Of a stretch of DNA of 64,000 bases, positions 1 to 64,000 are shown piece by piece. Source of the stretch: Candidatus Microgenomates bacterium. GTDB lineage: Bacteria > Patescibacteriota > Microgenomatia > UBA8517. The translations under genes and the position numbers were made by a program. The notes beneath the pieces are model-generated. The model was given only the letters and a program-made list of their open reading frames with translations. It had not been told where the DNA came from and searched no databases. The stretch covers positions 193 to 64,192 of the forward strand of contig JBEKQV010000001.1 in NCBI GenBank assembly GCA_049519355.1. Reading direction: 5' to 3'. Position 1 is the first letter of the stretch. The number at the start of each line of letters is the position of its first letter.

Positions 1-300
1 TTACCAGATCTCGAAACATCGGCTCCGTAGGTTTGGTACCTATTTTCAGCTAGAAAAATCATATGCCTCCCAGCACCTGAACCATGATCCAAAATCTTAA
101 ATTTATTCGAATTCTTACGAGGAAAATTTCCAAAAACAAATTGTATTACTCTTTCGTGTGGATAACGAGTACAAAATTGGTCTTGCCTGTGCAGATCGTT
201 CCACAACTTTCTATTATTTTGAATTCTATTAATATTCAAGTTATTATTAAAAATATTCTTCCTAAAACGAACAGGTTAATTTCTAATTACAAAGTTCTTC
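1..300 (-). pseudogene. Diverged, truncated second copy of the 5' half of the adjacent SAM-methyltransferase gene. It runs off the window edge and may be a partial paralog or pseudogene.
   Basis: My own minus-strand translation of 1-260 gives ...IQNNRKLWNDLHRQDQFCTRYPHERVIQFVFGNFPRKNSNKFKILDHGSGAGRHMIFLAENRYQTYGADVSRSG. This is collinear with the N-terminus of the 338..1021 product (MNSIQKNKSLWQDLHKHLQFRTRYPHERV...GSGAGRHVVFLAENGYQAYGADISSTG). Bases 63-180 are near-identical to 853-970. Confidence 0.4.
63..180. repeat. 118-bp direct repeat, copy 1, about 98% identical to 853-970
   Basis: The string atgcctcccagcacctgaaccatgatccaaaatcttaaatttattcgaattcttacgaggaaaatttccaaaaacaaattgtattactctttcgtgtggataacgagtac occurs at both loci. 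The copies diverge immediately after (acaaaattgg versus acgaaattgt). Confidence 0.85.
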
Positions 301-337
301 CCGCACCTAAAGTCTCATACTTTTCTACTTAGAGTAA

Positions 338-1021
338 TTATTTCTTTAACTCAACAACAAAGTCGTAGTCTACCATTTCCTTGTTGTTGTATGTATTTAC
401 CATTTCATCAATTGTAATTCTTTTAAATTTATGGAACCTTTTCCTAATTTCTTTTTCAGTGAAAAAATGCATTAACATATTTTTCTCATTATTAACCCTC
501 GTTTTATTATCACCAACAATTATATAATCCCCGTGACCAATACTTTTTGCGTGCTTGAAACGATAATCTCGTCTTGATCTAAGAACAACCAACATTTTAC
601 CCTCCCTCTTCAAAATTCGATATAAATCTGGAATAACTACATCTAATTGTTTGCTATTCAAATAATAAAGTACGCCAAAAGATATTATCCCGTCAAAAAA
701 ATTATCGGCGTATTTTAAGATATTTGAATCGATCAAACTAACATTAACACTCAAATTCCTAATTTTCGTTATTTTCCTAGTAAATGCATTACCCGTACTT
801 GATATATCCGCCCCGTATGCTTGATACCCATTTTCTGCCAAAAAAACAACATGCCTCCCAGCACCTGAACCATGATCCAAAATCTTAAATTTATTCGAAT
901 TCTTACGAGGAAAATTTCCAAAAACAAATTGTATTACTCTTTCGTGTGGATAACGAGTACGAAATTGTAAATGTTTATGAAGATCTTGCCATAAAGACTT
1001 ATTTTTTTGTATTGAATTCAT
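338..1021 (-). CDS. Class I SAM-dependent methyltransferase
   Basis: 227 aa. Motif I ILDHGSGAGRH (GxGxG) and a post-I acidic motif. ATG at 1019-1021. Confidence 0.75.
   Translation of the reverse strand: MNSIQKNKSLWQDLHKHLQFRTRYPHERVIQFVFGNFPRKNSNKFKILDHGSGAGRHVVFLAENGYQAYGADISSTGNAFTRKITKIRNLSVNVSLIDSNILKYADNFFDGIISFGVLYYLNSKQLDVVIPDLYRILKREGKMLVVLRSRRDYRFKHAKSIGHGDYIIVGDNKTRVNNEKNMLMHFFTEKEIRKRFHKFKRITIDEMVNTYNNKEMVDYDFVVELKK
853..970. repeat. 118-bp direct repeat, copy 2, inside the 5' end of the methyltransferase gene
   Basis: Same string as 63-180. Confidence 0.85.
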
Positions 1022-1027
1022 AATTAG

Positions 1028-2128
1028 TTATCTTTTTAATACATTTTTCCACTCGACACCCCTAAAAGCAGAAATATCGCTTTGACAAACTTTTCCTAAT
1101 ATAATTTCAAAAAACTGAGGATGAATCCCCGGGTGCAAAAATCTTTCCGCTCTTAAAACTCTTATGTTTCTTATGGTAAACCTTTCTCCAAATCTAATCT
1201 TTTTAATTGCGAATATACTACGTTTATCTCCAGGATAAATTTCTTTCTCACATTTAGCTATAATTTTTTCATAACTACCCATAATTTTTGGGTGTTTCGA
1301 TAAGAATTCCTTTTTCTGTTTCTGGGAAAATTTTTCAACTTCTCTAATTTTCTTTATCATAAGCATTAGCTCGTTTGGCTCCAATGCGTAGAAATGATCT
1401 GCCCCTTTTAAATTTTTACTGATCGTAAAGTGCTTTTCAACTATCCTTGCACCATTACAAACAGCCAACGTCGGAATTAAAACTGGATCTGTAGTGTGGT
1501 CGGAAACCCCAGCAATAACTCCAAAAACTTTAATAAGTGTTTGAATAAAATTTAGATTATATTCTTCTGCGGGTGCTGGATAAGCAGATAAGCAATGTAG
1601 AACAGCAATTTTAAAATTGTTTTGCTTCTTTATTGTCTCAATTGCTAAATCTATGTCCGAGATTGTGCTTAATCCATCAGACATAATTATTGGTTTATTC
1701 TTCTTCGCAATATGTTTCAGCAAAGGAATATGATTCAATTCTGGAGATGCTATTTTATACGCTAGCGCTCCATATTTTTCTAAAATATCTGAGCTTCTTT
1801 CATCAAATGGGGTGGCAAGAAAAATAATTTTTCTTTCTTCGCAATACTTCTTTAGTTTTGGTATCCAATCATAATCAACCTCATGTTTCTTCAAAAAGCC
1901 GTAAAGATCTAAGGTTTTATTATTTAGTCTAATTTTACCGCTATTTTTAGGGTACAACTTATCAGCCCTAAAAATCTGGAACTTGATAGCGTCTGCCCCA
2001 GCCTCCGCAGCGATATCAACTAGCTTCAATGCTTGATTAAAATTTCCATCATGGTTACTCCCCGCTTCCGCTACAATAAAACTTGAACTATTCTGACTAA
2101 TGTTTTTGTTTCCAATTCTTAAATCCAT
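1028..2128 (-). CDS. Nonulosonic acid synthase, NeuB/PseI/LegI family (N-acetylneuraminate-synthase-like)
   Basis: 366 aa. Hallmark N-terminus IVAEAGSNHDGNFNQALKLVDIAAEAGADAIKFQ, TIM-barrel NeuB core and a C-terminal SAF-like tail. Confidence 0.8.
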   Translation of the reverse strand: MDLRIGNKNISQNSSSFIVAEAGSNHDGNFNQALKLVDIAAEAGADAIKFQIFRADKLYPKNSGKIRLNNKTLDLYGFLKKHEVDYDWIPKLKKYCEERKIIFLATPFDERSSDILEKYGALAYKIASPELNHIPLLKHIAKKNKPIIMSDGLSTISDIDLAIETIKKQNNFKIAVLHCLSAYPAPAEEYNLNFIQTLIKVFGVIAGVSDHTTDPVLIPTLAVCNGARIVEKHFTISKNLKGADHFYALEPNELMLMIKKIREVEKFSQKQKKEFLSKHPKIMGSYEKIIAKCEKEIYPGDKRSIFAIKKIRFGERFTIRNIRVLRAERFLHPGIHPQFFEIILGKVCQSDISAFRGVEWKNVLKR

Positions 2129-3969
2129 TTGGAGATATTAAACTTACTCTTTATAAAATTATTATATTTTAATTCTGCCATCTTCCAGTCTTCTATGGTA
2201 TCTATATCTTGTGCAGACGAGTCTGAAATAATAATAGTACCAAAATTTTCCTCTAGTACTTTCTCATTTTTATTAAATTTATCCGTCCATGCCCAGTAAA
2301 ACTGCCCACTATCGTGATATGAAGCGGGGAAATCCTGAGATCTTTTATACATATTTCCAGGTTGAATCATTTTAATCTTCTGACTAACTATTCTATATGC
2401 TCGCTGAATTGGATAACTGTATCTAACAACGGGAATAACAGAGTCAAACTTTCCCTTTATTAATAAATCGAAAGATTTCTTAAGTAGTCCCTCGGTTATT
2501 AAAGGAGCTGTTGGATAAATACAACAAAAGATATCAAAAACCATAGAATTATTTTCATATCTTCCAAGAACTTCTTTAATTACAGACGCTGTGGTTGAAT
2601 AATCCTCAGAATTTTTTTTTGAACGGAAAAAGGGAACCTTCGCTCCATACTTTTTCGCAACTTTTGCAATCTCTTCATTGTCGGTAGATACCATAACTTC
2701 ATCAAATAACTTACTTTTGATAGCCGTTTCGATAGAATAAGCAATTATTGGCTTACCTAAAAACTTCTTAACATTTTTTTTAGGAATTCTTTTACTACCC
2801 CCTCTCGCAGGAATAATAGCTAATATCTTCCTTTTTTTTAAAAAGGAAGTAATAACTCCAATAACTTTTTGCTGTTCAGAATAACCTAGCCCAGGATAAA
2901 TAGGAATGCTAATTATTCTTTCATAAAATTCTTCCGCAATAGGACAAATGCCCTTTTTGTAACCCAACTCTTGATAATAAGGATGCCAATAAACCGGGAT
3001 ATAGTGTACTTGGCAAAAAATACCATTCTCTTTTAAACGGTTAAACAAATTTAAACGTGTTTCTTTGTCTTTAACTTTAACGATATATAGGTGATAAGCG
3101 TTTTTATACCCTTTATCGGGTTTTATTACCTGTATTTCATTTACTCCCGCAAAAGCTTCATAATATCTTTTTGCAATGGAAATTCTTTTTTCTACAAACT
3201 GATTAACTCTTCCAAGTTGACTTATTCCGAGAGCACACTGGAGATCGGTAATTCTGTAATTATAACCAAGTTCTTGCATTTCATAATACCAAGAACCTTC
3301 ATTTTGATTTATTAATTTGCCAGAGTCCTTGGTTATTCCATGAGTCCTTAAAATAAGCAATTTTTCATAAAATTCTTTTGAATTAGTTGTAATCATTCCT
3401 CCCTCTCCGGTTGTTATATGTTTGACAGGATGAAAACTAAATACAGCCATATCTGAATAAGTACAGTCACCAATCTTTGTACCTTTGTATCGCGAACCCA
3501 AGGAATGACAAGCGTCTTCTATTACAACCAACTTGTGCTTTCTCGCGATATCTTTTATTTTTTTCATATCACAAGGTAACCCACCGTAGTGGACAGGAAT
3601 TACTATTTTTGTTTTCGAAGTTATTTTTTTCTCGATCAATTTTTCATCAATAAGGCCATTTTCCTCTTTAATATCTACAAAGACGGGTCTTGCACCACAA
3701 TACAATGCACAATTTGCTGAAGCTGCAAAAGTCATTGGAGATGTAATCAACTCATCACCCTGTTTTAATCCAGCTGCAAGACACGCAAGGTGGAGAGCAG
3801 CAGTTCCGTTTGAAACCGCAACTGCGTATTTTACATTAACCAGTTTAGCAAACTTTTCTTCGAATTCCTTTATTTTTGGTCCAGTAGTTAGATATTCGGA
3901 GTTTAAAGTATCCACAACTGCTTTTATATCTGATTTACTAATTGTCTGTCTCCCATAAGGTATATTCAT
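2119..3969 (-). CDS. Bifunctional fusion in one ORF. The N-terminal domain is a DegT/DnrJ/EryC1-type PLP sugar aminotransferase (PseC/LegC-like). The C-terminal domain is a CMP-nonulosonate cytidylyltransferase (NeuA/PseF/LegF-like).
   Basis: 616 aa. The N-terminal ~380 aa carry GDELITSPMTFAASAN, DACHSLGS and SFHPVKHITTGEGG. The C-terminal ~230 aa carry ILAIIPARGGSKRIPKKNVKKFLGKPIIAYSIE, the CMP-NeuAc/CMP-KDO synthetase signature. No stop or frameshift lies between the domains. Confidence 0.75.
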   Translation of the reverse strand: MNIPYGRQTISKSDIKAVVDTLNSEYLTTGPKIKEFEEKFAKLVNVKYAVAVSNGTAALHLACLAAGLKQGDELITSPMTFAASANCALYCGARPVFVDIKEENGLIDEKLIEKKITSKTKIVIPVHYGGLPCDMKKIKDIARKHKLVVIEDACHSLGSRYKGTKIGDCTYSDMAVFSFHPVKHITTGEGGMITTNSKEFYEKLLILRTHGITKDSGKLINQNEGSWYYEMQELGYNYRITDLQCALGISQLGRVNQFVEKRISIAKRYYEAFAGVNEIQVIKPDKGYKNAYHLYIVKVKDKETRLNLFNRLKENGIFCQVHYIPVYWHPYYQELGYKKGICPIAEEFYERIISIPIYPGLGYSEQQKVIGVITSFLKKRKILAIIPARGGSKRIPKKNVKKFLGKPIIAYSIETAIKSKLFDEVMVSTDNEEIAKVAKKYGAKVPFFRSKKNSEDYSTTASVIKEVLGRYENNSMVFDIFCCIYPTAPLITEGLLKKSFDLLIKGKFDSVIPVVRYSYPIQRAYRIVSQKIKMIQPGNMYKRSQDFPASYHDSGQFYWAWTDKFNKNEKVLEENFGTIIISDSSAQDIDTIEDWKMAELKYNNFIKSKFNISKWI

Positions 3970-4979
3970 ATAACTCCAAATCTTTTAAAAATTTTGGAAA
4001 CTTCATCCTTAGAAATTACTGCATTTGCAGAACTATACTCCTGCAGTAATTTTTCATTCACAACCTTGCCCTTTTTAATATAAATAGCTTTTTTAATACC
4101 TTTGGTGTCCTGGATAGGAGAACCGATTACATAAAAATTCATAAAATTATATGTTCTAGGTATTTCAGAATTATTTATCATCAATTCATGTATTTTTTCT
4201 CCCGGTCGAATTCCGACTATCTTTATTTTATTTTTCTTATGATATTTATCTCTTAATATCTCGATTAAATCGGTTATTTTAAATGAAGGAATCTTAGGAA
4301 CAAAAATTTCTCCTCCCACTCCATATGTTATGGCATTAAATACCAACTCAACCGCCTGTTTCGGACTGATGATAAACCTCGTCATCCTGGGATCGGTTAA
4401 TGGAATATCATCATTATTTACAATTTTTTCGCTAAAGAAAGGAATTACCGAACCTGTGCTTTCCAAAACATTTCCGTATCTGACTGTGGTAAAAACCGTT
4501 TTAAGATCTCCCTTGCTATAGTTACTCTCCGTAAATATTCTTTCACTAACAAATTTGCAGGCTCCATATGTATTTACAGGTGAACAAGCTTTATCTGTTG
4601 AAATCATTACAGCCTTTTTAACGTTATTTTTAAGACATGCATTCACCACATTTAATGTACCCAAAATATTCGTTTTGATTGATTCTTCAACGTTATATTC
4701 CATAAGATCGAGTCTTTTTAATGCCGCAGCATGAATAACAATATCCACCCGTCTTGTTGCCTTAAGAAGTCTTTCGTAATCCCGGACATCGCCCAAAAAA
4801 TTTCTAATTTTTTTATTGTGGTGAAACTTTTCCTGAAATTTATAATGTTTTACTTCATCGCGACTAAAAACCCTTATACTCTTCGGGTGCTGTTTAAGAA
4901 TTTCTGAAGTTAATGCCTGCCCAAGATAACCAGTGCCTCCCGTAATTAAAACTGTTCTATTTGTAAATATATTTGCCAT
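3966..4979 (-). CDS. UDP-GlcNAc 4,6-dehydratase-like enzyme of the PseB/FlaA1/CapD Polysacc_synt_2 family
   Basis: 337 aa. RTVLITGGTGYLGQALTSEIL Rossmann motif, ...SRDEVKHYKF..., DIVIHAAALK. Length and motifs match PseB/LegB-type enzymes. Confidence 0.75.
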   Translation of the reverse strand: MANIFTNRTVLITGGTGYLGQALTSEILKQHPKSIRVFSRDEVKHYKFQEKFHHNKKIRNFLGDVRDYERLLKATRRVDIVIHAAALKRLDLMEYNVEESIKTNILGTLNVVNACLKNNVKKAVMISTDKACSPVNTYGACKFVSERIFTESNYSKGDLKTVFTTVRYGNVLESTGSVIPFFSEKIVNNDDIPLTDPRMTRFIISPKQAVELVFNAITYGVGGEIFVPKIPSFKITDLIEILRDKYHKKNKIKIVGIRPGEKIHELMINNSEIPRTYNFMNFYVIGSPIQDTKGIKKAIYIKKGKVVNEKLLQEYSSANAVISKDEVSKIFKRFGVI

Positions 4980-6286
4980 TAATTTTCAAAAGTAAAACTA
5001 TCTCTTAGAGCGGTTAGATTGTTTTTGATATTATACTCTTTTCTATATTCGAGCATGTTCTTTTTGAAAACCGCTAATTTACTTTTATATTCTGGGAAAT
5101 TTTCAATCATATCAACCATCTTTCTTACAAACGACTCCATGTTCTCACACCGGAATCCAATAGGTTTCGTTTGTTTATTAAAATAGTCATAACCCGGATT
5201 GCTAAGATGAAGAACCGGCTTAAGATATGAAAAAGATTCAAAAATCGATAGACTACAACCAAACCGATGACGATTTCTATCATATAAATTTATAAACACA
5301 TCGATATCTCGAGCAGAATCCTCCATTTCCCGTCTACTCAAAACTCTTCCCCGGCTTAACCAGGTAATATTCGCAAAACCCTCGGTACCTCTACTATCCA
5401 TGCTAATAATCCGAATTTCATAAGATCTTGTTAATTTCTTTTTAGAAAGAAGTGTTAACATCCTGTACATTTGAGCAGAATCTCCATAACCAAAAACGGC
5501 AAATTTAATAAACTTATTCTTTACAGCAGACGCCGAATTATTAAAAATAATTGGCAAAATGATTGTGTGGAAGTTCAGAAATTTGGTATTTAGATATTTA
5601 CTGGCATTTTTTGTAACATGTGGAGATAAAGAAATATATTTATACTGATTTGAATGTTGCCACATCATCATTTTCTTCACACGGAAAATTTTTTTGAAAA
5701 TAAGTGAATAATTTAAATCTAACCAACGAATTGGAACAGTCACCCTGTTAATTGCAAAGGACAACACCAGTTTCGGATCTCTAAATCCTTTAATAACCGA
5801 TTTTTTGTAGTCAGTTTTTATCATTCCTCTTCTGATTCCAGGAATATAAGCTTCTTTATAATTTTTGTTGGCGATATCTTCCAATTCACCGTGAAGAACA
5901 AAAGTGCAATTAATTTCTTTATATTTATCTTGCTGTTTCAGTTTTTTTACAAGATAAAGAATAACCGGATTCATTGATAAGAAAAAAACCTTATTTTCAT
6001 GAAAGCTTATTAATTTATCAAACATATCTTTTATCAAAAGATAGTTTTTGATAACCCCACCGAGACTATAACTTTTATTTCCACTGAAATTTATAGGAGA
6101 AAGTATTAAATCGTTGATAATAACTCCACTAACCTTAAAAATATTCTTAAGATTTCTGAAATAGTTTTTATCGGCAAAGAATATTATTTTCTCGTTTGGG
6201 TAAGCCAGCCTTAGACCATAGATAAATCCGCTATTTACTTCTTCATGGCTTATTCCTTTACATTGAAGTTCACAGATTACTATCAT
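4979..6286 (-). CDS. Hypothetical protein with a GT-B-like C-terminal half; candidate glycosyltransferase
   Basis: The ATG at 6284-6286 abuts the stop of the upstream gene; the ORF-track start at 6472 lies inside the neighbouring gene. The C-terminal region (FAVFGYGDSAQ...DIDVFINLYDRNRHRFGCSLSIFESFSYLKPVL) resembles GT-B C-domain helices. No family assignment is possible. Confidence 0.45.
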   Translation of the reverse strand: MIVICELQCKGISHEEVNSGFIYGLRLAYPNEKIIFFADKNYFRNLKNIFKVSGVIINDLILSPINFSGNKSYSLGGVIKNYLLIKDMFDKLISFHENKVFFLSMNPVILYLVKKLKQQDKYKEINCTFVLHGELEDIANKNYKEAYIPGIRRGMIKTDYKKSVIKGFRDPKLVLSFAINRVTVPIRWLDLNYSLIFKKIFRVKKMMMWQHSNQYKYISLSPHVTKNASKYLNTKFLNFHTIILPIIFNNSASAVKNKFIKFAVFGYGDSAQMYRMLTLLSKKKLTRSYEIRIISMDSRGTEGFANITWLSRGRVLSRREMEDSARDIDVFINLYDRNRHRFGCSLSIFESFSYLKPVLHLSNPGYDYFNKQTKPIGFRCENMESFVRKMVDMIENFPEYKSKLAVFKKNMLEYRKEYNIKNNLTALRDSFTFEN

Positions 6287-6287
6287 T

Positions 6288-7517
6288 CTATATAATTTCA
6301 ATTTCTGGTAATGGAAAGATAAATTTTCCACCGCTTTCAGTAAACTTTTTCTCCCTTTCCAAAATATTGTATTTAAAATGCCAAGGCAAAACAAAAAAAT
6401 AATCAGGGTTCTTTGATTTAGCAGCCTTTTCGGATATGATTGGAATATTAGTTCCAGGTGTAAACGAACCAAACTTTTCTTTGTTCACTTCCGCGATGCA
6501 AGGAATTTGTCTCGAATTTAATTCGCAAAATTGTAAAAGTACATTTCCCTTGGTACTGGCTCCATAACCAATTATCTTCTTACCGCTTTTTACCAAAGAA
6601 TTAATCAATTTCCCTAAATTTTCTCGGTGTCTAAACACTTTTTCTTCAAAATCACGGTAGGGTTTAGGTGTATCCAATCCCATATCTTTTTCCTGTTCAA
6701 GCAGCCACTTTATAACCGGCTTATTTGATACATATTGTGCTTTCTTTTTACAAGCGGTTACCGCAAAGCTGCCACCGTTTATAGAATTCATTTGGACGTC
6801 TACAATACGCATTCCGCAACTTTCCAATAGGTTTTTCACTACTTTAAAAGAATAAAATTCCAAATGCTCATGGCAAATAGTATCGTAAGCATTTGTTCTT
6901 AACATGCTGGGCATGTAACTTTGTTCAAAATGCCAAACCCCATCATTAGTAAGACATTTTTCAATATCCTGGACGAACGCTTTCGGATTTTCCAGATCGT
7001 AAAACATTGCAATCGAAGTTATTATTTTTGCTTTTGTGTTTGGGAAAGTATCTTGGAAGATTGATTCGGAAAAGAAATCTGAAATTAAAGTCATATCTTT
7101 CGCATAAAATTTCTTGAATTTCTTAGCAGTCGGGTCAATTCCAACTTTTTTATATTTTCCGGAGCAAGCTCTAAGCAGAGTTGCATCATTACTTCCAATA
7201 TCGATCATTAAATCTGTTGCTTTTGGTTTTACCAAGGTTTCAAGCATTTTCATCTTTTGTTGTAAATGCTTTACCATTGAAGAATTAAGTCCAGAGCGGT
7301 ATCCGTAGTTATCTCCGTACATTTCTTCAAGACTATATGATTGCTTCAATTGAAGAAGTCCGCATTTTGAACACCAAACAACATCCAAAGGACCTTTTGT
7401 AATTTTCTCTTTTCTTGATTTTGGAAATACTCCTGTCAGATATTGTTCTCCGAACGAAAGTACTGTAATTAAATGTGAATTTTGACAAATTCTGCACCTT
7501 TTTATCTCTGAATACAT
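6288..7517 (-). CDS. SAM-dependent C-methyltransferase with an N-terminal Zn-ribbon, TylCIII / NDP-hexose C-methyltransferase-like
   Basis: 409 aa. N-terminus CRICQNSHLITVLSFGEQYLTGVF...WCSKCGLLQL carries two CxxC pairs (a putative Zn-binding domain). Then DIGSNDATLL methyltransferase fold and the C-terminal domain typical of sugar C-methyltransferases. Confidence 0.65.
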   Translation of the reverse strand: MYSEIKRCRICQNSHLITVLSFGEQYLTGVFPKSRKEKITKGPLDVVWCSKCGLLQLKQSYSLEEMYGDNYGYRSGLNSSMVKHLQQKMKMLETLVKPKATDLMIDIGSNDATLLRACSGKYKKVGIDPTAKKFKKFYAKDMTLISDFFSESIFQDTFPNTKAKIITSIAMFYDLENPKAFVQDIEKCLTNDGVWHFEQSYMPSMLRTNAYDTICHEHLEFYSFKVVKNLLESCGMRIVDVQMNSINGGSFAVTACKKKAQYVSNKPVIKWLLEQEKDMGLDTPKPYRDFEEKVFRHRENLGKLINSLVKSGKKIIGYGASTKGNVLLQFCELNSRQIPCIAEVNKEKFGSFTPGTNIPIISEKAAKSKNPDYFFVLPWHFKYNILEREKKFTESGGKFIFPLPEIEII

Positions 7518-7519
7518 AT

Positions 7520-8329
7520 TTATTTAGGCAAGATAAGAAAATTTATTTCATTGATTACCCTCGAAAATTTATAGTTAATATCCTCAACAAAATCTATATA
7601 ATCCTGAAAATGCATGTTGTATTTATCTTGATAGATTCCTTGGAATTCAAATATTATAGGCATTTTATTTTTCTTTATTGTTTTCCGGGCTCCTTCCATA
7701 GCCTTTAAATCACCGCCTTCAATATCAATCTTCATAAAGCTTATTTGTTCTTTTATTTTTAGACCATCAATTGTGAGAGATTTCACCTTTCGACCCCTGC
7801 GTGCGATATAATCGATTCCAAAAGATCCGTAAGATTGATATTTTTTAAAATCCTGTACAGGGAAAAAAAGTGTCTTATTATTTTTATTATGGACCGCGCC
7901 AAAATGTGGAATTATTACTCCATTTTTCCCGTTAGCTTTAATATTTTTTAATAAAATTTTATATACCCAATCATCGGCCTCAAAGGAGTAAACCCTTCCT
8001 TTACCGTTTAACAATTTGGAAAACAAGACACTCATCTGACCAAAGTTGCTACCTATATCTAAAACTGAAGTTTTAGGCCTTATAAATTTTGAGGCCCATT
8101 CTACTATTTCTTTATCAAAAATCTGATTGTTTTTAATCGCTGCAGCGATTTCATCATTGATAGCATCGGTTGGTAAAAAATAGTTTCCGGTCTTAGTGCT
8201 ATAAAAAGACAACTTCTTGTTTCTTACAGAATGTGGGACATCTCCGTACTTTACTATGTCATAACCCAATTTCCTAATTGTATTTACAATTAATTTTTTC
8301 ATACCTACGAGAGATAAACTTTTTTCCAT
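7520..8329 (-). CDS. FkbM-family methyltransferase
   Basis: 269 aa. VLDIGSNFGQMSVLF and KIDIEGGDLKAMEGA, the FkbM/Methyltransf_21 hallmarks. Confidence 0.7.
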   Translation of the reverse strand: MEKSLSLVGMKKLIVNTIRKLGYDIVKYGDVPHSVRNKKLSFYSTKTGNYFLPTDAINDEIAAAIKNNQIFDKEIVEWASKFIRPKTSVLDIGSNFGQMSVLFSKLLNGKGRVYSFEADDWVYKILLKNIKANGKNGVIIPHFGAVHNKNNKTLFFPVQDFKKYQSYGSFGIDYIARRGRKVKSLTIDGLKIKEQISFMKIDIEGGDLKAMEGARKTIKKNKMPIIFEFQGIYQDKYNMHFQDYIDFVEDINYKFSRVINEINFLILPK

Positions 8330-9099
8330 TTGTTTTTGCCTAAATTATAAGATAGATGTTTAACATGCTCTTTCTGAATCCAAAAAGAATCGGCCTGCAA
8401 GCCATCTTCTTGCAACTCGTAATCAACAAGCTGAAAATCTTTTGACTTTAATAAATTATATATAGTCTCCCAAGTCTTTTGGCCTTTCCAGATCGGAGCA
8501 AATTCTGTTTCTATCTGCAGGGCTTTAACCTTCTTAATTTCTTTTCCAAATCCCTTCAGGACTTCATAAGTTAAGCCCTCCACATCTATTTTTACGAAAT
8601 CAACAGATTTTATATTATTCTTAGAAATAAAATAATCCATCCTAATAGTTTCGACTTTAATGCCAGTATATATTCCCTCATCATTGTATTTATGTACCTT
8701 CAAAGAAGAAACTCCATTATTTCTTTTAAGATCTACCGCATGAAAAATAACGTCTTTATTTATATCGGAAACTGCTAAACCATAACAATTAAAAGAGTAG
8801 TTGTTCTTAATTTTCTTATAAAGTACGGGGTGAGGTTCAAAAACATAAATATTTTTAGATTTCAAATTAAACTGGGTCCTTAGAAATTCGGCATCTTGCC
8901 CAAAATTTGCTCCAATTTCAAATATATTTTTGGGTACAAAATTTGAAAGCTGTTTAATGTAACGAACGGTTTTCAATAAATATCGTGTGCTCATTTTCGC
9001 AGCATCTAAATCCCTTTTATAAAAAATGATCTGAATCCCTGTTAAGTTGGATATTGTTTGGGTAGTTATTGTTATAAATTTATTTATATATTTTTTCAT
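8305..9099 (-). CDS. FkbM-family methyltransferase, paralog of 7520..8329
   Basis: 264 aa. IFEIGANFGQDAEFL and FVKIDVEGLTYEVLKG. Confidence 0.7.
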   Translation of the reverse strand: MKKYINKFITITTQTISNLTGIQIIFYKRDLDAAKMSTRYLLKTVRYIKQLSNFVPKNIFEIGANFGQDAEFLRTQFNLKSKNIYVFEPHPVLYKKIKNNYSFNCYGLAVSDINKDVIFHAVDLKRNNGVSSLKVHKYNDEGIYTGIKVETIRMDYFISKNNIKSVDFVKIDVEGLTYEVLKGFGKEIKKVKALQIETEFAPIWKGQKTWETIYNLLKSKDFQLVDYELQEDGLQADSFWIQKEHVKHLSYNLGKNKWKKVYLS

Positions 9100-9150
9100 G
9101 ATTATTCTTTGTATTCCTACTTGAATGACTTTTAGGACTTTTAATAGTTT

Positions 9151-10056
9151 TTAATGCAAAAAATTTGCTAATTTGCGTATGTTAATTTTTAATCGATCAA
9201 TTACTATTCCGTATTTCTTCGGCTCATCGTAATTAACAATTCCAAAACCCCGAGAGTAATTGGAATTTATTACATAACCTATATAACCTCTTGCTATGTC
9301 TTTTAGAGTAATTCCTTTTTTTAAATATTCAATGTGCTGAGATTTTTTGTAAAATAATTTAATTAACGGTTCCCTAATTTCTATAGGAATGGTCTTATCT
9401 TTTTGAAGCCACATGTTATACCACGAAAATTCATAGGGAGAAATTTTTAAAATATCTTTATAGGATTTACGTTTCGGAGTTAGGTATTTTCTATGAAAAG
9501 ATTCTAAAACTTTAGATGAAACGATCACAAATCCGTGATATGTGAGCATTCGCCTATCGTTTAATCCAACTTCTTTTTGTATTTTACGAATCAGTGTCTC
9601 CCTCTCACGCCAATAAAATTTATAATATTCAGGGTCAACTTTTAATTCATTATCTTCGACCAGAATCGTATAGGGAGTGGTCTTGTCATACATAAAATCA
9701 GATTTATAAAATTTCCTTATAAATACGCCGTCGGCATCCATACAAAAGTAGTTCTTACATAATCGCTTTTCCCAAAATGCAAGTTTAATAATTTCCTGAT
9801 TTATATACCCCAGACGTATGCCCCGAATACTATTGTCATGAACTAAGTCTTTTGTAACTGACTCGTCACTTAGTAACTTAATTTCCTTCCCTATGAACCT
9901 CTTAAAATGATTCATATCTGATTCCGGTACTACTATATATAGCGGAATGTTGTCGGCGTTGTACCTTTTATAAGTTCGAATTAGTCTTTTAACATACTCT
10001 ATATCGCCTACGTACGTCTTAAGTAAAATTACTATTGTTTCCATTTTCTCAATCAT
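9151..10056 (-). CDS. Hypothetical soluble protein, possibly a GT-A-like transferase (DxD-like CMDADGVF)
   Basis: 301 aa with no transmembrane segments. It contains only a DAD motif and no family signature I can name. Confidence 0.3.
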   Translation of the reverse strand: MIEKMETIVILLKTYVGDIEYVKRLIRTYKRYNADNIPLYIVVPESDMNHFKRFIGKEIKLLSDESVTKDLVHDNSIRGIRLGYINQEIIKLAFWEKRLCKNYFCMDADGVFIRKFYKSDFMYDKTTPYTILVEDNELKVDPEYYKFYWRERETLIRKIQKEVGLNDRRMLTYHGFVIVSSKVLESFHRKYLTPKRKSYKDILKISPYEFSWYNMWLQKDKTIPIEIREPLIKLFYKKSQHIEYLKKGITLKDIARGYIGYVINSNYSRGFGIVNYDEPKKYGIVIDRLKINIRKLANFLH

Positions 10057-11314
10057 TTTCTATAGACCATTCGTGTTCCATATACACACGACCATAGTCG
10101 GGAAGCGTAGAAACAAGAGAATGTTTCAATGTGGTTTCCAAAACATCAAAATAAAATAAATTTTCGTTGAGATAATAATATTTATCAAAAGGCTTATCTA
10201 TCCCAAGTCCTAGCCTATACCTGCCCGAACTTAGATCAAAACTATTTATCAAACATGTAACATGGTTTTCACCCTTCTTAATAGTAATATCCATTCCTTT
10301 TGTAATTTTCGTATCAGAAGAAAAAGCGTGACCATTGATATCGTCTTGAGAAATCATTAAATTAATTCCCAAACCTTTCAAATTTTCTTTGGAAAGTATT
10401 CGAATATCAATCTTTAATGGTTTCCCTGGATAAATTTTCCCATGTAAATATTCATTTATGGTTATTTGTTTAATAATCAAATTTAATTCCGAGACCTTAA
10501 TCGGGACAAATTTTTTTCTGATATCAGGTGTTTTTGTATACTTATCTATGGCAGAACCAACACTTCCTTCAAATACCTTCTGGCCTTTTTGAAGCAATAT
10601 CGCCTTATTACAAAGATTCTTTATTGCAGTCATGTTGTGACTTACAAATAATATAGTCCTACCCTCGTTTCTGGTTATTTCACCCATCTTACCTAAAGAT
10701 TTTTTTTGAAATTCGGCATCTCCAACCGCAAGCACCTCATCAACAATCAGGATCTCGGAATCAAGGTGCGCAGCCACGGCGAATGCTAAACGCATATACA
10801 TTCCTGATGAATAATGTTTAACAGGTGTATCCAAAAATTTTTCAACACCTGCAAAATTAACTATTTCGTCAAATTTTTTATTTATCTCACGTCTCTTCAT
10901 TCCCAGAATTGCACCATTAAGATAAATATTCTCCCTACCGGTTAGTTCCTGCTGAAAACCGGTCCCAACTTCAAGTAGACTCCCAACCCTACCTCTTAAT
11001 ACGGCTTCACCCCTGGTCGGTGGAGTAATTTGACTCAAAACCTTAAGAAGGGTACTTTTCCCTGAACCGTTTGGTCCAATTATTCCCAAAACATCTCCCT
11101 GGTTTAGCTTAAAAGAAATATCTTTCAGTGCCCAAAATTCACCTTTCCTCAAAACCGAAGGTCTTTTATTCTGGCTAAAAATCTGTAACGGGGTTCTTAC
11201 AATAGCTGCCAGCGTATCCCTTAAAGTGTAATATGGTTGAAATTCACCATATTTATATTTTTTTGATACGTGATTAACTTCAATTATAGATTTCATATTA
11301 AACAAGATCGGCAA
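10049..11314 (-). CDS. wzt: ABC transporter ATP-binding protein for glycan export (Wzt/TagH-type) with a C-terminal extension
   Basis: 421 aa. Walker A GIIGPNGSGKST, signature YSSGMYMRLAFA, Walker B ILIVDEVLAVGD. About 165 aa follow the nucleotide-binding domain, like the Wzt C-terminal carbohydrate-binding domain. Confidence 0.8.
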   Translation of the reverse strand: MPILFNMKSIIEVNHVSKKYKYGEFQPYYTLRDTLAAIVRTPLQIFSQNKRPSVLRKGEFWALKDISFKLNQGDVLGIIGPNGSGKSTLLKVLSQITPPTRGEAVLRGRVGSLLEVGTGFQQELTGRENIYLNGAILGMKRREINKKFDEIVNFAGVEKFLDTPVKHYSSGMYMRLAFAVAAHLDSEILIVDEVLAVGDAEFQKKSLGKMGEITRNEGRTILFVSHNMTAIKNLCNKAILLQKGQKVFEGSVGSAIDKYTKTPDIRKKFVPIKVSELNLIIKQITINEYLHGKIYPGKPLKIDIRILSKENLKGLGINLMISQDDINGHAFSSDTKITKGMDITIKKGENHVTCLINSFDLSSGRYRLGLGIDKPFDKYYYLNENLFYFDVLETTLKHSLVSTLPDYGRVYMEHEWSIEND

Positions 11315-12122
11315 AGAATCCTTCAGTAGACTTAAAATAATATATTCCGGTTATAAAAAGCAAAACAGATACAACCCCTGCAATTAAGAGTGTCTGCCAG
11401 TTCAGAATATTTCCGCCTGAAAATACAGTTCTGGCGGCTTCTATTACTCCAGTCATCGGGTTTAAAGCAATTATTTCTCTGAATGAAGGCCTCATTATAC
11501 TGGTTGGATATATTACCGGCGTTAAAAAAATCATAATTTGAATAAAAAATGGCAACGCATAACGGACATCCCTGTATTTGACATTAAAGGAAGCAAGAAA
11601 AAGACCCAAACCTTCCGCACCTAATGTGCTAATAATTAAACATAGAGGAACAATAAATAAAGTTAGTAAGCTAGGAACAAAATGGAAGTAAAAAGAAACG
11701 ATGAGTAAAAGAATCAGGGATATCCCAAAATCGACCAGGTTTGCCCCTACTGTAGAAAGAGGGAGAATTTCCCTAGGAAAATATACCTTTTTAACAACTC
11801 CTTCATTTTCGATTAAAGAATTACTCGCGCGGGATAATATTCCAGAAAAATAGTTCCAAAAAACCAAACCCGTCAAGACAAATAGTGGGTAGGGTAAATC
11901 GCCAGACGGAATTTTAGCAAAGTTTCCAAAAAAAATCGTAAAAATGAAGGTTGAGGTCAAAGGTTGGAAGACTGCCCAAGATGCCCCAAAGAGAGTCTGT
12001 TTATAACGAACTTTGATATCCCTCCAAGCAAATATCCAAAAAAGTTCACGGTATCTCCAAAGTTCTTCAATATCCAAAAGCATCCATTTCGATTTGGGTT
12101 TTATTACAGTTGTGTAACTCAT
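11298..12122 (-). CDS. wzm: ABC-2 type polysaccharide export permease (Wzm/TagG-like)
   Basis: 274 aa with six predicted transmembrane segments. It overlaps wzt by 17 nt. Confidence 0.7.
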   Translation of the reverse strand: MSYTTVIKPKSKWMLLDIEELWRYRELFWIFAWRDIKVRYKQTLFGASWAVFQPLTSTFIFTIFFGNFAKIPSGDLPYPLFVLTGLVFWNYFSGILSRASNSLIENEGVVKKVYFPREILPLSTVGANLVDFGISLILLLIVSFYFHFVPSLLTLFIVPLCLIISTLGAEGLGLFLASFNVKYRDVRYALPFFIQIMIFLTPVIYPTSIMRPSFREIIALNPMTGVIEAARTVFSGGNILNWQTLLIAGVVSVLLFITGIYYFKSTEGFFADLV

Positions 12123-12128
12123 GATTTA

Positions 12129-12908
12129 TTAACGATAATTTTTGTTAAACCTCAATATTAACCAGTCGCCTATTTTAGCAAAAAAAAATTCAAAACAGTT
12201 AAGGTACCGTCTTTTCACTTTTTCTAATGTTGTAAATGCAATCTTCTTATTATTAACGCTCGAGGTCAAAGAATCATTGCGTAACATATAATTACTAATA
12301 ATTCTATTAAAAAATTCCCAATTAGTTTTAGAGCCAATCCTCAGCCATAAATCCGTATCCATGTTTACCTTAAGAGAAGTATCAAAGCTCCCGTACTTTT
12401 CAAAGACTTCTTTTTTCATAAATACTGCCTGATGAGGAATAAAATTCACAAATTTGAGAATAAAATTACTGGAAATTTGGAATATTTTTTTCGTAGGAAA
12501 AGTCCCAATATCTTTTCCATCTTCCTCAATAACACGTATTTTTCCGTAAATCCAATCAAAGTTATTATGTTTAATCAAAAAGCGATAGGTGTTTTGTAGA
12601 ACTTTTTCGTCGTAGAAAAAATCATCACTATTTAAAAAGATAATATATTCACCCCGTGTTCTCTCAATTCCCTTATTAAAAGCAGCGGAAACCCCCTTCT
12701 TTAAAAAAGTAATTATCCTTACCCGATTATTAAATTTCTTTTTATAAGTATTTAGAATACTTTTTGTATTATCCGTAGAGCCACTATCAACAAAAATGTG
12801 CTCATAATTTTTAAATGTTTGCCTTTTTACGGAATTCAAATTATTCTCCAAAAACCTATCACTATTTAAGGTACATGTGATAATTGTAAAAAATGGTTCT
12901 GTTTTCAT
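12129..12908 (-). CDS. Family 2 glycosyltransferase (GT-A fold)
   Basis: 259 aa. FTIITCTLNSDRFLENNLNSVKRQTF...HIFVDSGSTDNT and FLNSDDFF (DxD). Confidence 0.7.
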   Translation of the reverse strand: MKTEPFFTIITCTLNSDRFLENNLNSVKRQTFKNYEHIFVDSGSTDNTKSILNTYKKKFNNRVRIITFLKKGVSAAFNKGIERTRGEYIIFLNSDDFFYDEKVLQNTYRFLIKHNNFDWIYGKIRVIEEDGKDIGTFPTKKIFQISSNFILKFVNFIPHQAVFMKKEVFEKYGSFDTSLKVNMDTDLWLRIGSKTNWEFFNRIISNYMLRNDSLTSSVNNKKIAFTTLEKVKRRYLNCFEFFFAKIGDWLILRFNKNYR

Positions 12909-12915
12909 TATGATT

Positions 12916-13746
12916 TTATTTTTTGGCTAAGTCCGCAGTATTTACTAACCTTTTAATACCCTTTTCCAAACTTATAAATTTATTGACATCCACACCCAAC
13001 CTTTGTAACCCTGATACATCAGCAATGCTCTTGAGCGGCTCGTCTCTTCGTTTAACATAGTCTATAGGTATTTGTTTGTTCATAATCTTAATAACCAAAT
13101 TAGCTAAATTTATAATTTTAGTAGGTTTTCCAATACCCAAACTAATTACGCTTCCGGATTTGATATTGAGATTAATCAGCTTTCTGGTAACATCCACGAC
13201 ATCGTCAATATAAATAAAGTCTCTACTTTGATTTCCCTTACCAAAAATTTTAATATTTTGTCCCACTTTTACTGCGTTTATAAAATTATGAATAACATAT
13301 CCGTAATCGGCCTTTTGTCCCAAGCCGTAAATATTTTCGGGGCGGACAATTACTGTCTTTATGTCTTTTGAATAAAGCTTGACAAAATTCTCACCTGATA
13401 TTTTGGACAAAGCATATGGTGTAAGTGGTTTTGCCTTAACCGCCGCAGATGAGAAAAATATTATTTTCTTGACGCCGGCTTTTACTGAATTTTGAATAAC
13501 AGACAAGGTTCCAAGCGCATTGTTAACAAAATATTCTTTGGGTTTCCTCCACGACTCTTCAGCAGAAATAAAAGCAGCCAGATGAATAACCATATCTACA
13601 CCTTTAAGTTTTTTTAGAAGTAATTTTTCATCCAAAATGTTCTGCCCATTCTTTAAATCATATCTAACAATCCTGTATTTTGGTGACAGCTTTTTGACCA
13701 AATGGCTGCCGACAAATCCGGAAGAACCAGTTATTAGTACATTCAT
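12916..13746 (-). CDS. NAD-dependent sugar epimerase/dehydratase (SDR family)
   Basis: 276 aa. N-terminus MNVLITGSSGFVGSHLVKKL, a Rossmann fold. Confidence 0.65.
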   Translation of the reverse strand: MNVLITGSSGFVGSHLVKKLSPKYRIVRYDLKNGQNILDEKLLLKKLKGVDMVIHLAAFISAEESWRKPKEYFVNNALGTLSVIQNSVKAGVKKIIFFSSAAVKAKPLTPYALSKISGENFVKLYSKDIKTVIVRPENIYGLGQKADYGYVIHNFINAVKVGQNIKIFGKGNQSRDFIYIDDVVDVTRKLINLNIKSGSVISLGIGKPTKIINLANLVIKIMNKQIPIDYVKRRDEPLKSIADVSGLQRLGVDVNKFISLEKGIKRLVNTADLAKK

Positions 13747-13786
13747 ATTCCCTGAGATTTTACCACAAATACTTCCAGCACTAGGA

Positions 13787-15304
13787 TTAGGGAGAAATCG
13801 TTCTATTTATCAGATAAACAGTCTCCTGGTCGCCATTATATATATTCTGTATAACCAAGTTCGGTTTATATTTTAAATTATCTCCTTCAAATGGTGTTCC
13901 TTGAAGAATTATATTTCCTTTGCTTGGAAGATTTATTACATTGCCCCAATCATAAAATTTTCCATTCCAAATTTCATAAAAATAACTATTCTGATACATT
14001 TGGGTGAGTTGTTTATCATACCTGTGAAACGCCAGTTCGTTCCCAAAATTAAGTGCGTACTCAATCGACGAAGAACGGTAATAAGTCACTTTTATGGCAT
14101 CCGGATAATTTTTAGCTACAAACTCATTCAACTTAATTGATTCTGCGTAATACGAAGAAACTCCATCAGTTGACTTTAATTCTTGCACGAAGTTACTTCC
14201 TGCAAAGACGATTACTAGAATACTTGCAACCGTCCGTATTTTATTATTTTTTATTAAAGACAATATTAACACTGATGAAAATCCAAGCATGGCCAAACCT
14301 GGAACTAAATAATGGTTTTCAAAGTGCTTCGCAACAATAATAATATCCGCCAGAAAGAATAATAGAAGTGCCACTAAAAATCTATTCTCAGTAAATTTAT
14401 GTTTACGTATCACAGTCCAAATAAAAACAATTGCTAATACCAGCGTTATCACAATCAGAAATTGTTCCGTAATTAAGATCGTACGAAGGCTTTGCAAAAA
14501 TAGAGGAAAATTTACAATATTCACATCTCCCGTTCCGTAAAATCCTGAGTGAATAAACAAGCTATATGTCCAGTCCAAAAACCAAGAGTATCTGTTGTAT
14601 ATCGGCAGAGTAAAGAAAATCAATGCGGCAAGTGTAGCAAAAAAATAAGCAATTTTTTCTTTCCATCTTAAAATTACCAAGGGAACAAGAACTAAAGGAG
14701 CTGAATTTATTTTTGTAGCGATGAGAAAGCCGGAAATCATTGCAATAAGAAAAATTGAAAATTTAGAATATTTTTCTCCCCTGTAAAAAATATATAGCAT
14801 AATAAATGAAAACCACGCCGTTGCCACAAGCATTAGAGGTTCAGGCGCAACATGATATAGTGTATCCATCAAGGTAAAAGATAAGAATGGAGTTGCCTGC
14901 ATAATCAGTGCGAAAAAAATATCCTCTGTCAGAAATAAAGTTAAAACACCAATCAAAAACAATGAACCTACTAGTGAAAAGATAATCAGTTGGTTTATGG
15001 CGTTTAAATAAATCTCGGGGTTATGCAAAACATCATTAATAATTGTGTCTTTCGATCTCAATTTATGAAACACCTTAATTACTCCTGCTCCCAGAACTTC
15101 TAAAGTTGTCCCCGGATGGTCAACGTATTGTACCTGCCTGAATTGGGATAAATTTAAAGAGTTTAATAGATAAACATATTCAGGGTCTGAATTTGAACCA
15201 AGCCAATAAGGTCCTTCATATCTTTTTAACGAAGCCGAAACAATTAAAATCAAAGCAGGTATGACTGTTAATAAACATATTTTAAAGAATTTTAGACGAA
15301 TCAT
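13787..15304 (-). CDS. Polytopic integral membrane protein of unknown function
   Basis: 505 aa with about 11 hydrophobic segments after an N-terminal anchor. Confidence 0.5.
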   Translation of the reverse strand: MIRLKFFKICLLTVIPALILIVSASLKRYEGPYWLGSNSDPEYVYLLNSLNLSQFRQVQYVDHPGTTLEVLGAGVIKVFHKLRSKDTIINDVLHNPEIYLNAINQLIIFSLVGSLFLIGVLTLFLTEDIFFALIMQATPFLSFTLMDTLYHVAPEPLMLVATAWFSFIMLYIFYRGEKYSKFSIFLIAMISGFLIATKINSAPLVLVPLVILRWKEKIAYFFATLAALIFFTLPIYNRYSWFLDWTYSLFIHSGFYGTGDVNIVNFPLFLQSLRTILITEQFLIVITLVLAIVFIWTVIRKHKFTENRFLVALLLFFLADIIIVAKHFENHYLVPGLAMLGFSSVLILSLIKNNKIRTVASILVIVFAGSNFVQELKSTDGVSSYYAESIKLNEFVAKNYPDAIKVTYYRSSSIEYALNFGNELAFHRYDKQLTQMYQNSYFYEIWNGKFYDWGNVINLPSKGNIILQGTPFEGDNLKYKPNLVIQNIYNGDQETVYLINRTISP

Positions 15305-15315
15305 ATTGTTTCAGG

Positions 15316-15336
15316 TATAATTGCCTCGGAAAAGAG
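15316..15336 (+). promoter_or_regulatory. Candidate -10 box (tataat) plus a ggaaaagag ribosome-binding site upstream of the only plus-strand gene in the left half
   Basis: tataat sits about 22 nt upstream of the ATG at 15344, and a purine-rich stretch sits 8 nt upstream. This is a 39-bp divergent intergenic region. Confidence 0.3.
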
Positions 15337-15343
15337 CAATCTC

Positions 15344-16423
15344 ATGAATATATTTCAGAAATATTACCACAAAGACTTACAAAAAGTTTATCGAAAGTTT
15401 AACGGAATAATTTTGGATAATGTTATCGATGACATTCCTGACTTACAAAATTACTTCGAAGACTTACATAAAAAAGTCAACCATAATACGAGGATATTAA
15501 TTACATATCACAATCCACTTTGGGAACCAGTTTTAACACTCGCTTCAAAAATGGATTTAAGAAAAAGGGTTGGTATCCAAAACTGGCTTGACGAGGACGA
15601 TTTAAGAAATATTTTGAATCTTTCAGGGTTTGAAATAATAAACACACAAAAAAGATTTTTTGGAATTACCACAATTACTATAGCGAAATCCAGACCGAAC
15701 GATTCAAAAGTAAAAAAAGATTATCGCGTTTCTATTATTATCGCAGCGAGAAACGAGGAGGGGAATATTCTGAAAATTATTCCTTCCATTCCTAAATTTG
15801 GTATGTCACAGGAAATAATTTTTATTGAAGGCCACTCTAAAGATAAAACATGGGAGAAAATCTCTCGTCTCCGCAAAAATTACGGCAAATTAATCAAGAT
15901 AAAGTCCTTCAAACAGAAGGGCCGCGGAAAAGCTGACGCAGTCAAATTAGGCCTATCAAAAGCAACTGGAGATATTTTGATGATATATGACGCCGATAGA
16001 ACTGTTGATGCAAAAGATCTAAAAAAATTTTATAGAGTTTTAGCATCAGGCCTTGGAGAGTTTGCAAACGGTAGCCGTTTGGTTTACCCGATGGAAAAGG
16101 ATGCAATGCAAACATTGAATAAGATCGGAAATCAAATATTCAGTAAACTTTTTACCTGGATCCTAGGTCAGAGATTTAAGGATACACTTTGCGGAACAAA
16201 AGCCTTCTGGAAAAAGGACTACGTCAAATTCAAACATACAAAAACCGATCCTTTTGGAGATTTTGATCTAATCTTCGGAGCAATTAGAAATAATCTGAAA
16301 GTGACTGAAATTCCGGTTAGATATAAAGAGAGAGTGTACGGTTCCACAAACATAAATAGGTTCCGACATGGACTTCTTCTTGCAAAAATGGCATTTTTTG
16401 GCTTCCTGGAGTTCAAAATTTAA
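15344..16423 (+). CDS. Family 2 glycosyltransferase with an N-terminal methyltransferase-remnant domain
   Basis: 359 aa. The C-terminal ~240 aa form a GT2 fold (VSIIIAARNEEGNIL...MIYDADRT). The N-terminal ~115 aa (DDIPDLQNYFEDL...TYHNPLWEPVLTLASKMDLRKRVG) align to the C-terminal half of the neighbouring methyltransferase (DVIEHLENPVETF...NPIWEPVLMVAEKLRLKMPEG). They lack the GxGxG SAM motif. Confidence 0.65.
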   Translation: MNIFQKYYHKDLQKVYRKFNGIILDNVIDDIPDLQNYFEDLHKKVNHNTRILITYHNPLWEPVLTLASKMDLRKRVGIQNWLDEDDLRNILNLSGFEIINTQKRFFGITTITIAKSRPNDSKVKKDYRVSIIIAARNEEGNILKIIPSIPKFGMSQEIIFIEGHSKDKTWEKISRLRKNYGKLIKIKSFKQKGRGKADAVKLGLSKATGDILMIYDADRTVDAKDLKKFYRVLASGLGEFANGSRLVYPMEKDAMQTLNKIGNQIFSKLFTWILGQRFKDTLCGTKAFWKKDYVKFKHTKTDPFGDFDLIFGAIRNNLKVTEIPVRYKERVYGSTNINRFRHGLLLAKMAFFGFLEFKI

Positions 16424-17075
16424 ATGCAACAAAGTATTCGATAAAGGCTAACTTTTGTAGACCTTTTTCCAAGTACTTATTTGCAAAATCGGTAATAATC
16501 GGAATCTTAATCGGAATCAACAACCTGTAACCGTGTCTTGTTATTTTCATTCCTGACTCTTGAATCATAAATCCTAAATCCATATATTTAATTCTTTTGT
16601 GTTTTCCCTCTGGCATTTTTAATCTAAGTTTTTCTGCAACCATTAAAACAGGTTCCCAAATTGGGTTTGCCATAGTATTTATGAAAATGGTTTTGGGACC
16701 CATCAATTTTGAAATTTTTTGGAAGGTTTCTACTGGATTTTCCAGATGTTCAATGACATCACTCATGAATATGTAATCAAATTTATCCTTTGGCCATTTT
16801 ATTGAAAAATGAATTTGTTTTTTCTGTGAATATTTCATATTTGCAATCCTAATCATTTCGCTGCTTATATCCATCCCATATCCATATTTAGGTTTAACAG
16901 AGTTAAGAAGATCACCTGTGCCGCAACCAATTTCAAAAACTCTTTTGTTTTTTAGAATCAGCGTTTTGAGAAGCTTTTTCAGATTTCCGTAATAATAAGA
17001 ATATTTAACTTTTCCCGAATCATAACTTCCGGCAACAATATCAAAATGTTTTTCTACATCTGATCTAGATTTCAT
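16413..17075 (-). CDS. Class I SAM-dependent methyltransferase
   Basis: 220 aa. VFEIGCGTGDLL (motif I) and DYIFMSDVIEHLENP. It overlaps the 3' end of 15344..16423 convergently by 11 nt. Confidence 0.7.
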   Translation of the reverse strand: MKSRSDVEKHFDIVAGSYDSGKVKYSYYYGNLKKLLKTLILKNKRVFEIGCGTGDLLNSVKPKYGYGMDISSEMIRIANMKYSQKKQIHFSIKWPKDKFDYIFMSDVIEHLENPVETFQKISKLMGPKTIFINTMANPIWEPVLMVAEKLRLKMPEGKHKRIKYMDLGFMIQESGMKITRHGYRLLIPIKIPIITDFANKYLEKGLQKLAFIEYFVAFKF

Positions 17076-17848
17076 ACGTATCCTCCAATAACTGTCCGTG
17101 CAAAGTTATGTAGTTTATGTAGCCATAATAAAGTTCGACTAGGCGTGTACCTGTTTACTATTTTTTGATCTTCCGCTAAAAGGGCTTTATATGATTTTTT
17201 TGTAATAGTTGAGGATTCTATCCTAAAACTTGAAAGGTAATCCCCCGAAACTGCGGGCATTTTATGATTCGCAATTTTCAACCAAAGATCATATTCAGTT
17301 ACAAAATCGAGTGTTCCTCTAAATGGCCCGAATTTTTTCCAAGCTTTCTTTGTAATAAATACTGACGGCTGCATAAGATAATTAACCATCATAAGGAAAT
17401 GTTTTGAGTTTATTAAAAGAAGAAGGTTTTTATATTGAGTTACCAGTTTAGCAATCTCTTTACCTGAAGAGTTTATTACCTTTCCCTTGCCGGCAAACCA
17501 TAATGAGTCGGAGTCTGTAAGATAAAGCCTTGAAATTTCATTGAAAGCGCCAGGAAGAAATATATCGTCGGCGTTAATATAGGTAAGAATTTCTCCATTT
17601 GCCTTTCTCATTCCTTTATTTATCGCATCGAGTTGACCCTTGTCCTTCTTTGATTCAAATTTGATCACCTTCGGATATTTCTTTGCATACTTTTTAATTA
17701 TTTGCAGTGTTCCGTCAGTCGAACCTCCATCCTGAATAAACACTTCAAAATCTGAATATTTTTGATTAACTACCGACCCGAGAGTCTTTTCGATATATCG
17801 GGCCTTATTAAATGAAGGAATTACAACGGAAATCTTTGGGGGTCTCAT
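17072..17848 (-). CDS. Family 2 glycosyltransferase
   Basis: 258 aa. ISVVIPSFNKARYIEKTLGSVVNQKY...IQDGGSTDGT and YINADDIF. Confidence 0.7.
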   Translation of the reverse strand: MRPPKISVVIPSFNKARYIEKTLGSVVNQKYSDFEVFIQDGGSTDGTLQIIKKYAKKYPKVIKFESKKDKGQLDAINKGMRKANGEILTYINADDIFLPGAFNEISRLYLTDSDSLWFAGKGKVINSSGKEIAKLVTQYKNLLLLINSKHFLMMVNYLMQPSVFITKKAWKKFGPFRGTLDFVTEYDLWLKIANHKMPAVSGDYLSSFRIESSTITKKSYKALLAEDQKIVNRYTPSRTLLWLHKLHNFARTVIGGYV

Positions 17849-18187
17849 TCATTTGTTTTTCTTTTTGCCTTTTAAAGCTTCACGACGGACCATATCTTCC
17901 AGCTTCTTCTCAAGCTTTTTGGTTCTCACGTAGGTGACCGAGACCATCGAGATTACCAAAATAAATCCTGCGATTGTCATCAGATCAAAAACTCTGGTAA
18001 CCAAAAAGGTCTTTGCAAACGGTTGAAGCAGTTCCGGAAAAACGATAACAACAATAGCCAGAGTCCACATAATAATCCAAGAAACAATTTCGGAGCCGCT
18101 TAGCTCTCTCCTTTTAAAATGAAGCACTGAAAAATAAATCATGCAAAAAGCAAATAGAAGCGCAATTACTTGAATTCCAATTATCAT
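17849..18187 (-). CDS. Small three-segment membrane protein, DUF2304-like. This kind of protein is the typical partner of polyprenyl-phosphate glycosyltransferases.
   Basis: 112 aa with three hydrophobic segments and a charged C-terminal tail (KKLEKKLEDMVRREALK). It lies immediately downstream of the GtrB-like GT2. Confidence 0.45.
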   Translation of the reverse strand: MIIGIQVIALLFAFCMIYFSVLHFKRRELSGSEIVSWIIMWTLAIVVIVFPELLQPFAKTFLVTRVFDLMTIAGFILVISMVSVTYVRTKKLEKKLEDMVRREALKGKKKNK

Positions 18188-18206
18188 ATTATAGCGTTAG
18201 CTGCGA

Positions 18207-18875
18207 TCACAATGTGAATTTCCAACCAACTACGTCAGCTAAAATGCCAAACGCATCCAATATTGTAACACCTTTGACTTTATCATGATAAACGGTCCCT
18301 ATCGGAACTTCGCAAAAAGGTAATTGACTCCTACCAACCCTAGCAACGATTTCTGTTTCAACGCCGTAACCTGGCGAGTTCCACCTAAGTTTTTCGTAAG
18401 CTTCCTTTGTTAAACCTTTAAAACCGCAAAGCACATCAGAAACATAAACTTTAAAAGTCATACTCATCAAAACCGAAGCAAATTTATTCCCCAAAAATCT
18501 TACTAAAGGAACTCCGTAAGTATAATTTCTCGACCCAAAAACCACATCATATTTCCCCGATTTTACCATCTTAATAAACTTAGGCAAATCCGCCGCTTGA
18601 TGCTGTCCATCCGAATCCATAAAGATTGCTGCATTGGCCCCGTGATCAAAAACGTAATCGGCTCCTGTTTTCATTGCCGCCCCTTTACCCAAATTTACTT
18701 TATGTTTAAGAAAAACCAGATTTTTTAATCTTGTGTTTTGAACCGCACTTGCTGAACTGTCCGAGCTTCCGTCATCAATAACAACAATGGGTAGTTTGTA
18801 CCTGGAGACTTCCTTCAAAACTTTTGCAATATGTTTCTCTTCGTTAAAAAGAGGAATAACAACAAAAATTTTCAT
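18207..18875 (-). CDS. Polyprenyl-phosphate sugar synthase (GT2; GtrB/DPM1/ArnC-like)
   Basis: MKIFVVIPLFNEEKHIAKVLKEV...VVIDDGSSDSS...FMDSDGQH. It is short (about 222 aa) like the GtrB/DPM1 catalytic domain. The ATG at 18875 overlaps the fcl stop as ATGA; the TTG at 18896 is less likely. Confidence 0.65.
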   Translation of the reverse strand: MKIFVVIPLFNEEKHIAKVLKEVSRYKLPIVVIDDGSSDSSASAVQNTRLKNLVFLKHKVNLGKGAAMKTGADYVFDHGANAAIFMDSDGQHQAADLPKFIKMVKSGKYDVVFGSRNYTYGVPLVRFLGNKFASVLMSMTFKVYVSDVLCGFKGLTKEAYEKLRWNSPGYGVETEIVARVGRSQLPFCEVPIGTVYHDKVKGVTILDAFGILADVVGWKFTL

Positions 18876-19810
18876 GCGAGATTTTGGATATACCAATCAA
18901 TGGTATTTTTTAGTCCCTCTTCGAAAGACGTTTTTGCTTTAAAACCAAATTCTTTATTTGCCAGTGAAACGTCAAGCATTCTTCTGGGTTGTCCGTTCGG
19001 TTTCGTCCTATCCCAAACAATTTTTCCTTCAAAACCACTTAACTTCTTAATCAGTTTTGCCAAATCACGGATTTTAATTTCAAAACCGGCTCCGAGATTT
19101 ACAGGATCCTCTTTGTTATATCTTTCAGCTGCCAAAACCAGTGCTTCAGCGGCATCGTCAACATATAAAAACTCTCGAGAAGCATTTCCAGTCCCCCACA
19201 CAATCACTTCTTTGTCTCCTTTTTGTTTCGCTTCGACAAATTTCCTGATGAGAGCCGGAATTACATGAGAAGATTTCGGATTAAAATTATCCCCCGGCCC
19301 ATAAAGATTTACGGGTAAAAGAAAGATTGCATTGAATCCGTACTGTTGACGGTAAGCCTGCGCTTGAACCAACTGCATTTTTTTGGCAAGCCCGTATGGT
19401 GCATTTGTTTCTTCCGGATATCCATACCAAAGATTTTTTTCTTTAAAAGGAACCGGAGTAAACTTCGGGTAGGCGCAAATCGTTCCCAGAGCAATATACT
19501 TCTTAACTTTCGCGGCTTTTCCCGCCATCATCATGAAAGTTCCCATTAATATATTGTCATCAAAAAGATTTGCCGGAAATTCCCTGTTGTATCCAATCCC
19601 GCCAACATTTGCCGCCAAATGAATTATTATATCTCCCTTCTTGGCAACCTTCAGGCAGTCCTCATATTTCCTAAGGTCATACTCGGGATGCTTAGGAATA
19701 AAAATACTCCTAGGCTTTTTTGCTTTAATTTTTGCAACTAAATGTTTTCCAAGAAAGCCGTTCCCACCCGTAACCACAACTCTTTTACCTGTCCAAAAAT
19801 TTTTAGCCAT
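18872..19810 (-). CDS. fcl: GDP-L-fucose synthase (GDP-4-keto-6-deoxy-D-mannose 3,5-epimerase/4-reductase)
   Basis: 312 aa. KRVVVTGGNGFLGKHL...HLAANVGGIGYN...YGYPEETNAPYGLAKKM...LPVNLYGPGDNF, the Fcl/WcaG signature blocks. Confidence 0.8.
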   Translation of the reverse strand: MAKNFWTGKRVVVTGGNGFLGKHLVAKIKAKKPRSIFIPKHPEYDLRKYEDCLKVAKKGDIIIHLAANVGGIGYNREFPANLFDDNILMGTFMMMAGKAAKVKKYIALGTICAYPKFTPVPFKEKNLWYGYPEETNAPYGLAKKMQLVQAQAYRQQYGFNAIFLLPVNLYGPGDNFNPKSSHVIPALIRKFVEAKQKGDKEVIVWGTGNASREFLYVDDAAEALVLAAERYNKEDPVNLGAGFEIKIRDLAKLIKKLSGFEGKIVWDRTKPNGQPRRMLDVSLANKEFGFKAKTSFEEGLKNTIDWYIQNLA

Positions 19811-19866
19811 TTTCCAAAAAAGAAACTAAAAGAAGTATAAACGAAAGAGCGTAAAAAGCAAAAAGG

Positions 19867-20862
19867 CTATCGGCAAATTTTTTCGTAAAGTGCAAGGGTT
19901 TCCATGGCAGTCTTTTCCCAACTGTAAACCCGTGGAAGTCTTACATCTCTATTAGGGCTCAGGATTGCCCCTGCTATAGCCTTAGCGTTGTTAGGATCAA
20001 CATATTTTAGATCGTCACCCAATATTTCAACAAGGGCTTGAGTTTTCGAAGCGGCAAGAGGAGTTCCACAGGCAACCGCCTCAAGTGCCGGAATGCCAAA
20101 CCCTTCGTACAAAGAAGGTTGAACATAAACCGACGCCAAATTATAAATCGCAACCAAATCACTGTCGGGAACAAAACCCAATCTAATTACGCCGGACCAG
20201 TCAATATTCCTTAAATGCCTAAGTTCCGGGTGGTTTAGATCCAACTTTTCAATTTCTTTCGTCTGCTTACCAGCCATAACAAGCGGAATCTTGGCAATTT
20301 TACAAGCTTCAACCAAAGTTGGAATATTTTTATTATAATTCACATCCCCGACATACAAAGCAAACCGACTTGGTAATTTATATCGGTTTGTAATTTCCGT
20401 TTTCCATTTCCCGTTTTCAATTTTTCTGTATGCCTTCGGTGGCGCCAGGTAAGTTACATTAACTATCTCCGGATTAACTTCCAAGAATCTGCAAATATCT
20501 TTTTTGGATGTTTCCGTAATGGTAATAATTGCGTCCGCATTTTTTAATATCAATCGTTTATTCCTAATCCAATTAATTTTTCCCCTTACTCCCGGAGGAA
20601 AATGCGAAGGATAAATTAGAGGTATAAGATCGTAAATTGTTAATACAAACTTAGTATTCTTAGGCTTTAGCGGAGGCAACGAAACAAAAAAAGGATTAAA
20701 ACGGGTAAAATGAACCAAATCATATTTACTCAAATCTTCTTTCGAAACATCAACTCCCTCTATTTTCAAAGCTTTGAGAAGCTCACGGGTATATACACCA
20801 ATTCCGCGAACCGCATCACCACCGTTGAGAGGCCCCGAATCAATCGCAACTTTTGGTATCAT
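19867..20862 (-). CDS. Family 4 glycosyltransferase (GT-B)
   Basis: RGIGVYTRELLKAL at the N-terminus and EGFGIPALEAVACGTPLAASK in the C-domain. The ATG at 20862 gives an ATGA overlap with the upstream stop; the ORF-track TTG at 20874 is less likely. Confidence 0.7.
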   Translation of the reverse strand: MIPKVAIDSGPLNGGDAVRGIGVYTRELLKALKIEGVDVSKEDLSKYDLVHFTRFNPFFVSLPPLKPKNTKFVLTIYDLIPLIYPSHFPPGVRGKINWIRNKRLILKNADAIITITETSKKDICRFLEVNPEIVNVTYLAPPKAYRKIENGKWKTEITNRYKLPSRFALYVGDVNYNKNIPTLVEACKIAKIPLVMAGKQTKEIEKLDLNHPELRHLRNIDWSGVIRLGFVPDSDLVAIYNLASVYVQPSLYEGFGIPALEAVACGTPLAASKTQALVEILGDDLKYVDPNNAKAIAGAILSPNRDVRLPRVYSWEKTAMETLALYEKICR

Positions 20863-21959
20863 AGATCCTTCCAATTATATCTTTTTAGAAAAGAAAAGAG
20901 CAAAGATGAAAGATCCAGATAAAGAAATGGCAAAATTATTATAAAATAGCGCGTAAACGGAACCTCGGTGCTAACTAAAATAAGGTAGATTATTGGTAAA
21001 ATGTAAAAGAAAAATTTGATATCTTTTAATTTTGTTTTCAAAACCAAAATTAGTGAAGCAAGCAAAGATACCGGCCAGAAAAGACTCCAAACACTCGACC
21101 TTACCACCCCGTTTTGCCACCAGGGTGCGAAATAACCGGATAAAAATAGCAAGATCGATCCTCCCCATGAACCGGCTGAATTATGCGTAATCATAAATTT
21201 TAAAACCCTTCCTTCGAATAGAAAAATGTTAAACAGTCCCCCGGCTTTAATAAACGATACCGTGTAAGTTAAAGAGAAAACTACGGCCGCAATAACGAAG
21301 CTTGTTAAGATTTTTCTGAAATTAATCTTTTCTTTTTTAATGAGAATTTTATATCCAAAGATTAAAAATATAAAAATCAGCACGGTTGACCAAAATTTTG
21401 AAGCAGCAAAAAGTCCCAGAGTAATTCCCTGCAAAATAAAATTTTCGGGATAAAAAAATATCAAAATGATATACGAAAGCGCAAAAACTGCCTGTCCCAG
21501 ATCAAGAAGAGCCTCGTTCATCATACCAGAAAAAACAGGGTCAATTAAAAGCAGTAAAACGCCGACAAAAGAAAGCCAAGCATTTTTGAAAAGTTTCATT
21601 CCTAGTATAAAAGTCAAAAAAAGCAAAAGAAGCGCGAAAATTACTTGAATATAAAACGGATTTCCAGTTAAAAGTGTCGAAAAGCCGAAAAGGTACTTCA
21701 TAAGAGGAGGGTGCTGAAAATTATATTCCGTCGGATCCGTCCCCTTTGCATATAGATAACCTGTTGCAATATAAATATCGTTATCTGATATAAAAATCCT
21801 GTCTTTAATTTTTCCCAATGAATCTTCAATGTCCTGAGAGCGTAAATATTGTGGAACTAAATTCAAACTAAACTTATATTTAAAAATGTCCTGATGTTTT
21901 ACAAAAAGATAAATAAAAAAGAGAATCGTTATCAAAATATACGGAAGAATTTTTTTCAT
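20859..21959 (-). CDS. Polytopic membrane protein with an HPPL motif (GT-C-like); unknown function
   Basis: 366 aa. The FQHPPLMKYL loop motif resembles the PMT_2/ArnT family. It has 9 or more hydrophobic segments. Confidence 0.4.
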   Translation of the reverse strand: MKKILPYILITILFFIYLFVKHQDIFKYKFSLNLVPQYLRSQDIEDSLGKIKDRIFISDNDIYIATGYLYAKGTDPTEYNFQHPPLMKYLFGFSTLLTGNPFYIQVIFALLLLFLTFILGMKLFKNAWLSFVGVLLLLIDPVFSGMMNEALLDLGQAVFALSYIILIFFYPENFILQGITLGLFAASKFWSTVLIFIFLIFGYKILIKKEKINFRKILTSFVIAAVVFSLTYTVSFIKAGGLFNIFLFEGRVLKFMITHNSAGSWGGSILLFLSGYFAPWWQNGVVRSSVWSLFWPVSLLASLILVLKTKLKDIKFFFYILPIIYLILVSTEVPFTRYFIIILPFLYLDLSSLLFSFLKRYNWKDL

Positions 21960-22822
21960 TGCGTCAGATATTTAAAATACGCAATCGGAAAATGCATCGA
22001 GGAAAAGAAACTCCAAAGAAATCCCCCGGTTCCGTCCAAAAAACCGAGATGGCGAAAGTAGAGATTAAAAAGAGTATACTTGGGCTTCAATATTGTATAT
22101 AAAATAAAATTCCAGGAGTTCTTGGGAACCACTTTGGATTTTAGTTCTTCCGCCTGAAGATCTGTATAACGGTTAAAACGCACTAAGTACCGTGCAATTG
22201 TCGGTGAATCATAATGATCAAGATCGTTTTCAAGCCAGGAAACTTCTCCGTCGAGTTGCATTTGTTCGTGCACTGATTTTTGCGGAAAGTTTGCTTTTCC
22301 ATTTCTGACGAGACGAATAACGCCGTCAGGGTAAACCCCAGCATGGATTAACGGCTTCCCTAAAAAAATATTTCTTCTTGGAATAAAAAATCCTACCACC
22401 TCCCAGGTATCTTTCCCAATTTTTCCGTCTCTTGCTTCAATCAAGGCTTGATGTCTTCTAAAAAGGCGGGCTTTTCTTCCATCTTTAATTTTCCGGTTCC
22501 TTATTTCGTCATTTGACATGTTGATGACTTCTTTAATTTCGGTTGCAAGCGCTGGGGTAACAACCTCGTCCGCGTCCAGCTGCAATATCCAGTCTCCTGT
22601 AGCCTTTTCCAAAGCCTTTTCCTTTGTTATATGAAAGATCGAATGATGAGGCTCAAGAAAGACTTTTGCACCGTATTCTTTAGCAATATCTCCAGTTCTA
22701 TCCGTTGAATATTCATCCACCACAATAATTTCATCGGCAATCCCTTTCACCGACTCAAGGCACCTACCGATACTCCCCTCTTCGTTTCTCGTTGCCAAAA
22801 CTACGGACAATTTTTTATTCAT
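21956..22822 (-). CDS. Family 2 glycosyltransferase
   Basis: KLSVVLATRNEEGSIGRCLESVKGIADEIIVVDEYSTDRT...LQLDADE. ATG at 22822. Confidence 0.7.
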   Translation of the reverse strand: MNKKLSVVLATRNEEGSIGRCLESVKGIADEIIVVDEYSTDRTGDIAKEYGAKVFLEPHHSIFHITKEKALEKATGDWILQLDADEVVTPALATEIKEVINMSNDEIRNRKIKDGRKARLFRRHQALIEARDGKIGKDTWEVVGFFIPRRNIFLGKPLIHAGVYPDGVIRLVRNGKANFPQKSVHEQMQLDGEVSWLENDLDHYDSPTIARYLVRFNRYTDLQAEELKSKVVPKNSWNFILYTILKPKYTLFNLYFRHLGFLDGTGGFLWSFFSSMHFPIAYFKYLTQ

Positions 22823-22823
22823 A

Positions 22824-24197
22824 TTATTTTGAAACAATATCAGATAAGCCATAGTATTCCGCGACAGTCCGATTTGTCCAATTATCTGGATATCCTTTAA
22901 TCTGAACTGAAGGAATTAATCCATTTTCCGGAAGTTTAGGAACCGTTATGGTTCCTTTTATATGTTTTAGGGAATCAATTCTAAGTAAGGATATCATATT
23001 GTCATACGCCAAACTATAACTTCGGGCAATATAAAAGTCCGTTCCAAGAGACGATTCTATCCTAAACGATGAAAAAATAAACAAAAAAGCTGCCCCAGAA
23101 ATTATCAACCTAAATATTGGAAAACGCTCAGCCCTAAGCAGTGCAAAAACCTGACCTAAATAAAAAGCCGCAATTTCAAGACTAACCAGCAGTATAAAAG
23201 CCAAGGTTATATCCGACCTGTCAGGAGGAATCCTTCCCAAAGTTTTAAAGGCCGGCAAAACATAAATGACGCTTAAAAATACTGGCAAACTCATGGCTAT
23301 GAAGGTTTTACTGATTGAAGTTTCTAAACTAGTCTCTGCAGATTTAAAGGTTGAAAAAAGATATGCTAAGCAGCCAAAAAGTGTCAGGATAAACAAATAG
23401 TTTCCGGCAAAAATTGAATAAAGAATACTCGGGCCTGTCTGCAAAGAATATAGTATAGCGCCTCCCAGACTCATCGGATTTGATCCTCCCCCAACAAGCC
23501 TGACTCTGTTTCCCGGCGCAAAATAAACAACGGCAAATGATCCCCATGACACCAAGAAAAGCAAAGCCGCCATTGGTTTCATCTTTTTAGCACAAAATGA
23601 ATAGGTCAAGAAACCCATGGTTACTACAACAATAAGAGTAGCCACAGTTTCATTACCCCCGACCGCCAAGAAAAGAAAAAGAGAAGCCAAAACGTAGGAA
23701 AAAATTTTATAATTTCTAATTAGAACAATACCAATTACAAAAACTAAAAAAATAATCGGCCACAAATAAGTTACGCTCCCCGATAGCCAATACCAGCTTT
23801 CAGACTTGTTGGGTGTCAAAACGTACAACGAGACTAGTGAAATCAAAGAAAAAGTCACTATATACAAAATATTTTTTTGAACGGAAATCTTGCGGAATAT
23901 AATCAATAAAGAAATAATAAAAACTCCCAAAGTAACAAGAGAATATATTAGAGTTTTACTATTCACACCCGACATTAGACTGAAAAGCATTTGTAAAAAG
24001 GTTGAGGTAAATCGTCCGGTCCAATTTATATACCAATTTTTCTCAGCACCGAAAAAACCCAATCTTTTGGCCATGTCAGCATAACTGAAGTCGTCGGCAG
24101 CCATTCTTCCGAAAGGAATAATCGAAAAAAACTTAATTAGCCCAAGCACCACACCCGTCAAAACGGAAAAAACAACATATTTAGATAATTTTTTCAT
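22824..24197 (-). CDS. Polytopic membrane protein; I speculate a Wzy/O-antigen-polymerase-like role
   Basis: 457 aa with about 12 transmembrane segments. No nucleotide-binding or GT-A/B motifs. Confidence 0.3.
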   Translation of the reverse strand: MKKLSKYVVFSVLTGVVLGLIKFFSIIPFGRMAADDFSYADMAKRLGFFGAEKNWYINWTGRFTSTFLQMLFSLMSGVNSKTLIYSLVTLGVFIISLLIIFRKISVQKNILYIVTFSLISLVSLYVLTPNKSESWYWLSGSVTYLWPIIFLVFVIGIVLIRNYKIFSYVLASLFLFLAVGGNETVATLIVVVTMGFLTYSFCAKKMKPMAALLFLVSWGSFAVVYFAPGNRVRLVGGGSNPMSLGGAILYSLQTGPSILYSIFAGNYLFILTLFGCLAYLFSTFKSAETSLETSISKTFIAMSLPVFLSVIYVLPAFKTLGRIPPDRSDITLAFILLVSLEIAAFYLGQVFALLRAERFPIFRLIISGAAFLFIFSSFRIESSLGTDFYIARSYSLAYDNMISLLRIDSLKHIKGTITVPKLPENGLIPSVQIKGYPDNWTNRTVAEYYGLSDIVSK

Positions 24198-24211
24198 TTA
24201 TGACTTTATCT

Positions 24212-25819
24212 CTACCACTCGGATTCGTGAGCCGATACTAAAAAGTATGCATCAGAGCCATCTGGATATTTTATCAAATCTTTTATATCAAATGACGATC
24301 TATACATTAACCCATCATATTGGCTTGGTGTAAGAACGTAAAGAACAAATGGAAGAGGTTGGCTATTTATGGGGTCCCAACCCGAAAATTGGAAAATCCC
24401 GAAAGATTGGGCAACATTATAGCTTTTGCTCTGGCTCTCATCATAAACAACAGTTCTGAGATAATCCTGAACGGGGTAATGGAGGTAGTTCAAAATAAAA
24501 ATGTAGGGTTGTTGTCTGTCTTTAGTCATATAGACCCTTTCATACTCGGGATGGTCTTTAATATAAGTGGCAATTTGCTTCATACCATACTGCCACTCAA
24601 TGGCATCCTTTTTGGCATATTTCGTATAGTAATAATTCAAGTAACTTGAAAATTCCCAAAGCATCGGCACAAATGCCGCAATAACCAAAGCACCCTGAAA
24701 CATTTTATTTTTAAAAAGATTTACAATACTATACAGTCCATAAGCGGCTATTAGTTGTTCGCTTCCCATGATAAAAAGCCCTCTAGCCGCATTTGGTGTT
24801 GTCCCCGCTAAAGTTCCCGGTATCGGAGCAAGCGCTATCCAGCCAAGAAGCACTAGCCACTCTTTCCTCGGTTTAATTAACATTGCCAAAATTCCCATAA
24901 GCAGTAATAAAGCATCGATTTGATAAAACTCCCCGAAAAATTTTACCGAATTTCTTGGATTTTGGTCACCGCTAAGAAAAAGGTAATCTACTGAGAAATA
25001 TTTCGGATAATTACTAGCCGCAATCTGGGCAATTCCCAAGTACTTATTTCCGGTTTTCTTAAAAAGGCTTGTGGCTTTAATCATATCCTCACCAAACATT
25101 GTTTGCTGGGCCCTGGCAAAACCGAGAAGCTTGGGGTTTAAGGCAAAACCTAGAATAAAAAAACCAAGGATAAGTCCGCTAACAATAAGTGCCTTCTTAT
25201 TTTTAATCAAATCTTTAAAGTACAAAATACAAAGAAGAATGATCATCGGCGGCACAACAACAATTGAAGATTGATAAGAATATAAACTCAATCCAAAACC
25301 TAAAAAGGCCAAGGGAAAATACCAATGGTTCTTTTCTTTCCCCAGATAAAAAAACAGTAGACCAAAAATAAAGAAGAAGAATGCAAAATTTACTTCCCAC
25401 AATCCTCTAGAAAACTGTAAATGATATGGCGATATCGCCAAAAAAATCGCCGCCAGGTATGCCGGAAGATCTTTTTTAAATAAACTTTTTGCTAAGAAAA
25501 ATATTACGGCAACCCCAAGTACCCCAAAGACAGCGCTGGGAAAACGCGTACTAAAATCGCTAGGCCCTATAAATTTAACAAATACGGCATCTATATAAAT
25601 ATGAACCGGGTGCTTATCATCGTAAAAGGATTGAAAAACCAAAGGAAATTTGTGACCCCATTCGTCAACTCCCCAATTGGCAATCGTATAAGCATTGTAA
25701 CCCGCATCTACCTCGTCCCAGTTTAATGACGGGGGAATTTGGTCAAGTTTGTAAATCCGGAGGAATGCAGCGCCAACCAAAATAGCGAAAAGAATATAAT
25801 ATTTAAGATTTTTTTTCAT
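24212..25819 (-). CDS. GT-C membrane glycosyltransferase, PMT_2/ArnT-like (family A, paralog 1)
   Basis: 535 aa. Loop-1 LNWDEVDAGYNAYTIANWGVDEWG, mid-protein DYLFLSGDQNPRNS and C-terminal AIEWQYGMKQ are shared with the other family-A members. Confidence 0.65.
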   Translation of the reverse strand: MKKNLKYYILFAILVGAAFLRIYKLDQIPPSLNWDEVDAGYNAYTIANWGVDEWGHKFPLVFQSFYDDKHPVHIYIDAVFVKFIGPSDFSTRFPSAVFGVLGVAVIFFLAKSLFKKDLPAYLAAIFLAISPYHLQFSRGLWEVNFAFFFFIFGLLFFYLGKEKNHWYFPLAFLGFGLSLYSYQSSIVVVPPMIILLCILYFKDLIKNKKALIVSGLILGFFILGFALNPKLLGFARAQQTMFGEDMIKATSLFKKTGNKYLGIAQIAASNYPKYFSVDYLFLSGDQNPRNSVKFFGEFYQIDALLLLMGILAMLIKPRKEWLVLLGWIALAPIPGTLAGTTPNAARGLFIMGSEQLIAAYGLYSIVNLFKNKMFQGALVIAAFVPMLWEFSSYLNYYYTKYAKKDAIEWQYGMKQIATYIKDHPEYERVYMTKDRQQPYIFILNYLHYPVQDYLRTVVYDESQSKSYNVAQSFGIFQFSGWDPINSQPLPFVLYVLTPSQYDGLMYRSSFDIKDLIKYPDGSDAYFLVSAHESEW

Positions 25820-27348
25820 CTAGAATAAATCCAAAGGGAAACTGTTCCGTTCAAATTCTTGATTTCGCCAACAGGGTTAACCCCTTTTATTTTGTCATCG
25901 TTACTGGCAAAAACCAGTGTATTTTTTTGCAAATCGGTGAGCTGAATCTTCTTAAAAACAAATTTACCAAAGCTTTCTACTGTCGAAAAACCCCAATTAT
26001 TTACGGGGTTATACATCACCGTCTGCCTAAAAGAATTAGGGTCATATTTTAGATAAAAAAGCGCAAATATATACGGCTGGGCATAATCGTCTGAGATAAT
26101 TACCTTATTATATTTTGCAAAATCATTTTTGTATGTCAAGAAAATTTCCTTATATCCATATTGCCAATCCCCCGAATTCTTTTGGGAATAACTATTAATA
26201 AAATGCCAAAAGTTGAGACCGAATAAAACTAAATATAAAATCACAACCAATACCAGCACAACAGATTTATAAATCTTGGGAATTATTTGAATAAAATAGT
26301 TTAACCCAATGGCACAAATAATCGCCAAGGCTGGAGCAAATAATATTGCTCTTAAAGCGTGCGGTGATTGTGTAGTTATTGCTGCAGGAATTGGAGAAAG
26401 AATTAATAAAAAAAATGGTAAATAAAGTTTTAAATTCCTTTTCTTGAAAATATATATTAACCCGAAGAAAAATAGCGGCAAATCCACTAAATAAACTTCC
26501 CCGTTCCCAAACCCATTGCTACGGGAATTGCTATCACCCGAGATAAATAGAAAGTTGAGACTATAATGAGAAAGATAATTTCCCGTAATTTGCGGGATGC
26601 TTGAAAGCTTTAGTGGAACCCCTACGGTACTTAGCCTAACTGCACCGGCATCATACTTATACAATCGATATATCGGTATAACGGAAACCAAAAGGAATGC
26701 AAAAGATATGATTAGTGGTACTACATAATTCTTCATTTTGCTTCTGTTAGTTAACAAAAATACAGGAACAGTAATTAAAAGAAATAAAGGCAAAATTACT
26801 CTAAAAGAGTTGTAGCTGTAAATTGAGCCGATAAACGAAAAGGATGCCACGATAAACCATTGAGGATTATCAAGAGCGAGAATAGATAAATATATCCCAA
26901 GGAGAAAAAACATCACTCCTGCCGAAGCTTCGTACCCTACCCTTGAAAAAATGAAAAACCATGGTGAAATTGATATAAAGAAGGCAGAAAAAAGAGCCGC
27001 AGATTTATTTTTCGCTATTTTCAAAGTAAGAAGAAACAAAATAATTACCGTTCCCAGGGAAAAAAGCACAGCGGGAAATCTGACACTAAATTCACTAAGT
27101 CCAAAAAGTTTTACAAAAATAGCGGTTGTATATATATAAACAGGTAGCTTAAACTCACCAAAGGCCCGAAAATGTACCGGAAGGATTGCCCCCCACTCAT
27201 CTTTTAAATTTTGCGAAATAGAATAGGCGTTATAACCAATCGAAGCCTCATCCCAATAAAGTGAGGGCGGGCTTTTGGTAATTCTAAATAAACGGGTGAA
27301 AAGAAAGAGAGCAACAATTAGACTCAGCAGAAGATACAATTTCTTCAT
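25816..27348 (-). CDS. GT-C membrane glycosyltransferase, family A paralog 2
   Basis: 510 aa. LYWDEASIGYNAYSISQNLKDEWG, NFLFISGDSNSRSNGFG, SGDWQYGYKE. Confidence 0.65.
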   Translation of the reverse strand: MKKLYLLLSLIVALFLFTRLFRITKSPPSLYWDEASIGYNAYSISQNLKDEWGAILPVHFRAFGEFKLPVYIYTTAIFVKLFGLSEFSVRFPAVLFSLGTVIILFLLTLKIAKNKSAALFSAFFISISPWFFIFSRVGYEASAGVMFFLLGIYLSILALDNPQWFIVASFSFIGSIYSYNSFRVILPLFLLITVPVFLLTNRSKMKNYVVPLIISFAFLLVSVIPIYRLYKYDAGAVRLSTVGVPLKLSSIPQITGNYLSHYSLNFLFISGDSNSRSNGFGNGEVYLVDLPLFFFGLIYIFKKRNLKLYLPFFLLILSPIPAAITTQSPHALRAILFAPALAIICAIGLNYFIQIIPKIYKSVVLVLVVILYLVLFGLNFWHFINSYSQKNSGDWQYGYKEIFLTYKNDFAKYNKVIISDDYAQPYIFALFYLKYDPNSFRQTVMYNPVNNWGFSTVESFGKFVFKKIQLTDLQKNTLVFASNDDKIKGVNPVGEIKNLNGTVSLWIYSR

Positions 27349-28997
27349 ATTTTCTGAACAATTTGGAAGTCCCCCTTACCGTCAAGGAAATTAATCTGAT
27401 CTAAAATCGGGGTACCTACAGGAAAATCGCCAGGTTTACCGATAAAAAGAATCTTTTTGCCGGGATTGGCTTTGAGTACATCCTGATAATGAGTTCCCGA
27501 ATCTCCCAGATCAGGAAAGTAAAACTTATCAAACTTTAAAACCCATTCCCAATTATTGGCTATAAATCTATCCAAATTAGGATTATTTTGATATTTAGCC
27601 GGATCATATTTCAAGTAAAAGAGCGTAAACATATACGGCTCGCCATATGTGCGGGACATTACAATTAGATCGTAGTTATTGTAATTCTTCTGGATATAAG
27701 AAACGGCTTGCTCATAACCATATTGCCAATCTTCGGAATATTTGTATGGGTAGACATCGTAAAAAAGATAAAGATAATGATAAAAATTGTAAGCCGCAAA
27801 AACTATCGTTGCACCCCAGACTATATAACTAATTATTTTCTTGTCCTTAAGCCATAAATATGTTTCATAAATTCCATAGGCGGTAATCATCTCGTAAAAC
27901 GGCTCGGCAATTATAGTACGCAATGCATTAGGGATACTGTCATCCGTTGTTGCAACCGGGATAAAAGCAATAAGAAGCCAACTTATAAGTAACCACCTAA
28001 AGGGTGATTTCTTTTTGAAAAGGAAATAAAGTCCCAAAAGAATGAAAGGTGCTTGAAATTGATAAAGTTCCCCCATTCCCTGAACATTATGTTGCTTGTG
28101 CCCCGCGCCGGAAATAAATAAGAAATCGGGGGTAAAATGGGCCAAATAGTTCTCGGTAAAATACATACTTACATAAGTCACCCTGTTATAGATAAGCCTC
28201 GTTAAAAGCGGGGGCAGTTTTGAGTTATTCCTAGCTTGATCGATTCTTGGAATCAGTCCCGGATCATTAGTAATACTAACCAACTTATAACGGTCAGTTG
28301 CCTGCCCATTAAGTACAATTGGAACGAGGGGTGCTACCAAGACAAATAGTAAAATCGCTGCAGCAACGGCAAACTTAATATTTTTAAGAAATTCTTTTCT
28401 GTAAATAATTAAAATCGCGAGAAGGAAAAGCGGTGTAAAAACTCTGGCACTATTGTATGTATAAACTGAAATTGCAAAAGGGACGGCAGATACTATCCAA
28501 TAAATAGGTTTTTTAAATCCCAAAATCAGAAACCAAAGACCGAGAACCACCCAAAGAACTGAAAAAGACGACTCAAAAGAGACCCGGGTTAGCTGAATAT
28601 GCCAAGCCGAAGTCGCAATTAAAAGTGAAGTGAGAAGCGCAACACTTTTCTTTTTAAATAAGACGTAAGTTAGAAAATAAGCAGTCAGAACCGTTAGTAC
28701 TCCGTAAATAACTGGCGTAATCCTGACGGAAAAATCATTTAATCCCAAGAGGGCTATTGCCGGAATTGAAGCGTAAATTTGAGCAGGAAGTTTGTATTCG
28801 CTATAAGATTCAAAATTTAGGGGAAGTTTCACTCCCCATTCATCCTTCCCTGTTTTAAGAATCGAATAGGCATTATATCCGATTGCAACCTCATCCCAAT
28901 TTAACGAGGGTGGATCGGAGGTAAGCTTGTAGAACCTTAAAACAAAAGCCAGCAACAAGACTGCGGCCAAAAGAATAGGGTAAATTATCTTTTTCAT
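27345..28997 (-). CDS. GT-C membrane glycosyltransferase, family A paralog 3
   Basis: LNWDEVAIGYNAYSILKTGKDEWG, DFLFISGAGHKQHNVQGMGELY, SEDWQYGYEQ. I prefer the start at MKKIIYP (28997), which has a GAGAGUGGAG Shine-Dalgarno stretch immediately upstream. Confidence 0.65.
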   Translation of the reverse strand: MKKIIYPILLAAVLLLAFVLRFYKLTSDPPSLNWDEVAIGYNAYSILKTGKDEWGVKLPLNFESYSEYKLPAQIYASIPAIALLGLNDFSVRITPVIYGVLTVLTAYFLTYVLFKKKSVALLTSLLIATSAWHIQLTRVSFESSFSVLWVVLGLWFLILGFKKPIYWIVSAVPFAISVYTYNSARVFTPLFLLAILIIYRKEFLKNIKFAVAAAILLFVLVAPLVPIVLNGQATDRYKLVSITNDPGLIPRIDQARNNSKLPPLLTRLIYNRVTYVSMYFTENYLAHFTPDFLFISGAGHKQHNVQGMGELYQFQAPFILLGLYFLFKKKSPFRWLLISWLLIAFIPVATTDDSIPNALRTIIAEPFYEMITAYGIYETYLWLKDKKIISYIVWGATIVFAAYNFYHYLYLFYDVYPYKYSEDWQYGYEQAVSYIQKNYNNYDLIVMSRTYGEPYMFTLFYLKYDPAKYQNNPNLDRFIANNWEWVLKFDKFYFPDLGDSGTHYQDVLKANPGKKILFIGKPGDFPVGTPILDQINFLDGKGDFQIVQKI

Positions 28998-29038
28998 CTC
29001 CACTCTCATGTTAACAGCTTCAAAACGGCAAGTAAAAT

Positions 29039-30523
29039 CTAATGAAGAGCCGATTTACCGAGTACAAAGAAGCGCCAAATAACCGGATAATATAGATTCG
29101 AGAGAACTGTTGAAGGCACCATGGGACAAGTCTGGCTCTCACACTCAATTTCATAAGCGTTATAAACGTATTTAACGTTCCACCACATTCCTACAACAAC
29201 CACTCCTACAATAACCAGCTGCGAAATCTTTTTAAGCCAGTTTTTATTAAAGATCGTATTGGCAAGCGACGGGGTTAAAAGTGCCGAAAAAGTTAAACGG
29301 TAAGTATCGGGAGTAACATTGGGTCGAAAAGCATTAACCAAAAGTGCTCTACTTCCTAGCAAAAACCCCGAGGCAAGAAAAGAAGCAAAAAAATCGGCTC
29401 GCTCAAAAATATATTGAATTCCCCAAGCTCCCAGAATCGCCAAGAAAGGTAAAGCCGGAAAACGGTACCAAGCCAAAAGGTCGCCTTCACCGGAAGAAAG
29501 CATTACAATTATTACCCAATAAACAAAACTCAAGCTAATAAATTGTTTGAGTTTATCTTTGGGTTGAAATATAAAAAATACCGCAGATACCAAACAAAAA
29601 ACATACCAGCTGCTTTTGAAAATCGACGTACTATAACTTGGGGAAATGAAAAACCAGGACAAACTGTTAAAACCTGCGGGACGGAAACCCTGTATGGAAA
29701 TTATTCGTTTGAAAATTTCCGGGCTGAAATGAAAACCATACCAAATATAAACTGCAACAAAAGGAAGTGTTGTCAAAACTAAATAAGAAAGATTCTTAAG
29801 AATAGACTTCCACCTAACCGGCTTTTTCCTATAAAGTTCGGCAAAGACCACATAAAGACTCAAACCCAAAATGAAATAACCCGTTGGTTTGGAAAGACCT
29901 GCAATCCCAACCAAAATCGGAATCGGAGCTAGATAAATGAACTTGGTCACTTTTTGATATTTCAAAAGTAAATAAACAACTAAACAAAAAAGAAAAGCAA
30001 TTAGAGTCTCCGGCATCGCAGTTCTTGATGCAAAAACCATAATCGGTTCAGTTCCGTAAATCAGCATTGCCAGAATTCCGGTCCAGAAACCACTGACCGA
30101 ATCCGCAATCAAAAAAATCAAAACCGAAGTAAGTGCCGAAATTAGTACAACGGGAAACCTAATATAAGATGAAGGTATCCAACCGTTTCTATCTGCGTGG
30201 AATAAATGTGCTGCCTCCCCAACAAGAAGAGAGAATAAAGGCGGTTCGTCAAGCCAGGGCTTATACAAAGTTACGGATGCGGAAGGAGCTCCACCCAAAT
30301 AAGAAATTACCCCCTTAAAAACTTCCGCGCTTTTGGGATAATCGAGTGTTGACCATGAAATCGGCACCCCGGTTTCAATTAAATTTATTCCAGAAAGAGC
30401 AAAAAGCTGTTCATCCAAATGGTTTGCAGTCGGAACCCTTTCATAATTGTGGGCTCTCAAAATAAATGTAAAAAGAAAGACAATCAAGAAAACAACAATT
30501 TTAAAATTTCGTGTTTTTAACAT
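29039..30523 (-). CDS. GT-C membrane glycosyltransferase, ArnT-like variant (family A')
   Basis: 494 aa. HLDEQLFALSGINLIETGVPISW loop-1 DE motif and 11 or more transmembrane segments. Confidence 0.55.
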   Translation of the reverse strand: MLKTRNFKIVVFLIVFLFTFILRAHNYERVPTANHLDEQLFALSGINLIETGVPISWSTLDYPKSAEVFKGVISYLGGAPSASVTLYKPWLDEPPLFSLLVGEAAHLFHADRNGWIPSSYIRFPVVLISALTSVLIFLIADSVSGFWTGILAMLIYGTEPIMVFASRTAMPETLIAFLFCLVVYLLLKYQKVTKFIYLAPIPILVGIAGLSKPTGYFILGLSLYVVFAELYRKKPVRWKSILKNLSYLVLTTLPFVAVYIWYGFHFSPEIFKRIISIQGFRPAGFNSLSWFFISPSYSTSIFKSSWYVFCLVSAVFFIFQPKDKLKQFISLSFVYWVIIVMLSSGEGDLLAWYRFPALPFLAILGAWGIQYIFERADFFASFLASGFLLGSRALLVNAFRPNVTPDTYRLTFSALLTPSLANTIFNKNWLKKISQLVIVGVVVVGMWWNVKYVYNAYEIECESQTCPMVPSTVLSNLYYPVIWRFFVLGKSALH

Positions 30524-30560
30524 CCTATGTTTTTAATTATACTGCTCAAAAATCCATTCT

Positions 30561-32222
30561 TCAGATCCCGTTATTACCGGAACATTTTAACTGCGGATTC
30601 GTATGGTAAACCCAAAGTACCGTATTATTATTTAAATCCTTAATTTCCTTAACTAGCGTAAAGTCATGCGCTTCGGCTTGTGCAGACGATATCGCCTGAA
30701 TATCACCGACTATATATTCATCTTTGCACTGATCAACTCCCCAACTAACTTTCCTAACATCTACGTTGCCTATAACTTTATATTTATAATAAGTTAAATC
30801 ATCGTAGTAATGATTAAGTAAGCCCAGTGGTGTTTGCGCTTGTAATTTCACCGGATCATATTTTTTATAAAAAGCCATCCATATATAAGGAGCGTCGAAT
30901 GTTTCGGAATCTAAAACAAAAGGTTGATTTTTATTCTCTTCAGTCATTTGTGCCAAAACCTGAAATGGGTATCCGAAATAAACTGAGCGTTCATACTTCA
31001 GAAAAATAAAATAACATACATAAAAGTTAAAACCTGAAATTAGAAGCAAAAATGCCGCCAATAAAATTTTTCGATAATTAAATTTTACCGCATCAAAAAT
31101 CGACTTAAGACCAAAAGCTATCATTAAAGTCATTCCCCATAAAAGCGGTAACATCCTTAATGTGTAAAAAGGGTCCCCAGTGACAGCTTCCGGTATGGGA
31201 CCGATTATCAATAATAAAAATATAATTTGAATTAGAGGCTTTGATTTTTCTTCCCAGAGCTGAGCAAACCCGATGAAAAAAGGTATTATCATCCATATAT
31301 AAAAAACACTTAAATCAGGAATCGAACGGAACAGCTGCGGCTCCGGCTCAAAAAACAAGCTTCTGGGCGAAAAATCCGAAAGATACTGACTTGTAAATTG
31401 CCTAGCTATATACAAAGGCCAACCTAAAAAAACCGGTAATTTATCTAAAGAACCTCCATATTTCAGAAAAGTACTTTCCTGCGTATACCCTTGTGTTTGG
31501 TACCTGATCAAGGAACCTACATGTTGAAGCGCTGTAAATTGCGGCAACATAACAATTACTAAGAGCGCAAAACCAGTGGCAACCAGCTTTTTAGATTTCA
31601 AAAATATTTTTCTATTGATAAAAACGAAGACTGCCGGAAATAGTATACCCGTAATTCGCTGGCCGGCATAAGCATAAGAGGCAATTCCAAAAATAGCGCA
31701 AGCAACCGCAAAAAACCATCTCTTTTTTAACGACAAAATTAAAAATAGAATACCGACTGCGGTTATTGCCAAGCCTAAATTGGATCCTACCGCCACACGG
31801 CTTTGGTAAATCGCCCAAGGTGCAAGTGCTACCATAAGGCTGGAAAGAAGTCCCAAACACAATTTATTTTTAAGATCCGAATAATAAAAAAGTAAAAAAG
31901 TAACCATAATAACAATTAATCCTGAAATCACCGACACCAAGCGTGTTGAAAAAATACTTAAACCAAGAAAGTAAATAGGAATGATACTAAAATAGCCGTA
32001 AAGGGAATCCTGAAAGGTTGAAAAGGCTCTGAAATATATCGGCCAGCTTTTACCAAACTCATCCTTTCCCGTTAACAAAATCGAATAAGCATTATAACCC
32101 AGCGACGCTTCATCTGTGTAAACACCAGCCGGAACTTGGCCCAATTTATAAAGCCTGATAAAACTCGCAGCCCCTAAGATCAGAGCAAATAATACTATTG
32201 TAAGAACCTTTTTTGATTTCAT
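30561..32222 (-). CDS. GT-C membrane glycosyltransferase, family A paralog 4
   Basis: 553 aa. VYTDEASLGYNAYSILLTGKDEFG and RSLFFEPEPQ. Confidence 0.6.
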   Translation of the reverse strand: MKSKKVLTIVLFALILGAASFIRLYKLGQVPAGVYTDEASLGYNAYSILLTGKDEFGKSWPIYFRAFSTFQDSLYGYFSIIPIYFLGLSIFSTRLVSVISGLIVIMVTFLLFYYSDLKNKLCLGLLSSLMVALAPWAIYQSRVAVGSNLGLAITAVGILFLILSLKKRWFFAVACAIFGIASYAYAGQRITGILFPAVFVFINRKIFLKSKKLVATGFALLVIVMLPQFTALQHVGSLIRYQTQGYTQESTFLKYGGSLDKLPVFLGWPLYIARQFTSQYLSDFSPRSLFFEPEPQLFRSIPDLSVFYIWMIIPFFIGFAQLWEEKSKPLIQIIFLLLIIGPIPEAVTGDPFYTLRMLPLLWGMTLMIAFGLKSIFDAVKFNYRKILLAAFLLLISGFNFYVCYFIFLKYERSVYFGYPFQVLAQMTEENKNQPFVLDSETFDAPYIWMAFYKKYDPVKLQAQTPLGLLNHYYDDLTYYKYKVIGNVDVRKVSWGVDQCKDEYIVGDIQAISSAQAEAHDFTLVKEIKDLNNNTVLWVYHTNPQLKCSGNNGI

Positions 32223-32971
32223 TTTTTAAACAAAAGTTTTATTTTTGGTATTGATGCGGTCAGTCCTAAATAAAGAACAATATTCATAAACGGAAACATC
32301 AGTACCGGACCGGGATTATATGCAGGACTGAGAAAACCGGTAAGTACCAACGCAAACAAGAAATATGCAATCAAGAATAAATATTGCCGATAATAAATTA
32401 TTAAAAATAATATTCCGATAACAAAAAGGGGCAAAACAAAAGGAGAATATTTATTAGTCTCAACAATACCTGCCTTTTCTCTAGGGTGACTTTGGAAGAA
32501 ATACAGATTGGGATCCAAGGTATAAAAAACATTTCGCAAATATTTACCGGCACCCAAATTAAAATCTAAATAATAATGTTGGGCATACCTATTTGTAAAA
32601 ATTATTCCGAGGCCATTAGCTAAAATTCCATGTCTCTCATTAAGAACATTTATTTCGGTTGGTGAATTGGTTAACAGGGTTTTATCAAATTTATTTCTCA
32701 AGATAAAACCGCAAGCCATTGTTAAAAGTAAAACCGAGATCAAGATGGCATCCCTCCAATGTTTTCTTAGTTCTTTCAGCGTAATCAAAACAAAAATCCC
32801 AAACTCAATAATTAATAAAACAATACTTATGACGAGGTTACTTAAAAGTATTTGCCAAATCCAATAATTTGCTAAGGTAAGAATTAGCAGATATAGACAT
32901 TTCTTGTAAAAATTACGCGGCTTGGGTAATCTCATCACATTACGATATACCCAATCGATATAAATCTGCAA
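32219..32971 (-). CDS. Integral membrane protein of unknown function
   Basis: 250 aa with six hydrophobic segments. It is coupled to the downstream family-A gene by a 4-nt overlap. Confidence 0.45.
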   Translation of the reverse strand: MQIYIDWVYRNVMRLPKPRNFYKKCLYLLILTLANYWIWQILLSNLVISIVLLIIEFGIFVLITLKELRKHWRDAILISVLLLTMACGFILRNKFDKTLLTNSPTEINVLNERHGILANGLGIIFTNRYAQHYYLDFNLGAGKYLRNVFYTLDPNLYFFQSHPREKAGIVETNKYSPFVLPLFVIGILFLIIYYRQYLFLIAYFLFALVLTGFLSPAYNPGPVLMFPFMNIVLYLGLTASIPKIKLLFKK

Positions 32972-33027
32972 CTTATTATCATTGCTGATTTTAGTAAATC
33001 ATCGCAATTGATATACTATGTTTTGTA

Positions 33028-34521
33028 ATGAAACGGATATTTATACTCCTTTGCGTCTTTCTTTCCGCATTCGTTATTTACTTTTTTGCTAAAGACAGGT
33101 GGTTGGGCTACGCAACAATTCCAAATAACAAAATCTTTGACGAAAGAGATTATGCTCTTCAAGGAATAAGTTTAAGAACCAGCGGAGTACCTATTGGCTG
33201 GTCTATATATGGCGAGTACACAAAGATGCCCACAAGCGTACACTCCACCGGTCTCTCGGGATTTTCAATACTCGTAAACAACGTTAAACCAACTTTTTCC
33301 AATCTAAAAGGTTTTCCCTACCCTGTTTTTACAATCAATCAATTCGATTTTGGATTTGGCACCCAATACTTAAAGTTCGTTCAGCCTTTTCTCGATCATC
33401 CGCCATTCGGCGGTTTAATCTACAGTCTCGGCATTCCCAAGACCGCAAAAAGCTTTTTGGACATCAAACCAGCCGATTACCGAAAGCCAGCTCTTTATTT
33501 AGCCATTATTACCAGTATTTTACTCTTCGCATTGGTTTTCCAGACTTTTGAAAATCCATTCATCTCAACACTTAGCATTATTGTCTACAATTCAGTACCC
33601 ACCTACATACTCGTAACCAGATACGCGCTTTTGGAAAACGTAGTCGCTCCTTTTGCGCTTCTGATGCTTAATTTATTACTTTTAGCCCATCGTTATAACA
33701 AAAAAAGAAAAACATCTTTACTTCTTCTTATCATTTCCGGGCTAATAGCCGGTCTAACTATTTTGGCGAAAGAGTCTGGGGCCGGATTTTTGTTAGGAGG
33801 AATAATTCTACTCATCATCCACAAGACTAGTAAGTTAAAACTATTTTCGTACTTGGGGGCAGCTTTAGTACCTATTACTACCTATGTAGTCTGGGGGTTG
33901 TGGTTTTTCCCCTCACTCTTTGGGAAGATTTTTATTTTTAATTCCAGTACGTCATTTTTGGGATCTCTAAATTTCATAAAAATATTCCCAGGGGCCGGCT
34001 TTCAAGACTTTCCCTTTGATGGCTGGTGGATTTGGGGTTTCATATCGATCATCTTCTTAGTTTACCTCGGAAAAAAGACGGCAATTCCTCTAACCGTTCC
34101 GTTTCTCTGCAGTCTGTTTACAGTCCTATTCTTTACGAGTGTAAATTATCCCTGGTATTATTTTGCGCTGATTCCATTTTTAGCAGCAGCCTCGGGTTAT
34201 GCCCTCTGGAAATTAATTACCGATCCGGATCCAATTCTCCTGGGAACTTTCTTTCTATTCGCACTGTCAAGTAGTTTCTATTGGGGTTACACGGTTTTTC
34301 ATCTTCCACCAAGTAGTTTGGTTTATAGAGTGTTAATTGCATTCTTTACACTTGCGGGGACGTTAAGAATAATCTTTCCGAAGAAAAAGATTATTACCAC
34401 CGGTTGGGCAATCGTATTTTGTATATTAATTTTCGAGGTGGTGAAATGGAACAACTTCTCAATTTTATATATAATTGCCAACTGGGGAAAGCTGGCAATT
34501 CCCAGCTTTCCACTTCTTTAA
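33028..34521 (+). CDS. GT-C membrane glycosyltransferase, ArnT-like variant (family A'), inverted paralog of 29039..30523
   Basis: 497 aa. IFDERDYALQGISLRTSGVPIGW aligns with LDEQLFALSGINLIETGVPISW. Confidence 0.55.
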   Translation: MKRIFILLCVFLSAFVIYFFAKDRWLGYATIPNNKIFDERDYALQGISLRTSGVPIGWSIYGEYTKMPTSVHSTGLSGFSILVNNVKPTFSNLKGFPYPVFTINQFDFGFGTQYLKFVQPFLDHPPFGGLIYSLGIPKTAKSFLDIKPADYRKPALYLAIITSILLFALVFQTFENPFISTLSIIVYNSVPTYILVTRYALLENVVAPFALLMLNLLLLAHRYNKKRKTSLLLLIISGLIAGLTILAKESGAGFLLGGIILLIIHKTSKLKLFSYLGAALVPITTYVVWGLWFFPSLFGKIFIFNSSTSFLGSLNFIKIFPGAGFQDFPFDGWWIWGFISIIFLVYLGKKTAIPLTVPFLCSLFTVLFFTSVNYPWYYFALIPFLAAASGYALWKLITDPDPILLGTFFLFALSSSFYWGYTVFHLPPSSLVYRVLIAFFTLAGTLRIIFPKKKIITTGWAIVFCILIFEVVKWNNFSILYIIANWGKLAIPSFPLL

Positions 34522-34548
34522 AGAAGTGTAATATTAAGTATCAGATCA

Positions 34549-35712
34549 ATGAAAAAGATAACCAACACGCATCTTTTGATTACAGTACTACTCGTAATCA
34601 ATTTACTTTTCGTAATATTTATCCAAAAGAGCCTTTATCCTATTCACCTGGTCCCACAAAACTTCTTTATTAGTGATTTGGTTGGCAAAATCATATATCT
34701 TCCAAGTGTATTAATCTACCTTTTCGAACTCGGAAATTTAATCCTACTCTGGTTAATAGCCAAGAAATTCTATAATGGATATTTTGCACTAATTCCTCCC
34801 GCAATTTATGCAATTTCCCCTTGGAACAGCTACCTAACCGCAACAGGTTCTTTTTACATATTCCTTCTTTTTATAATATTGATCGTTACTTATTCCCTAT
34901 TGTTAATCAAAGAAAATAAAAATTTGCCAGGTGTAATTTTACTCACAGTTTCATCCGTAATTGCTGTTTACAGTTCATTCTTCTTCCTGGTTTTAATCCC
35001 TATGATTATCGGATTAATCATCATACTTAAATTTATTCCGCTTAAAAATTTAAAGGTTCCGATTATTCTAACCGTATTACTTATCACCCCACTTCTTTTT
35101 ACAATCTATAAAAATCATCTTTCCTTTAAAAATATTGCACAAAATCAAATACGGATTTTTGCGGATCCGGGGCTAATTAATACAGCTAACAGTTTCCAGG
35201 GAGAAGCCAGAGAAGAGAATTTCGGAACATTGGCAAGAATCTCTGAAAACAAATATTTTTTCATGGGAGAATATTTATTATTAAAACTCAGTCAACAAGT
35301 AGCTCCGACAACTTCTTTTACTTCTCAAGAAATGCTTTTGAATTTTTCTTTCAGCTCCCCTATTTTCTTGGGCTTTCTTATACCTTTCTTTTATGGAATT
35401 TATATATTACTTAAATCGGATAGCGCCAGAAAAATTATTTTTATTTCGGGACTGCTGATGTTCCCTTCGGTTTTGGCTAAGCAACCCGTAGATCTCAACC
35501 GATTGGTTATTTTTATGCCCATTATTGTTTTTATTATTTCCTACGGGATAGTTAAACTTATTGAACAAAAAAACAAAAAAATGGTTTACATTGTAATTTT
35601 TTCAGTATTAGTATTTCTTCAGGTACTGATTACAGTTTCCGATATTAAGCTTAGAGAAAAAGACAGATTTATCCAGTATTTCGGCCAAAACTATGAAGTA
35701 AAAGAACAATGA
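34549..35712 (+). CDS. Integral membrane protein of unknown function
   Basis: 387 aa with about 10 transmembrane segments. Confidence 0.45.
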   Translation: MKKITNTHLLITVLLVINLLFVIFIQKSLYPIHLVPQNFFISDLVGKIIYLPSVLIYLFELGNLILLWLIAKKFYNGYFALIPPAIYAISPWNSYLTATGSFYIFLLFIILIVTYSLLLIKENKNLPGVILLTVSSVIAVYSSFFFLVLIPMIIGLIIILKFIPLKNLKVPIILTVLLITPLLFTIYKNHLSFKNIAQNQIRIFADPGLINTANSFQGEAREENFGTLARISENKYFFMGEYLLLKLSQQVAPTTSFTSQEMLLNFSFSSPIFLGFLIPFFYGIYILLKSDSARKIIFISGLLMFPSVLAKQPVDLNRLVIFMPIIVFIISYGIVKLIEQKNKKMVYIVIFSVLVFLQVLITVSDIKLREKDRFIQYFGQNYEVKEQ

Positions 35713-37364
35713 CGACCATAAAAAAAACAATTTTAGTATTTATCTGTTTACTTTTTATTACAATTCTCGGAGGATTTTTGAGATTTTATAAAAATACTTC
35801 AAATCCTCCAAGTTTAAATGGTGATGAAATCTCGTTCGGTTACTCCGCTTATTCTGTTTTAAAAACGGGAAGAGATGAATTCGGAGTTTTTCTTCCTCTA
35901 GTTTTCAAGTCAGTCGGCGATTACAAAAATCCAGTTCCTGCATATCTAATGATTTTGCCAATTAAGTTTTTGGGGTTAACCGATTTCGCCGTAAGACTCC
36001 CCAATGCAATCTTCGGAACAATAGCCATACCGATTTTCTTCTTCTTTCTGATGTATATTCTTAAGAATAAAAAAATCGCTCTTCTAGGGTCTTTCCTTAT
36101 GGCAATTTCTGCCTGGTGGATATTTTATTCCAGATACGCATATGAATCATTAATCGCGAGCATTTTTGCTTTAATCGGAATCTGGTTTTACATGAAACTT
36201 CTGGATGATATAAAGGAAAAGAAATATCTTTTTCTTTCGGTCTTTTTCCTCATTCTAACGATGTATACTGCTTTTGCCCAAAGATTATTTATCCCTGTTT
36301 TTGTGGCCGGAATAACGGTATTCAATTTTAGGAAGTTCAAAGGCAATTATAAAACCTTTATAGTATTTTTGATAACTTGCGTACTTCTCGCCCTTCCCCT
36401 TGCATATGTAACTCTCTTCAAGGAAGCCGGAACCAGGTTGACGATGGTTCTGATCAGTAATGATATTGAATTTAGCCGGTACGTTCTTCTTAAAAATTTC
36501 GGCTCGGTAAAAGATCTGGCACTTCTGGCGCTCTTTTGGGCAAAAAGATATCTAAATTATCTTGATCCCAATTTCCTCTTCTTCAATGGCATGCACATGA
36601 CCACTCTGGATAGTTTCGGATTGGGACTTATGTATCCATTTGAAATACCTTGGTTAATACTCGGTATTTTCTCGTTTATAAAAAAGAAAATCCCCCATAA
36701 AGACGTTTTTGTAATCTGGCTCTTAACCGGAATTATTCCCGATTCTCTCACAAATAATCAACAGCAGGCAGGAAGACTTCTTCATATCTCTTTTATTGTA
36801 ATTCTGGTTGTGGCCCTTGGTTTAATAGAATTTGTTAAATGGATTCTCAAAATAAAAGATAACTTAACCAAAATATTAGTCGCGGGAGCTTACATAGTAT
36901 TTATAATACTCATTCTTATACACGCATTTCTAACCTTTTCGGTGCATTTCCCAAGAGCTAAAGGTGAAAGCTACGATGAAGGCTTGAAACAAGTCTCCCT
37001 ATATGTAACCCAGCATCAAAGCCAATATAAAGAAATCATGTTCGACACACGTCATGGCGTTGACGGACCCAGCATGATAAGCAATCCCTACCTTTATCTT
37101 CTTTTTTATTCAAAATACGACCCGAAAACATACCAAACCGAGACGAGGATCTACGGAAGCGCCGCAAATCCTTATTACCATTTCGACAAATACACCTTCA
37201 CTTATATCAATTGGCCCGTCGACTCGCTTAAGCCCGACACCTTGTTTGTAGCAAGCCCATGGAGTTTCCCGTCAGATTTACACGGAGTCAAGATTCTTGA
37301 CACTATCTACTTAACCAACGGCCACATTGCTTACTATATAGCGGTTCCTGCAAAGAAACCTTAA
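35709..37364 (+). CDS. GT-C membrane glycosyltransferase, family A paralog 5 (plus strand)
   Basis: 551 aa. LNGDEISFGYSAYSVLKTGRDEFG and NFLFFNGMHMTTLDSFGLG. Confidence 0.6.
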   Translation: MTTIKKTILVFICLLFITILGGFLRFYKNTSNPPSLNGDEISFGYSAYSVLKTGRDEFGVFLPLVFKSVGDYKNPVPAYLMILPIKFLGLTDFAVRLPNAIFGTIAIPIFFFFLMYILKNKKIALLGSFLMAISAWWIFYSRYAYESLIASIFALIGIWFYMKLLDDIKEKKYLFLSVFFLILTMYTAFAQRLFIPVFVAGITVFNFRKFKGNYKTFIVFLITCVLLALPLAYVTLFKEAGTRLTMVLISNDIEFSRYVLLKNFGSVKDLALLALFWAKRYLNYLDPNFLFFNGMHMTTLDSFGLGLMYPFEIPWLILGIFSFIKKKIPHKDVFVIWLLTGIIPDSLTNNQQQAGRLLHISFIVILVVALGLIEFVKWILKIKDNLTKILVAGAYIVFIILILIHAFLTFSVHFPRAKGESYDEGLKQVSLYVTQHQSQYKEIMFDTRHGVDGPSMISNPYLYLLFYSKYDPKTYQTETRIYGSAANPYYHFDKYTFTYINWPVDSLKPDTLFVASPWSFPSDLHGVKILDTIYLTNGHIAYYIAVPAKKP

Positions 37365-39088
37365 ACCTTTTTGGTTAGAAGAAAAAATGCAGGGTCCCCT
37401 GAAGGATAATAAATAATCTTTATAAGTTGGATATTACTTGGTAATCTTGCGGGATTCGTCGCTAGATCAGAAGGAAGCTCCTTAAAAGGGGCCAGATAAA
37501 GTGTGTTTTCAGGAAGAACGTTGCCAAGATCGTAAAGGTTGACCGAATTTCCCACTGGAGGAAATAAAAATTTTCCCTCTTCAATCATTGAACCAAATCC
37601 CGGAAGACTCACGGTATGACTTACCCCGTCTTTCTGAAATTCGCTTGGCGGATATTCCGACCAAGCCAAAAAGTATTTCAAGGATGGCTCATCCGCACTG
37701 CTAATAATTACCTCATTGTATTTCTTCGATTCTGAAACGGCCAAAGTTATGGCCTCTTGGTATCCTGCCTGCCAAAATTTTTCAGAATCCCAAGGATAAT
37801 GTACAAAAAAGTAATGAACGTAGTTGAAGAAACTCCAAATCAATATAACGCTTATTGCCGACGCCCAAACCAACTTGGTCTTACCTTTAAGTATTCTATA
37901 TACACACACCATTCCGAGACTGGCGAGAACTATAAGCGGAAAAATCAGCAAAAATTGTCTTGTTGCATGGTTTCCGCCATCCTGTGTCAAGTCCCCCGGG
38001 ATGGGGCCGGCAAGTAGAAGAAATAAAATTGTAAATTTCTCATTATTTTGAATTTCTTTTTGTTTTGTTAATAAGAAGTATAACCCGGCAAGAACAAGAA
38101 CAGATTCGATAATATAAAATCCTCCGGAAGCTGATGAATTTTGGCGCGGCGAAGGATCTCCTTTTACGAATAAGAAATCCCCCGATAAAGATTCAAAATA
38201 ATTATTAATAAAAATATTGCCGAAAACTATAATTTTGTTATGAAAAACTTTTTGCAAAACAGAACTAGCCGATATTCCCCCCATTTCCGTATCTCTTACG
38301 CGATTCGCTCCAATTTCACCGATTATGGTTGGCCGGTTAAATATTGAGATTGAATCAAATCTTGCGGACCCTTCTCCAAAGACTGTGTCAATTGCAAATG
38401 GAACCGTAATAATAAGAAAAACTACGGAACATATAATTAAATATTTTTTCTTAATCTTAAAAATATCTTTGTGCCAAATTAAAGCTAAGGCAATAACAGT
38501 TATAGGTAAAAATAACTTTGCGGTACTATATATCCACGGAGTAAAACCCAAAAGTATTGCTGATGGAATAAGCCACAAATTCTTTTTCAAACCGTATAGA
38601 AAAAACAAAATTCCGGCAAAAAAAAAGGTATAGAGCATAGTTGCCTCAAACCCTGCTCTGGAGTAAAGAATGTGCCAAGGCAGAATTGCTAAAAGAACTG
38701 TAGAAATGAGAGCCATATATTTATTCCGTGTTAATTCTTTGACCAGAAAATAAGTAACTAAAATACCGAGTATTCCGAAGATCGCTGCAGGAAGGCGCAC
38801 TCCGTAGGGTGATATGCCAAAAATAGCAACTGTGGAAGTAGAGGCGTAAATATATAAAGGCGCTCGCCATTCCGCTAAAGACTGAATATCAATAGGGAGA
38901 AGATGGCCCGAGTAATCCCTTCCTGTCTTAAGAATAGAAAGTGCTTGGTAACCCACATCCAATTCATCGCCGAAAAGTGAGACCGGATTTTTGTCTATCT
39001 TGTATAATCTTAAAAAAGATCCTAAAAAGAGAGTGAGAATCAGGGCAATTAATACAAATCTTCTATTTTTAATTATTTTGCCCATCAT
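37361..39088 (-). CDS. GT-C membrane glycosyltransferase, family A paralog 6
   Basis: 575 aa. LFGDELDVGYQALSILKTGRDYSG, DFLFVKGDPSPRQNS, KFWQAGYQEA. Its stop codon overlaps the stop of the convergent 35709..37364. Confidence 0.6.
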   Translation of the reverse strand: MMGKIIKNRRFVLIALILTLFLGSFLRLYKIDKNPVSLFGDELDVGYQALSILKTGRDYSGHLLPIDIQSLAEWRAPLYIYASTSTVAIFGISPYGVRLPAAIFGILGILVTYFLVKELTRNKYMALISTVLLAILPWHILYSRAGFEATMLYTFFFAGILFFLYGLKKNLWLIPSAILLGFTPWIYSTAKLFLPITVIALALIWHKDIFKIKKKYLIICSVVFLIITVPFAIDTVFGEGSARFDSISIFNRPTIIGEIGANRVRDTEMGGISASSVLQKVFHNKIIVFGNIFINNYFESLSGDFLFVKGDPSPRQNSSASGGFYIIESVLVLAGLYFLLTKQKEIQNNEKFTILFLLLAGPIPGDLTQDGGNHATRQFLLIFPLIVLASLGMVCVYRILKGKTKLVWASAISVILIWSFFNYVHYFFVHYPWDSEKFWQAGYQEAITLAVSESKKYNEVIISSADEPSLKYFLAWSEYPPSEFQKDGVSHTVSLPGFGSMIEEGKFLFPPVGNSVNLYDLGNVLPENTLYLAPFKELPSDLATNPARLPSNIQLIKIIYYPSGDPAFFLLTKKV

Positions 39089-40716
39089 GTCTTTTTCTTG
39101 ATAACATAGAGCATTCTAACACCTGTTGGTCCGTCAATTTTTTCTAACAGCAGACTATTGATATTCTCTTTAGGGTCACCAATATAAAGAACCGTTCCTT
39201 TAATACTATTCACAAAATCACCTACTAAGGTATCGGGTATATTGGTAATGTATACATTACCATATTTTCTAAATTTATATTCTCCAAAACTAAAGGGGTT
39301 TTGATTCTCGGCAATTACCTGTCTTGGATCGATTTTGTTATAGACGGGGTAGGCAAACTGAACGTTGTCGATCTTATCTGAAAGAAAAATGTAATCATAT
39401 TGGTTCTTATTAAAGTCAGCAATTTCAACTGCAGCTTGCGCCGGATACGACCAAAACTCATTATATTTAATAGGTAAAAGGAAATATAATTTATCCAACA
39501 GGAATACAAACTGAGCCAACCAAAAAACCGCAATTAATGCCAGAGATATCCTTCCGACAATCTTATTTCCGTTCCTTACAATCATCAGTAGTCCACAAGC
39601 GGACAAAAGAATCAAAGGCGGGAGCATAAAAGAATCTCTGAGAGCATGCGGAATTATAAGAAGAGCCGTCGCAATGGGCACAATGAGTATCCATGATACT
39701 AGAAAAACAAAGTGTTTCCGGTCCTTATTCCAAAGAGCAACAAGACCCACGAAGATTAGGACTGCATCTACTATATATAACTCTCCCGTTCCGGTCATAT
39801 TATGAACAGGATCTCCATCGCCTGAAATAAATAGGAAATCAAAGGATAAATTGTCTAAATACGCATCCCTTAAAGAAACAAAGTATTCAACAGGCTTATT
39901 ATGAAAAAGAGGCGACAATTTTTTCCCTATCGGGTCGATAGTTCTTTCCAGATTAACCTTTTGAAGTATCTGCTGGGCCGTATCATGATCAACAAAAATG
40001 TTGATACTCGTAAAACGCTGTTCAGAATTACCGAATAATGTTTGTTGGGCCGAAACGAGTACTGCGATAACTCCTACAGCCAAAGCCGCCATCTTTAACA
40101 AGCGGCCTCCTTTACTAAAAAAATCCTTTATAATTCCTCTATTGAACCACACCAAAAGTGGAAGAACTAAAAACAAAGTAAGTTTGTAAGTCGGATAAGT
40201 ATGTATTGCAAGTCCCCAGGCAAGTGCAAAACCCAAATAGTATTTCGGGCCGCGTTTGGCCAAAAGCAAAAATAAAAGCCCGAGGGTTGCCAATGTTAAG
40301 GCAAAATGCGCTTCAAAACCACCCCTGGAAAGCGATAGATCCCATGGTGAAATTGCAACCAAAAAACTCGCAATAAGCCCTACTTTTTCACCGAATAGCT
40401 CCTTTCCCAGAAAATACATAATCACAATGAGTCCCAGTCCCGAAAGAATTGAGAGAGCGCGTACTCCGAGAGCGGTTGGGCCAAAAATAGCTACAAAAGG
40501 AATTGAAAAATAGACATACCCAGCTGGCCGACCAGCACCCATTTCAAAAGTAATCGGCAAGAAATGTCCCAAAGTATCATGACCGGTTTTAAGAACAGAG
40601 TAAGCATCACCAACCAATGTTAACTCATCTCCGTATAGGGGAAGTTTTGTAACAAACAAAATTCTAAGAATCAAACCAAAAATCAAAATTAAACCCAAAA
40701 TTACTTTGTTTTTCAT
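39085..40716 (-). CDS. GT-C membrane glycosyltransferase, family A paralog 7
   Basis: 543 aa. LYGDELTLVGDAYSVLKTGHDTLG and DFLFISGDGDPVHNMTGTGELY. Confidence 0.6.
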   Translation of the reverse strand: MKNKVILGLILIFGLILRILFVTKLPLYGDELTLVGDAYSVLKTGHDTLGHFLPITFEMGAGRPAGYVYFSIPFVAIFGPTALGVRALSILSGLGLIVIMYFLGKELFGEKVGLIASFLVAISPWDLSLSRGGFEAHFALTLATLGLLFLLLAKRGPKYYLGFALAWGLAIHTYPTYKLTLFLVLPLLVWFNRGIIKDFFSKGGRLLKMAALAVGVIAVLVSAQQTLFGNSEQRFTSINIFVDHDTAQQILQKVNLERTIDPIGKKLSPLFHNKPVEYFVSLRDAYLDNLSFDFLFISGDGDPVHNMTGTGELYIVDAVLIFVGLVALWNKDRKHFVFLVSWILIVPIATALLIIPHALRDSFMLPPLILLSACGLLMIVRNGNKIVGRISLALIAVFWLAQFVFLLDKLYFLLPIKYNEFWSYPAQAAVEIADFNKNQYDYIFLSDKIDNVQFAYPVYNKIDPRQVIAENQNPFSFGEYKFRKYGNVYITNIPDTLVGDFVNSIKGTVLYIGDPKENINSLLLEKIDGPTGVRMLYVIKKKT

Positions 40717-42728
40717 TACTTTATTTTAAAAATATCCACCTCGGTGTTGCTAAATACTTTTTCTAATTCCAACTTGGAATAATTAATTCCTGACTCTTCA
40801 CTTTTATTTAAGTATATATAATTCACCTTGTAGTTGCTCATAAGTACACTAAATTTACTGCCAGTTTTATCATTAAATGCAGAATCGCGTACCGTTTGAA
40901 GAGATGTAAAGTTATATCCCATTATGTCAATTTGCTGTGTATCGGAAATTAATGTTCTTCTTCCGGAAAGTGCCGCGACATAACCTGTATCGCTCCAATC
41001 ATAAATCGGAATCGGAGGGATACTACTACTCGCCGTATTATATTGATTAAACGGAGCCGTCAGGATAACAGAATCGGGATTAGTAGTTTTCAAAAAGGTC
41101 AAAGCCGAAAGCTCGGCGGCACTAACTTCGGCAAGGGGTTTATTCGCGTAAAATTGCCAGAGAAGACCAAATGTCGTTGGTATCGCCAAAACTATAACAA
41201 TAAAGGAAATGGTAATTTTTGCAAACTTATTTTTTAGTTTATCCATTAATCTTCCTATTAAAATTGCGGCAATATAACCGAAAAGTAGAAGAAAATATTG
41301 AGAAAACTGTATTGAATTATAAACTACTCCCCTCTGAAGAAAAATCAAAGGAATTACAAAACCAATTAAAGCTGCCGTATAAACAAAAACATTTATAGAC
41401 TTTTTAATTTCGCCTTTTATAAAATCTCCAACTATTTTTGCAAATCCGATAACCCTCATTCCCAAATTCCCTACCAAATAAATCAAAAAGGCAGTTCCCT
41501 CTAGCTGGGCGACTCTCAAATAGGAAGTAAAGCGGCCAACAGCAAGATATGTCTGTCTTCTAAGTTCCCAATCAAGAAGACCCAAATTAACAACCACCAT
41601 TGTTCTTATAAACCACCATGGTTGGTAAATAACAAAACTGGCAGTCCCCGAAGAATTAGGAAAATAGAGAACAGAAGAAATTGCTAGGACTATTCCGAAA
41701 AACAGAATCAGTGGATATCTTTTCTTAAAGACAAGCTCATAAATTCCCAAAATTAGAAGCGACCCCAAAATAATTAGCCCTCCGTAGACTTTAAATTCAA
41801 TGGCAACTCCTCCCAAAAGTCCGGCCAAAATCAAATAGGAATTTTGTCTTAACCGCAAATATTTAAGAAGTAATAAGAGAAAGCCTGTCATAATTATAAA
41901 ATCAGCCGCTTGAGGAGGGTTGCCCAGAACTGAAGGCGTCTGGTTCATCCAAAAAATTGTTTCCCCTCCGATTGTCCTATTTTGAATCCAGGTTACGATA
42001 TAACCAAAACTCCCGGCGAAATAGGTAAAAAACATTGCCCAAAGACCTGCTTTTTCACTTTTCGACCAGGAGCGGACAAAAGCAAAACTTGAAAGTCCCA
42101 AAAGAAGTGAAAACAAAACCGGAAAGAAGCGAAAGTAAACATCAAGGTCGGTAAAATGAAACATTCTTGAAAAATCGGACATTAAAAGATCAACAAAGAA
42201 ATGGTAGTTTTGCAAAACGTGTCCAGCAAACTCCGGATCCTGAAAAGGAAATATGCTTCTTTTCATTTCCTCCATAAGAGCTATATGCCACATTCCATCC
42301 CTTCCTTGCGCGCTCCAAAAAAGAAGGTTCCCCGAAAAGTTAAATCCGGATGGTGCATTAACTGCAACTTGAGTAACTATACCCAAAAATATAATCACGA
42401 TAAAACCAATCAAACTCCATTTATTAAAAAGCAATCTATCCTGTAAAAAAATAGTTTTAAAATCCCCCAATAAGAAAAATAAACCGAGTACCGGAAATAT
42501 CCATAATATAAATCTAATGTGAAGAATAATTGATATGTAAGATATAAGAGTAAATAGAGCAATTCCTAATATTGTAGACAGAGTATATTTTTCAAGATTA
42601 TTTTGAAGATTAATTTTAAATAATTTTAATAAATTAAAACCCGGAGTTGTAAAAACAATTAAAGTTATAAACAAAAATAATACCAGCCATATTAAATCGG
42701 TAAAAATATTAATTAACATTTGAATCAA
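40716..42728 (-). CDS. Large polytopic membrane protein, family B paralog 1 (GT-C-like; unknown)
   Basis: 670 aa. SAQGRDGMWHIALMEE and VLQNYHFFVDLL are shared with 42725..44746 and 49764..51464. About 14 transmembrane segments and a C-terminal domain of about 120 aa ending ...DIFKIK. Confidence 0.5.
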   Translation of the reverse strand: MIQMLINIFTDLIWLVLFLFITLIVFTTPGFNLLKLFKINLQNNLEKYTLSTILGIALFTLISYISIILHIRFILWIFPVLGLFFLLGDFKTIFLQDRLLFNKWSLIGFIVIIFLGIVTQVAVNAPSGFNFSGNLLFWSAQGRDGMWHIALMEEMKRSIFPFQDPEFAGHVLQNYHFFVDLLMSDFSRMFHFTDLDVYFRFFPVLFSLLLGLSSFAFVRSWSKSEKAGLWAMFFTYFAGSFGYIVTWIQNRTIGGETIFWMNQTPSVLGNPPQAADFIIMTGFLLLLLKYLRLRQNSYLILAGLLGGVAIEFKVYGGLIILGSLLILGIYELVFKKRYPLILFFGIVLAISSVLYFPNSSGTASFVIYQPWWFIRTMVVVNLGLLDWELRRQTYLAVGRFTSYLRVAQLEGTAFLIYLVGNLGMRVIGFAKIVGDFIKGEIKKSINVFVYTAALIGFVIPLIFLQRGVVYNSIQFSQYFLLLFGYIAAILIGRLMDKLKNKFAKITISFIVIVLAIPTTFGLLWQFYANKPLAEVSAAELSALTFLKTTNPDSVILTAPFNQYNTASSSIPPIPIYDWSDTGYVAALSGRRTLISDTQQIDIMGYNFTSLQTVRDSAFNDKTGSKFSVLMSNYKVNYIYLNKSEESGINYSKLELEKVFSNTEVDIFKIK

Positions 42729-44746
42729 TCAACTTTATAGATATCTACTTCAGGATTACTATACACTTTGACCATCCCGCTTAGCGAAGGGTTAAATGTT
42801 TCCGTATGCCCGTTATCTATAATTGTGTCCTGAGATTTGGGTATATATATAAAACGGACGTTTTCCTGTTTTAAAAATTCCGTATTGTATGCCACATCAT
42901 TTTTATAAAAAAATTCATTTTCGTTTGCCAGCCTCTGATCCACCGGAAAGTTGGTCTGACGAGCCATATCCTCATCTGACAAATACGTAACTCTATCCGT
43001 CAACGAAGAAACATATCCGGTACTTGACCAGGCGTAAATTGGCAGGGGGTTGGTTTTGTAATTGTATTTTAAGCCGTCACTAAACGGTGGAGCAAGAATT
43101 ATATCGTTAGGCTGTGAGTTATCTTTCAGAAAATTCAAAGCTACCAATTCATTTGGGCTTATTTTTGCATTGGGTGCGCTTCCGTAAAACTCCACAAAGT
43201 TACCAATAACCGTAGGGACGGACAACACAACCAGAAGAATAATTATTGCTATTTTTACACCAATATGTTTAACCTTACTTAATAAGTCAAAAGTAAAAAT
43301 TGCTGCATAAAAACCGGTAAATAAAAGGACATACTGCATAAACTGAATAATATTTGAGGCCACACCCTTTTGCAGAAAAAGCATCGGAATTACAAATGCG
43401 ACGAAAGTTGCACTCAACATAAACGCATCAATGGGACTATCTAAAATTTTGGATTTAAACTTAACAAGCTTTTGGGCAATAACCGGCAATCCGGCAATCC
43501 GCATTCCCAAATTCCCAACCACAAAAATTAAAAGTGCAGCACCCTCATACTCCACCACCCTCAAATAAGAGGTAACTCTTCCAACTGAAAGATAGGTTTG
43601 TACCCTTCGAACCCAATCAAGAAGACCCAACTTTTCTGTAAGCATCGTGGTGATAAACCACCAAGGTTGAAAGATTAAATAAGATGCAGCATCTTTTGAA
43701 ACCAGCTTGACAGTTATAAGATTCGTAACAAGAATTGCGAGAAATAAAAACGCGTAATTAAACTTTTTCTCTCTGATTATTTGAAATAGAGATACAGTTC
43801 CCATTCCGGCCAAAAGAACTACTCCTCCGGATATCTTAAACCCAGCGATAACCGATCCAATCAAAAAACAAATAAAAAACCAGCTTTTGGATTTCGACTT
43901 CGTAAAAAGAAGAAATGATAATAAAAATGCACACAAAAGGATTATTGCTGAGGCATGAGGCGGATTAGCAACAACCGTATTAAGTTGGGACACCCAGAAA
44001 GCCGTTTCACCACCGAAGATCTTTCCGGAATTTAAATAAGTTACAATAAATCCGAAACTGCCGACAAAATAAGTAAAGAAAACGGACCAGTAACCAATCA
44101 GTTTATTCTTCCATCTATTCATAAACGAATAAACTGAAATACCCATAAGGAAAGAAAAAAGCACAGGGAAAAAACGGAAATAAAGATCCAAGGGAGAAAA
44201 GAAACTATAAATACGGTTATATTCCCCCATCAAAATATCCACCAGATAATGATAATTTTGTAAATAAGTTCCGGAAAAAGCAGGCATTAGAGGTGGAATA
44301 TTTTTAACAATCGCCTCCATCAGAGAAATATGCCAAAAACCGTCAAACCCCTGAGAGCTCCAAAAGAGGAGTCCGTCCTTGTATAAATAACCGCTTGGAA
44401 AACTAATAAAGCCTTGGACCAAAATCCCAACAAAAACTAATGCCAAAAGAACAGGGTTTTTGAAAAATTCTTTCCATGGCACTAAAAGTTTTAATTTGTA
44501 TTTATAAATTGAAAATAGATTAACTCCGGCTATAAGAAAAACCATTAAAAACCGTGCTTTAATGAGAGCCAGAAACACTGCAAGCAAAACAAAAACAACA
44601 ATTGAAAGAGCAAAAGATAAAGTTATAATTTCGATCCCGTTAAGTTTTTGTGTATTCTTATTAAGCAGCAAATATCCTAACGGATAAAAAGAAAACCAAG
44701 TTAAAAAAATAAATATTATAAATAAAGCGATTGTTTGAAAAATCAT
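42725..44746 (-). CDS. Large polytopic membrane protein, family B paralog 2
   Basis: SSQGFDGFWHISLMEA, YLQNYHYLVDIL, C-terminus ...DIYKVD. The ATG at 44746 gives an ATGA overlap; the ORF-track start at 44791 is less likely. Confidence 0.5.
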   Translation of the reverse strand: MIFQTIALFIIFIFLTWFSFYPLGYLLLNKNTQKLNGIEIITLSFALSIVVFVLLAVFLALIKARFLMVFLIAGVNLFSIYKYKLKLLVPWKEFFKNPVLLALVFVGILVQGFISFPSGYLYKDGLLFWSSQGFDGFWHISLMEAIVKNIPPLMPAFSGTYLQNYHYLVDILMGEYNRIYSFFSPLDLYFRFFPVLFSFLMGISVYSFMNRWKNKLIGYWSVFFTYFVGSFGFIVTYLNSGKIFGGETAFWVSQLNTVVANPPHASAIILLCAFLLSFLLFTKSKSKSWFFICFLIGSVIAGFKISGGVVLLAGMGTVSLFQIIREKKFNYAFLFLAILVTNLITVKLVSKDAASYLIFQPWWFITTMLTEKLGLLDWVRRVQTYLSVGRVTSYLRVVEYEGAALLIFVVGNLGMRIAGLPVIAQKLVKFKSKILDSPIDAFMLSATFVAFVIPMLFLQKGVASNIIQFMQYVLLFTGFYAAIFTFDLLSKVKHIGVKIAIIILLVVLSVPTVIGNFVEFYGSAPNAKISPNELVALNFLKDNSQPNDIILAPPFSDGLKYNYKTNPLPIYAWSSTGYVSSLTDRVTYLSDEDMARQTNFPVDQRLANENEFFYKNDVAYNTEFLKQENVRFIYIPKSQDTIIDNGHTETFNPSLSGMVKVYSNPEVDIYKVD

Positions 44747-46385
44747 TGTTTTGACCGAACCGCAAGTCCAAGACAGAATAAGAATGTGCAAAGAGACAGG
44801 ATATCCAGTATCGTGTTTAAAATCGTTTCGCGGAAAAAGATATTTATCACATGAGTTCCGGCCGGAATATTGATAGTAATTTGCCCAAAAGGTGCACCTG
44901 AAGACAGTTGGACACTTTTACCGTCAACGGTAGCATTCCAACCGGGAAAATTGTATTTACTGTAATTAAGAGTAAACGACTTGGTGGAATCTGTTCGAAT
45001 AACAGAAGCCAGAGATGTTGCCGCAACAATATTTTTAATTTCACTGCCACTCGTGTAAGCAATTGGGTAGTCTTTAGTGGGTCGCACTTCTGTTGCTTCG
45101 GGCAATCGCAAATATTCCTCATCCTGAGTTAGATACGCCGGTAAGACAACAGGAACGGGAATGTAACGTGCCAAATAATAGGAGTCTGTTCTTTCAAGAT
45201 AATCTTGAGGATGAAAATAACTTATGGTTGTAACAATCGTCAATATTCCAATACCCAAGGCAATCCAAACTCTAAACTTAATGTCATTAAGACCTAAAAG
45301 AAATATTGGGGAGATAAAGACCACCATTGTAAGAAATCTCCATGGAAACTGAAAATAAGGTAAAAGCGGAACTAGATTCCAGATAAAAGTTGAACGTATA
45401 TTCATCATAAAGAGAGAGATAAGTAAAGTTATCAAGGCCCATAAAAATATAATCCGGTTTTCTTGGTTTATTTTCCTAAAAAGAAGAATCAGGAAAATGC
45501 TTCCCAAAATAATAGAGACAAAAGCAGCAAAACCAATAAAAAATGACATTGTTGGAAAACCACCGTAACCAAAATAAGGAGTGATCAATCGTTTAACTGG
45601 AAGAAAATAATCCTGAAAATCATAGACAGTACTGTATTTAAGCAACGAACTTTGAGTTAAAGCAGGAAACCAAAAATAAAGACTTCCTAAAGCACCCAAA
45701 AGAAACATCAAGATAAAATTAACAACTCTTTTTATACGGTCCGGTTTAATAAAGACTAAAAACAAAATCCCCAAAAGAACGGCAAAAGGTAAAAACATAT
45801 AAGCGGCAATGTCATGCGTCAAAACCAATAACGCCACAGAAATTCCACCCAAACCGATATAACGCCATCTATTTTTTGTATTGCCCTTTGTAAGTTCAAA
45901 AACCGAAAGTGAAATTAGCGGAAAAAATACAAAACTGAAAGCCTCTCCAATATCCCCTCTTACATAAATCTCAGTTGAACGGTAAGGTAAATATCCGTAA
46001 ATTAGGGATCCAACCAAACTTAAATCGGACTTCATAAACTTCTTCAAAAAGGCAAACATAAACGCAACAGAAAGAGGAATGCCCAGGAAAAGAACTGCCT
46101 TTGTACTGCCTACTAGAGAAAGTCCTTCCAAATGAAATATCTCTCCCAAATAAAAAGGGAAAGGATAAATAAAATTAAAAAGCGGATAGCCGAAACCAAA
46201 ACTCAAGTCGGGTACAAAACGCGGAGGAAAAATTCCGGCTTTTAAAACTCTATCCATCTCATAAAGCCATGCAGGGTGCAAATCATCTGAAGCGCCATAA
46301 AAACCCAGATGCAAAAGAGCAAGAACCGTAGGAATGGCGAGAATCAAAGCCAAAAGCCAACCGTACTTATTTAAAAACTTTTCGA
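44743..46385 (-). CDS. Polytopic membrane protein, family C paralog 1 (unknown; GT-C-like architecture)
   Basis: ASDDLHPAWLYEMDRV...PRFVPDLSFGFGYPLFNFIYPFPFY and FQFPWRFL are shared with the next two genes. The ATG at 46385 is preferred; position 46422 is a TTG. Confidence 0.5.
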
Positions 46386-48043
46386 ATTTTCCCATATAAA
46401 AGGTAGAACAAAAAAAGCACAAAGCTCAAAACGGAAATAATATTTGCAAAAGTTCTAATCGGCGTATTTTTGAAAGCTCCTTTAACCTTGTAAGTTCCGG
46501 GGGGGAGTTTAATCTCAATTCTTCCGATGTCACCCAAGGAATGGGTATAAACCTTACCGTTAACTGTTACTTCCCAATTGGGGAAATAAAAAACCGGGAC
46601 ATCAATCACCGAGTTGATTTTGACAGCGGCGGAAAAGCTAAATCTGTTTGATTTCTCTATAAAATTGGATATTTCACTGTTCCCCGAAAGTAATAAAGGA
46701 TTACTCGGAGCCGGCTCAACAGGCACTGTAGCGGTCACAGGAAGGTAATCAGTTATTGATCCGCCCTCTTGCAAAAGCCACGATTCTCCAGTCAGTTTTG
46801 TTGCATCGGTTACGTTTGATTCAAAATTCTGCGGTCTAAAATATTGCCAATTTAGGACTACTGTCAAAATCACAATTAGCGCCGCAAGAAAGTTAACATA
46901 TTTCCATCTTATTGCCGAAATACAGTAACCCCCAAGGAGACTTGCCGAAAAAATACTAACCGATAAAAACCTCCAAGGAAACTGTACGTAGGCAAGAATA
47001 CCGATTCTTTCCCAGATAAATGTAGATTTATTGTGAATCATAAAAACGGAAAAGCAAAAAGCTGCGACAAGAAAAACTGGCATTAAATACTTTTTGATGT
47101 TTTCTATCTTTACCGACTTGGCCAGACCAAGTGTGATCAATATTACCGAAAGAATAACAAGCCACCAGTGAGGCCAACCGATTTGGAAGGACATATCACT
47201 CTCCATGCTTTTGGTTGCACCCGTATAACCCCATGATCTATCAACAAATAATCTTCCGACTGAAATAAAGTGATTACGCCAGTCCAATGCAAATATGGTT
47301 AACGTGTTGGTTTGAACCAAATTCTTCTCAAAATATGCGGGAAGGAGGAAAAATGCAGCCATACCAAAACCAAACAATAAACTTAAAATAAGTGTTTTGA
47401 AATTTTTCCAATTCTTCAAATATAGTATTAAGAGTAACCAAACCACAAAAACCGGAGTGAAAAGAAGCGTCATTATATTGTGGGAGGTTAGGAAGAATAA
47501 CAACGAAAGCGATGTACCGATAAAATCAGCGGATTTTCCTCTTTTGATGAGTCTCAAACTGAAATAAAAAACCAGTGGAATAATGGCAATTGCAAAACTT
47601 TCCGCTATTGCTCCCCTAACATAAGTGTCGAGGGCTCTATATGGTGCGAACAAAAATAAAATCCCGGCAACAAATCCTGCTTTAGTTCCAAAAAGTTCCT
47701 TTCCCAAAAAATACATAGAAATTCCACCCAGAAGTAAAGGAATAAAGAACAAAGCTTTAGCCGAATTAATGTAGCTGAGGATAAAACTAAAAACCGCACC
47801 CAAATAGTACGGAAAAACTCCGTAATAATTAAAAAGAGGAAAACCATTTCCGTAACCCATATCGGGAACCCACCTGCATGGAAGCTGCAGGTCCGCAAAG
47901 CATTTTCTCATTTCAAAAATCCTTATAACCTGCAAATCGTCCTGATGAGGAAAATAACCCTTCATAAATAAGGGCCAGAGCACTAGTCCCGATAAAACCA
48001 CAATCACCCAAAGCCAAATATCTTCTTTAATGAATTTTTTCAT
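46367..48043 (-). CDS. Polytopic membrane protein, family C paralog 2
   Basis: HQDDLQVIRIFEMRKC...CRWVPDMGYGNGFPLFNYYGVFPYY and VQFPWRFL. The ATG at 48043 is preferred; position 48082 is a TTG. The gene contains a C7 homopolymer (plus-strand G7 at 46499-46505). Confidence 0.5.
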   Translation of the reverse strand: MKKFIKEDIWLWVIVVLSGLVLWPLFMKGYFPHQDDLQVIRIFEMRKCFADLQLPCRWVPDMGYGNGFPLFNYYGVFPYYLGAVFSFILSYINSAKALFFIPLLLGGISMYFLGKELFGTKAGFVAGILFLFAPYRALDTYVRGAIAESFAIAIIPLVFYFSLRLIKRGKSADFIGTSLSLLFFLTSHNIMTLLFTPVFVVWLLLILYLKNWKNFKTLILSLLFGFGMAAFFLLPAYFEKNLVQTNTLTIFALDWRNHFISVGRLFVDRSWGYTGATKSMESDMSFQIGWPHWWLVILSVILITLGLAKSVKIENIKKYLMPVFLVAAFCFSVFMIHNKSTFIWERIGILAYVQFPWRFLSVSIFSASLLGGYCISAIRWKYVNFLAALIVILTVVLNWQYFRPQNFESNVTDATKLTGESWLLQEGGSITDYLPVTATVPVEPAPSNPLLLSGNSEISNFIEKSNRFSFSAAVKINSVIDVPVFYFPNWEVTVNGKVYTHSLGDIGRIEIKLPPGTYKVKGAFKNTPIRTFANIISVLSFVLFLFYLLYGKIRKVFK

Positions 48044-49757
48044 TTTTCTTTTTGATAACCAAAAGGGCAGCAACCGTGACAAGAGATATTACCGACAGCC
48101 AGTTTCCGATTTTTCTCACTGGGGTATCTGTCAGCCTAACATCAATCGTGTGAGTCCCACTTGGAACTTCAAAAGTGATTAACCCCAAACAAAAACTTTC
48201 TCCCATACAATTATTGTTAACATGACTTACTTTTTGTCCATCGATTTTGGTAACCATTCCCGGAAAATCAAACAAGGGGAGTCTAATCAATGCTTCCTTT
48301 TTAACATTGATTATTCCTTTCTGAAAATCACTCCCTTTAGAATAACTCGAAAAGTTAGCGCTTCCTTGAAGAATTTCCGGCCGATTCGGAGCGGGAGAAA
48401 TCGGTGGAAACTTTGCATATATTGGCAGATAGTCAAAAATACTAATCGTAAGTTCTTTTTGCCACGATACGCCTGAGAATTTGTCCGCGTCGGTAATATT
48501 TTCCCAACTTTTCGGAACAAAATACCCCACAGTAAGAATAAACGAAATCAAAACAATTATTAACCCAATCCAAACTTTGAACTTTGGAATCAGGAAAATT
48601 CCGATTCCGGCAAGTATAGACAGAAGGAAAATACTGACCGCCAAAAATCTCCAGGGGAATTGAAGCCAAGCCAGCATCGGAATAGCGCTCCAAATAAAAC
48701 TGGACTTTACATGAATCATAAAAAGCGTAAAGAGTTCAACCATTCCCAAAATCAAAGCGAGAAAAACGTAATCTTTCTTTTTCTTTTTTATGAAAATATA
48801 GAAAGAACTAATCCCTAACGTAATTATTCCAAAAATCCATTGAATAATACCGGTTGAAAGATTCAATTTTTCGTTCGGAAAACCTGAAGATCCATATCCC
48901 CACTCCCTAGAAATAAACAGTCTATAAAGATTTACAAAATGTTGCTGGTAGCCAAAATATCCTTCCAAAAGTGTTTCCGTATGTGCATATTGCCTTTCAA
49001 AAATTACCGGCAAAACATAAAACGCTGCAAACCCAATCCCCAAAAGCACCCCGGCAATAACTTTGTATATTTCTTTCAGCTTCTTTTCTCTTATTAGCCA
49101 ATAGATAGTCCAAACGATTGCCGGAATAGAAAAGATCATTGCCATTAATAAATGTGTCGTAAGAAGTAAACCCAAAGATAAGCCGAGAAGTGCAATATAT
49201 TTTGCCTTCGAAGTTTTAATCAATTTATATACAGCCCAAAAAACTAACGGGAAAAACACTAATGACCAAAACTCACTCAAATCACCCCTGACAAAAACTT
49301 CAACAGCTTTATAAGGAACATAGGTATAAACGAGGGCCGAAACAAAACCCGAAAAATTATCCAAAAAATCACTGACCAAAAGAAACATTACCAGTGCAGA
49401 AAGAGTATAGCCAAGGGCGAAAAGTATTTTTACGGTGTCGATAAATTGGAATCCGACTTTATGAAAAATTTCTCCAAGATAGTAAACACTGGGAGGATAA
49501 TAATTAAATTGCGGGTATCCATATTGGTATCCGGCGTCAGGAACCCACCTGCAAGGAATCTGGAAATCCTGAAAACATTTATCCATCTCATAAACCCTAA
49601 AAGCCTGAAGATCATCCTGCATAGGGAAAAATCCGGATCTAACCAGACTGGAAAACGTAGGAATTGTGAATAGAACAATTAAAATTACCCAAAATAATTT
49701 CTTTTTTGAATAGAATCCAAGTTTTTCCTTAAGATTCCCGAATATTTTAGATATCAT
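48027..49757 (-). CDS. Polytopic membrane protein, family C paralog 3
   Basis: 576 aa. MQDDLQAFRVYEMDKC...CRWVPDAGYQYGYPQFNYYPPSVYY and LQFPWRFL. Confidence 0.5.
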   Translation of the reverse strand: MISKIFGNLKEKLGFYSKKKLFWVILIVLFTIPTFSSLVRSGFFPMQDDLQAFRVYEMDKCFQDFQIPCRWVPDAGYQYGYPQFNYYPPSVYYLGEIFHKVGFQFIDTVKILFALGYTLSALVMFLLVSDFLDNFSGFVSALVYTYVPYKAVEVFVRGDLSEFWSLVFFPLVFWAVYKLIKTSKAKYIALLGLSLGLLLTTHLLMAMIFSIPAIVWTIYWLIREKKLKEIYKVIAGVLLGIGFAAFYVLPVIFERQYAHTETLLEGYFGYQQHFVNLYRLFISREWGYGSSGFPNEKLNLSTGIIQWIFGIITLGISSFYIFIKKKKKDYVFLALILGMVELFTLFMIHVKSSFIWSAIPMLAWLQFPWRFLAVSIFLLSILAGIGIFLIPKFKVWIGLIIVLISFILTVGYFVPKSWENITDADKFSGVSWQKELTISIFDYLPIYAKFPPISPAPNRPEILQGSANFSSYSKGSDFQKGIINVKKEALIRLPLFDFPGMVTKIDGQKVSHVNNNCMGESFCLGLITFEVPSGTHTIDVRLTDTPVRKIGNWLSVISLVTVAALLVIKKKNEKIH

Positions 49758-49763
49758 TTTCTT

Positions 49764-51464
49764 CTAATTCACTTTAAAAATTGTTACGTTGTTATTTTGA
49801 AATATCTGTGTCAACCCAAGCTGCTTGGCTCCCAATTTCGCATGCTGATCCGTTAACCAATAAATATATGATATGTTATTTTTCTCAAGAAAACTTCTAG
49901 CACTACTAATATTTAGCGTCGTGAGAAAGCTCTCAACGGAATTTCTCCTTCCCTGCCAAGGATATTGTAAATTATCTAAATTCGTTTGATCTTCTAAAAA
50001 CGTATCCTTATCCGAAAAGGCAGAAACATATGCTGTTGTATCATACATGTACAACGGGGTTAATGAATGCCCACCCAAAATTTTTGTAGAGTTATAAGGG
50101 TAAGTTAACACGATACCATCCGGCTGTTGCGATAAGAATTTCAACGCTTCTAATTCATTTGTAGGAATAACAGAGGGTGGTTTCTCCGGCAAATAATAAC
50201 CCATCGACGCAATTGTTGTTGGTATGGTCAGCAATACAAAAATGGTAATTATCAAGCCTTTTGTAAACGATGATGATTTACTTTCAATAAAATTTCCTAC
50301 TACTACCCCCGCAGCGATTCCCCCAAATATAAGGGAATAATAGAAAAACTGAATGGTGTTCCATGGGGTTCCTTTCTGCGTAAAAAACATCGGGACGACA
50401 ATTCCTGCCAAAATTAATGCAAACAAAAATATCTCGATTGGACCTGCTGTTAATAGTTTTTTTGGCTTTTGGAGAAGTGGTTTGAGTGCCACTAGTCTCG
50501 TACTGAAATTGCCAACAATAAAAATAACAAACGCTAAACCATAAGCCAATATTGCCTTTCCCCAAATTCTTCCCATTCTATAAGTGGTCATCGCCGAATA
50601 GAGCTTGTACCAATTGAATCTGTCTGGGTAAGCCATCATCGATTCCAAAAACCAGAAAGGAGTAAAAACAATTAAGTTTACCGAAGATTTATTGAAGGGA
50701 ATAAATAAAAACATGGAGATTACTGCCGTGACCAAAAATATCCAAAGTAAAAAATAATCTTTCTTTCTAATTATCTGCCAGATTGCTACAATTAAAATTG
50801 AAGTTAAAACTAGAAGTCCCGCGTACACTTTGATAAAAATTGAGACGCCTAAAAATAATGCGGTAAGACAAAAGTTAAATAAAGTCTTTTTCTCAAGATA
50901 TTTTTTAAGGTATATGAGTCCCAAAAGAATAGTTATCAACGAAAGTGCAAATGGGGGGTTAATAAGAGTTGATATGGATTGCTGGGACCAATACATACTT
51001 TCCCCTCCCCAACCTTGACCTCTAAAAAGCGAAACCAACCAGCCAAAACTGCCGCCAAAGTAAACAAAAAAGACCGCAATCAACGATTCGATCTTTGATT
51101 TTCGCCAAATATACACAAATGCGTACGAAAGTAACCCAATTGCAAGAGCCAGTATTGGAGGGGTTATTTGAAAATAAAGATTAACAACAGGAATAAAAGT
51201 AATTTTGTGTAAAATGGCCAAAATTAAATCAAAACCGATGTGATAATTTTGAATAGGAAGACTTGCAAATGTAGGCAATTGAAACGACCCGCGCGACAAA
51301 CTTTCAGCAAGAGCGACATGCCATACCCCATCATGGCCGTTTGCTCCCCAAAAACCAATGCCGTAAGAATAAATCCACCCACTTTTTACCATCGTCAAAG
51401 ACCAAACAATGGTGCCAATTAAAACCAATAGCCATTTAAAAACGTTATTTGTTAATATTTTCAT
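49764..51464 (-). CDS. Polytopic membrane protein, family B paralog 3
   Basis: 566 aa. GANGHDGVWHVALAES, PIQNYHIGFDLIL, C-terminus ...TIFKVN. Confidence 0.5.
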   Translation of the reverse strand: MKILTNNVFKWLLVLIGTIVWSLTMVKSGWIYSYGIGFWGANGHDGVWHVALAESLSRGSFQLPTFASLPIQNYHIGFDLILAILHKITFIPVVNLYFQITPPILALAIGLLSYAFVYIWRKSKIESLIAVFFVYFGGSFGWLVSLFRGQGWGGESMYWSQQSISTLINPPFALSLITILLGLIYLKKYLEKKTLFNFCLTALFLGVSIFIKVYAGLLVLTSILIVAIWQIIRKKDYFLLWIFLVTAVISMFLFIPFNKSSVNLIVFTPFWFLESMMAYPDRFNWYKLYSAMTTYRMGRIWGKAILAYGLAFVIFIVGNFSTRLVALKPLLQKPKKLLTAGPIEIFLFALILAGIVVPMFFTQKGTPWNTIQFFYYSLIFGGIAAGVVVGNFIESKSSSFTKGLIITIFVLLTIPTTIASMGYYLPEKPPSVIPTNELEALKFLSQQPDGIVLTYPYNSTKILGGHSLTPLYMYDTTAYVSAFSDKDTFLEDQTNLDNLQYPWQGRRNSVESFLTTLNISSARSFLEKNNISYIYWLTDQHAKLGAKQLGLTQIFQNNNVTIFKVN

Positions 51465-52950
51465 TCTTGTGAAGTATTATTCCGGAAACTTTTCTTATGT
51501 CGTCAATTATCGACATTCCGACAAAAACAAAAATCGAAGCAAAATAAGCAACCATTCCAATAACTGTCAGCACAAAGACCGAATAAAGATTTACTGGCAA
51601 AAAGTTTCTTAGAACCAAAAGAACAGCTCCCATAATAAAGGATGCCGCAAGTGGCTTAAATGTACTTTCCGTCAACGAAAAGTCGACGTATTTCTTAACA
51701 ATAAATATAGCGATGATGGAGGAAGCTCCAACAATTGCATAACCTGCTGACGCACCGTTAACACCATACTTTAGACCCAAATAAGGAACAAGTAGCCATG
51801 TCAAAACTGTCCACATAACCATTAGTCCCGAAGTTATTTTGATCTTACCTATGGCATTCAGAAGGTTGGTCAATTGTGTCGTAACGGCAGCAAATATCAC
51901 GTTTACGGCTAAAAATGCAAGAGGAATAACTGCGGGTAGCCACTGAGAGAATTTGGATATGGATTGGAAAACTATCGGGGCAAGAATAACTATTCCGACA
52001 ACGGCAGGGAAAACCAAGAAAGCAATGAAGAAGATTGAGCGAGTTACATTTTCTTTCAATTCCTTCATGTTGTCCTGCATTCTGGAAAAAGCCGGGAAAG
52101 TAACCCGGGTTACATTATCAAGAACTACTCTTAGCGGCATCTGAATCCACCCCTGGGCCCAAGAAAGAATTCCAAGTGGTCCCAATCCGATAACTTTACC
52201 CAAGATTATTGTTAAACCGTCATCCTTTAAAACAGCTATAAAAGTGTTTATTTGGTATGGAATTCCAAAAACAAGAAGCTTCTTGAGTGAACTTCTTGAA
52301 ATCTGAAGTGTCGGCTTCCATGGTTGGAAAAGATATAGCACTGTTACTCCGATAATTCCCCTGGCAATAACCGAAATTGTAAAACTGGTAATTCCAAAAC
52401 CCTTCCACGCCAAAAAAACCAGAACGAGATTGTAAACAAGAGTCTCAATAATTGCAGATATCGCAACCACTTCGAATCTTAAATGCCGTTCCAATATCAC
52501 CGACGGAATTGATTTCAAAGAAGACATAAAAAATGAAAAACAAAGTGCATAAAGGAGGTATACCGAGCTTTGATCAAGATTGTAAAAATGGCGTATAAAC
52601 GAAGTCCCCGCCACTACAATAAGAATTAGTGTAATTACCAGTATCTGCTGAACAGTGAATGTTGTTTTTAGGTCCTCCTGCGTAATTTTTTCCTTCTTCT
52701 GAATTAAGGATGCGGCTAAACCAATATCAGAAAAGTAAACCAAAAAATTTATGATTGCGGAGACAACACCAAAAATTCCGAAAAGTACCGGGTTTAGAAA
52801 CTTGCCCAGAAAAAAATAGGCAATTATTGTGATTATGTAAACCCCAAAGTACTGTTGTGTGAGAGCCACAATACCTTTGACAGTACGGCTTTTGACGGTT
52901 TCCAGGTTTATTTCGGCCGTTGGATCCAAATGTTCCTCAGTAGGTTCCAC
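51445..52950 (-). CDS. wzx: Wzx-type oligosaccharide flippase (MOP superfamily polysaccharide biosynthesis protein)
   Basis: 501 aa with about 14 transmembrane segments. The N-terminal region VKGIVALTQQYFG...LNPVLFGIFGVVSAIINFLVYFSDIGLAASLIQKKE has the Polysacc_synt pattern. GTG start. Confidence 0.65.
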   Translation of the reverse strand: MEPTEEHLDPTAEINLETVKSRTVKGIVALTQQYFGVYIITIIAYFFLGKFLNPVLFGIFGVVSAIINFLVYFSDIGLAASLIQKKEKITQEDLKTTFTVQQILVITLILIVVAGTSFIRHFYNLDQSSVYLLYALCFSFFMSSLKSIPSVILERHLRFEVVAISAIIETLVYNLVLVFLAWKGFGITSFTISVIARGIIGVTVLYLFQPWKPTLQISRSSLKKLLVFGIPYQINTFIAVLKDDGLTIILGKVIGLGPLGILSWAQGWIQMPLRVVLDNVTRVTFPAFSRMQDNMKELKENVTRSIFFIAFLVFPAVVGIVILAPIVFQSISKFSQWLPAVIPLAFLAVNVIFAAVTTQLTNLLNAIGKIKITSGLMVMWTVLTWLLVPYLGLKYGVNGASAGYAIVGASSIIAIFIVKKYVDFSLTESTFKPLAASFIMGAVLLVLRNFLPVNLYSVFVLTVIGMVAYFASIFVFVGMSIIDDIRKVSGIILHKNENINK

Positions 52951-52987
52951 TCATAGATTGTAGCATGCCTGAAGATAATAATTTAGC

Positions 52988-54493
52988 CTAGGAAGATTTT
53001 ACTTTAATTAACAACAAACTGTCCCTAGATCCGTCCGGTCTATAGGCCTTCGGGTAGGATGCTATAGTTATACCGATTTTGGAAGGAGCCACATTTAATC
53101 TTGATTGATTTATAAGAAGATAGGTTTCGTCCCCTGCCTTGATTGCATCAATCAAACTTTGTGGAATTGTGTTAATTCCTAACCCTACCCCGATAATCGT
53201 AATCTTAGGAACATCATTAAGATACATTTCAAGGCCGTCAGGGAGAGTGCCGAAATACCCTTCTGTCCCGACAACAATCTTGGTGGAAGGATTTGAAACC
53301 AACCTGTTTCTTAAATATACTGAGACTTCTTTAATTCCGTATCCTGAAGTCCACTCTTCGAGATAACCCGACCTTTCACTCCTGGGTAAGTTTGCTTTTG
53401 CAGGATTGAATAATAACCGGTAATCAAAAAATAATGACTGCCCTACAAAAAACACTAATATTAAAGCCAAAACTATCAGCAGTTTTTTTCTGTATTCAAG
53501 AAAAGCCGAAGCAGCTATAATAACCAAAAACGGAATTGAAAAAAGAATATATCGGGCGGTTAACACCTTGGCAAATTCACACTGAACCACAATCGGCCCC
53601 AAAAACCAAATCGTTAGAATCACAAGTTGCTTCCAACTCTTCTTCCAATTAATTAAATAACCGGCCAAACCAAGAACCAGCAGCGACCACGGCCCCATTG
53701 CAACCAGCCATTGCCAGGATTGAATCAAAAACGGTTTAAGGGGGTCAAAGGGACTTACCAAAAAATGATTTATCGGATAAACATAATCCAAGTTTCTACT
53801 TGCAATAAGTTCAAAATTAGGTCCAAGTCGTAAAATGTTATACATTCCGTAACCGATTATTAATGTGACAATGGTCAGAGGAACGATTTTAACAAGTCTT
53901 TTTGGAGATTTAATAAAGAACCAGAGAGTCGGAAGCATAATTGCAAAGAAGAGTGCCGGCGACTTTGTCAGCCATGCCCCTCCGAGTGCAAAACCGGCGA
54001 GCATTGCGCAGTCTAATCGCTCTTTTGTAAAAGCCAGATAGGCAAAAATAAAAGTCCAAACACCAAACATCGTGAGCATTGAATCTACCAAGGCCATTCT
54101 GTCAAAAAAGAATGAGAACGGAGAAACCGCATAAATTAAACCTGCGATAAGAGCCACTTTTTTATTCTTAAATAATAAGTATGTTAAGAACGAAGTTCCG
54201 ATTAGGGTTCCCAAACCGGACAAAACCGAAACAATTCTACCCGCCGTCAACGGATCGTGGATTAATTTCAAAAACGCAATGGTAATCCACATAAAAAGAG
54301 GTTCTTTTCCGTCGGACAAAGGTAAAAATCTCAAGGTTTCTTCAACCCTCATCACTTGCGACCAGCGGATATAAATCGCTTCGTCAGCAAAAACCGGTAT
54401 TATTGTTAAGTGAAAAAAACGTAACGAGAATAAAGCCAGAATGAAAATTCCACCGAGAATATATACCCAATTCTTACTAAAATATTTCATCAT
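52988..54493 (-). CDS. GT-C membrane glycosyltransferase, ArnT/PMT-like (third member of the ArnT-like DE-motif group A')
   Basis: Loop-1 PVFADEAIYIRWSQ, the DE motif. 11 or more transmembrane segments. The start at MMKYF (54493) avoids overlap with the upstream gene. Confidence 0.55.
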   Translation of the reverse strand: MMKYFSKNWVYILGGIFILALFSLRFFHLTIIPVFADEAIYIRWSQVMRVEETLRFLPLSDGKEPLFMWITIAFLKLIHDPLTAGRIVSVLSGLGTLIGTSFLTYLLFKNKKVALIAGLIYAVSPFSFFFDRMALVDSMLTMFGVWTFIFAYLAFTKERLDCAMLAGFALGGAWLTKSPALFFAIMLPTLWFFIKSPKRLVKIVPLTIVTLIIGYGMYNILRLGPNFELIASRNLDYVYPINHFLVSPFDPLKPFLIQSWQWLVAMGPWSLLVLGLAGYLINWKKSWKQLVILTIWFLGPIVVQCEFAKVLTARYILFSIPFLVIIAASAFLEYRKKLLIVLALILVFFVGQSLFFDYRLLFNPAKANLPRSERSGYLEEWTSGYGIKEVSVYLRNRLVSNPSTKIVVGTEGYFGTLPDGLEMYLNDVPKITIIGVGLGINTIPQSLIDAIKAGDETYLLINQSRLNVAPSKIGITIASYPKAYRPDGSRDSLLLIKVKSS

Positions 54494-54501
54494 AAATACA
54501 T

Positions 54502-55983
54502 TTATTCGGTATAACCGAACATCGGATCCGTTAAATTCGCATTTTCTCCCTGACAACTCTTATCCACATCCTTTTGATTATACTTTTTATAATCGGGAAG
54601 TATTAATCCCAATGCTCCAAAGCGATCATCAAATTTATTAACAAGAGAAAGCGGAAACACTATTGTATAAACGGGACTTCCGCTTACGGGATCATTTACG
54701 TGCATATTTGCCAGATAAAAAATATACCTGTATCCAAGGTTATAGCCGGGGTTTGTAATGTATGAGACTGATATACAAGGATAATTGTGTTTTTGTGCAT
54801 CCTCCTTTATATATGCAACTATCGCCTTTTTTTGAATATATCCATTTGAGCTGTCCGGCGTATTTAATATCAGATAAATATTTCCTGCCGAATAAACAGC
54901 AATTAAAAGAACCGCCAAGAACTTCCAAAACTTTTTCTCCAATAAATAACCAAGGAATAGCGCTGCAATAGCAATCCAAACTACATTCATCCCGTCCAGA
55001 TAGTATTCGGAAAGATTAAGTGAATTAACTGTAAAAAAGCCTATATACAGTAGCTGCCACAAGGTTAATAGCAGTGCATACTCTTTTGGCAGTTTTTTGA
55101 TAATTAATAAAAATATTGCAATACCAACCAAAAGATAGAAAGCTAGTCTAACAGGGACTTGGGAAACTGATGGAAAAAAAAGATAGGTCGTATTTGCATT
55201 AACTAGCTGCATAACACGGTCCAATTTTGCCCAACCGGTTGCGGTTTGAGGAACCAGATTTCTCTGTGTCGTTACCGATGCAATAACTGCCTTTGTTTGT
55301 TGAAAATTATGCCTGGCTTCAAAAATAATTAGCGGAGTTGATAAAACTACCAGTACTCCTGCACCCAATAAAAAATATTTCCATTGAAATTTTTTCCGAG
55401 ACAAAATCCAAGCAAGTAATGCCAATGGAGATACAACAACTAGGGCAAGATTCAAATGCCAGATAAGAGCAATCAGAACTCCAAAAAGAACAAACCCTAT
55501 TTTTTGCCGGCCTTTATAAATTAAATACAAGTCATATAAATACCACACAGTCCAAAGCATTACCGGCATCGTGGGAACAACATTTCTATCGGAGAAAACG
55601 ATCATTTCGGAAACCGTATAAATAATCGCACCAATCAAACCAACTTTTTTATTAAACATTTTGGAGAAAACAAAGTAGAAGCTATAAACCGCAAAAGTTC
55701 CGAGAATCATTGTCAAAAGCAGAACATAAATTGGATCCATATGCCCCAGTAAGTAAAAAGGAATCTGAAGATAATAAAAAAGTGCTCCAATAAACACCCC
55801 TGTAACGGAAGTTTGCTGCCCGATAAGCCTTACATGGTGATTAACCAAAATGTCTTTGATAATCCAGGACGCCAAATCATTATCGTGCGCATAATAAAAT
55901 AATTCATTGGCTTTATATGCCCTAAGGAAAAAGGCCAACCCTAAAACAAGGATTATCGGGATATATTTCAAATATTTCTTCAT
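54502..55983 (-). CDS. Polytopic membrane protein, family D paralog 1 (unknown; GT-C-like)
   Basis: 493 aa. FYYAHDNDLASWII aligns with the YDQxRD motif of 55987..57516 and 60905..62410. Confidence 0.45.
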   Translation of the reverse strand: MKKYLKYIPIILVLGLAFFLRAYKANELFYYAHDNDLASWIIKDILVNHHVRLIGQQTSVTGVFIGALFYYLQIPFYLLGHMDPIYVLLLTMILGTFAVYSFYFVFSKMFNKKVGLIGAIIYTVSEMIVFSDRNVVPTMPVMLWTVWYLYDLYLIYKGRQKIGFVLFGVLIALIWHLNLALVVVSPLALLAWILSRKKFQWKYFLLGAGVLVVLSTPLIIFEARHNFQQTKAVIASVTTQRNLVPQTATGWAKLDRVMQLVNANTTYLFFPSVSQVPVRLAFYLLVGIAIFLLIIKKLPKEYALLLTLWQLLYIGFFTVNSLNLSEYYLDGMNVVWIAIAALFLGYLLEKKFWKFLAVLLIAVYSAGNIYLILNTPDSSNGYIQKKAIVAYIKEDAQKHNYPCISVSYITNPGYNLGYRYIFYLANMHVNDPVSGSPVYTIVFPLSLVNKFDDRFGALGLILPDYKKYNQKDVDKSCQGENANLTDPMFGYTE

Positions 55984-55986
55984 ACC

Positions 55987-57516
55987 TTACTTTAATAATG
56001 TTCTTTTTTGAACAACTATTCCACCAAAATTCTTCTGTTCAACTACAGCAGTCTTTGAGTTCTCCTCGCTTATTGCATCATCAACAAAGTTTTGAGGAAT
56101 CCCTTCTTGAGGTTCTATAATAAAATAATAGATTTGGATATTCTTGGGCGTATCGGGAAGAATATCACCTATATCGCCCACCTGGCTTCTTCCGTGCCAG
56201 TATGGCAAATAACCATACTTACCCAATCCGTACCAGCTATACATATATGACCACGTTGTGTTCAACCAAAGGGGAGCGGTAATGCTATTGATACTAAATC
56301 TTTGACCACCGGATGATTGATATGTGTAATCTACTGCCTGTTCTAAATTAGAAAGGACCATTTCCCGCCTTAGTGTAAAAATTGTCTGACCATCCTTGTT
56401 TTCCGATAATATTTTCGTTAAACCTGAAAGAATAACTATAAAAGTTAAGATAACGGCAAAAATTTTCGACTTTTTCCAAATTGCCGAAATAAACATGGCA
56501 GCCAAAATACATACGGCTATTCCTATCCCGACAGTCAAATAGGGTGTATCGTTTCCGCCAAAAAAAACTACGGGTAAATGGGAAAAAAGATAAAGTAGCA
56601 AAAAAAACTTCGGGTCTTCCAAATGATTTTTCGATTCCCTTCCCCACTTTTGTGTAAACCAAACAATCATAACAAAACCTATAAATCCTCCAAACCCCAA
56701 ACTTAGGGGAAAAAGATTAAGGGAAAAAGTTTTACCAATCTGATTCAGATAAACAACTATAAAATCTCCAAAGCCTTTTACACTTAATAAAGTATTTCCT
56801 CCAGTAAAAAGATAGATTAATCCTTTTATTCCAGTGAGACCAAACTTGATCTGAGAAATCCAAATAGTACAAGTTCCTGCAATAAGTCCGCCCACAAACG
56901 CGCCAAATTGCCTGAGAGTAATACTCTTCTTACAAATAATAAGCCAAGTGGCAATGGCCGCAATGTGGTAGGCAAGAAAGAGATCGGATTGGATAGAGAA
57001 ACCAAAAAAAACGCCGGTAAGAAGTGCGTACCAAACATTTTTATTCCTTGTCCATAACCAAAGAAATAAATATGTTAGAGGTACAAACAAAAGGCCTATT
57101 GTTGGATTTGAAAGCCATGTCGCATATTGGCTCGCCTCAAACGAAAAAACAAAAAATAATGATGACAATAACGAGACGTCCCTCTTTCTAAATAAAAAAA
57201 ATGACAAGAAGTAGACAACGAAAACCGTTGCTGAGCTAAAGAACGCAAGCCAATAATCGGCAACGACAGGATTACCTTTTGAAGCAAAATAAGGTACGGC
57301 AAGAAAATAATCATACAAAACTCCATGATAAAGACCTGGGGCATTTGCAGAAGGACCCTGAATTTTTATGTCTCCAGCAATAATTTGTTTAACAAAAAAG
57401 GCGTCGCGGGCTTGATCGTAAGAAAAAGTTATCGCCGATTTATTTAGGTAAAGAACACGTAGTAAAAATCCGATTACAAATATGACCGAAACAGTTAGAA
57501 AGCTTTTTTTGTTCAC
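55987..57516 (-). CDS. Polytopic membrane protein, family D paralog 2
   Basis: 509 aa. FSYDQARDAFFVKQI and ...GGIVVQKRTLLK at the C-terminus (compare family D paralog 3, ...GGITVQERERTLYTK). Confidence 0.45.
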   Translation of the reverse strand: MNKKSFLTVSVIFVIGFLLRVLYLNKSAITFSYDQARDAFFVKQIIAGDIKIQGPSANAPGLYHGVLYDYFLAVPYFASKGNPVVADYWLAFFSSATVFVVYFLSFFLFRKRDVSLLSSLFFVFSFEASQYATWLSNPTIGLLFVPLTYLFLWLWTRNKNVWYALLTGVFFGFSIQSDLFLAYHIAAIATWLIICKKSITLRQFGAFVGGLIAGTCTIWISQIKFGLTGIKGLIYLFTGGNTLLSVKGFGDFIVVYLNQIGKTFSLNLFPLSLGFGGFIGFVMIVWFTQKWGRESKNHLEDPKFFLLLYLFSHLPVVFFGGNDTPYLTVGIGIAVCILAAMFISAIWKKSKIFAVILTFIVILSGLTKILSENKDGQTIFTLRREMVLSNLEQAVDYTYQSSGGQRFSINSITAPLWLNTTWSYMYSWYGLGKYGYLPYWHGRSQVGDIGDILPDTPKNIQIYYFIIEPQEGIPQNFVDDAISEENSKTAVVEQKNFGGIVVQKRTLLK

Positions 57517-57520
57517 TTTG

Positions 57521-58546
57521 CTATAAAATTCTTAAAACACTTTCTCCGAAAACTTTGTACCCGAATTTTTTAGAAGATTCCTGGGCTTTAATTCTTAATC
57601 CTGTAAGGGAAACCTTGCCTTCAATAATAGACATTGTTATCTTTCTCAAATCACCTTCGTTTTTCCACAAAAAACCGTTTACTCCGTTTTGGACTATTTC
57701 CTCATGGCCTCCGGCATCAAAGATAATCGGGACCGCTCCCGCAGCTAATGCCTCAACCACGGTAATCCCAAAATGCTCAACTTTTTCGGGGTTTTTATCT
57801 TCGTTGACTCCAAATCCGGAAGCACTCCAAAAAACTTTTGCTTTTCCGTATAAATCTTTCAGGGTTTTAAAATCGGGGCTCTCCACAAATTCAATCGGAT
57901 AGCCTTCCGATTCATCCTTTAATTCCTTCAAATAATCACCAGCCCCAATTTCCGCTCCCCCGGCAAGAATAAGCTTCCAGTCTTTCAACCCCTCGTTAAA
58001 CAACTTCTTGAACGTCCTGATTAATATTTCCTGACCTTTATTTTGAAGGATATGGGAAAACCTGCCCACGAAAAGAATTACATTCTCTTTTCTCTTTGGT
58101 TTAATATTCTCAACATCAATCGGCGGGTAAATCACCAAGCCATTAACTCCATACTCTCTATCTATAAAACTTTTTGTAAAATTTGAATTGCAAACAATTT
58201 TATTTATCCTAAAAAGCTTCATTCTATTTAAAAGGCTTTTGCCGCCTATGTTATGAAACGGGACCTGAAAATGAAGAATGTTTTTCCTTGCACGTAAGGT
58301 GGGGATGCTTCCGTCGGAGACCCAAAAACACAAATCATAACCGTCGCCTCTTTTGATGTCTTTTACAATATTTATTTCACTAAGATCTATCCCGAAACGA
58401 TTTTCAAGGATCTCCTTTATTCCGATATCTTTCCATTCCAAATCAACCATATATCCATTCTCGACAAGAACACGGGCGAAAGCGGTAGTATAACGCTCTC
58501 CCCCTCCCAATGTGTCCAAATACGGATTATAAATTGCTGCTCTCAT
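57521..58546 (-). CDS. Family 4 glycosyltransferase (GT-B)
   Basis: 341 aa. GGGERYTTAFARVL and GITVVEALAAGAVPIIFDAGGHEEIV. Confidence 0.7.
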   Translation of the reverse strand: MRAAIYNPYLDTLGGGERYTTAFARVLVENGYMVDLEWKDIGIKEILENRFGIDLSEINIVKDIKRGDGYDLCFWVSDGSIPTLRARKNILHFQVPFHNIGGKSLLNRMKLFRINKIVCNSNFTKSFIDREYGVNGLVIYPPIDVENIKPKRKENVILFVGRFSHILQNKGQEILIRTFKKLFNEGLKDWKLILAGGAEIGAGDYLKELKDESEGYPIEFVESPDFKTLKDLYGKAKVFWSASGFGVNEDKNPEKVEHFGITVVEALAAGAVPIIFDAGGHEEIVQNGVNGFLWKNEGDLRKITMSIIEGKVSLTGLRIKAQESSKKFGYKVFGESVLRIL

Positions 58547-59243
58547 GTTTTATTTGAAGCTCCCAAAGTTTAGAATATGTGATTAACCTACTAAACGTCT
58601 GATAAATTATTTCTATTATTCCTACGGTTCCGTCCAAAAAACCAAGCTTAACAATTCCCCTATACCAAAATTCCCTAAAACCGGCACTGAAAAATCTAAT
58701 TATATTCATCTCTGGATGACCAGAATCGTATAAAAGTTTTGCTTCAATTTCCGACCATTTGTTCGTTTTTTCAACCATCTCAGTAATATTCCTGTGACTA
58801 ATATGAATAAGGGGTTCTTTCAGATGGGCCGTGAACCCGACTATTTCCGGTTGTTCGTGCAATTCTCCTTTCCAACCCTTTAGTTTATCTTTCTCAATGA
58901 GCCTTAAAACAAAATCAGGACTCCATCCGCCCCAATGCATTTCGTGACCCAAAAAAATATTTTTACGGGGAATCGCGTAAGCGGAAAACTCGTTAGTTCC
59001 GATTACTTGTAGAATCATCTTTTTAAGTTCCGGTGTTACCTCTTCGTCGGTGTCTAAATACAACAACCAATCCCCTTTTGCTTTTTTTGCTCCCTCATTT
59101 CTCCAGTCGGCAAAGCCTCCCTTGATTTTTGATGTATCAACCTTCACTATCTCATCACACCAAGCGACTGAGTCTAGACACTTAACCAATAAGTTTTTAT
59201 CGACCACACCCCCGATTAAAACTATTGCACTGATTTTTGTCAT
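58527..59243 (-). CDS. GT2-like glycosyltransferase
   Basis: 238 aa. ISAIVLIGG...CLDSVAWCDEIVKVD and YLDTDEE. This subtype is shared with 59245..60141 and 21956..22822. Confidence 0.55.
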   Translation of the reverse strand: MTKISAIVLIGGVVDKNLLVKCLDSVAWCDEIVKVDTSKIKGGFADWRNEGAKKAKGDWLLYLDTDEEVTPELKKMILQVIGTNEFSAYAIPRKNIFLGHEMHWGGWSPDFVLRLIEKDKLKGWKGELHEQPEIVGFTAHLKEPLIHISHRNITEMVEKTNKWSEIEAKLLYDSGHPEMNIIRFFSAGFREFWYRGIVKLGFLDGTVGIIEIIYQTFSRLITYSKLWELQIKHESSNL

Positions 59244-59244
59244 T

Positions 59245-60141
59245 CTAAATTTTTAATTTACGTCTTATACGATCACCCAACTTCCCAGACTCTTTATATG
59301 AGGAGTCAAATTCCCAATAGTGCAAGTCTTTTTCCTCATCTCGAAAAACACTAATAACTTCGGACAAGTTTGGATTTTGATCGCTAAATTTTTCTTTCTG
59401 CCAAACTTTAAGATAAACCGACAACTCCGAAAAAGCCTGGAGTAAAGAAAGAGCCAACCCATGCAACCCGTCTTTATAACCTTCACCAAAAAAATAACGG
59501 CTTAAAAATTCATTCGACGGTTTAAGAATTAAATCTTTCCACAAAAATTTATAGCCTTCTTTAATTCTAAGAAGTGCATGCTGAGTTGAATAAGCATTCA
59601 TTCGTTCTAGATACTGCTCAACAGAATCATAATTGTGATGAATTATTGCAAATTCCTCTTTGTCTTCAATTTCCCCGCCAACTCCCTGTGTCATGGGAAC
59701 CATGTGGATTATTTCATTCCAAGAAACGGTGCCTTTTTTGAAAAGGCGAATATTGTAATCTGGCCACCAACGTGAGTGTTGCATCCAATGCCCAAAAATG
59801 ATATTTTTCCTGGGAATTCTAAAATAATCGGCTTTTGGTTCTTTCAAAACCCGGCTAATTTTTTGTGCAAGCGAGATAGGTACTTCTTCATCAGCATCAA
59901 GAATGAAAATCCATGGATTTGAAGCTTTTGAAATAGCAAAATTTCTGGCAGGTTCCACATATCCGGTTTTTTCATGAGTGAAAACCTTAGCTCCCAGTGA
60001 TTTAGCCACTTCGGCAGTTTTATCTTCCGACTCCATGTCGACAACTATAATCTCGTCCGCTAAGTTTTTTATGGAGGTTATTGCCTTCGGAAGGTTCTTT
60101 TCTTCGTTAAGTGTATTTATTACTACCGAAATCTTTTCCAC
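59245..60141 (-). CDS. Family 2 glycosyltransferase
   Basis: 298 aa. KISVVINTLNEEKNLPKAITSIKNLADEIIVVDMESEDKT and ILDADEE. Confidence 0.7.
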   Translation of the reverse strand: MEKISVVINTLNEEKNLPKAITSIKNLADEIIVVDMESEDKTAEVAKSLGAKVFTHEKTGYVEPARNFAISKASNPWIFILDADEEVPISLAQKISRVLKEPKADYFRIPRKNIIFGHWMQHSRWWPDYNIRLFKKGTVSWNEIIHMVPMTQGVGGEIEDKEEFAIIHHNYDSVEQYLERMNAYSTQHALLRIKEGYKFLWKDLILKPSNEFLSRYFFGEGYKDGLHGLALSLLQAFSELSVYLKVWQKEKFSDQNPNLSEVISVFRDEEKDLHYWEFDSSYKESGKLGDRIRRKLKI

Positions 60142-60161
60142 AAGCTCAATTGTAGCACTAA

Positions 60162-60908
60162 TTAGACCTTATATTTTCCCTGAAGAGCGTTAAGACGGAC
60201 CAAGATAAGCCCCCTAAGCCCTTCGATTGAGTCCTTAATCGGGTCAACTTTTGTTCCCTCTTTGTGATGCCAGTCAACCGGAACCTCGGCAATTCGGTAA
60301 CCAAGCTTTCTGGCAACGTAGAGAATTTCCAGATCAAATCCGGCCGTAACTGAGGCTCCAGTATTTTCACTCGTGGCATTGAAAATTTCCAAGCGCTTAA
60401 AAATCCCTTCGGCAGATGAATTGGTAAACGCCTTAAAGCCACACTGGGTGTCTTTAAACGGAAGTCTCAAAATTAAAAGACGAAGAAGGGAAAATCCCGA
60501 AGCCATGATTTTACGAATTAGCGGTGCCCCTTCCCTTCCGTGGCGGGAACCGATAACGACATCGTAGCCCTCTTTAAATTTCGGCAAAACCTTTTCAAGC
60601 TGATCTATCGGCGTCGCCTGATCGGCGTCGGTAAATAAAATTATGTCGCCTCTTGCTTTAAGCATACCGGCAATCACCGTTCCACCTTTTCCCCTGTGAG
60701 GTTCAGTCAAAACCGAAAAATTATTGTGTTTTTTGGCAAAATCTTCCGCAATTTTTAATGTAGAGTCCGTTGAGCCGTCATCGACAAACAGAATTTCCCA
60801 GGAGTATTTTTGTTCTTTGAGATAATCGTAAACGGAATCCAGAACTCCTGTTCGCAAGTTATATTCTTCATTGAAGGCCGGTATAACAACGCTTAAAAAC
60901 GGTTTCAT
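60162..60908 (-). CDS. Polyprenyl-phosphate sugar synthase (GT2; DPM1/GtrB-like)
   Basis: 248 aa. LSVVIPAFNEEYNL...ILFVDDGSTDST...LFTDADQATP; short catalytic-domain-only form. Confidence 0.65.
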   Translation of the reverse strand: MKPFLSVVIPAFNEEYNLRTGVLDSVYDYLKEQKYSWEILFVDDGSTDSTLKIAEDFAKKHNNFSVLTEPHRGKGGTVIAGMLKARGDIILFTDADQATPIDQLEKVLPKFKEGYDVVIGSRHGREGAPLIRKIMASGFSLLRLLILRLPFKDTQCGFKAFTNSSAEGIFKRLEIFNATSENTGASVTAGFDLEILYVARKLGYRIAEVPVDWHHKEGTKVDPIKDSIEGLRGLILVRLNALQGKYKV

Positions 60909-62410
60909 TTTGTATATAACGTCCTTTCCCTTTCTTGAACCGTGATTCCGCCAAACGAAACCTGCTTGATAACTTTCCCGATTCCTTTTTGCCTACCAAG
61001 CCAAGCCTGAAGCCGCTCAGGATGCGGCGGGTCAACTTCATATAATGTAAATAGAAGTGGAATTTGCTGATCAACCGGCAGCTTATGATACTTTGTGGTT
61101 CCAAGCCATTCAAACAAATAATTATATGAGTAGGGAATTACGGGCGGGACATATTCATCAACATTAAAATTCTGCGAACCTGCATTTTTGTAAATCCAAT
61201 CTATTGCTTCCTCTTGATTAACCAAGCAGATACTCTCCGTCCCTTGGCAAGTGTCGTGAATCCTCCCCCAAACAACAGGAACGTTATTGATATAAAAAAG
61301 AAAGAAAAAACAAAGCACAAAAACCACACCGATGATTTTCAACTTCCAAATTCTTCCCAATACAATTGCAAAAAGCAAAATAAAAATCAGGTAATAACCG
61401 GTCATGTAATAGTCATATAAAATTCCGTAATTTCCCTGATAAAAATAAAGTCCGACAACTGCAGATAACAAAAGAAGTAAAATTACATTTACCTTAGTGT
61501 TCTTAATTAGTTTTGGTAAAAACGCCAAAAATGAAATTCCTGTAATTACCATTACCGCGGAATTAAAATTATTTCCAGACTGGAAAATTTTGTTTGTAAA
61601 AATATTAACGTAATCTGAAGTCCTGGATTTAATGAAAACCCAACTTGGCATTCCAAAGCTTCCGCTACCCATACCGAAAGTCCCAAATAAATTATGCAAA
61701 AGAATATGTTGATGTTTAATATCAAACAAAACAAGTGGCGCAAATGTCAGAAAAAATAAAATTGCTGATAAAATAAAATTTTTTAAATCAGGTCGATTTT
61801 TCCACTGCCAGATTAAAAAAATCGCCAACGCAGGAAAGTAGAAAAACTCACCTGAAGAACCAAAACTAAAAAGTGATAGTCCCGCAACCGTGGCAATAAC
61901 CGGCCAGCCCCACTTTTTTCCTTCAGTCACTTTAATCATTGCCCAAACCAATACTAAAGAAAGCAGAAGCATCGGCGTGGGATTACTTAACCAGCGGGAG
62001 GCCAAAACTATATTAAATGAAAATCCGGCAATAATTGCAGCTATTATTCCCGTAGTTTTATCCTGAATTTTCGTCCCAAGGTGGTATATCAACCAAACCG
62101 CAACCACTGTGGTAAATGCCAAAAATACAAACGGCAAAATCGGACTCCCGTGTCCTATCCAATAAAATGGTGCAAGAAGATAATAATAATAAGGCGCTCT
62201 AAAAATTCCGGGCAGCCCTGTGGTTGGACCTATTAAGAAAAATTTGTGGTTGTAAATAAAATCCCAAATGACCAAAGCATCGCGGCCCTGATCGTAATAA
62301 AAATTTAAGATTTGATTAACTCTAAAAACCCTGAGGATAAAAGCACCAATTAAAATAATAGAAATTAAAATATTCTGAACAGAAAAAATTTTTTTAATCT
62401 TTTTTGGCAT
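60905..62410 (-). CDS. Polytopic membrane protein, family D paralog 3
   Basis: 501 aa. FYYDQGRDALVIWDF and C-terminus GGITVQERERTLYTK. Confidence 0.45.
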   Translation of the reverse strand: MPKKIKKIFSVQNILISIILIGAFILRVFRVNQILNFYYDQGRDALVIWDFIYNHKFFLIGPTTGLPGIFRAPYYYYLLAPFYWIGHGSPILPFVFLAFTTVVAVWLIYHLGTKIQDKTTGIIAAIIAGFSFNIVLASRWLSNPTPMLLLSLVLVWAMIKVTEGKKWGWPVIATVAGLSLFSFGSSGEFFYFPALAIFLIWQWKNRPDLKNFILSAILFFLTFAPLVLFDIKHQHILLHNLFGTFGMGSGSFGMPSWVFIKSRTSDYVNIFTNKIFQSGNNFNSAVMVITGISFLAFLPKLIKNTKVNVILLLLLSAVVGLYFYQGNYGILYDYYMTGYYLIFILLFAIVLGRIWKLKIIGVVFVLCFFFLFYINNVPVVWGRIHDTCQGTESICLVNQEEAIDWIYKNAGSQNFNVDEYVPPVIPYSYNYLFEWLGTTKYHKLPVDQQIPLLFTLYEVDPPHPERLQAWLGRQKGIGKVIKQVSFGGITVQERERTLYTK

Positions 62411-63383
62411 ACTTTCTAACTGCTTCCAGAGCTTTTTCTACTGCTTCGTCAAAAGCCACATCTCTAATTATGGCAGCCGCTGCTTGTTTGTGACCACCAC
62501 CTCCGAGAGCCTCAGCTGCTTCTGAAATATCAAAACCTTCTTTTGCCCGCAAACTAACATTCAAAAAGTTTTTCTTCTCTTCAACCATTATTATTCCAAA
62601 ATCAGCATCCGCAATTGAAGAAGCGAAAAGGCTAGCTGCCATACTTTTTACTCCACTTGAATCTGGGTAAAGAATAACCGTTTCATAGGGAATGGCCGAC
62701 CAGATAAACCGATGTTCCTTATCAATCTTTATATTTTTTAAAACCTCACCAAGCAGCTTAATCTGATCCAAACTTATATTCCGATATAAATTGAGGATTA
62801 TTTTGTTCTTATCACCACCCAGCTCCATAAGTCTCGCCATTGTTTTAGCTGCACCAACATCAGCCCAAGGATGCTGTAATGAAGAAGTATCGTAAATAAG
62901 CCCAGCTAACAAATCCTCAGCAATTTCTTTTGTAATTTTAACTTCCCAATCAGAAAAAAGCCTAAACAATATTTCTCCTGTCGAACTTCTTTCAAAGTCT
63001 ACAAGGTTAATTTCACCAAGCTTTTTATTTGTACGATGGTGATCAATAATAATCTTTTTAATTTCTGGAATTTTTTCTTTGCCATATCCTGCTACTTGAG
63101 ACCACTCCGAAGAATCGAGAATCAAAAATAGATCAAAGGCTGAAAAGTTAAACTTATCAAAATCTATTTTTTGTATAGATTCGGATGAGTTTAAAAATTT
63201 GGAATCAGACGAAACATTATTGGGACAAATTACTTCTACAGACTTACCCATATGCATCAGAACCCTCCGCATAGCTAATGCGCTTCCTACACTATCAGGA
63301 TCAGGGCTTCTGTGACAATTGATTAAAATCTTATTTGCCTTTTTAATTTCCGCCAATATTTTGGTCGATTCTTTGTAATTCAT
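62394..63383 (-). CDS. nrnA: DHH/DHHA1 phosphoesterase, NrnA-like (oligoribonuclease/pAp phosphatase)
   Basis: 329 aa. ...NCHRSPDPDSVGSALAM..., IIIDHHRTN (DHH) and GGGGHKQAAAA (DHHA1 GGGH). Confidence 0.7.
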   Translation of the reverse strand: MNYKESTKILAEIKKANKILINCHRSPDPDSVGSALAMRRVLMHMGKSVEVICPNNVSSDSKFLNSSESIQKIDFDKFNFSAFDLFLILDSSEWSQVAGYGKEKIPEIKKIIIDHHRTNKKLGEINLVDFERSSTGEILFRLFSDWEVKITKEIAEDLLAGLIYDTSSLQHPWADVGAAKTMARLMELGGDKNKIILNLYRNISLDQIKLLGEVLKNIKIDKEHRFIWSAIPYETVILYPDSSGVKSMAASLFASSIADADFGIIMVEEKKNFLNVSLRAKEGFDISEAAEALGGGGHKQAAAAIIRDVAFDEAVEKALEAVRKYAKKD

Positions 63384-63392
63384 AATTTAAAA

Positions 63393-64000
63393 CTATTGTG
63401 TGTGCACCAGTTTGTATATTATAACGCCGTCCAACGGCCAACTGCTGTCTATTTTACTCCAACCAAAACTTGCTATTTGGGATTTGGGATTATGAGTCGG
63501 GTCACATTTACTGGTAGGAATAAGTTCGCACACGGCAAATAGCTGATTCGCAAAAGTAGAAGGATTAGTTGCATCAATTTCCAAAACTTTTCCACCGTAA
63601 AGTTCTACAAAATACTGATACCCTGCTTCATAGTTCGTATCGGCAATAACCGCCAGATTCATAGGCTTCCCAGCAGCTTCTTTAACTATTAGTCTTGCCA
63701 CATCTTCACTTCGTTGCAAAAGCCTATTGGGTTCTTTTCTTAACGGGTTATTAACTATGTTGATTCCAATCAAATACAAAAGAAGTAAAACCCCCAACCA
63801 TTTGATAATTTTTCCGCCGGACAAAAGCATGGAGATGATACTCCCTATTAAAAGAAACGGCACAACAAACATAAAACCGAGATAATGGTCATAAATATTT
63901 TCTTTATAAAGACCAAGGCCAATTAGACCAAAACCAAGCCAGGAAAAAATAAGCCAATACTGATTGGCAAGTTTTAAACTTTTCCTCTTTAAGTAATTTC
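63393..64000 (-). CDS. Partial membrane/periplasmic protein whose 5' end lies beyond the window; unknown function
   Basis: The minus-strand frame stays open from 63872 to the window end (...NYLKRKSLKLANQYWLIFSWLGFGLIGLGLYKENIYDHYLGFMFVVPFLLIG...). The listed ORF 63393..63872 is probably only its C-terminal part. Confidence 0.4.
   Translation of the reverse strand, partial: NYLKRKSLKLANQYWLIFSWLGFGLIGLGLYKENIYDHYLGFMFVVPFLLIGSIISMLLSGGKIIKWLGVLLLLYLIGINIVNNPLRKEPNRLLQRSEDVARLIVKEAAGKPMNLAVIADTNYEAGYQYFVELYGGKVLEIDATNPSTFANQLFAVCELIPTSKCDPTHNPKSQIASFGWSKIDSSWPLDGVIIYKLVHTQ

Follow-up and report, generated by a model that had tools for sequence, protein, structure and literature searches.

We found that a very small, uncultured Microgenomates bacterium (Woesebacteria-like, CPR) has, in a conserved surface-glycan operon, genes for four proteins (D1–D4) that, as judged from sequence and structural models, are divergent members of the GT-C family, the well-known glycosyltransferases that face outward. 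The operon also encodes a GtrB/ArnC/DPMS-like polyprenyl-phosphate glycosyltransferase, GT2a. It is likely that GT2a acts as a lipid-phosphate-hexose synthase, whose product would be flipped and then used at the outer face by several of the GT-Cs. Other bacteria are already known to place a GT-C beside a lipid-phosphate-sugar synthase in multi-component transmembrane glycosylation systems, and public annotation already assigns family-D proteins to GT39/ArnT-family. The DNA analysed (the window) is a 64,000-nucleotide stretch of one contig and carries the following genes:

51445..52950, minus strand: Wzx-type (Polysacc_synt_3) protein, candidate flippase for a lipid-linked sugar or glycan (Polysacc_synt_3, 183.6 bits)
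52988..54493, minus strand: PMT522, classical PMT/PMT_2-type GT-C with an FADEAIY loop motif (Pfam PMT_2, 49.5 bits; PMT, 40.3 bits; 501 aa in the public gene call)
54502..55983, minus strand: D1, 493-aa family-D GT-C paralogue with a different C-terminus (Pfam PMT_2, 25.1 bits, just below the cutoff)
55987..57516, minus strand: D2, 509-aa family-D GT-C paralogue (Pfam PMT_2, 26.9 bits; cutoff 26.1)
57521..58546, minus strand: GT4, 341-aa cytoplasmic GT-B glycosyltransferase (Pfam Glycos_transf_1, 80 bits)
58527..59243, minus strand: GT2c, 238-aa paralogue of GT2b with an N-terminally truncated GT2 match (Pfam GT2, 35.8 bits)
59245..60141, minus strand: GT2b, 298-aa soluble GT2 of the D2 module (Pfam GT2, 83 bits)
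60162..60908, minus strand: GT2a, 248-aa polyprenyl-phosphate hexosyltransferase-like GT-A enzyme, predicted lipid-P-sugar donor synthase
60905..62410, minus strand: D3, 501-aa GT-C-fold membrane glycosyltransferase, ArnT/PMT_2-like (Pfam, AF2 model and Foldseek)
62394..63383, minus strand: DHH/DHHA1 (NrnA-like) gene between D4 and D3 (NCBIfam NrnA match under cutoff)
63393..64000, minus strand: D4, fourth family-D paralogue, of which the window end leaves the 3' third

D3 matched Pfam PMT_2 with 36.6 bits (cutoff 26.1). Its AF2 model (pLDDT 92.9, pTM 0.91) had ArnT as the best Foldseek match in the PDB (5f15/5ezm; E 5e-7, TMq 0.56–0.58), with STT3, ALG9, AglB, DPY19, Pmt4, AftD and PimE among the other top matches. 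Because the model matches ArnT, STT3, ALG9 and PMT, D3 is predicted to have a GT-C fold rather than that of a transporter; the structure prediction proposed in the earlier note thus gave no transporter-like architecture, and no credible transporter match was present among the Foldseek results. A topology with the N-terminus inside and with both loop 1 and a C-terminal alpha/beta domain of ~110 aa outside agrees with the many Lys residues at the N-terminus and with the K/R carried by alternate loops. We collected 1379 D3 homologues, labelled as GT39-family or ArnT-family proteins in Microgenomates and Woesebacteria. At the sequence level family D matched no solved GT-C, even by profile search, and an hhalign comparison with E. 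coli ArnT gave no significant result; none of the family-D and neighbouring proteins examined reached an NCBIfam equivalog cutoff.

The earlier note had described three membrane proteins of 490–510 aa as one family. The three reading frames are indeed present (493, 509 and 501 aa, all on the minus strand), and sequence comparison indicates that D1, D2 and D3 are real but distant paralogues; the fourth, D4, had been overlooked. In BLAST, D1 and D3 were 24% identical (79 bits), D2 and D3 matched over an N-terminal (66 bits) and a C-terminal segment (55 bits), and D1 and D2 gave 40 bits, while the D1-family and D2-family profiles aligned with an hhalign probability of 99.7% (E 2e-25). The D2-family profile also aligned with that of the classical PMT-like PMT522 family (94%, E 1.4e-7). 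D4 scored 97 bits with D3 and 94 bits with D1; the window holds its last 201 codons in a frame open to the window end, identical to L001:7477-9018, and the full-length protein in L001 has 513 aa. The exact D2 protein is found in NCBI, on an 846-kb contig, as 'glycosyltransferase family 39 protein [Candidatus Microgenomates bacterium]'.

Two motifs had been said to unite the three proteins, an N-terminal (F/Y)YDQ(A/G)RDA(F/L) and a C-terminal GGI(V/T)VQ(K/E)R tail. Both hold for D2 and D3 and fail for D1:

62276..62296, minus strand: D3 motif Y39-D-Q-G-R-D-A45, directly behind TM1 in extracytoplasmic loop 1, with candidate catalytic Asp40
57400..57420, minus strand: D2 motif SYDQARDAF
55867..55887, minus strand: D1 variant loop motif HDNDLAS
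60929..60955, minus strand: D3 C-terminal strand motif FGGITVQER, within the extracytoplasmic alpha/beta domain

The D3 loop reads YYDQGRDAL and the D4 loop DEGRDV. D1 reads AHDNDLAS (orthologue consensus Y.HDqDLa.W), sharing with the motif the first Asp alone and lacking the Arg-Asp, and it ends in ...PMFGYTE instead of a tail like FGGIVVQKR of D2; by its sequence it is nevertheless a true paralogue. D40 (D3 numbering) is invariant across D1–D4. Among 62 D3 orthologues F-x-[YF]-D-Q-G-R-D-A-L-V-I-W-D is essentially invariant, indicating that selection, not chance, accounts for the motif, and the tail FGGI[TV]V[QE]xRxR is conserved; in the AF2 model of D3, strands lie at 478–486 and 489–496. 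Strictly invariant are D40, R43 and D44, as well as many residues of the extracytoplasmic loops (SRWLSNPTPM, GIFRGPYYYY).

Similar motifs are known from ArnT and PMTs. In E. coli ArnT, PDETRYAE occupies the place equivalent to the D3 loop motif, so that an acidic-Arg motif follows TM1 in the outside loop 1 of both (DETRYA, compared with DQGRDA in D3 and DEGRDV in D4), and in profile–profile alignment the YDQA of the D2 family, with the loop-1 Asp, is aligned with ADEA, which holds the DE motif in PMT522-family proteins. The RYA motif of ArnT is functionally required (PMC5377068). Its essential Tyr is, however, Asp in D3, the Glu of the PMT-type DE is Gln in D2 and D3, and YFEKP of ArnT is replaced by (I/M)(F/Y)xGP. 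With these Tyr-to-Asp and Glu-to-Gln replacements, the chemistry of the active site may differ.

The DPM1-like identity proposed for GT2a was borne out by sequence and by modelling. GT2a matched Pfam GT2 with 106 bits; its best PDB sequence matches were DPMS (5mlz), GtrB (5ekp) and ArnC (E about 1e-15), and its AF2 model (pLDDT 81.7) was closest to GtrB (9nyc), ArnC (9bhc) and DPMS (TMq 0.70–0.74). D94-x-D96 and D153-TQCGFK are invariant. Unlike GtrB, ArnC and DPMS, the GT2a sequence has no hydrophobic segment or TM helix, and no small GacJ-like membrane partner is encoded in the operon. NCBI and JGI both name it 'dolichyl-phosphate beta-glucosyltransferase'.

We confirmed in the sequence the 4-nt overlap between D3 and GT2a:

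60905..60908, minus strand: ATGA in which the stop codon of D3 and the start codon of GT2a overlap (...TAT ACA AAA TGA AAC CG)

Transcription of the minus strand runs through D3 before GT2a, the reverse of the 'synthase followed by transferase' order suggested before. The adjacency itself, which the earlier note had put forward as a check, is conserved. In 80 species-representative D3 loci, all of one lineage (Microgenomates/Woesebacteria/Blackburnbacteria), the common order is GT2(236)-D4-DHH-D3-(D1)-GT2a-PMT522, and the GT2a orthologue lies directly downstream of D3 (44 loci) or one gene away (33 loci), that is, within one gene in 77/80. The order GT2-D4-DHH-D3 is kept in at least 56/80 loci, and a 236-aa GT2 (outside the window; best PDB match ArnC, 9e-19) directly precedes D4 in 65/70. 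Since all 80 loci belong to a single lineage, this conservation could be inherited synteny. Furthermore, D1 and PMT522 adjoin GT2a as tightly as D3 does, so GT2a is not the exclusive partner of D3 and looks like one synthase serving several transferases. The proposed donor/transferase pair therefore stands as to GT-C fold, GtrB/ArnC/DPMS-like synthase and adjacency, but not as a pairing specific to D3.

The four cytoplasmic glycosyltransferase genes between D2 and D3 had been read as one block. Pfam confirmed the GT4, the GT2s and the DPM1-like GT2, but they form two units, with GT2a going with D3. From sequence comparison, GT2b-GT2c-GT4-D2 makes up a conserved module of its own, found at other places in other genomes and juxtaposed here; the GT2b-GT2c-GT4 run follows GT2a in just 7/80 D3 loci. 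The best PDB matches of GT2b were GmaR (1.7e-14) and SunS; GT2c is 29% identical to it (E 4e-21), its Pfam GT2 match starting at profile position 52. A GT4 of 341–345 aa is found upstream of D2 orthologues in L086–L089, directly adjoining D2 in L089 and separated from it by a YfhO gene in L086–L088.

From the fold, homology, conservation and position of motifs, and synteny computed here, we infer a scheme that covers the lipid and the sugar of the donor, its flipping, catalysis and the acceptor. GT2a, a TM-less GT-A enzyme, would work at the cytoplasmic face of the membrane, attaching a hexose, probably glucose from UDP-Glc, to polyprenyl phosphate. The lipid-P-sugar would be flipped to the outer face, candidate flippases being the Wzx-type protein and a GT2 fusion with a GtrA domain. 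There D3, D1, PMT522 and probably other GT-Cs would move the sugar to a surface acceptor, possibly a protein or a cell-wall glycopolymer, with catalysis predicted to depend on the invariant Asp of the YDQGRDA loop following TM1. GT2a most likely supplies several flanking GT-Cs and not D3 alone.

It is possible, though rather doubtful, that the true partner of GT2a is PMT522 or a general lipid-P-glucose pool, with D3 a neighbour through inherited operon order. The donor of D3 would then come from a different synthase, for instance the ArnC-like GT2 of 236 aa or the upstream GT2-GtrA fusion. PMT522 directly follows GT2a in 60/74 loci, with a -4 overlap in 16, D1 splits D3 from GT2a in 30–33 of 80, and two further PP-GT-like GT2s lie just upstream. 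Across relatives GT2a is also about 80% identical and D3 about 55–60%, which suggests a shared, housekeeping-like synthase. However, D3 or D1 has a -4 overlap with GT2a in 22 related loci, and in the window itself the ATGA joins D3 and GT2a while six genes separate PMT522 from GT2a. A synthase shared by several GT-Cs could, moreover, have D3 among its clients too; L. monocytogenes GttA, for example, is needed to galactosylate wall and lipoteichoic acid alike (PMC8035078).

We regard it as improbable that some family-D members, especially D2, are oligosaccharyltransferase- or ligase-like, using a pre-assembled, Wzx-flipped polyprenyl-PP-oligosaccharide rather than the single sugar of polyprenyl-P-hexose. 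The best structural matches of D3 include STT3, AglB and OST, a Wzx-type flippase is present in the operon, and D2 orthologues sit in their GT2/GT4 module among three or four cytoplasmic glycosyltransferases, with no adjoining DPM1-like gene. Yet ArnT is the top structural match, Pfam gives PMT_2 and not STT3, in alignment the loop motif falls on the DE motif of PMT type, and none of the window's genes was recognised as a priming phosphoglycosyltransferase of the Bac_transf or MraY/WecA type. Still less probable, and indeed hardly to be expected, is that family-D proteins are non-catalytic GT-C-like accessory factors, acceptor-binding or flippase-associated in the sense of Agl23. NCBIfam TIGR03663 ('flippase activity-associated protein Agl23') does match D3 (18.7 bits) and D4 (47.4 bits), and the ArnT-type motif carries Gln for Glu and Asp for Tyr; but every such match is far under the cutoff of 126, and the strict invariance of D40, R43, D44 and the extracytoplasmic-loop residues is what is expected of an active site.

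Three known systems come closest. D3 resembles ArnT (CAZy GT83), the undecaprenyl-P-L-Ara4N transferase whose lipid-sugar synthase is ArnC: both have the GT-C fold and, outside the membrane, a C-terminal alpha/beta domain. Like ArnT, D3 shares its operon with a GT2 polyprenyl-P glycosyltransferase, and both GT2a and the 236-aa GT2 have ArnC among their top matches. Family D has no significant sequence similarity to ArnT, though, ArnC has two TM helices where GT2a has none, and no ArnE/F-type flippase is encoded here; the lipid A acceptor is presumably also absent from a CPR bacterium. With PMTs (GT39) and their Dol-P/polyprenyl-P-Man synthases (DPM1/Ppm1), the operon shares the PMT_2/PMT matches, and the human DPM1 and mycobacterial Ppm1 are TM-less catalytic subunits like GT2a. 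In contrast, family-D Pfam scores (25–37 bits) are around or barely above threshold, MIR domains are lacking, and GT2a is annotated as a glucosyl (ALG5-like) and not a mannosyl synthase. PMTs are protein O-mannosyltransferases; for family D, protein is a candidate acceptor.

Multi-component transmembrane glycosylation in Gram-positives includes CsbB/GtcA/YfhO, GtlA/GtlB, L. lactis CsdAB/CD/EF and S. pyogenes GacI/GacJ/GacK/GacL (PMC8035078, PMC5836110), and adjacent GT-A/GT-C gene pairs, TM-less GT-A variants and Wzx-type flippases have been described for such systems (PMC8035078). As there, GT-A and GT-C genes adjoin here, a single synthase or flippase may serve more than one GT-C, and a lipid-P-sugar is proposed to be made inside and used outside; GT2a with the Wzx-type gene matches the GacI-type variant, in which a TM-less GT-A goes with a Wzx-type flippase. 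The differences are that this operon has no GacJ-like small membrane partner or stand-alone GtrA gene, that its GT-Cs are PMT_2-like and not YfhO- or GtrC-like, and that several GT-C paralogues (D4, D3, D1, PMT522 and more) surround two or three synthases. The GtrA-domain GT2 fusion lies just outside the window, and the Wzx-type gene is kept downstream in many of the D3 loci.

Between 49.7 and 64 kb of the window every gene lies on the minus strand, and the genes are tightly packed. The three membrane-protein ORFs of family D (D1, D2 and D3) are present at the sizes reported in the earlier note, with four glycosyltransferase genes between D3 and D2. The D3 stop codon and the start codon of GT2a, the DPM1-like gene, overlap as ATGA in the window sequence. 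The genes are:

54502..55983, minus strand, D1, membrane protein of 493 aa
55987..57516, minus strand, D2, membrane protein of 509 aa
57521..58546, minus strand, GT4, 341 aa
58527..59243, minus strand, GT2c, a 238-aa GT2
59245..60141, minus strand, GT2b, a 298-aa GT2
60162..60908, minus strand, GT2a, a 248-aa GT2
60905..62410, minus strand, D3, membrane protein of 501 aa

A fourth member, D4, had been missed by the earlier note. Its last 201 codons occupy 63393..64000, with the frame open at the window edge, and an identical public contig (L001) supplies the full-length protein (513 aa, loop motif FLGDEGRDV). The 159-aa ORF called by the ORF tool at 63393..63872 was rejected as a gene of its own, as it starts at an internal ATG of the cut-off D4. 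Just outside the window, 5′ of D4 and with overlapping coordinates, is a 236-aa GT2 that lacks TM helices and matches ArnC best in the PDB (L001:6770-9018 for the two together). At the other end of the string, PMT522, a PMT/PMT_2-type GT-C gene, was called mechanically at 52988..54556 (minus strand; 522 aa, TTG start, 55-nt overlap with D1); public calls on identical contigs give 501 aa from 54493, and thus an 8-nt gap after D1.

D1 and D3 are 24% identical (79 bits), D2 matches D3 with 66 bits plus 55 bits, and D1 matches D2 with 40 bits. Profiles of the D1 and D2 orthologues aligned over 399 columns in hhalign (probability 99.7%, E 2e-25), and D4 matched D3 and D1 with 97 and 94 bits, respectively, in BLAST. 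D1, D2 and D3 are, by these alignments, true though distant paralogues.

Pfam PMT_2 (PF13231; gathering threshold 26.1 bits) matched D3 with 36.6 bits and D2 marginally, with 26.9 bits, while D1 scored just under the cutoff (25.1 bits); precomputed PF13231 matches are found in most D3 orthologues and are absent from most D2 orthologues. Sixty-four sequences went into an AlphaFold2 model of D3, which was of high confidence (pLDDT 92.9, pTM 0.91). Searched against the PDB with Foldseek, it matched ArnT first (5f15/5ezm, E 5e-7 to 8e-6, TMq 0.56-0.58), followed by STT3/OST, ALG9, AglB, DPY19, Pmt4, Pmt1-Pmt2, AftD and PimE, and its best 24 matches were all GT-C enzymes. A transporter architecture, the contrary outcome named in the earlier note, was rejected, as matches to MFS, GLUT and other transporters had a probability of at most 0.2 and a TM score of at most 0.14. 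Because the matches are GT-C enzymes and the transporter matches are noise, the fold of D3 is GT-C; D1, D2 and D4 were assigned to it through homology.

Sequence alone did not lead to any solved structure. D3 as a single sequence gave no matches among PDB chains, its profile gave spurious ones alone (E >0.6; no ArnT chain matched), and hhalign found no significant match between the D3 profile and E. coli ArnT or PMT522, each entered as a single sequence. An NCBIfam scan of D1, D2 and D3 returned no ArnT model. Homologues from Candidatus Microgenomates and Woesebacteria bear the public names 'glycosyltransferase family 39 protein' or 'ArnT family glycosyltransferase', and the exact D2 protein is encoded on a public 846-kb Microgenomates contig. 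Among 1.84 billion cluster representatives, searched with a profile, there are 7975 family members at E ≤1e-3 and 1389 at E ≤1e-30.

When the model helices are read together with the sequence, D3 would begin with a K-rich cytoplasmic N-terminus, followed by TM1 (11-28) and a long first outside loop (29-90) carrying the motif at 39-45. Ten further TM helices would follow this loop, the cytoplasmic connectors all bearing K/R, and the protein would end in an outside alpha/beta domain (~390-500) that finishes in the FGGITVQER strands.

The earlier note had ascribed to D1, D2 and D3 a common YDQxRDA loop motif and a common C-terminal tail, FGGI(T/V)VQ(E/K)R. Both are found in D3 (YYDQGRDAL) and D2 (SYDQARDAF); D1, with AHDNDLAS, has neither. 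Across 62 D3 orthologues F-x-[YF]-DQGRDA-LVIWD is all but invariant and the tail, too, is conserved, D1 orthologues keep Y.HDqDLa.W in place of the family motif, and D40 is invariant across D1-D4 and the 62 orthologues. Thus an acidic (DxD/DE-type) motif is present in the first extracytoplasmic loop after TM1, as for GT-C enzymes. A link to known enzymes surfaced only when family profile was compared with family profile: the D2 family aligned with the PMT522 family (Pfam PMT_2 49.5 bits, PMT 40.3 bits, for PMT522 itself) at 94% probability and E 1.4e-7, placing YDQA over ADEA, the DE motif of PMT-type enzymes, and D40 on its Asp. E. coli ArnT (annotated MG1655 record) has PDETRYAE after TM1, at the same position. 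Because of this alignment and the position in ArnT, YDQGRDA is predicted to be family D's form of the catalytic signature in GT-C loop 1, with Gln in place of Glu and Asp in place of the ArnT Tyr. In loop 1 of ArnT the RYA and YFEKP motifs are needed for activity (PMC5377068); in their place are RDA and IFR(A/G)P in D3 and RDA and LYHGV in D2, and both motifs are missing from D1. The Gln and Asp substitutions exclude orthology with ArnT, though not membership of GT-C.

GT2a matched Pfam GT2 with 106 bits, and its best PDB sequence matches were P. furiosus DPMS, Synechocystis GtrB and ArnC (E ~1e-15). Its model (pLDDT 81.7) ends in one long helix (223-242), and Foldseek ranks 1-16 are GtrB, ArnC and DPMS, with TMq 0.64-0.74 over nearly the full length. 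D94-x-D96 and a DTQCGFK segment are invariant. GT2a is, thus, a GT-A-fold enzyme with a DXD motif, nearest to GtrB, ArnC and DPMS rather than to polymerising or soluble GT2s. No hydrophobic segment that could serve as a TM anchor was found in its 248 aa, in contrast to the two C-terminal TM helices of GtrB and ArnC and the four of PfDPMS. DPM1 and Ppm1 are TM-less subtypes, as is GT2a. GacI is a TM-less GT-A variant as well, and GT2a resembles it in this respect (PMC8035078). Scores against NCBIfam equivalogs fell far under the cutoffs (PgfS 82 vs 500; Dol-P-hexose transferase 66.5 vs 375; ArnC 61.5 vs 529). At NCBI and JGI its close homologues are called 'dolichyl-phosphate beta-glucosyltransferase', a name that is source annotation only. 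Across the same relatives GT2a is ~80% identical, vs ~55-60% for D3.

We compared the neighbourhoods of D3 orthologues (39-75% identity) in 80 species-representative loci from Woesebacteria, Blackburnbacteria, Microgenomates and generically labelled MAGs, with ORFs labelled by BLAST to the window proteins. The conserved order is GT2 (236 aa, ArnC-like) - D4 - DHH (a DHH/DHHA1 gene) - D3 - [D1, in 30-33 loci] - GT2a - PMT522 - a GT-C of the type at 46367/48027 - Wzx - M566. The GT2a orthologue comes next after D3 in 44 of the 80 loci and second in 33, with D1 in between in 30 of these 33; it is, therefore, at most one gene from D3 in 77/80. In two of the other three loci it lies two or three genes off, and the third, a contig of 2.2 kb, stops short of it. 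The ArnC-like GT2 is directly 5′ of D4 in 65/70 loci. A −4 overlap joins the upstream GT-C to GT2a in 22 loci and GT2a to PMT522 in 16. Because of the D3-GT2a and GT2-D4 counts, the obligate adjacency to a DPM1/GtrB-like GT2 proposed in the earlier note is borne out, in this lineage, by D3, D1 and D4. It does not extend to D2, which lies elsewhere, nor to an exclusive bond with D3, since GT2a has two or three GT-C genes around it, D3 being only one of them.

Outside the window, ~4.7 kb upstream of D3, contig L001 encodes a 404-aa fusion of GT2 and GtrA_DPMS_TM (L001:4119-5333). In many loci this full-length DPMS-type polyprenyl-P glycosyltransferase again precedes the GT2-D4 pair. With it there are three putative lipid-P-sugar synthases within ~8 kb. 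When 49-64 kb was scanned for promoters and terminators, neither was enriched relative to shuffled sequence (36 promoter-like sites vs 42.5 expected, 17 terminator-like vs 13.8); this result does not delimit internal transcription units and does not argue against them.

D2 was close to D3 in only two of the 80 loci. In four Woesebacteria genomes (L086-L089) its orthologues lie in the order GT2-GT2-GT2-(methyltransferase)-GT4 (341 aa)-(YfhO, ~800 aa)-D2-methyltransferase-GT2-GT2-PMT. GT2b-GT2c-GT4-D2 of the window is that independent module, here located between GT2a and D1. Given these D2 neighbourhoods, with their own GT2-GT2-GT2-GT4-(YfhO)-D2 arrangement, we rejected the grouping of the four glycosyltransferase genes as one block. 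The nearest solved relatives of GT2b are GmaR, the Listeria flagellin O-GlcNAc transferase (E 1.7e-14), and SunS, a peptide S-glycosyltransferase, whose substrates are protein and peptide, respectively. GT2c is a paralogue of GT2b; its Pfam GT2 match runs from profile position 52 onward, so its nucleotide-binding N-terminus may be degenerate.

The best-supported scheme here is multi-component transmembrane glycosylation, which is known from other systems (PMC8035078, PMC5836110) and requires a genetically linked GT-A synthase and GT-C transferase, as found here. Fold, homology, synteny, and the position and conservation of the motif are computed results, whereas donor, flipping, catalysis and acceptor are inferred. 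GT2a would make polyprenyl-P-hexose, probably with glucose, at the inner membrane face. A flippase would then take it outward, candidates being the GtrA_DPMS_TM-GT2 fusion and the Wzx-type gene at 51445..52950 in the same gene string (Polysacc_synt_3, 183.6 bits); no stand-alone GtrA is present. The GT-C enzymes would finally pass the sugar to a surface acceptor. Use of a polyprenyl-phosphate-linked donor by family D on the outer face is suggested by the fold and the adjacent PP-GT-like gene only.

It is possible, if on balance unlikely, that GT2a mainly serves PMT522 or a shared pool, in which case D3 may be a client too. We consider it doubtful that D2 or others act in an OST-like manner on PP-linked oligosaccharides: STT3/OST is among the structural matches of D3, and ArnT precedes it. 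That family-D proteins are non-catalytic accessory factors seems very improbable.

A bolder model, which we regard as improbable, makes family D a Microgenomates/CPR-specific GT-C clade whose active-site loop has been remodelled, with DQ-x-RD for the DE-x-RY of ArnT. GT2a, as a TM-less glucosyl-P-lipid synthase, would be brought to the membrane by direct complex with the translationally coupled GT-Cs (D3 or D1 upstream, PMT522 downstream) in a synthase-transferase assembly, and 20-odd GT-C paralogues would diversify a CPR-specific surface glycan. If true, this glycan would matter for host attachment or phage evasion.

The whole window is a surface-glycan island. Its left third (338..20874) also contains C- and FkbM-type methyltransferases, several GT2s, epimerases and one GT4; ~20 consecutive membrane proteins of 450-690 aa from several GT-C-like families follow at 22824..57516. 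The features are:

1028..2128, NeuB, nonulosonic-acid-type sugar synthesis
2119..3969, aminotransferase-cytidylyltransferase fusion, nonulosonic-acid-type sugar synthesis
3966..4979, PseB-like dehydratase, nonulosonic-acid-type sugar synthesis
10049..12122, Wzm/Wzt ABC exporter
genes at 24212, 25816, 27345, 29039, 33028, 35709, 37361, 39085, 48027 and 52988, PMT_2/PMT matches
genes at 46367 and 48027, PTPS_related matches
gene at 22824, DUF6056 match
genes at 40716, 42725 and 49764, Pfam-negative GT-C-like paralogues, 29-39% identical to each other

This share of GT-Cs is unusually large for a genome of ~0.8-1 Mb. CPR/Patescibacteria are attached to other cells in life and have very small genomes, yet this one spends a 64-kb island on surface glycosylation, with ~20 GT-C paralogues and several lipid-sugar synthases. 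A literature search for GT-C or ArnT-like enzymes in CPR/Patescibacteria found nothing relevant. The GT-A/flippase/GT-C scheme is already known, and public annotation places these proteins in GT39/ArnT-like and Dol-P-Glc-synthase-like families. What is added, therefore, is a map of synteny and one more divergent, lineage-rich subfamily; its enzyme class and its genetic arrangement were both known before, and the type of system is not new. Mildly notable are the remodelled loop motif, the coupling of a TM-less synthase to GT-Cs on either side, and the number of GT-C paralogues. The conserved core operon GT2-D4-DHH-D3-(D1)-GT2a-PMT522 supplies specific candidate genes with which to reconstitute CPR surface glycosylation.

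The DHH/DHHA1 gene of this operon (62394..63383, minus strand; NrnA-like oligoribonuclease/pAp phosphatase) separates D4 from D3 in at least 56 of the 80 loci. It overlaps the start of D3 by 17 nt, and in some genomes (L024, L039, L059) it occurs in two or three tandem copies.
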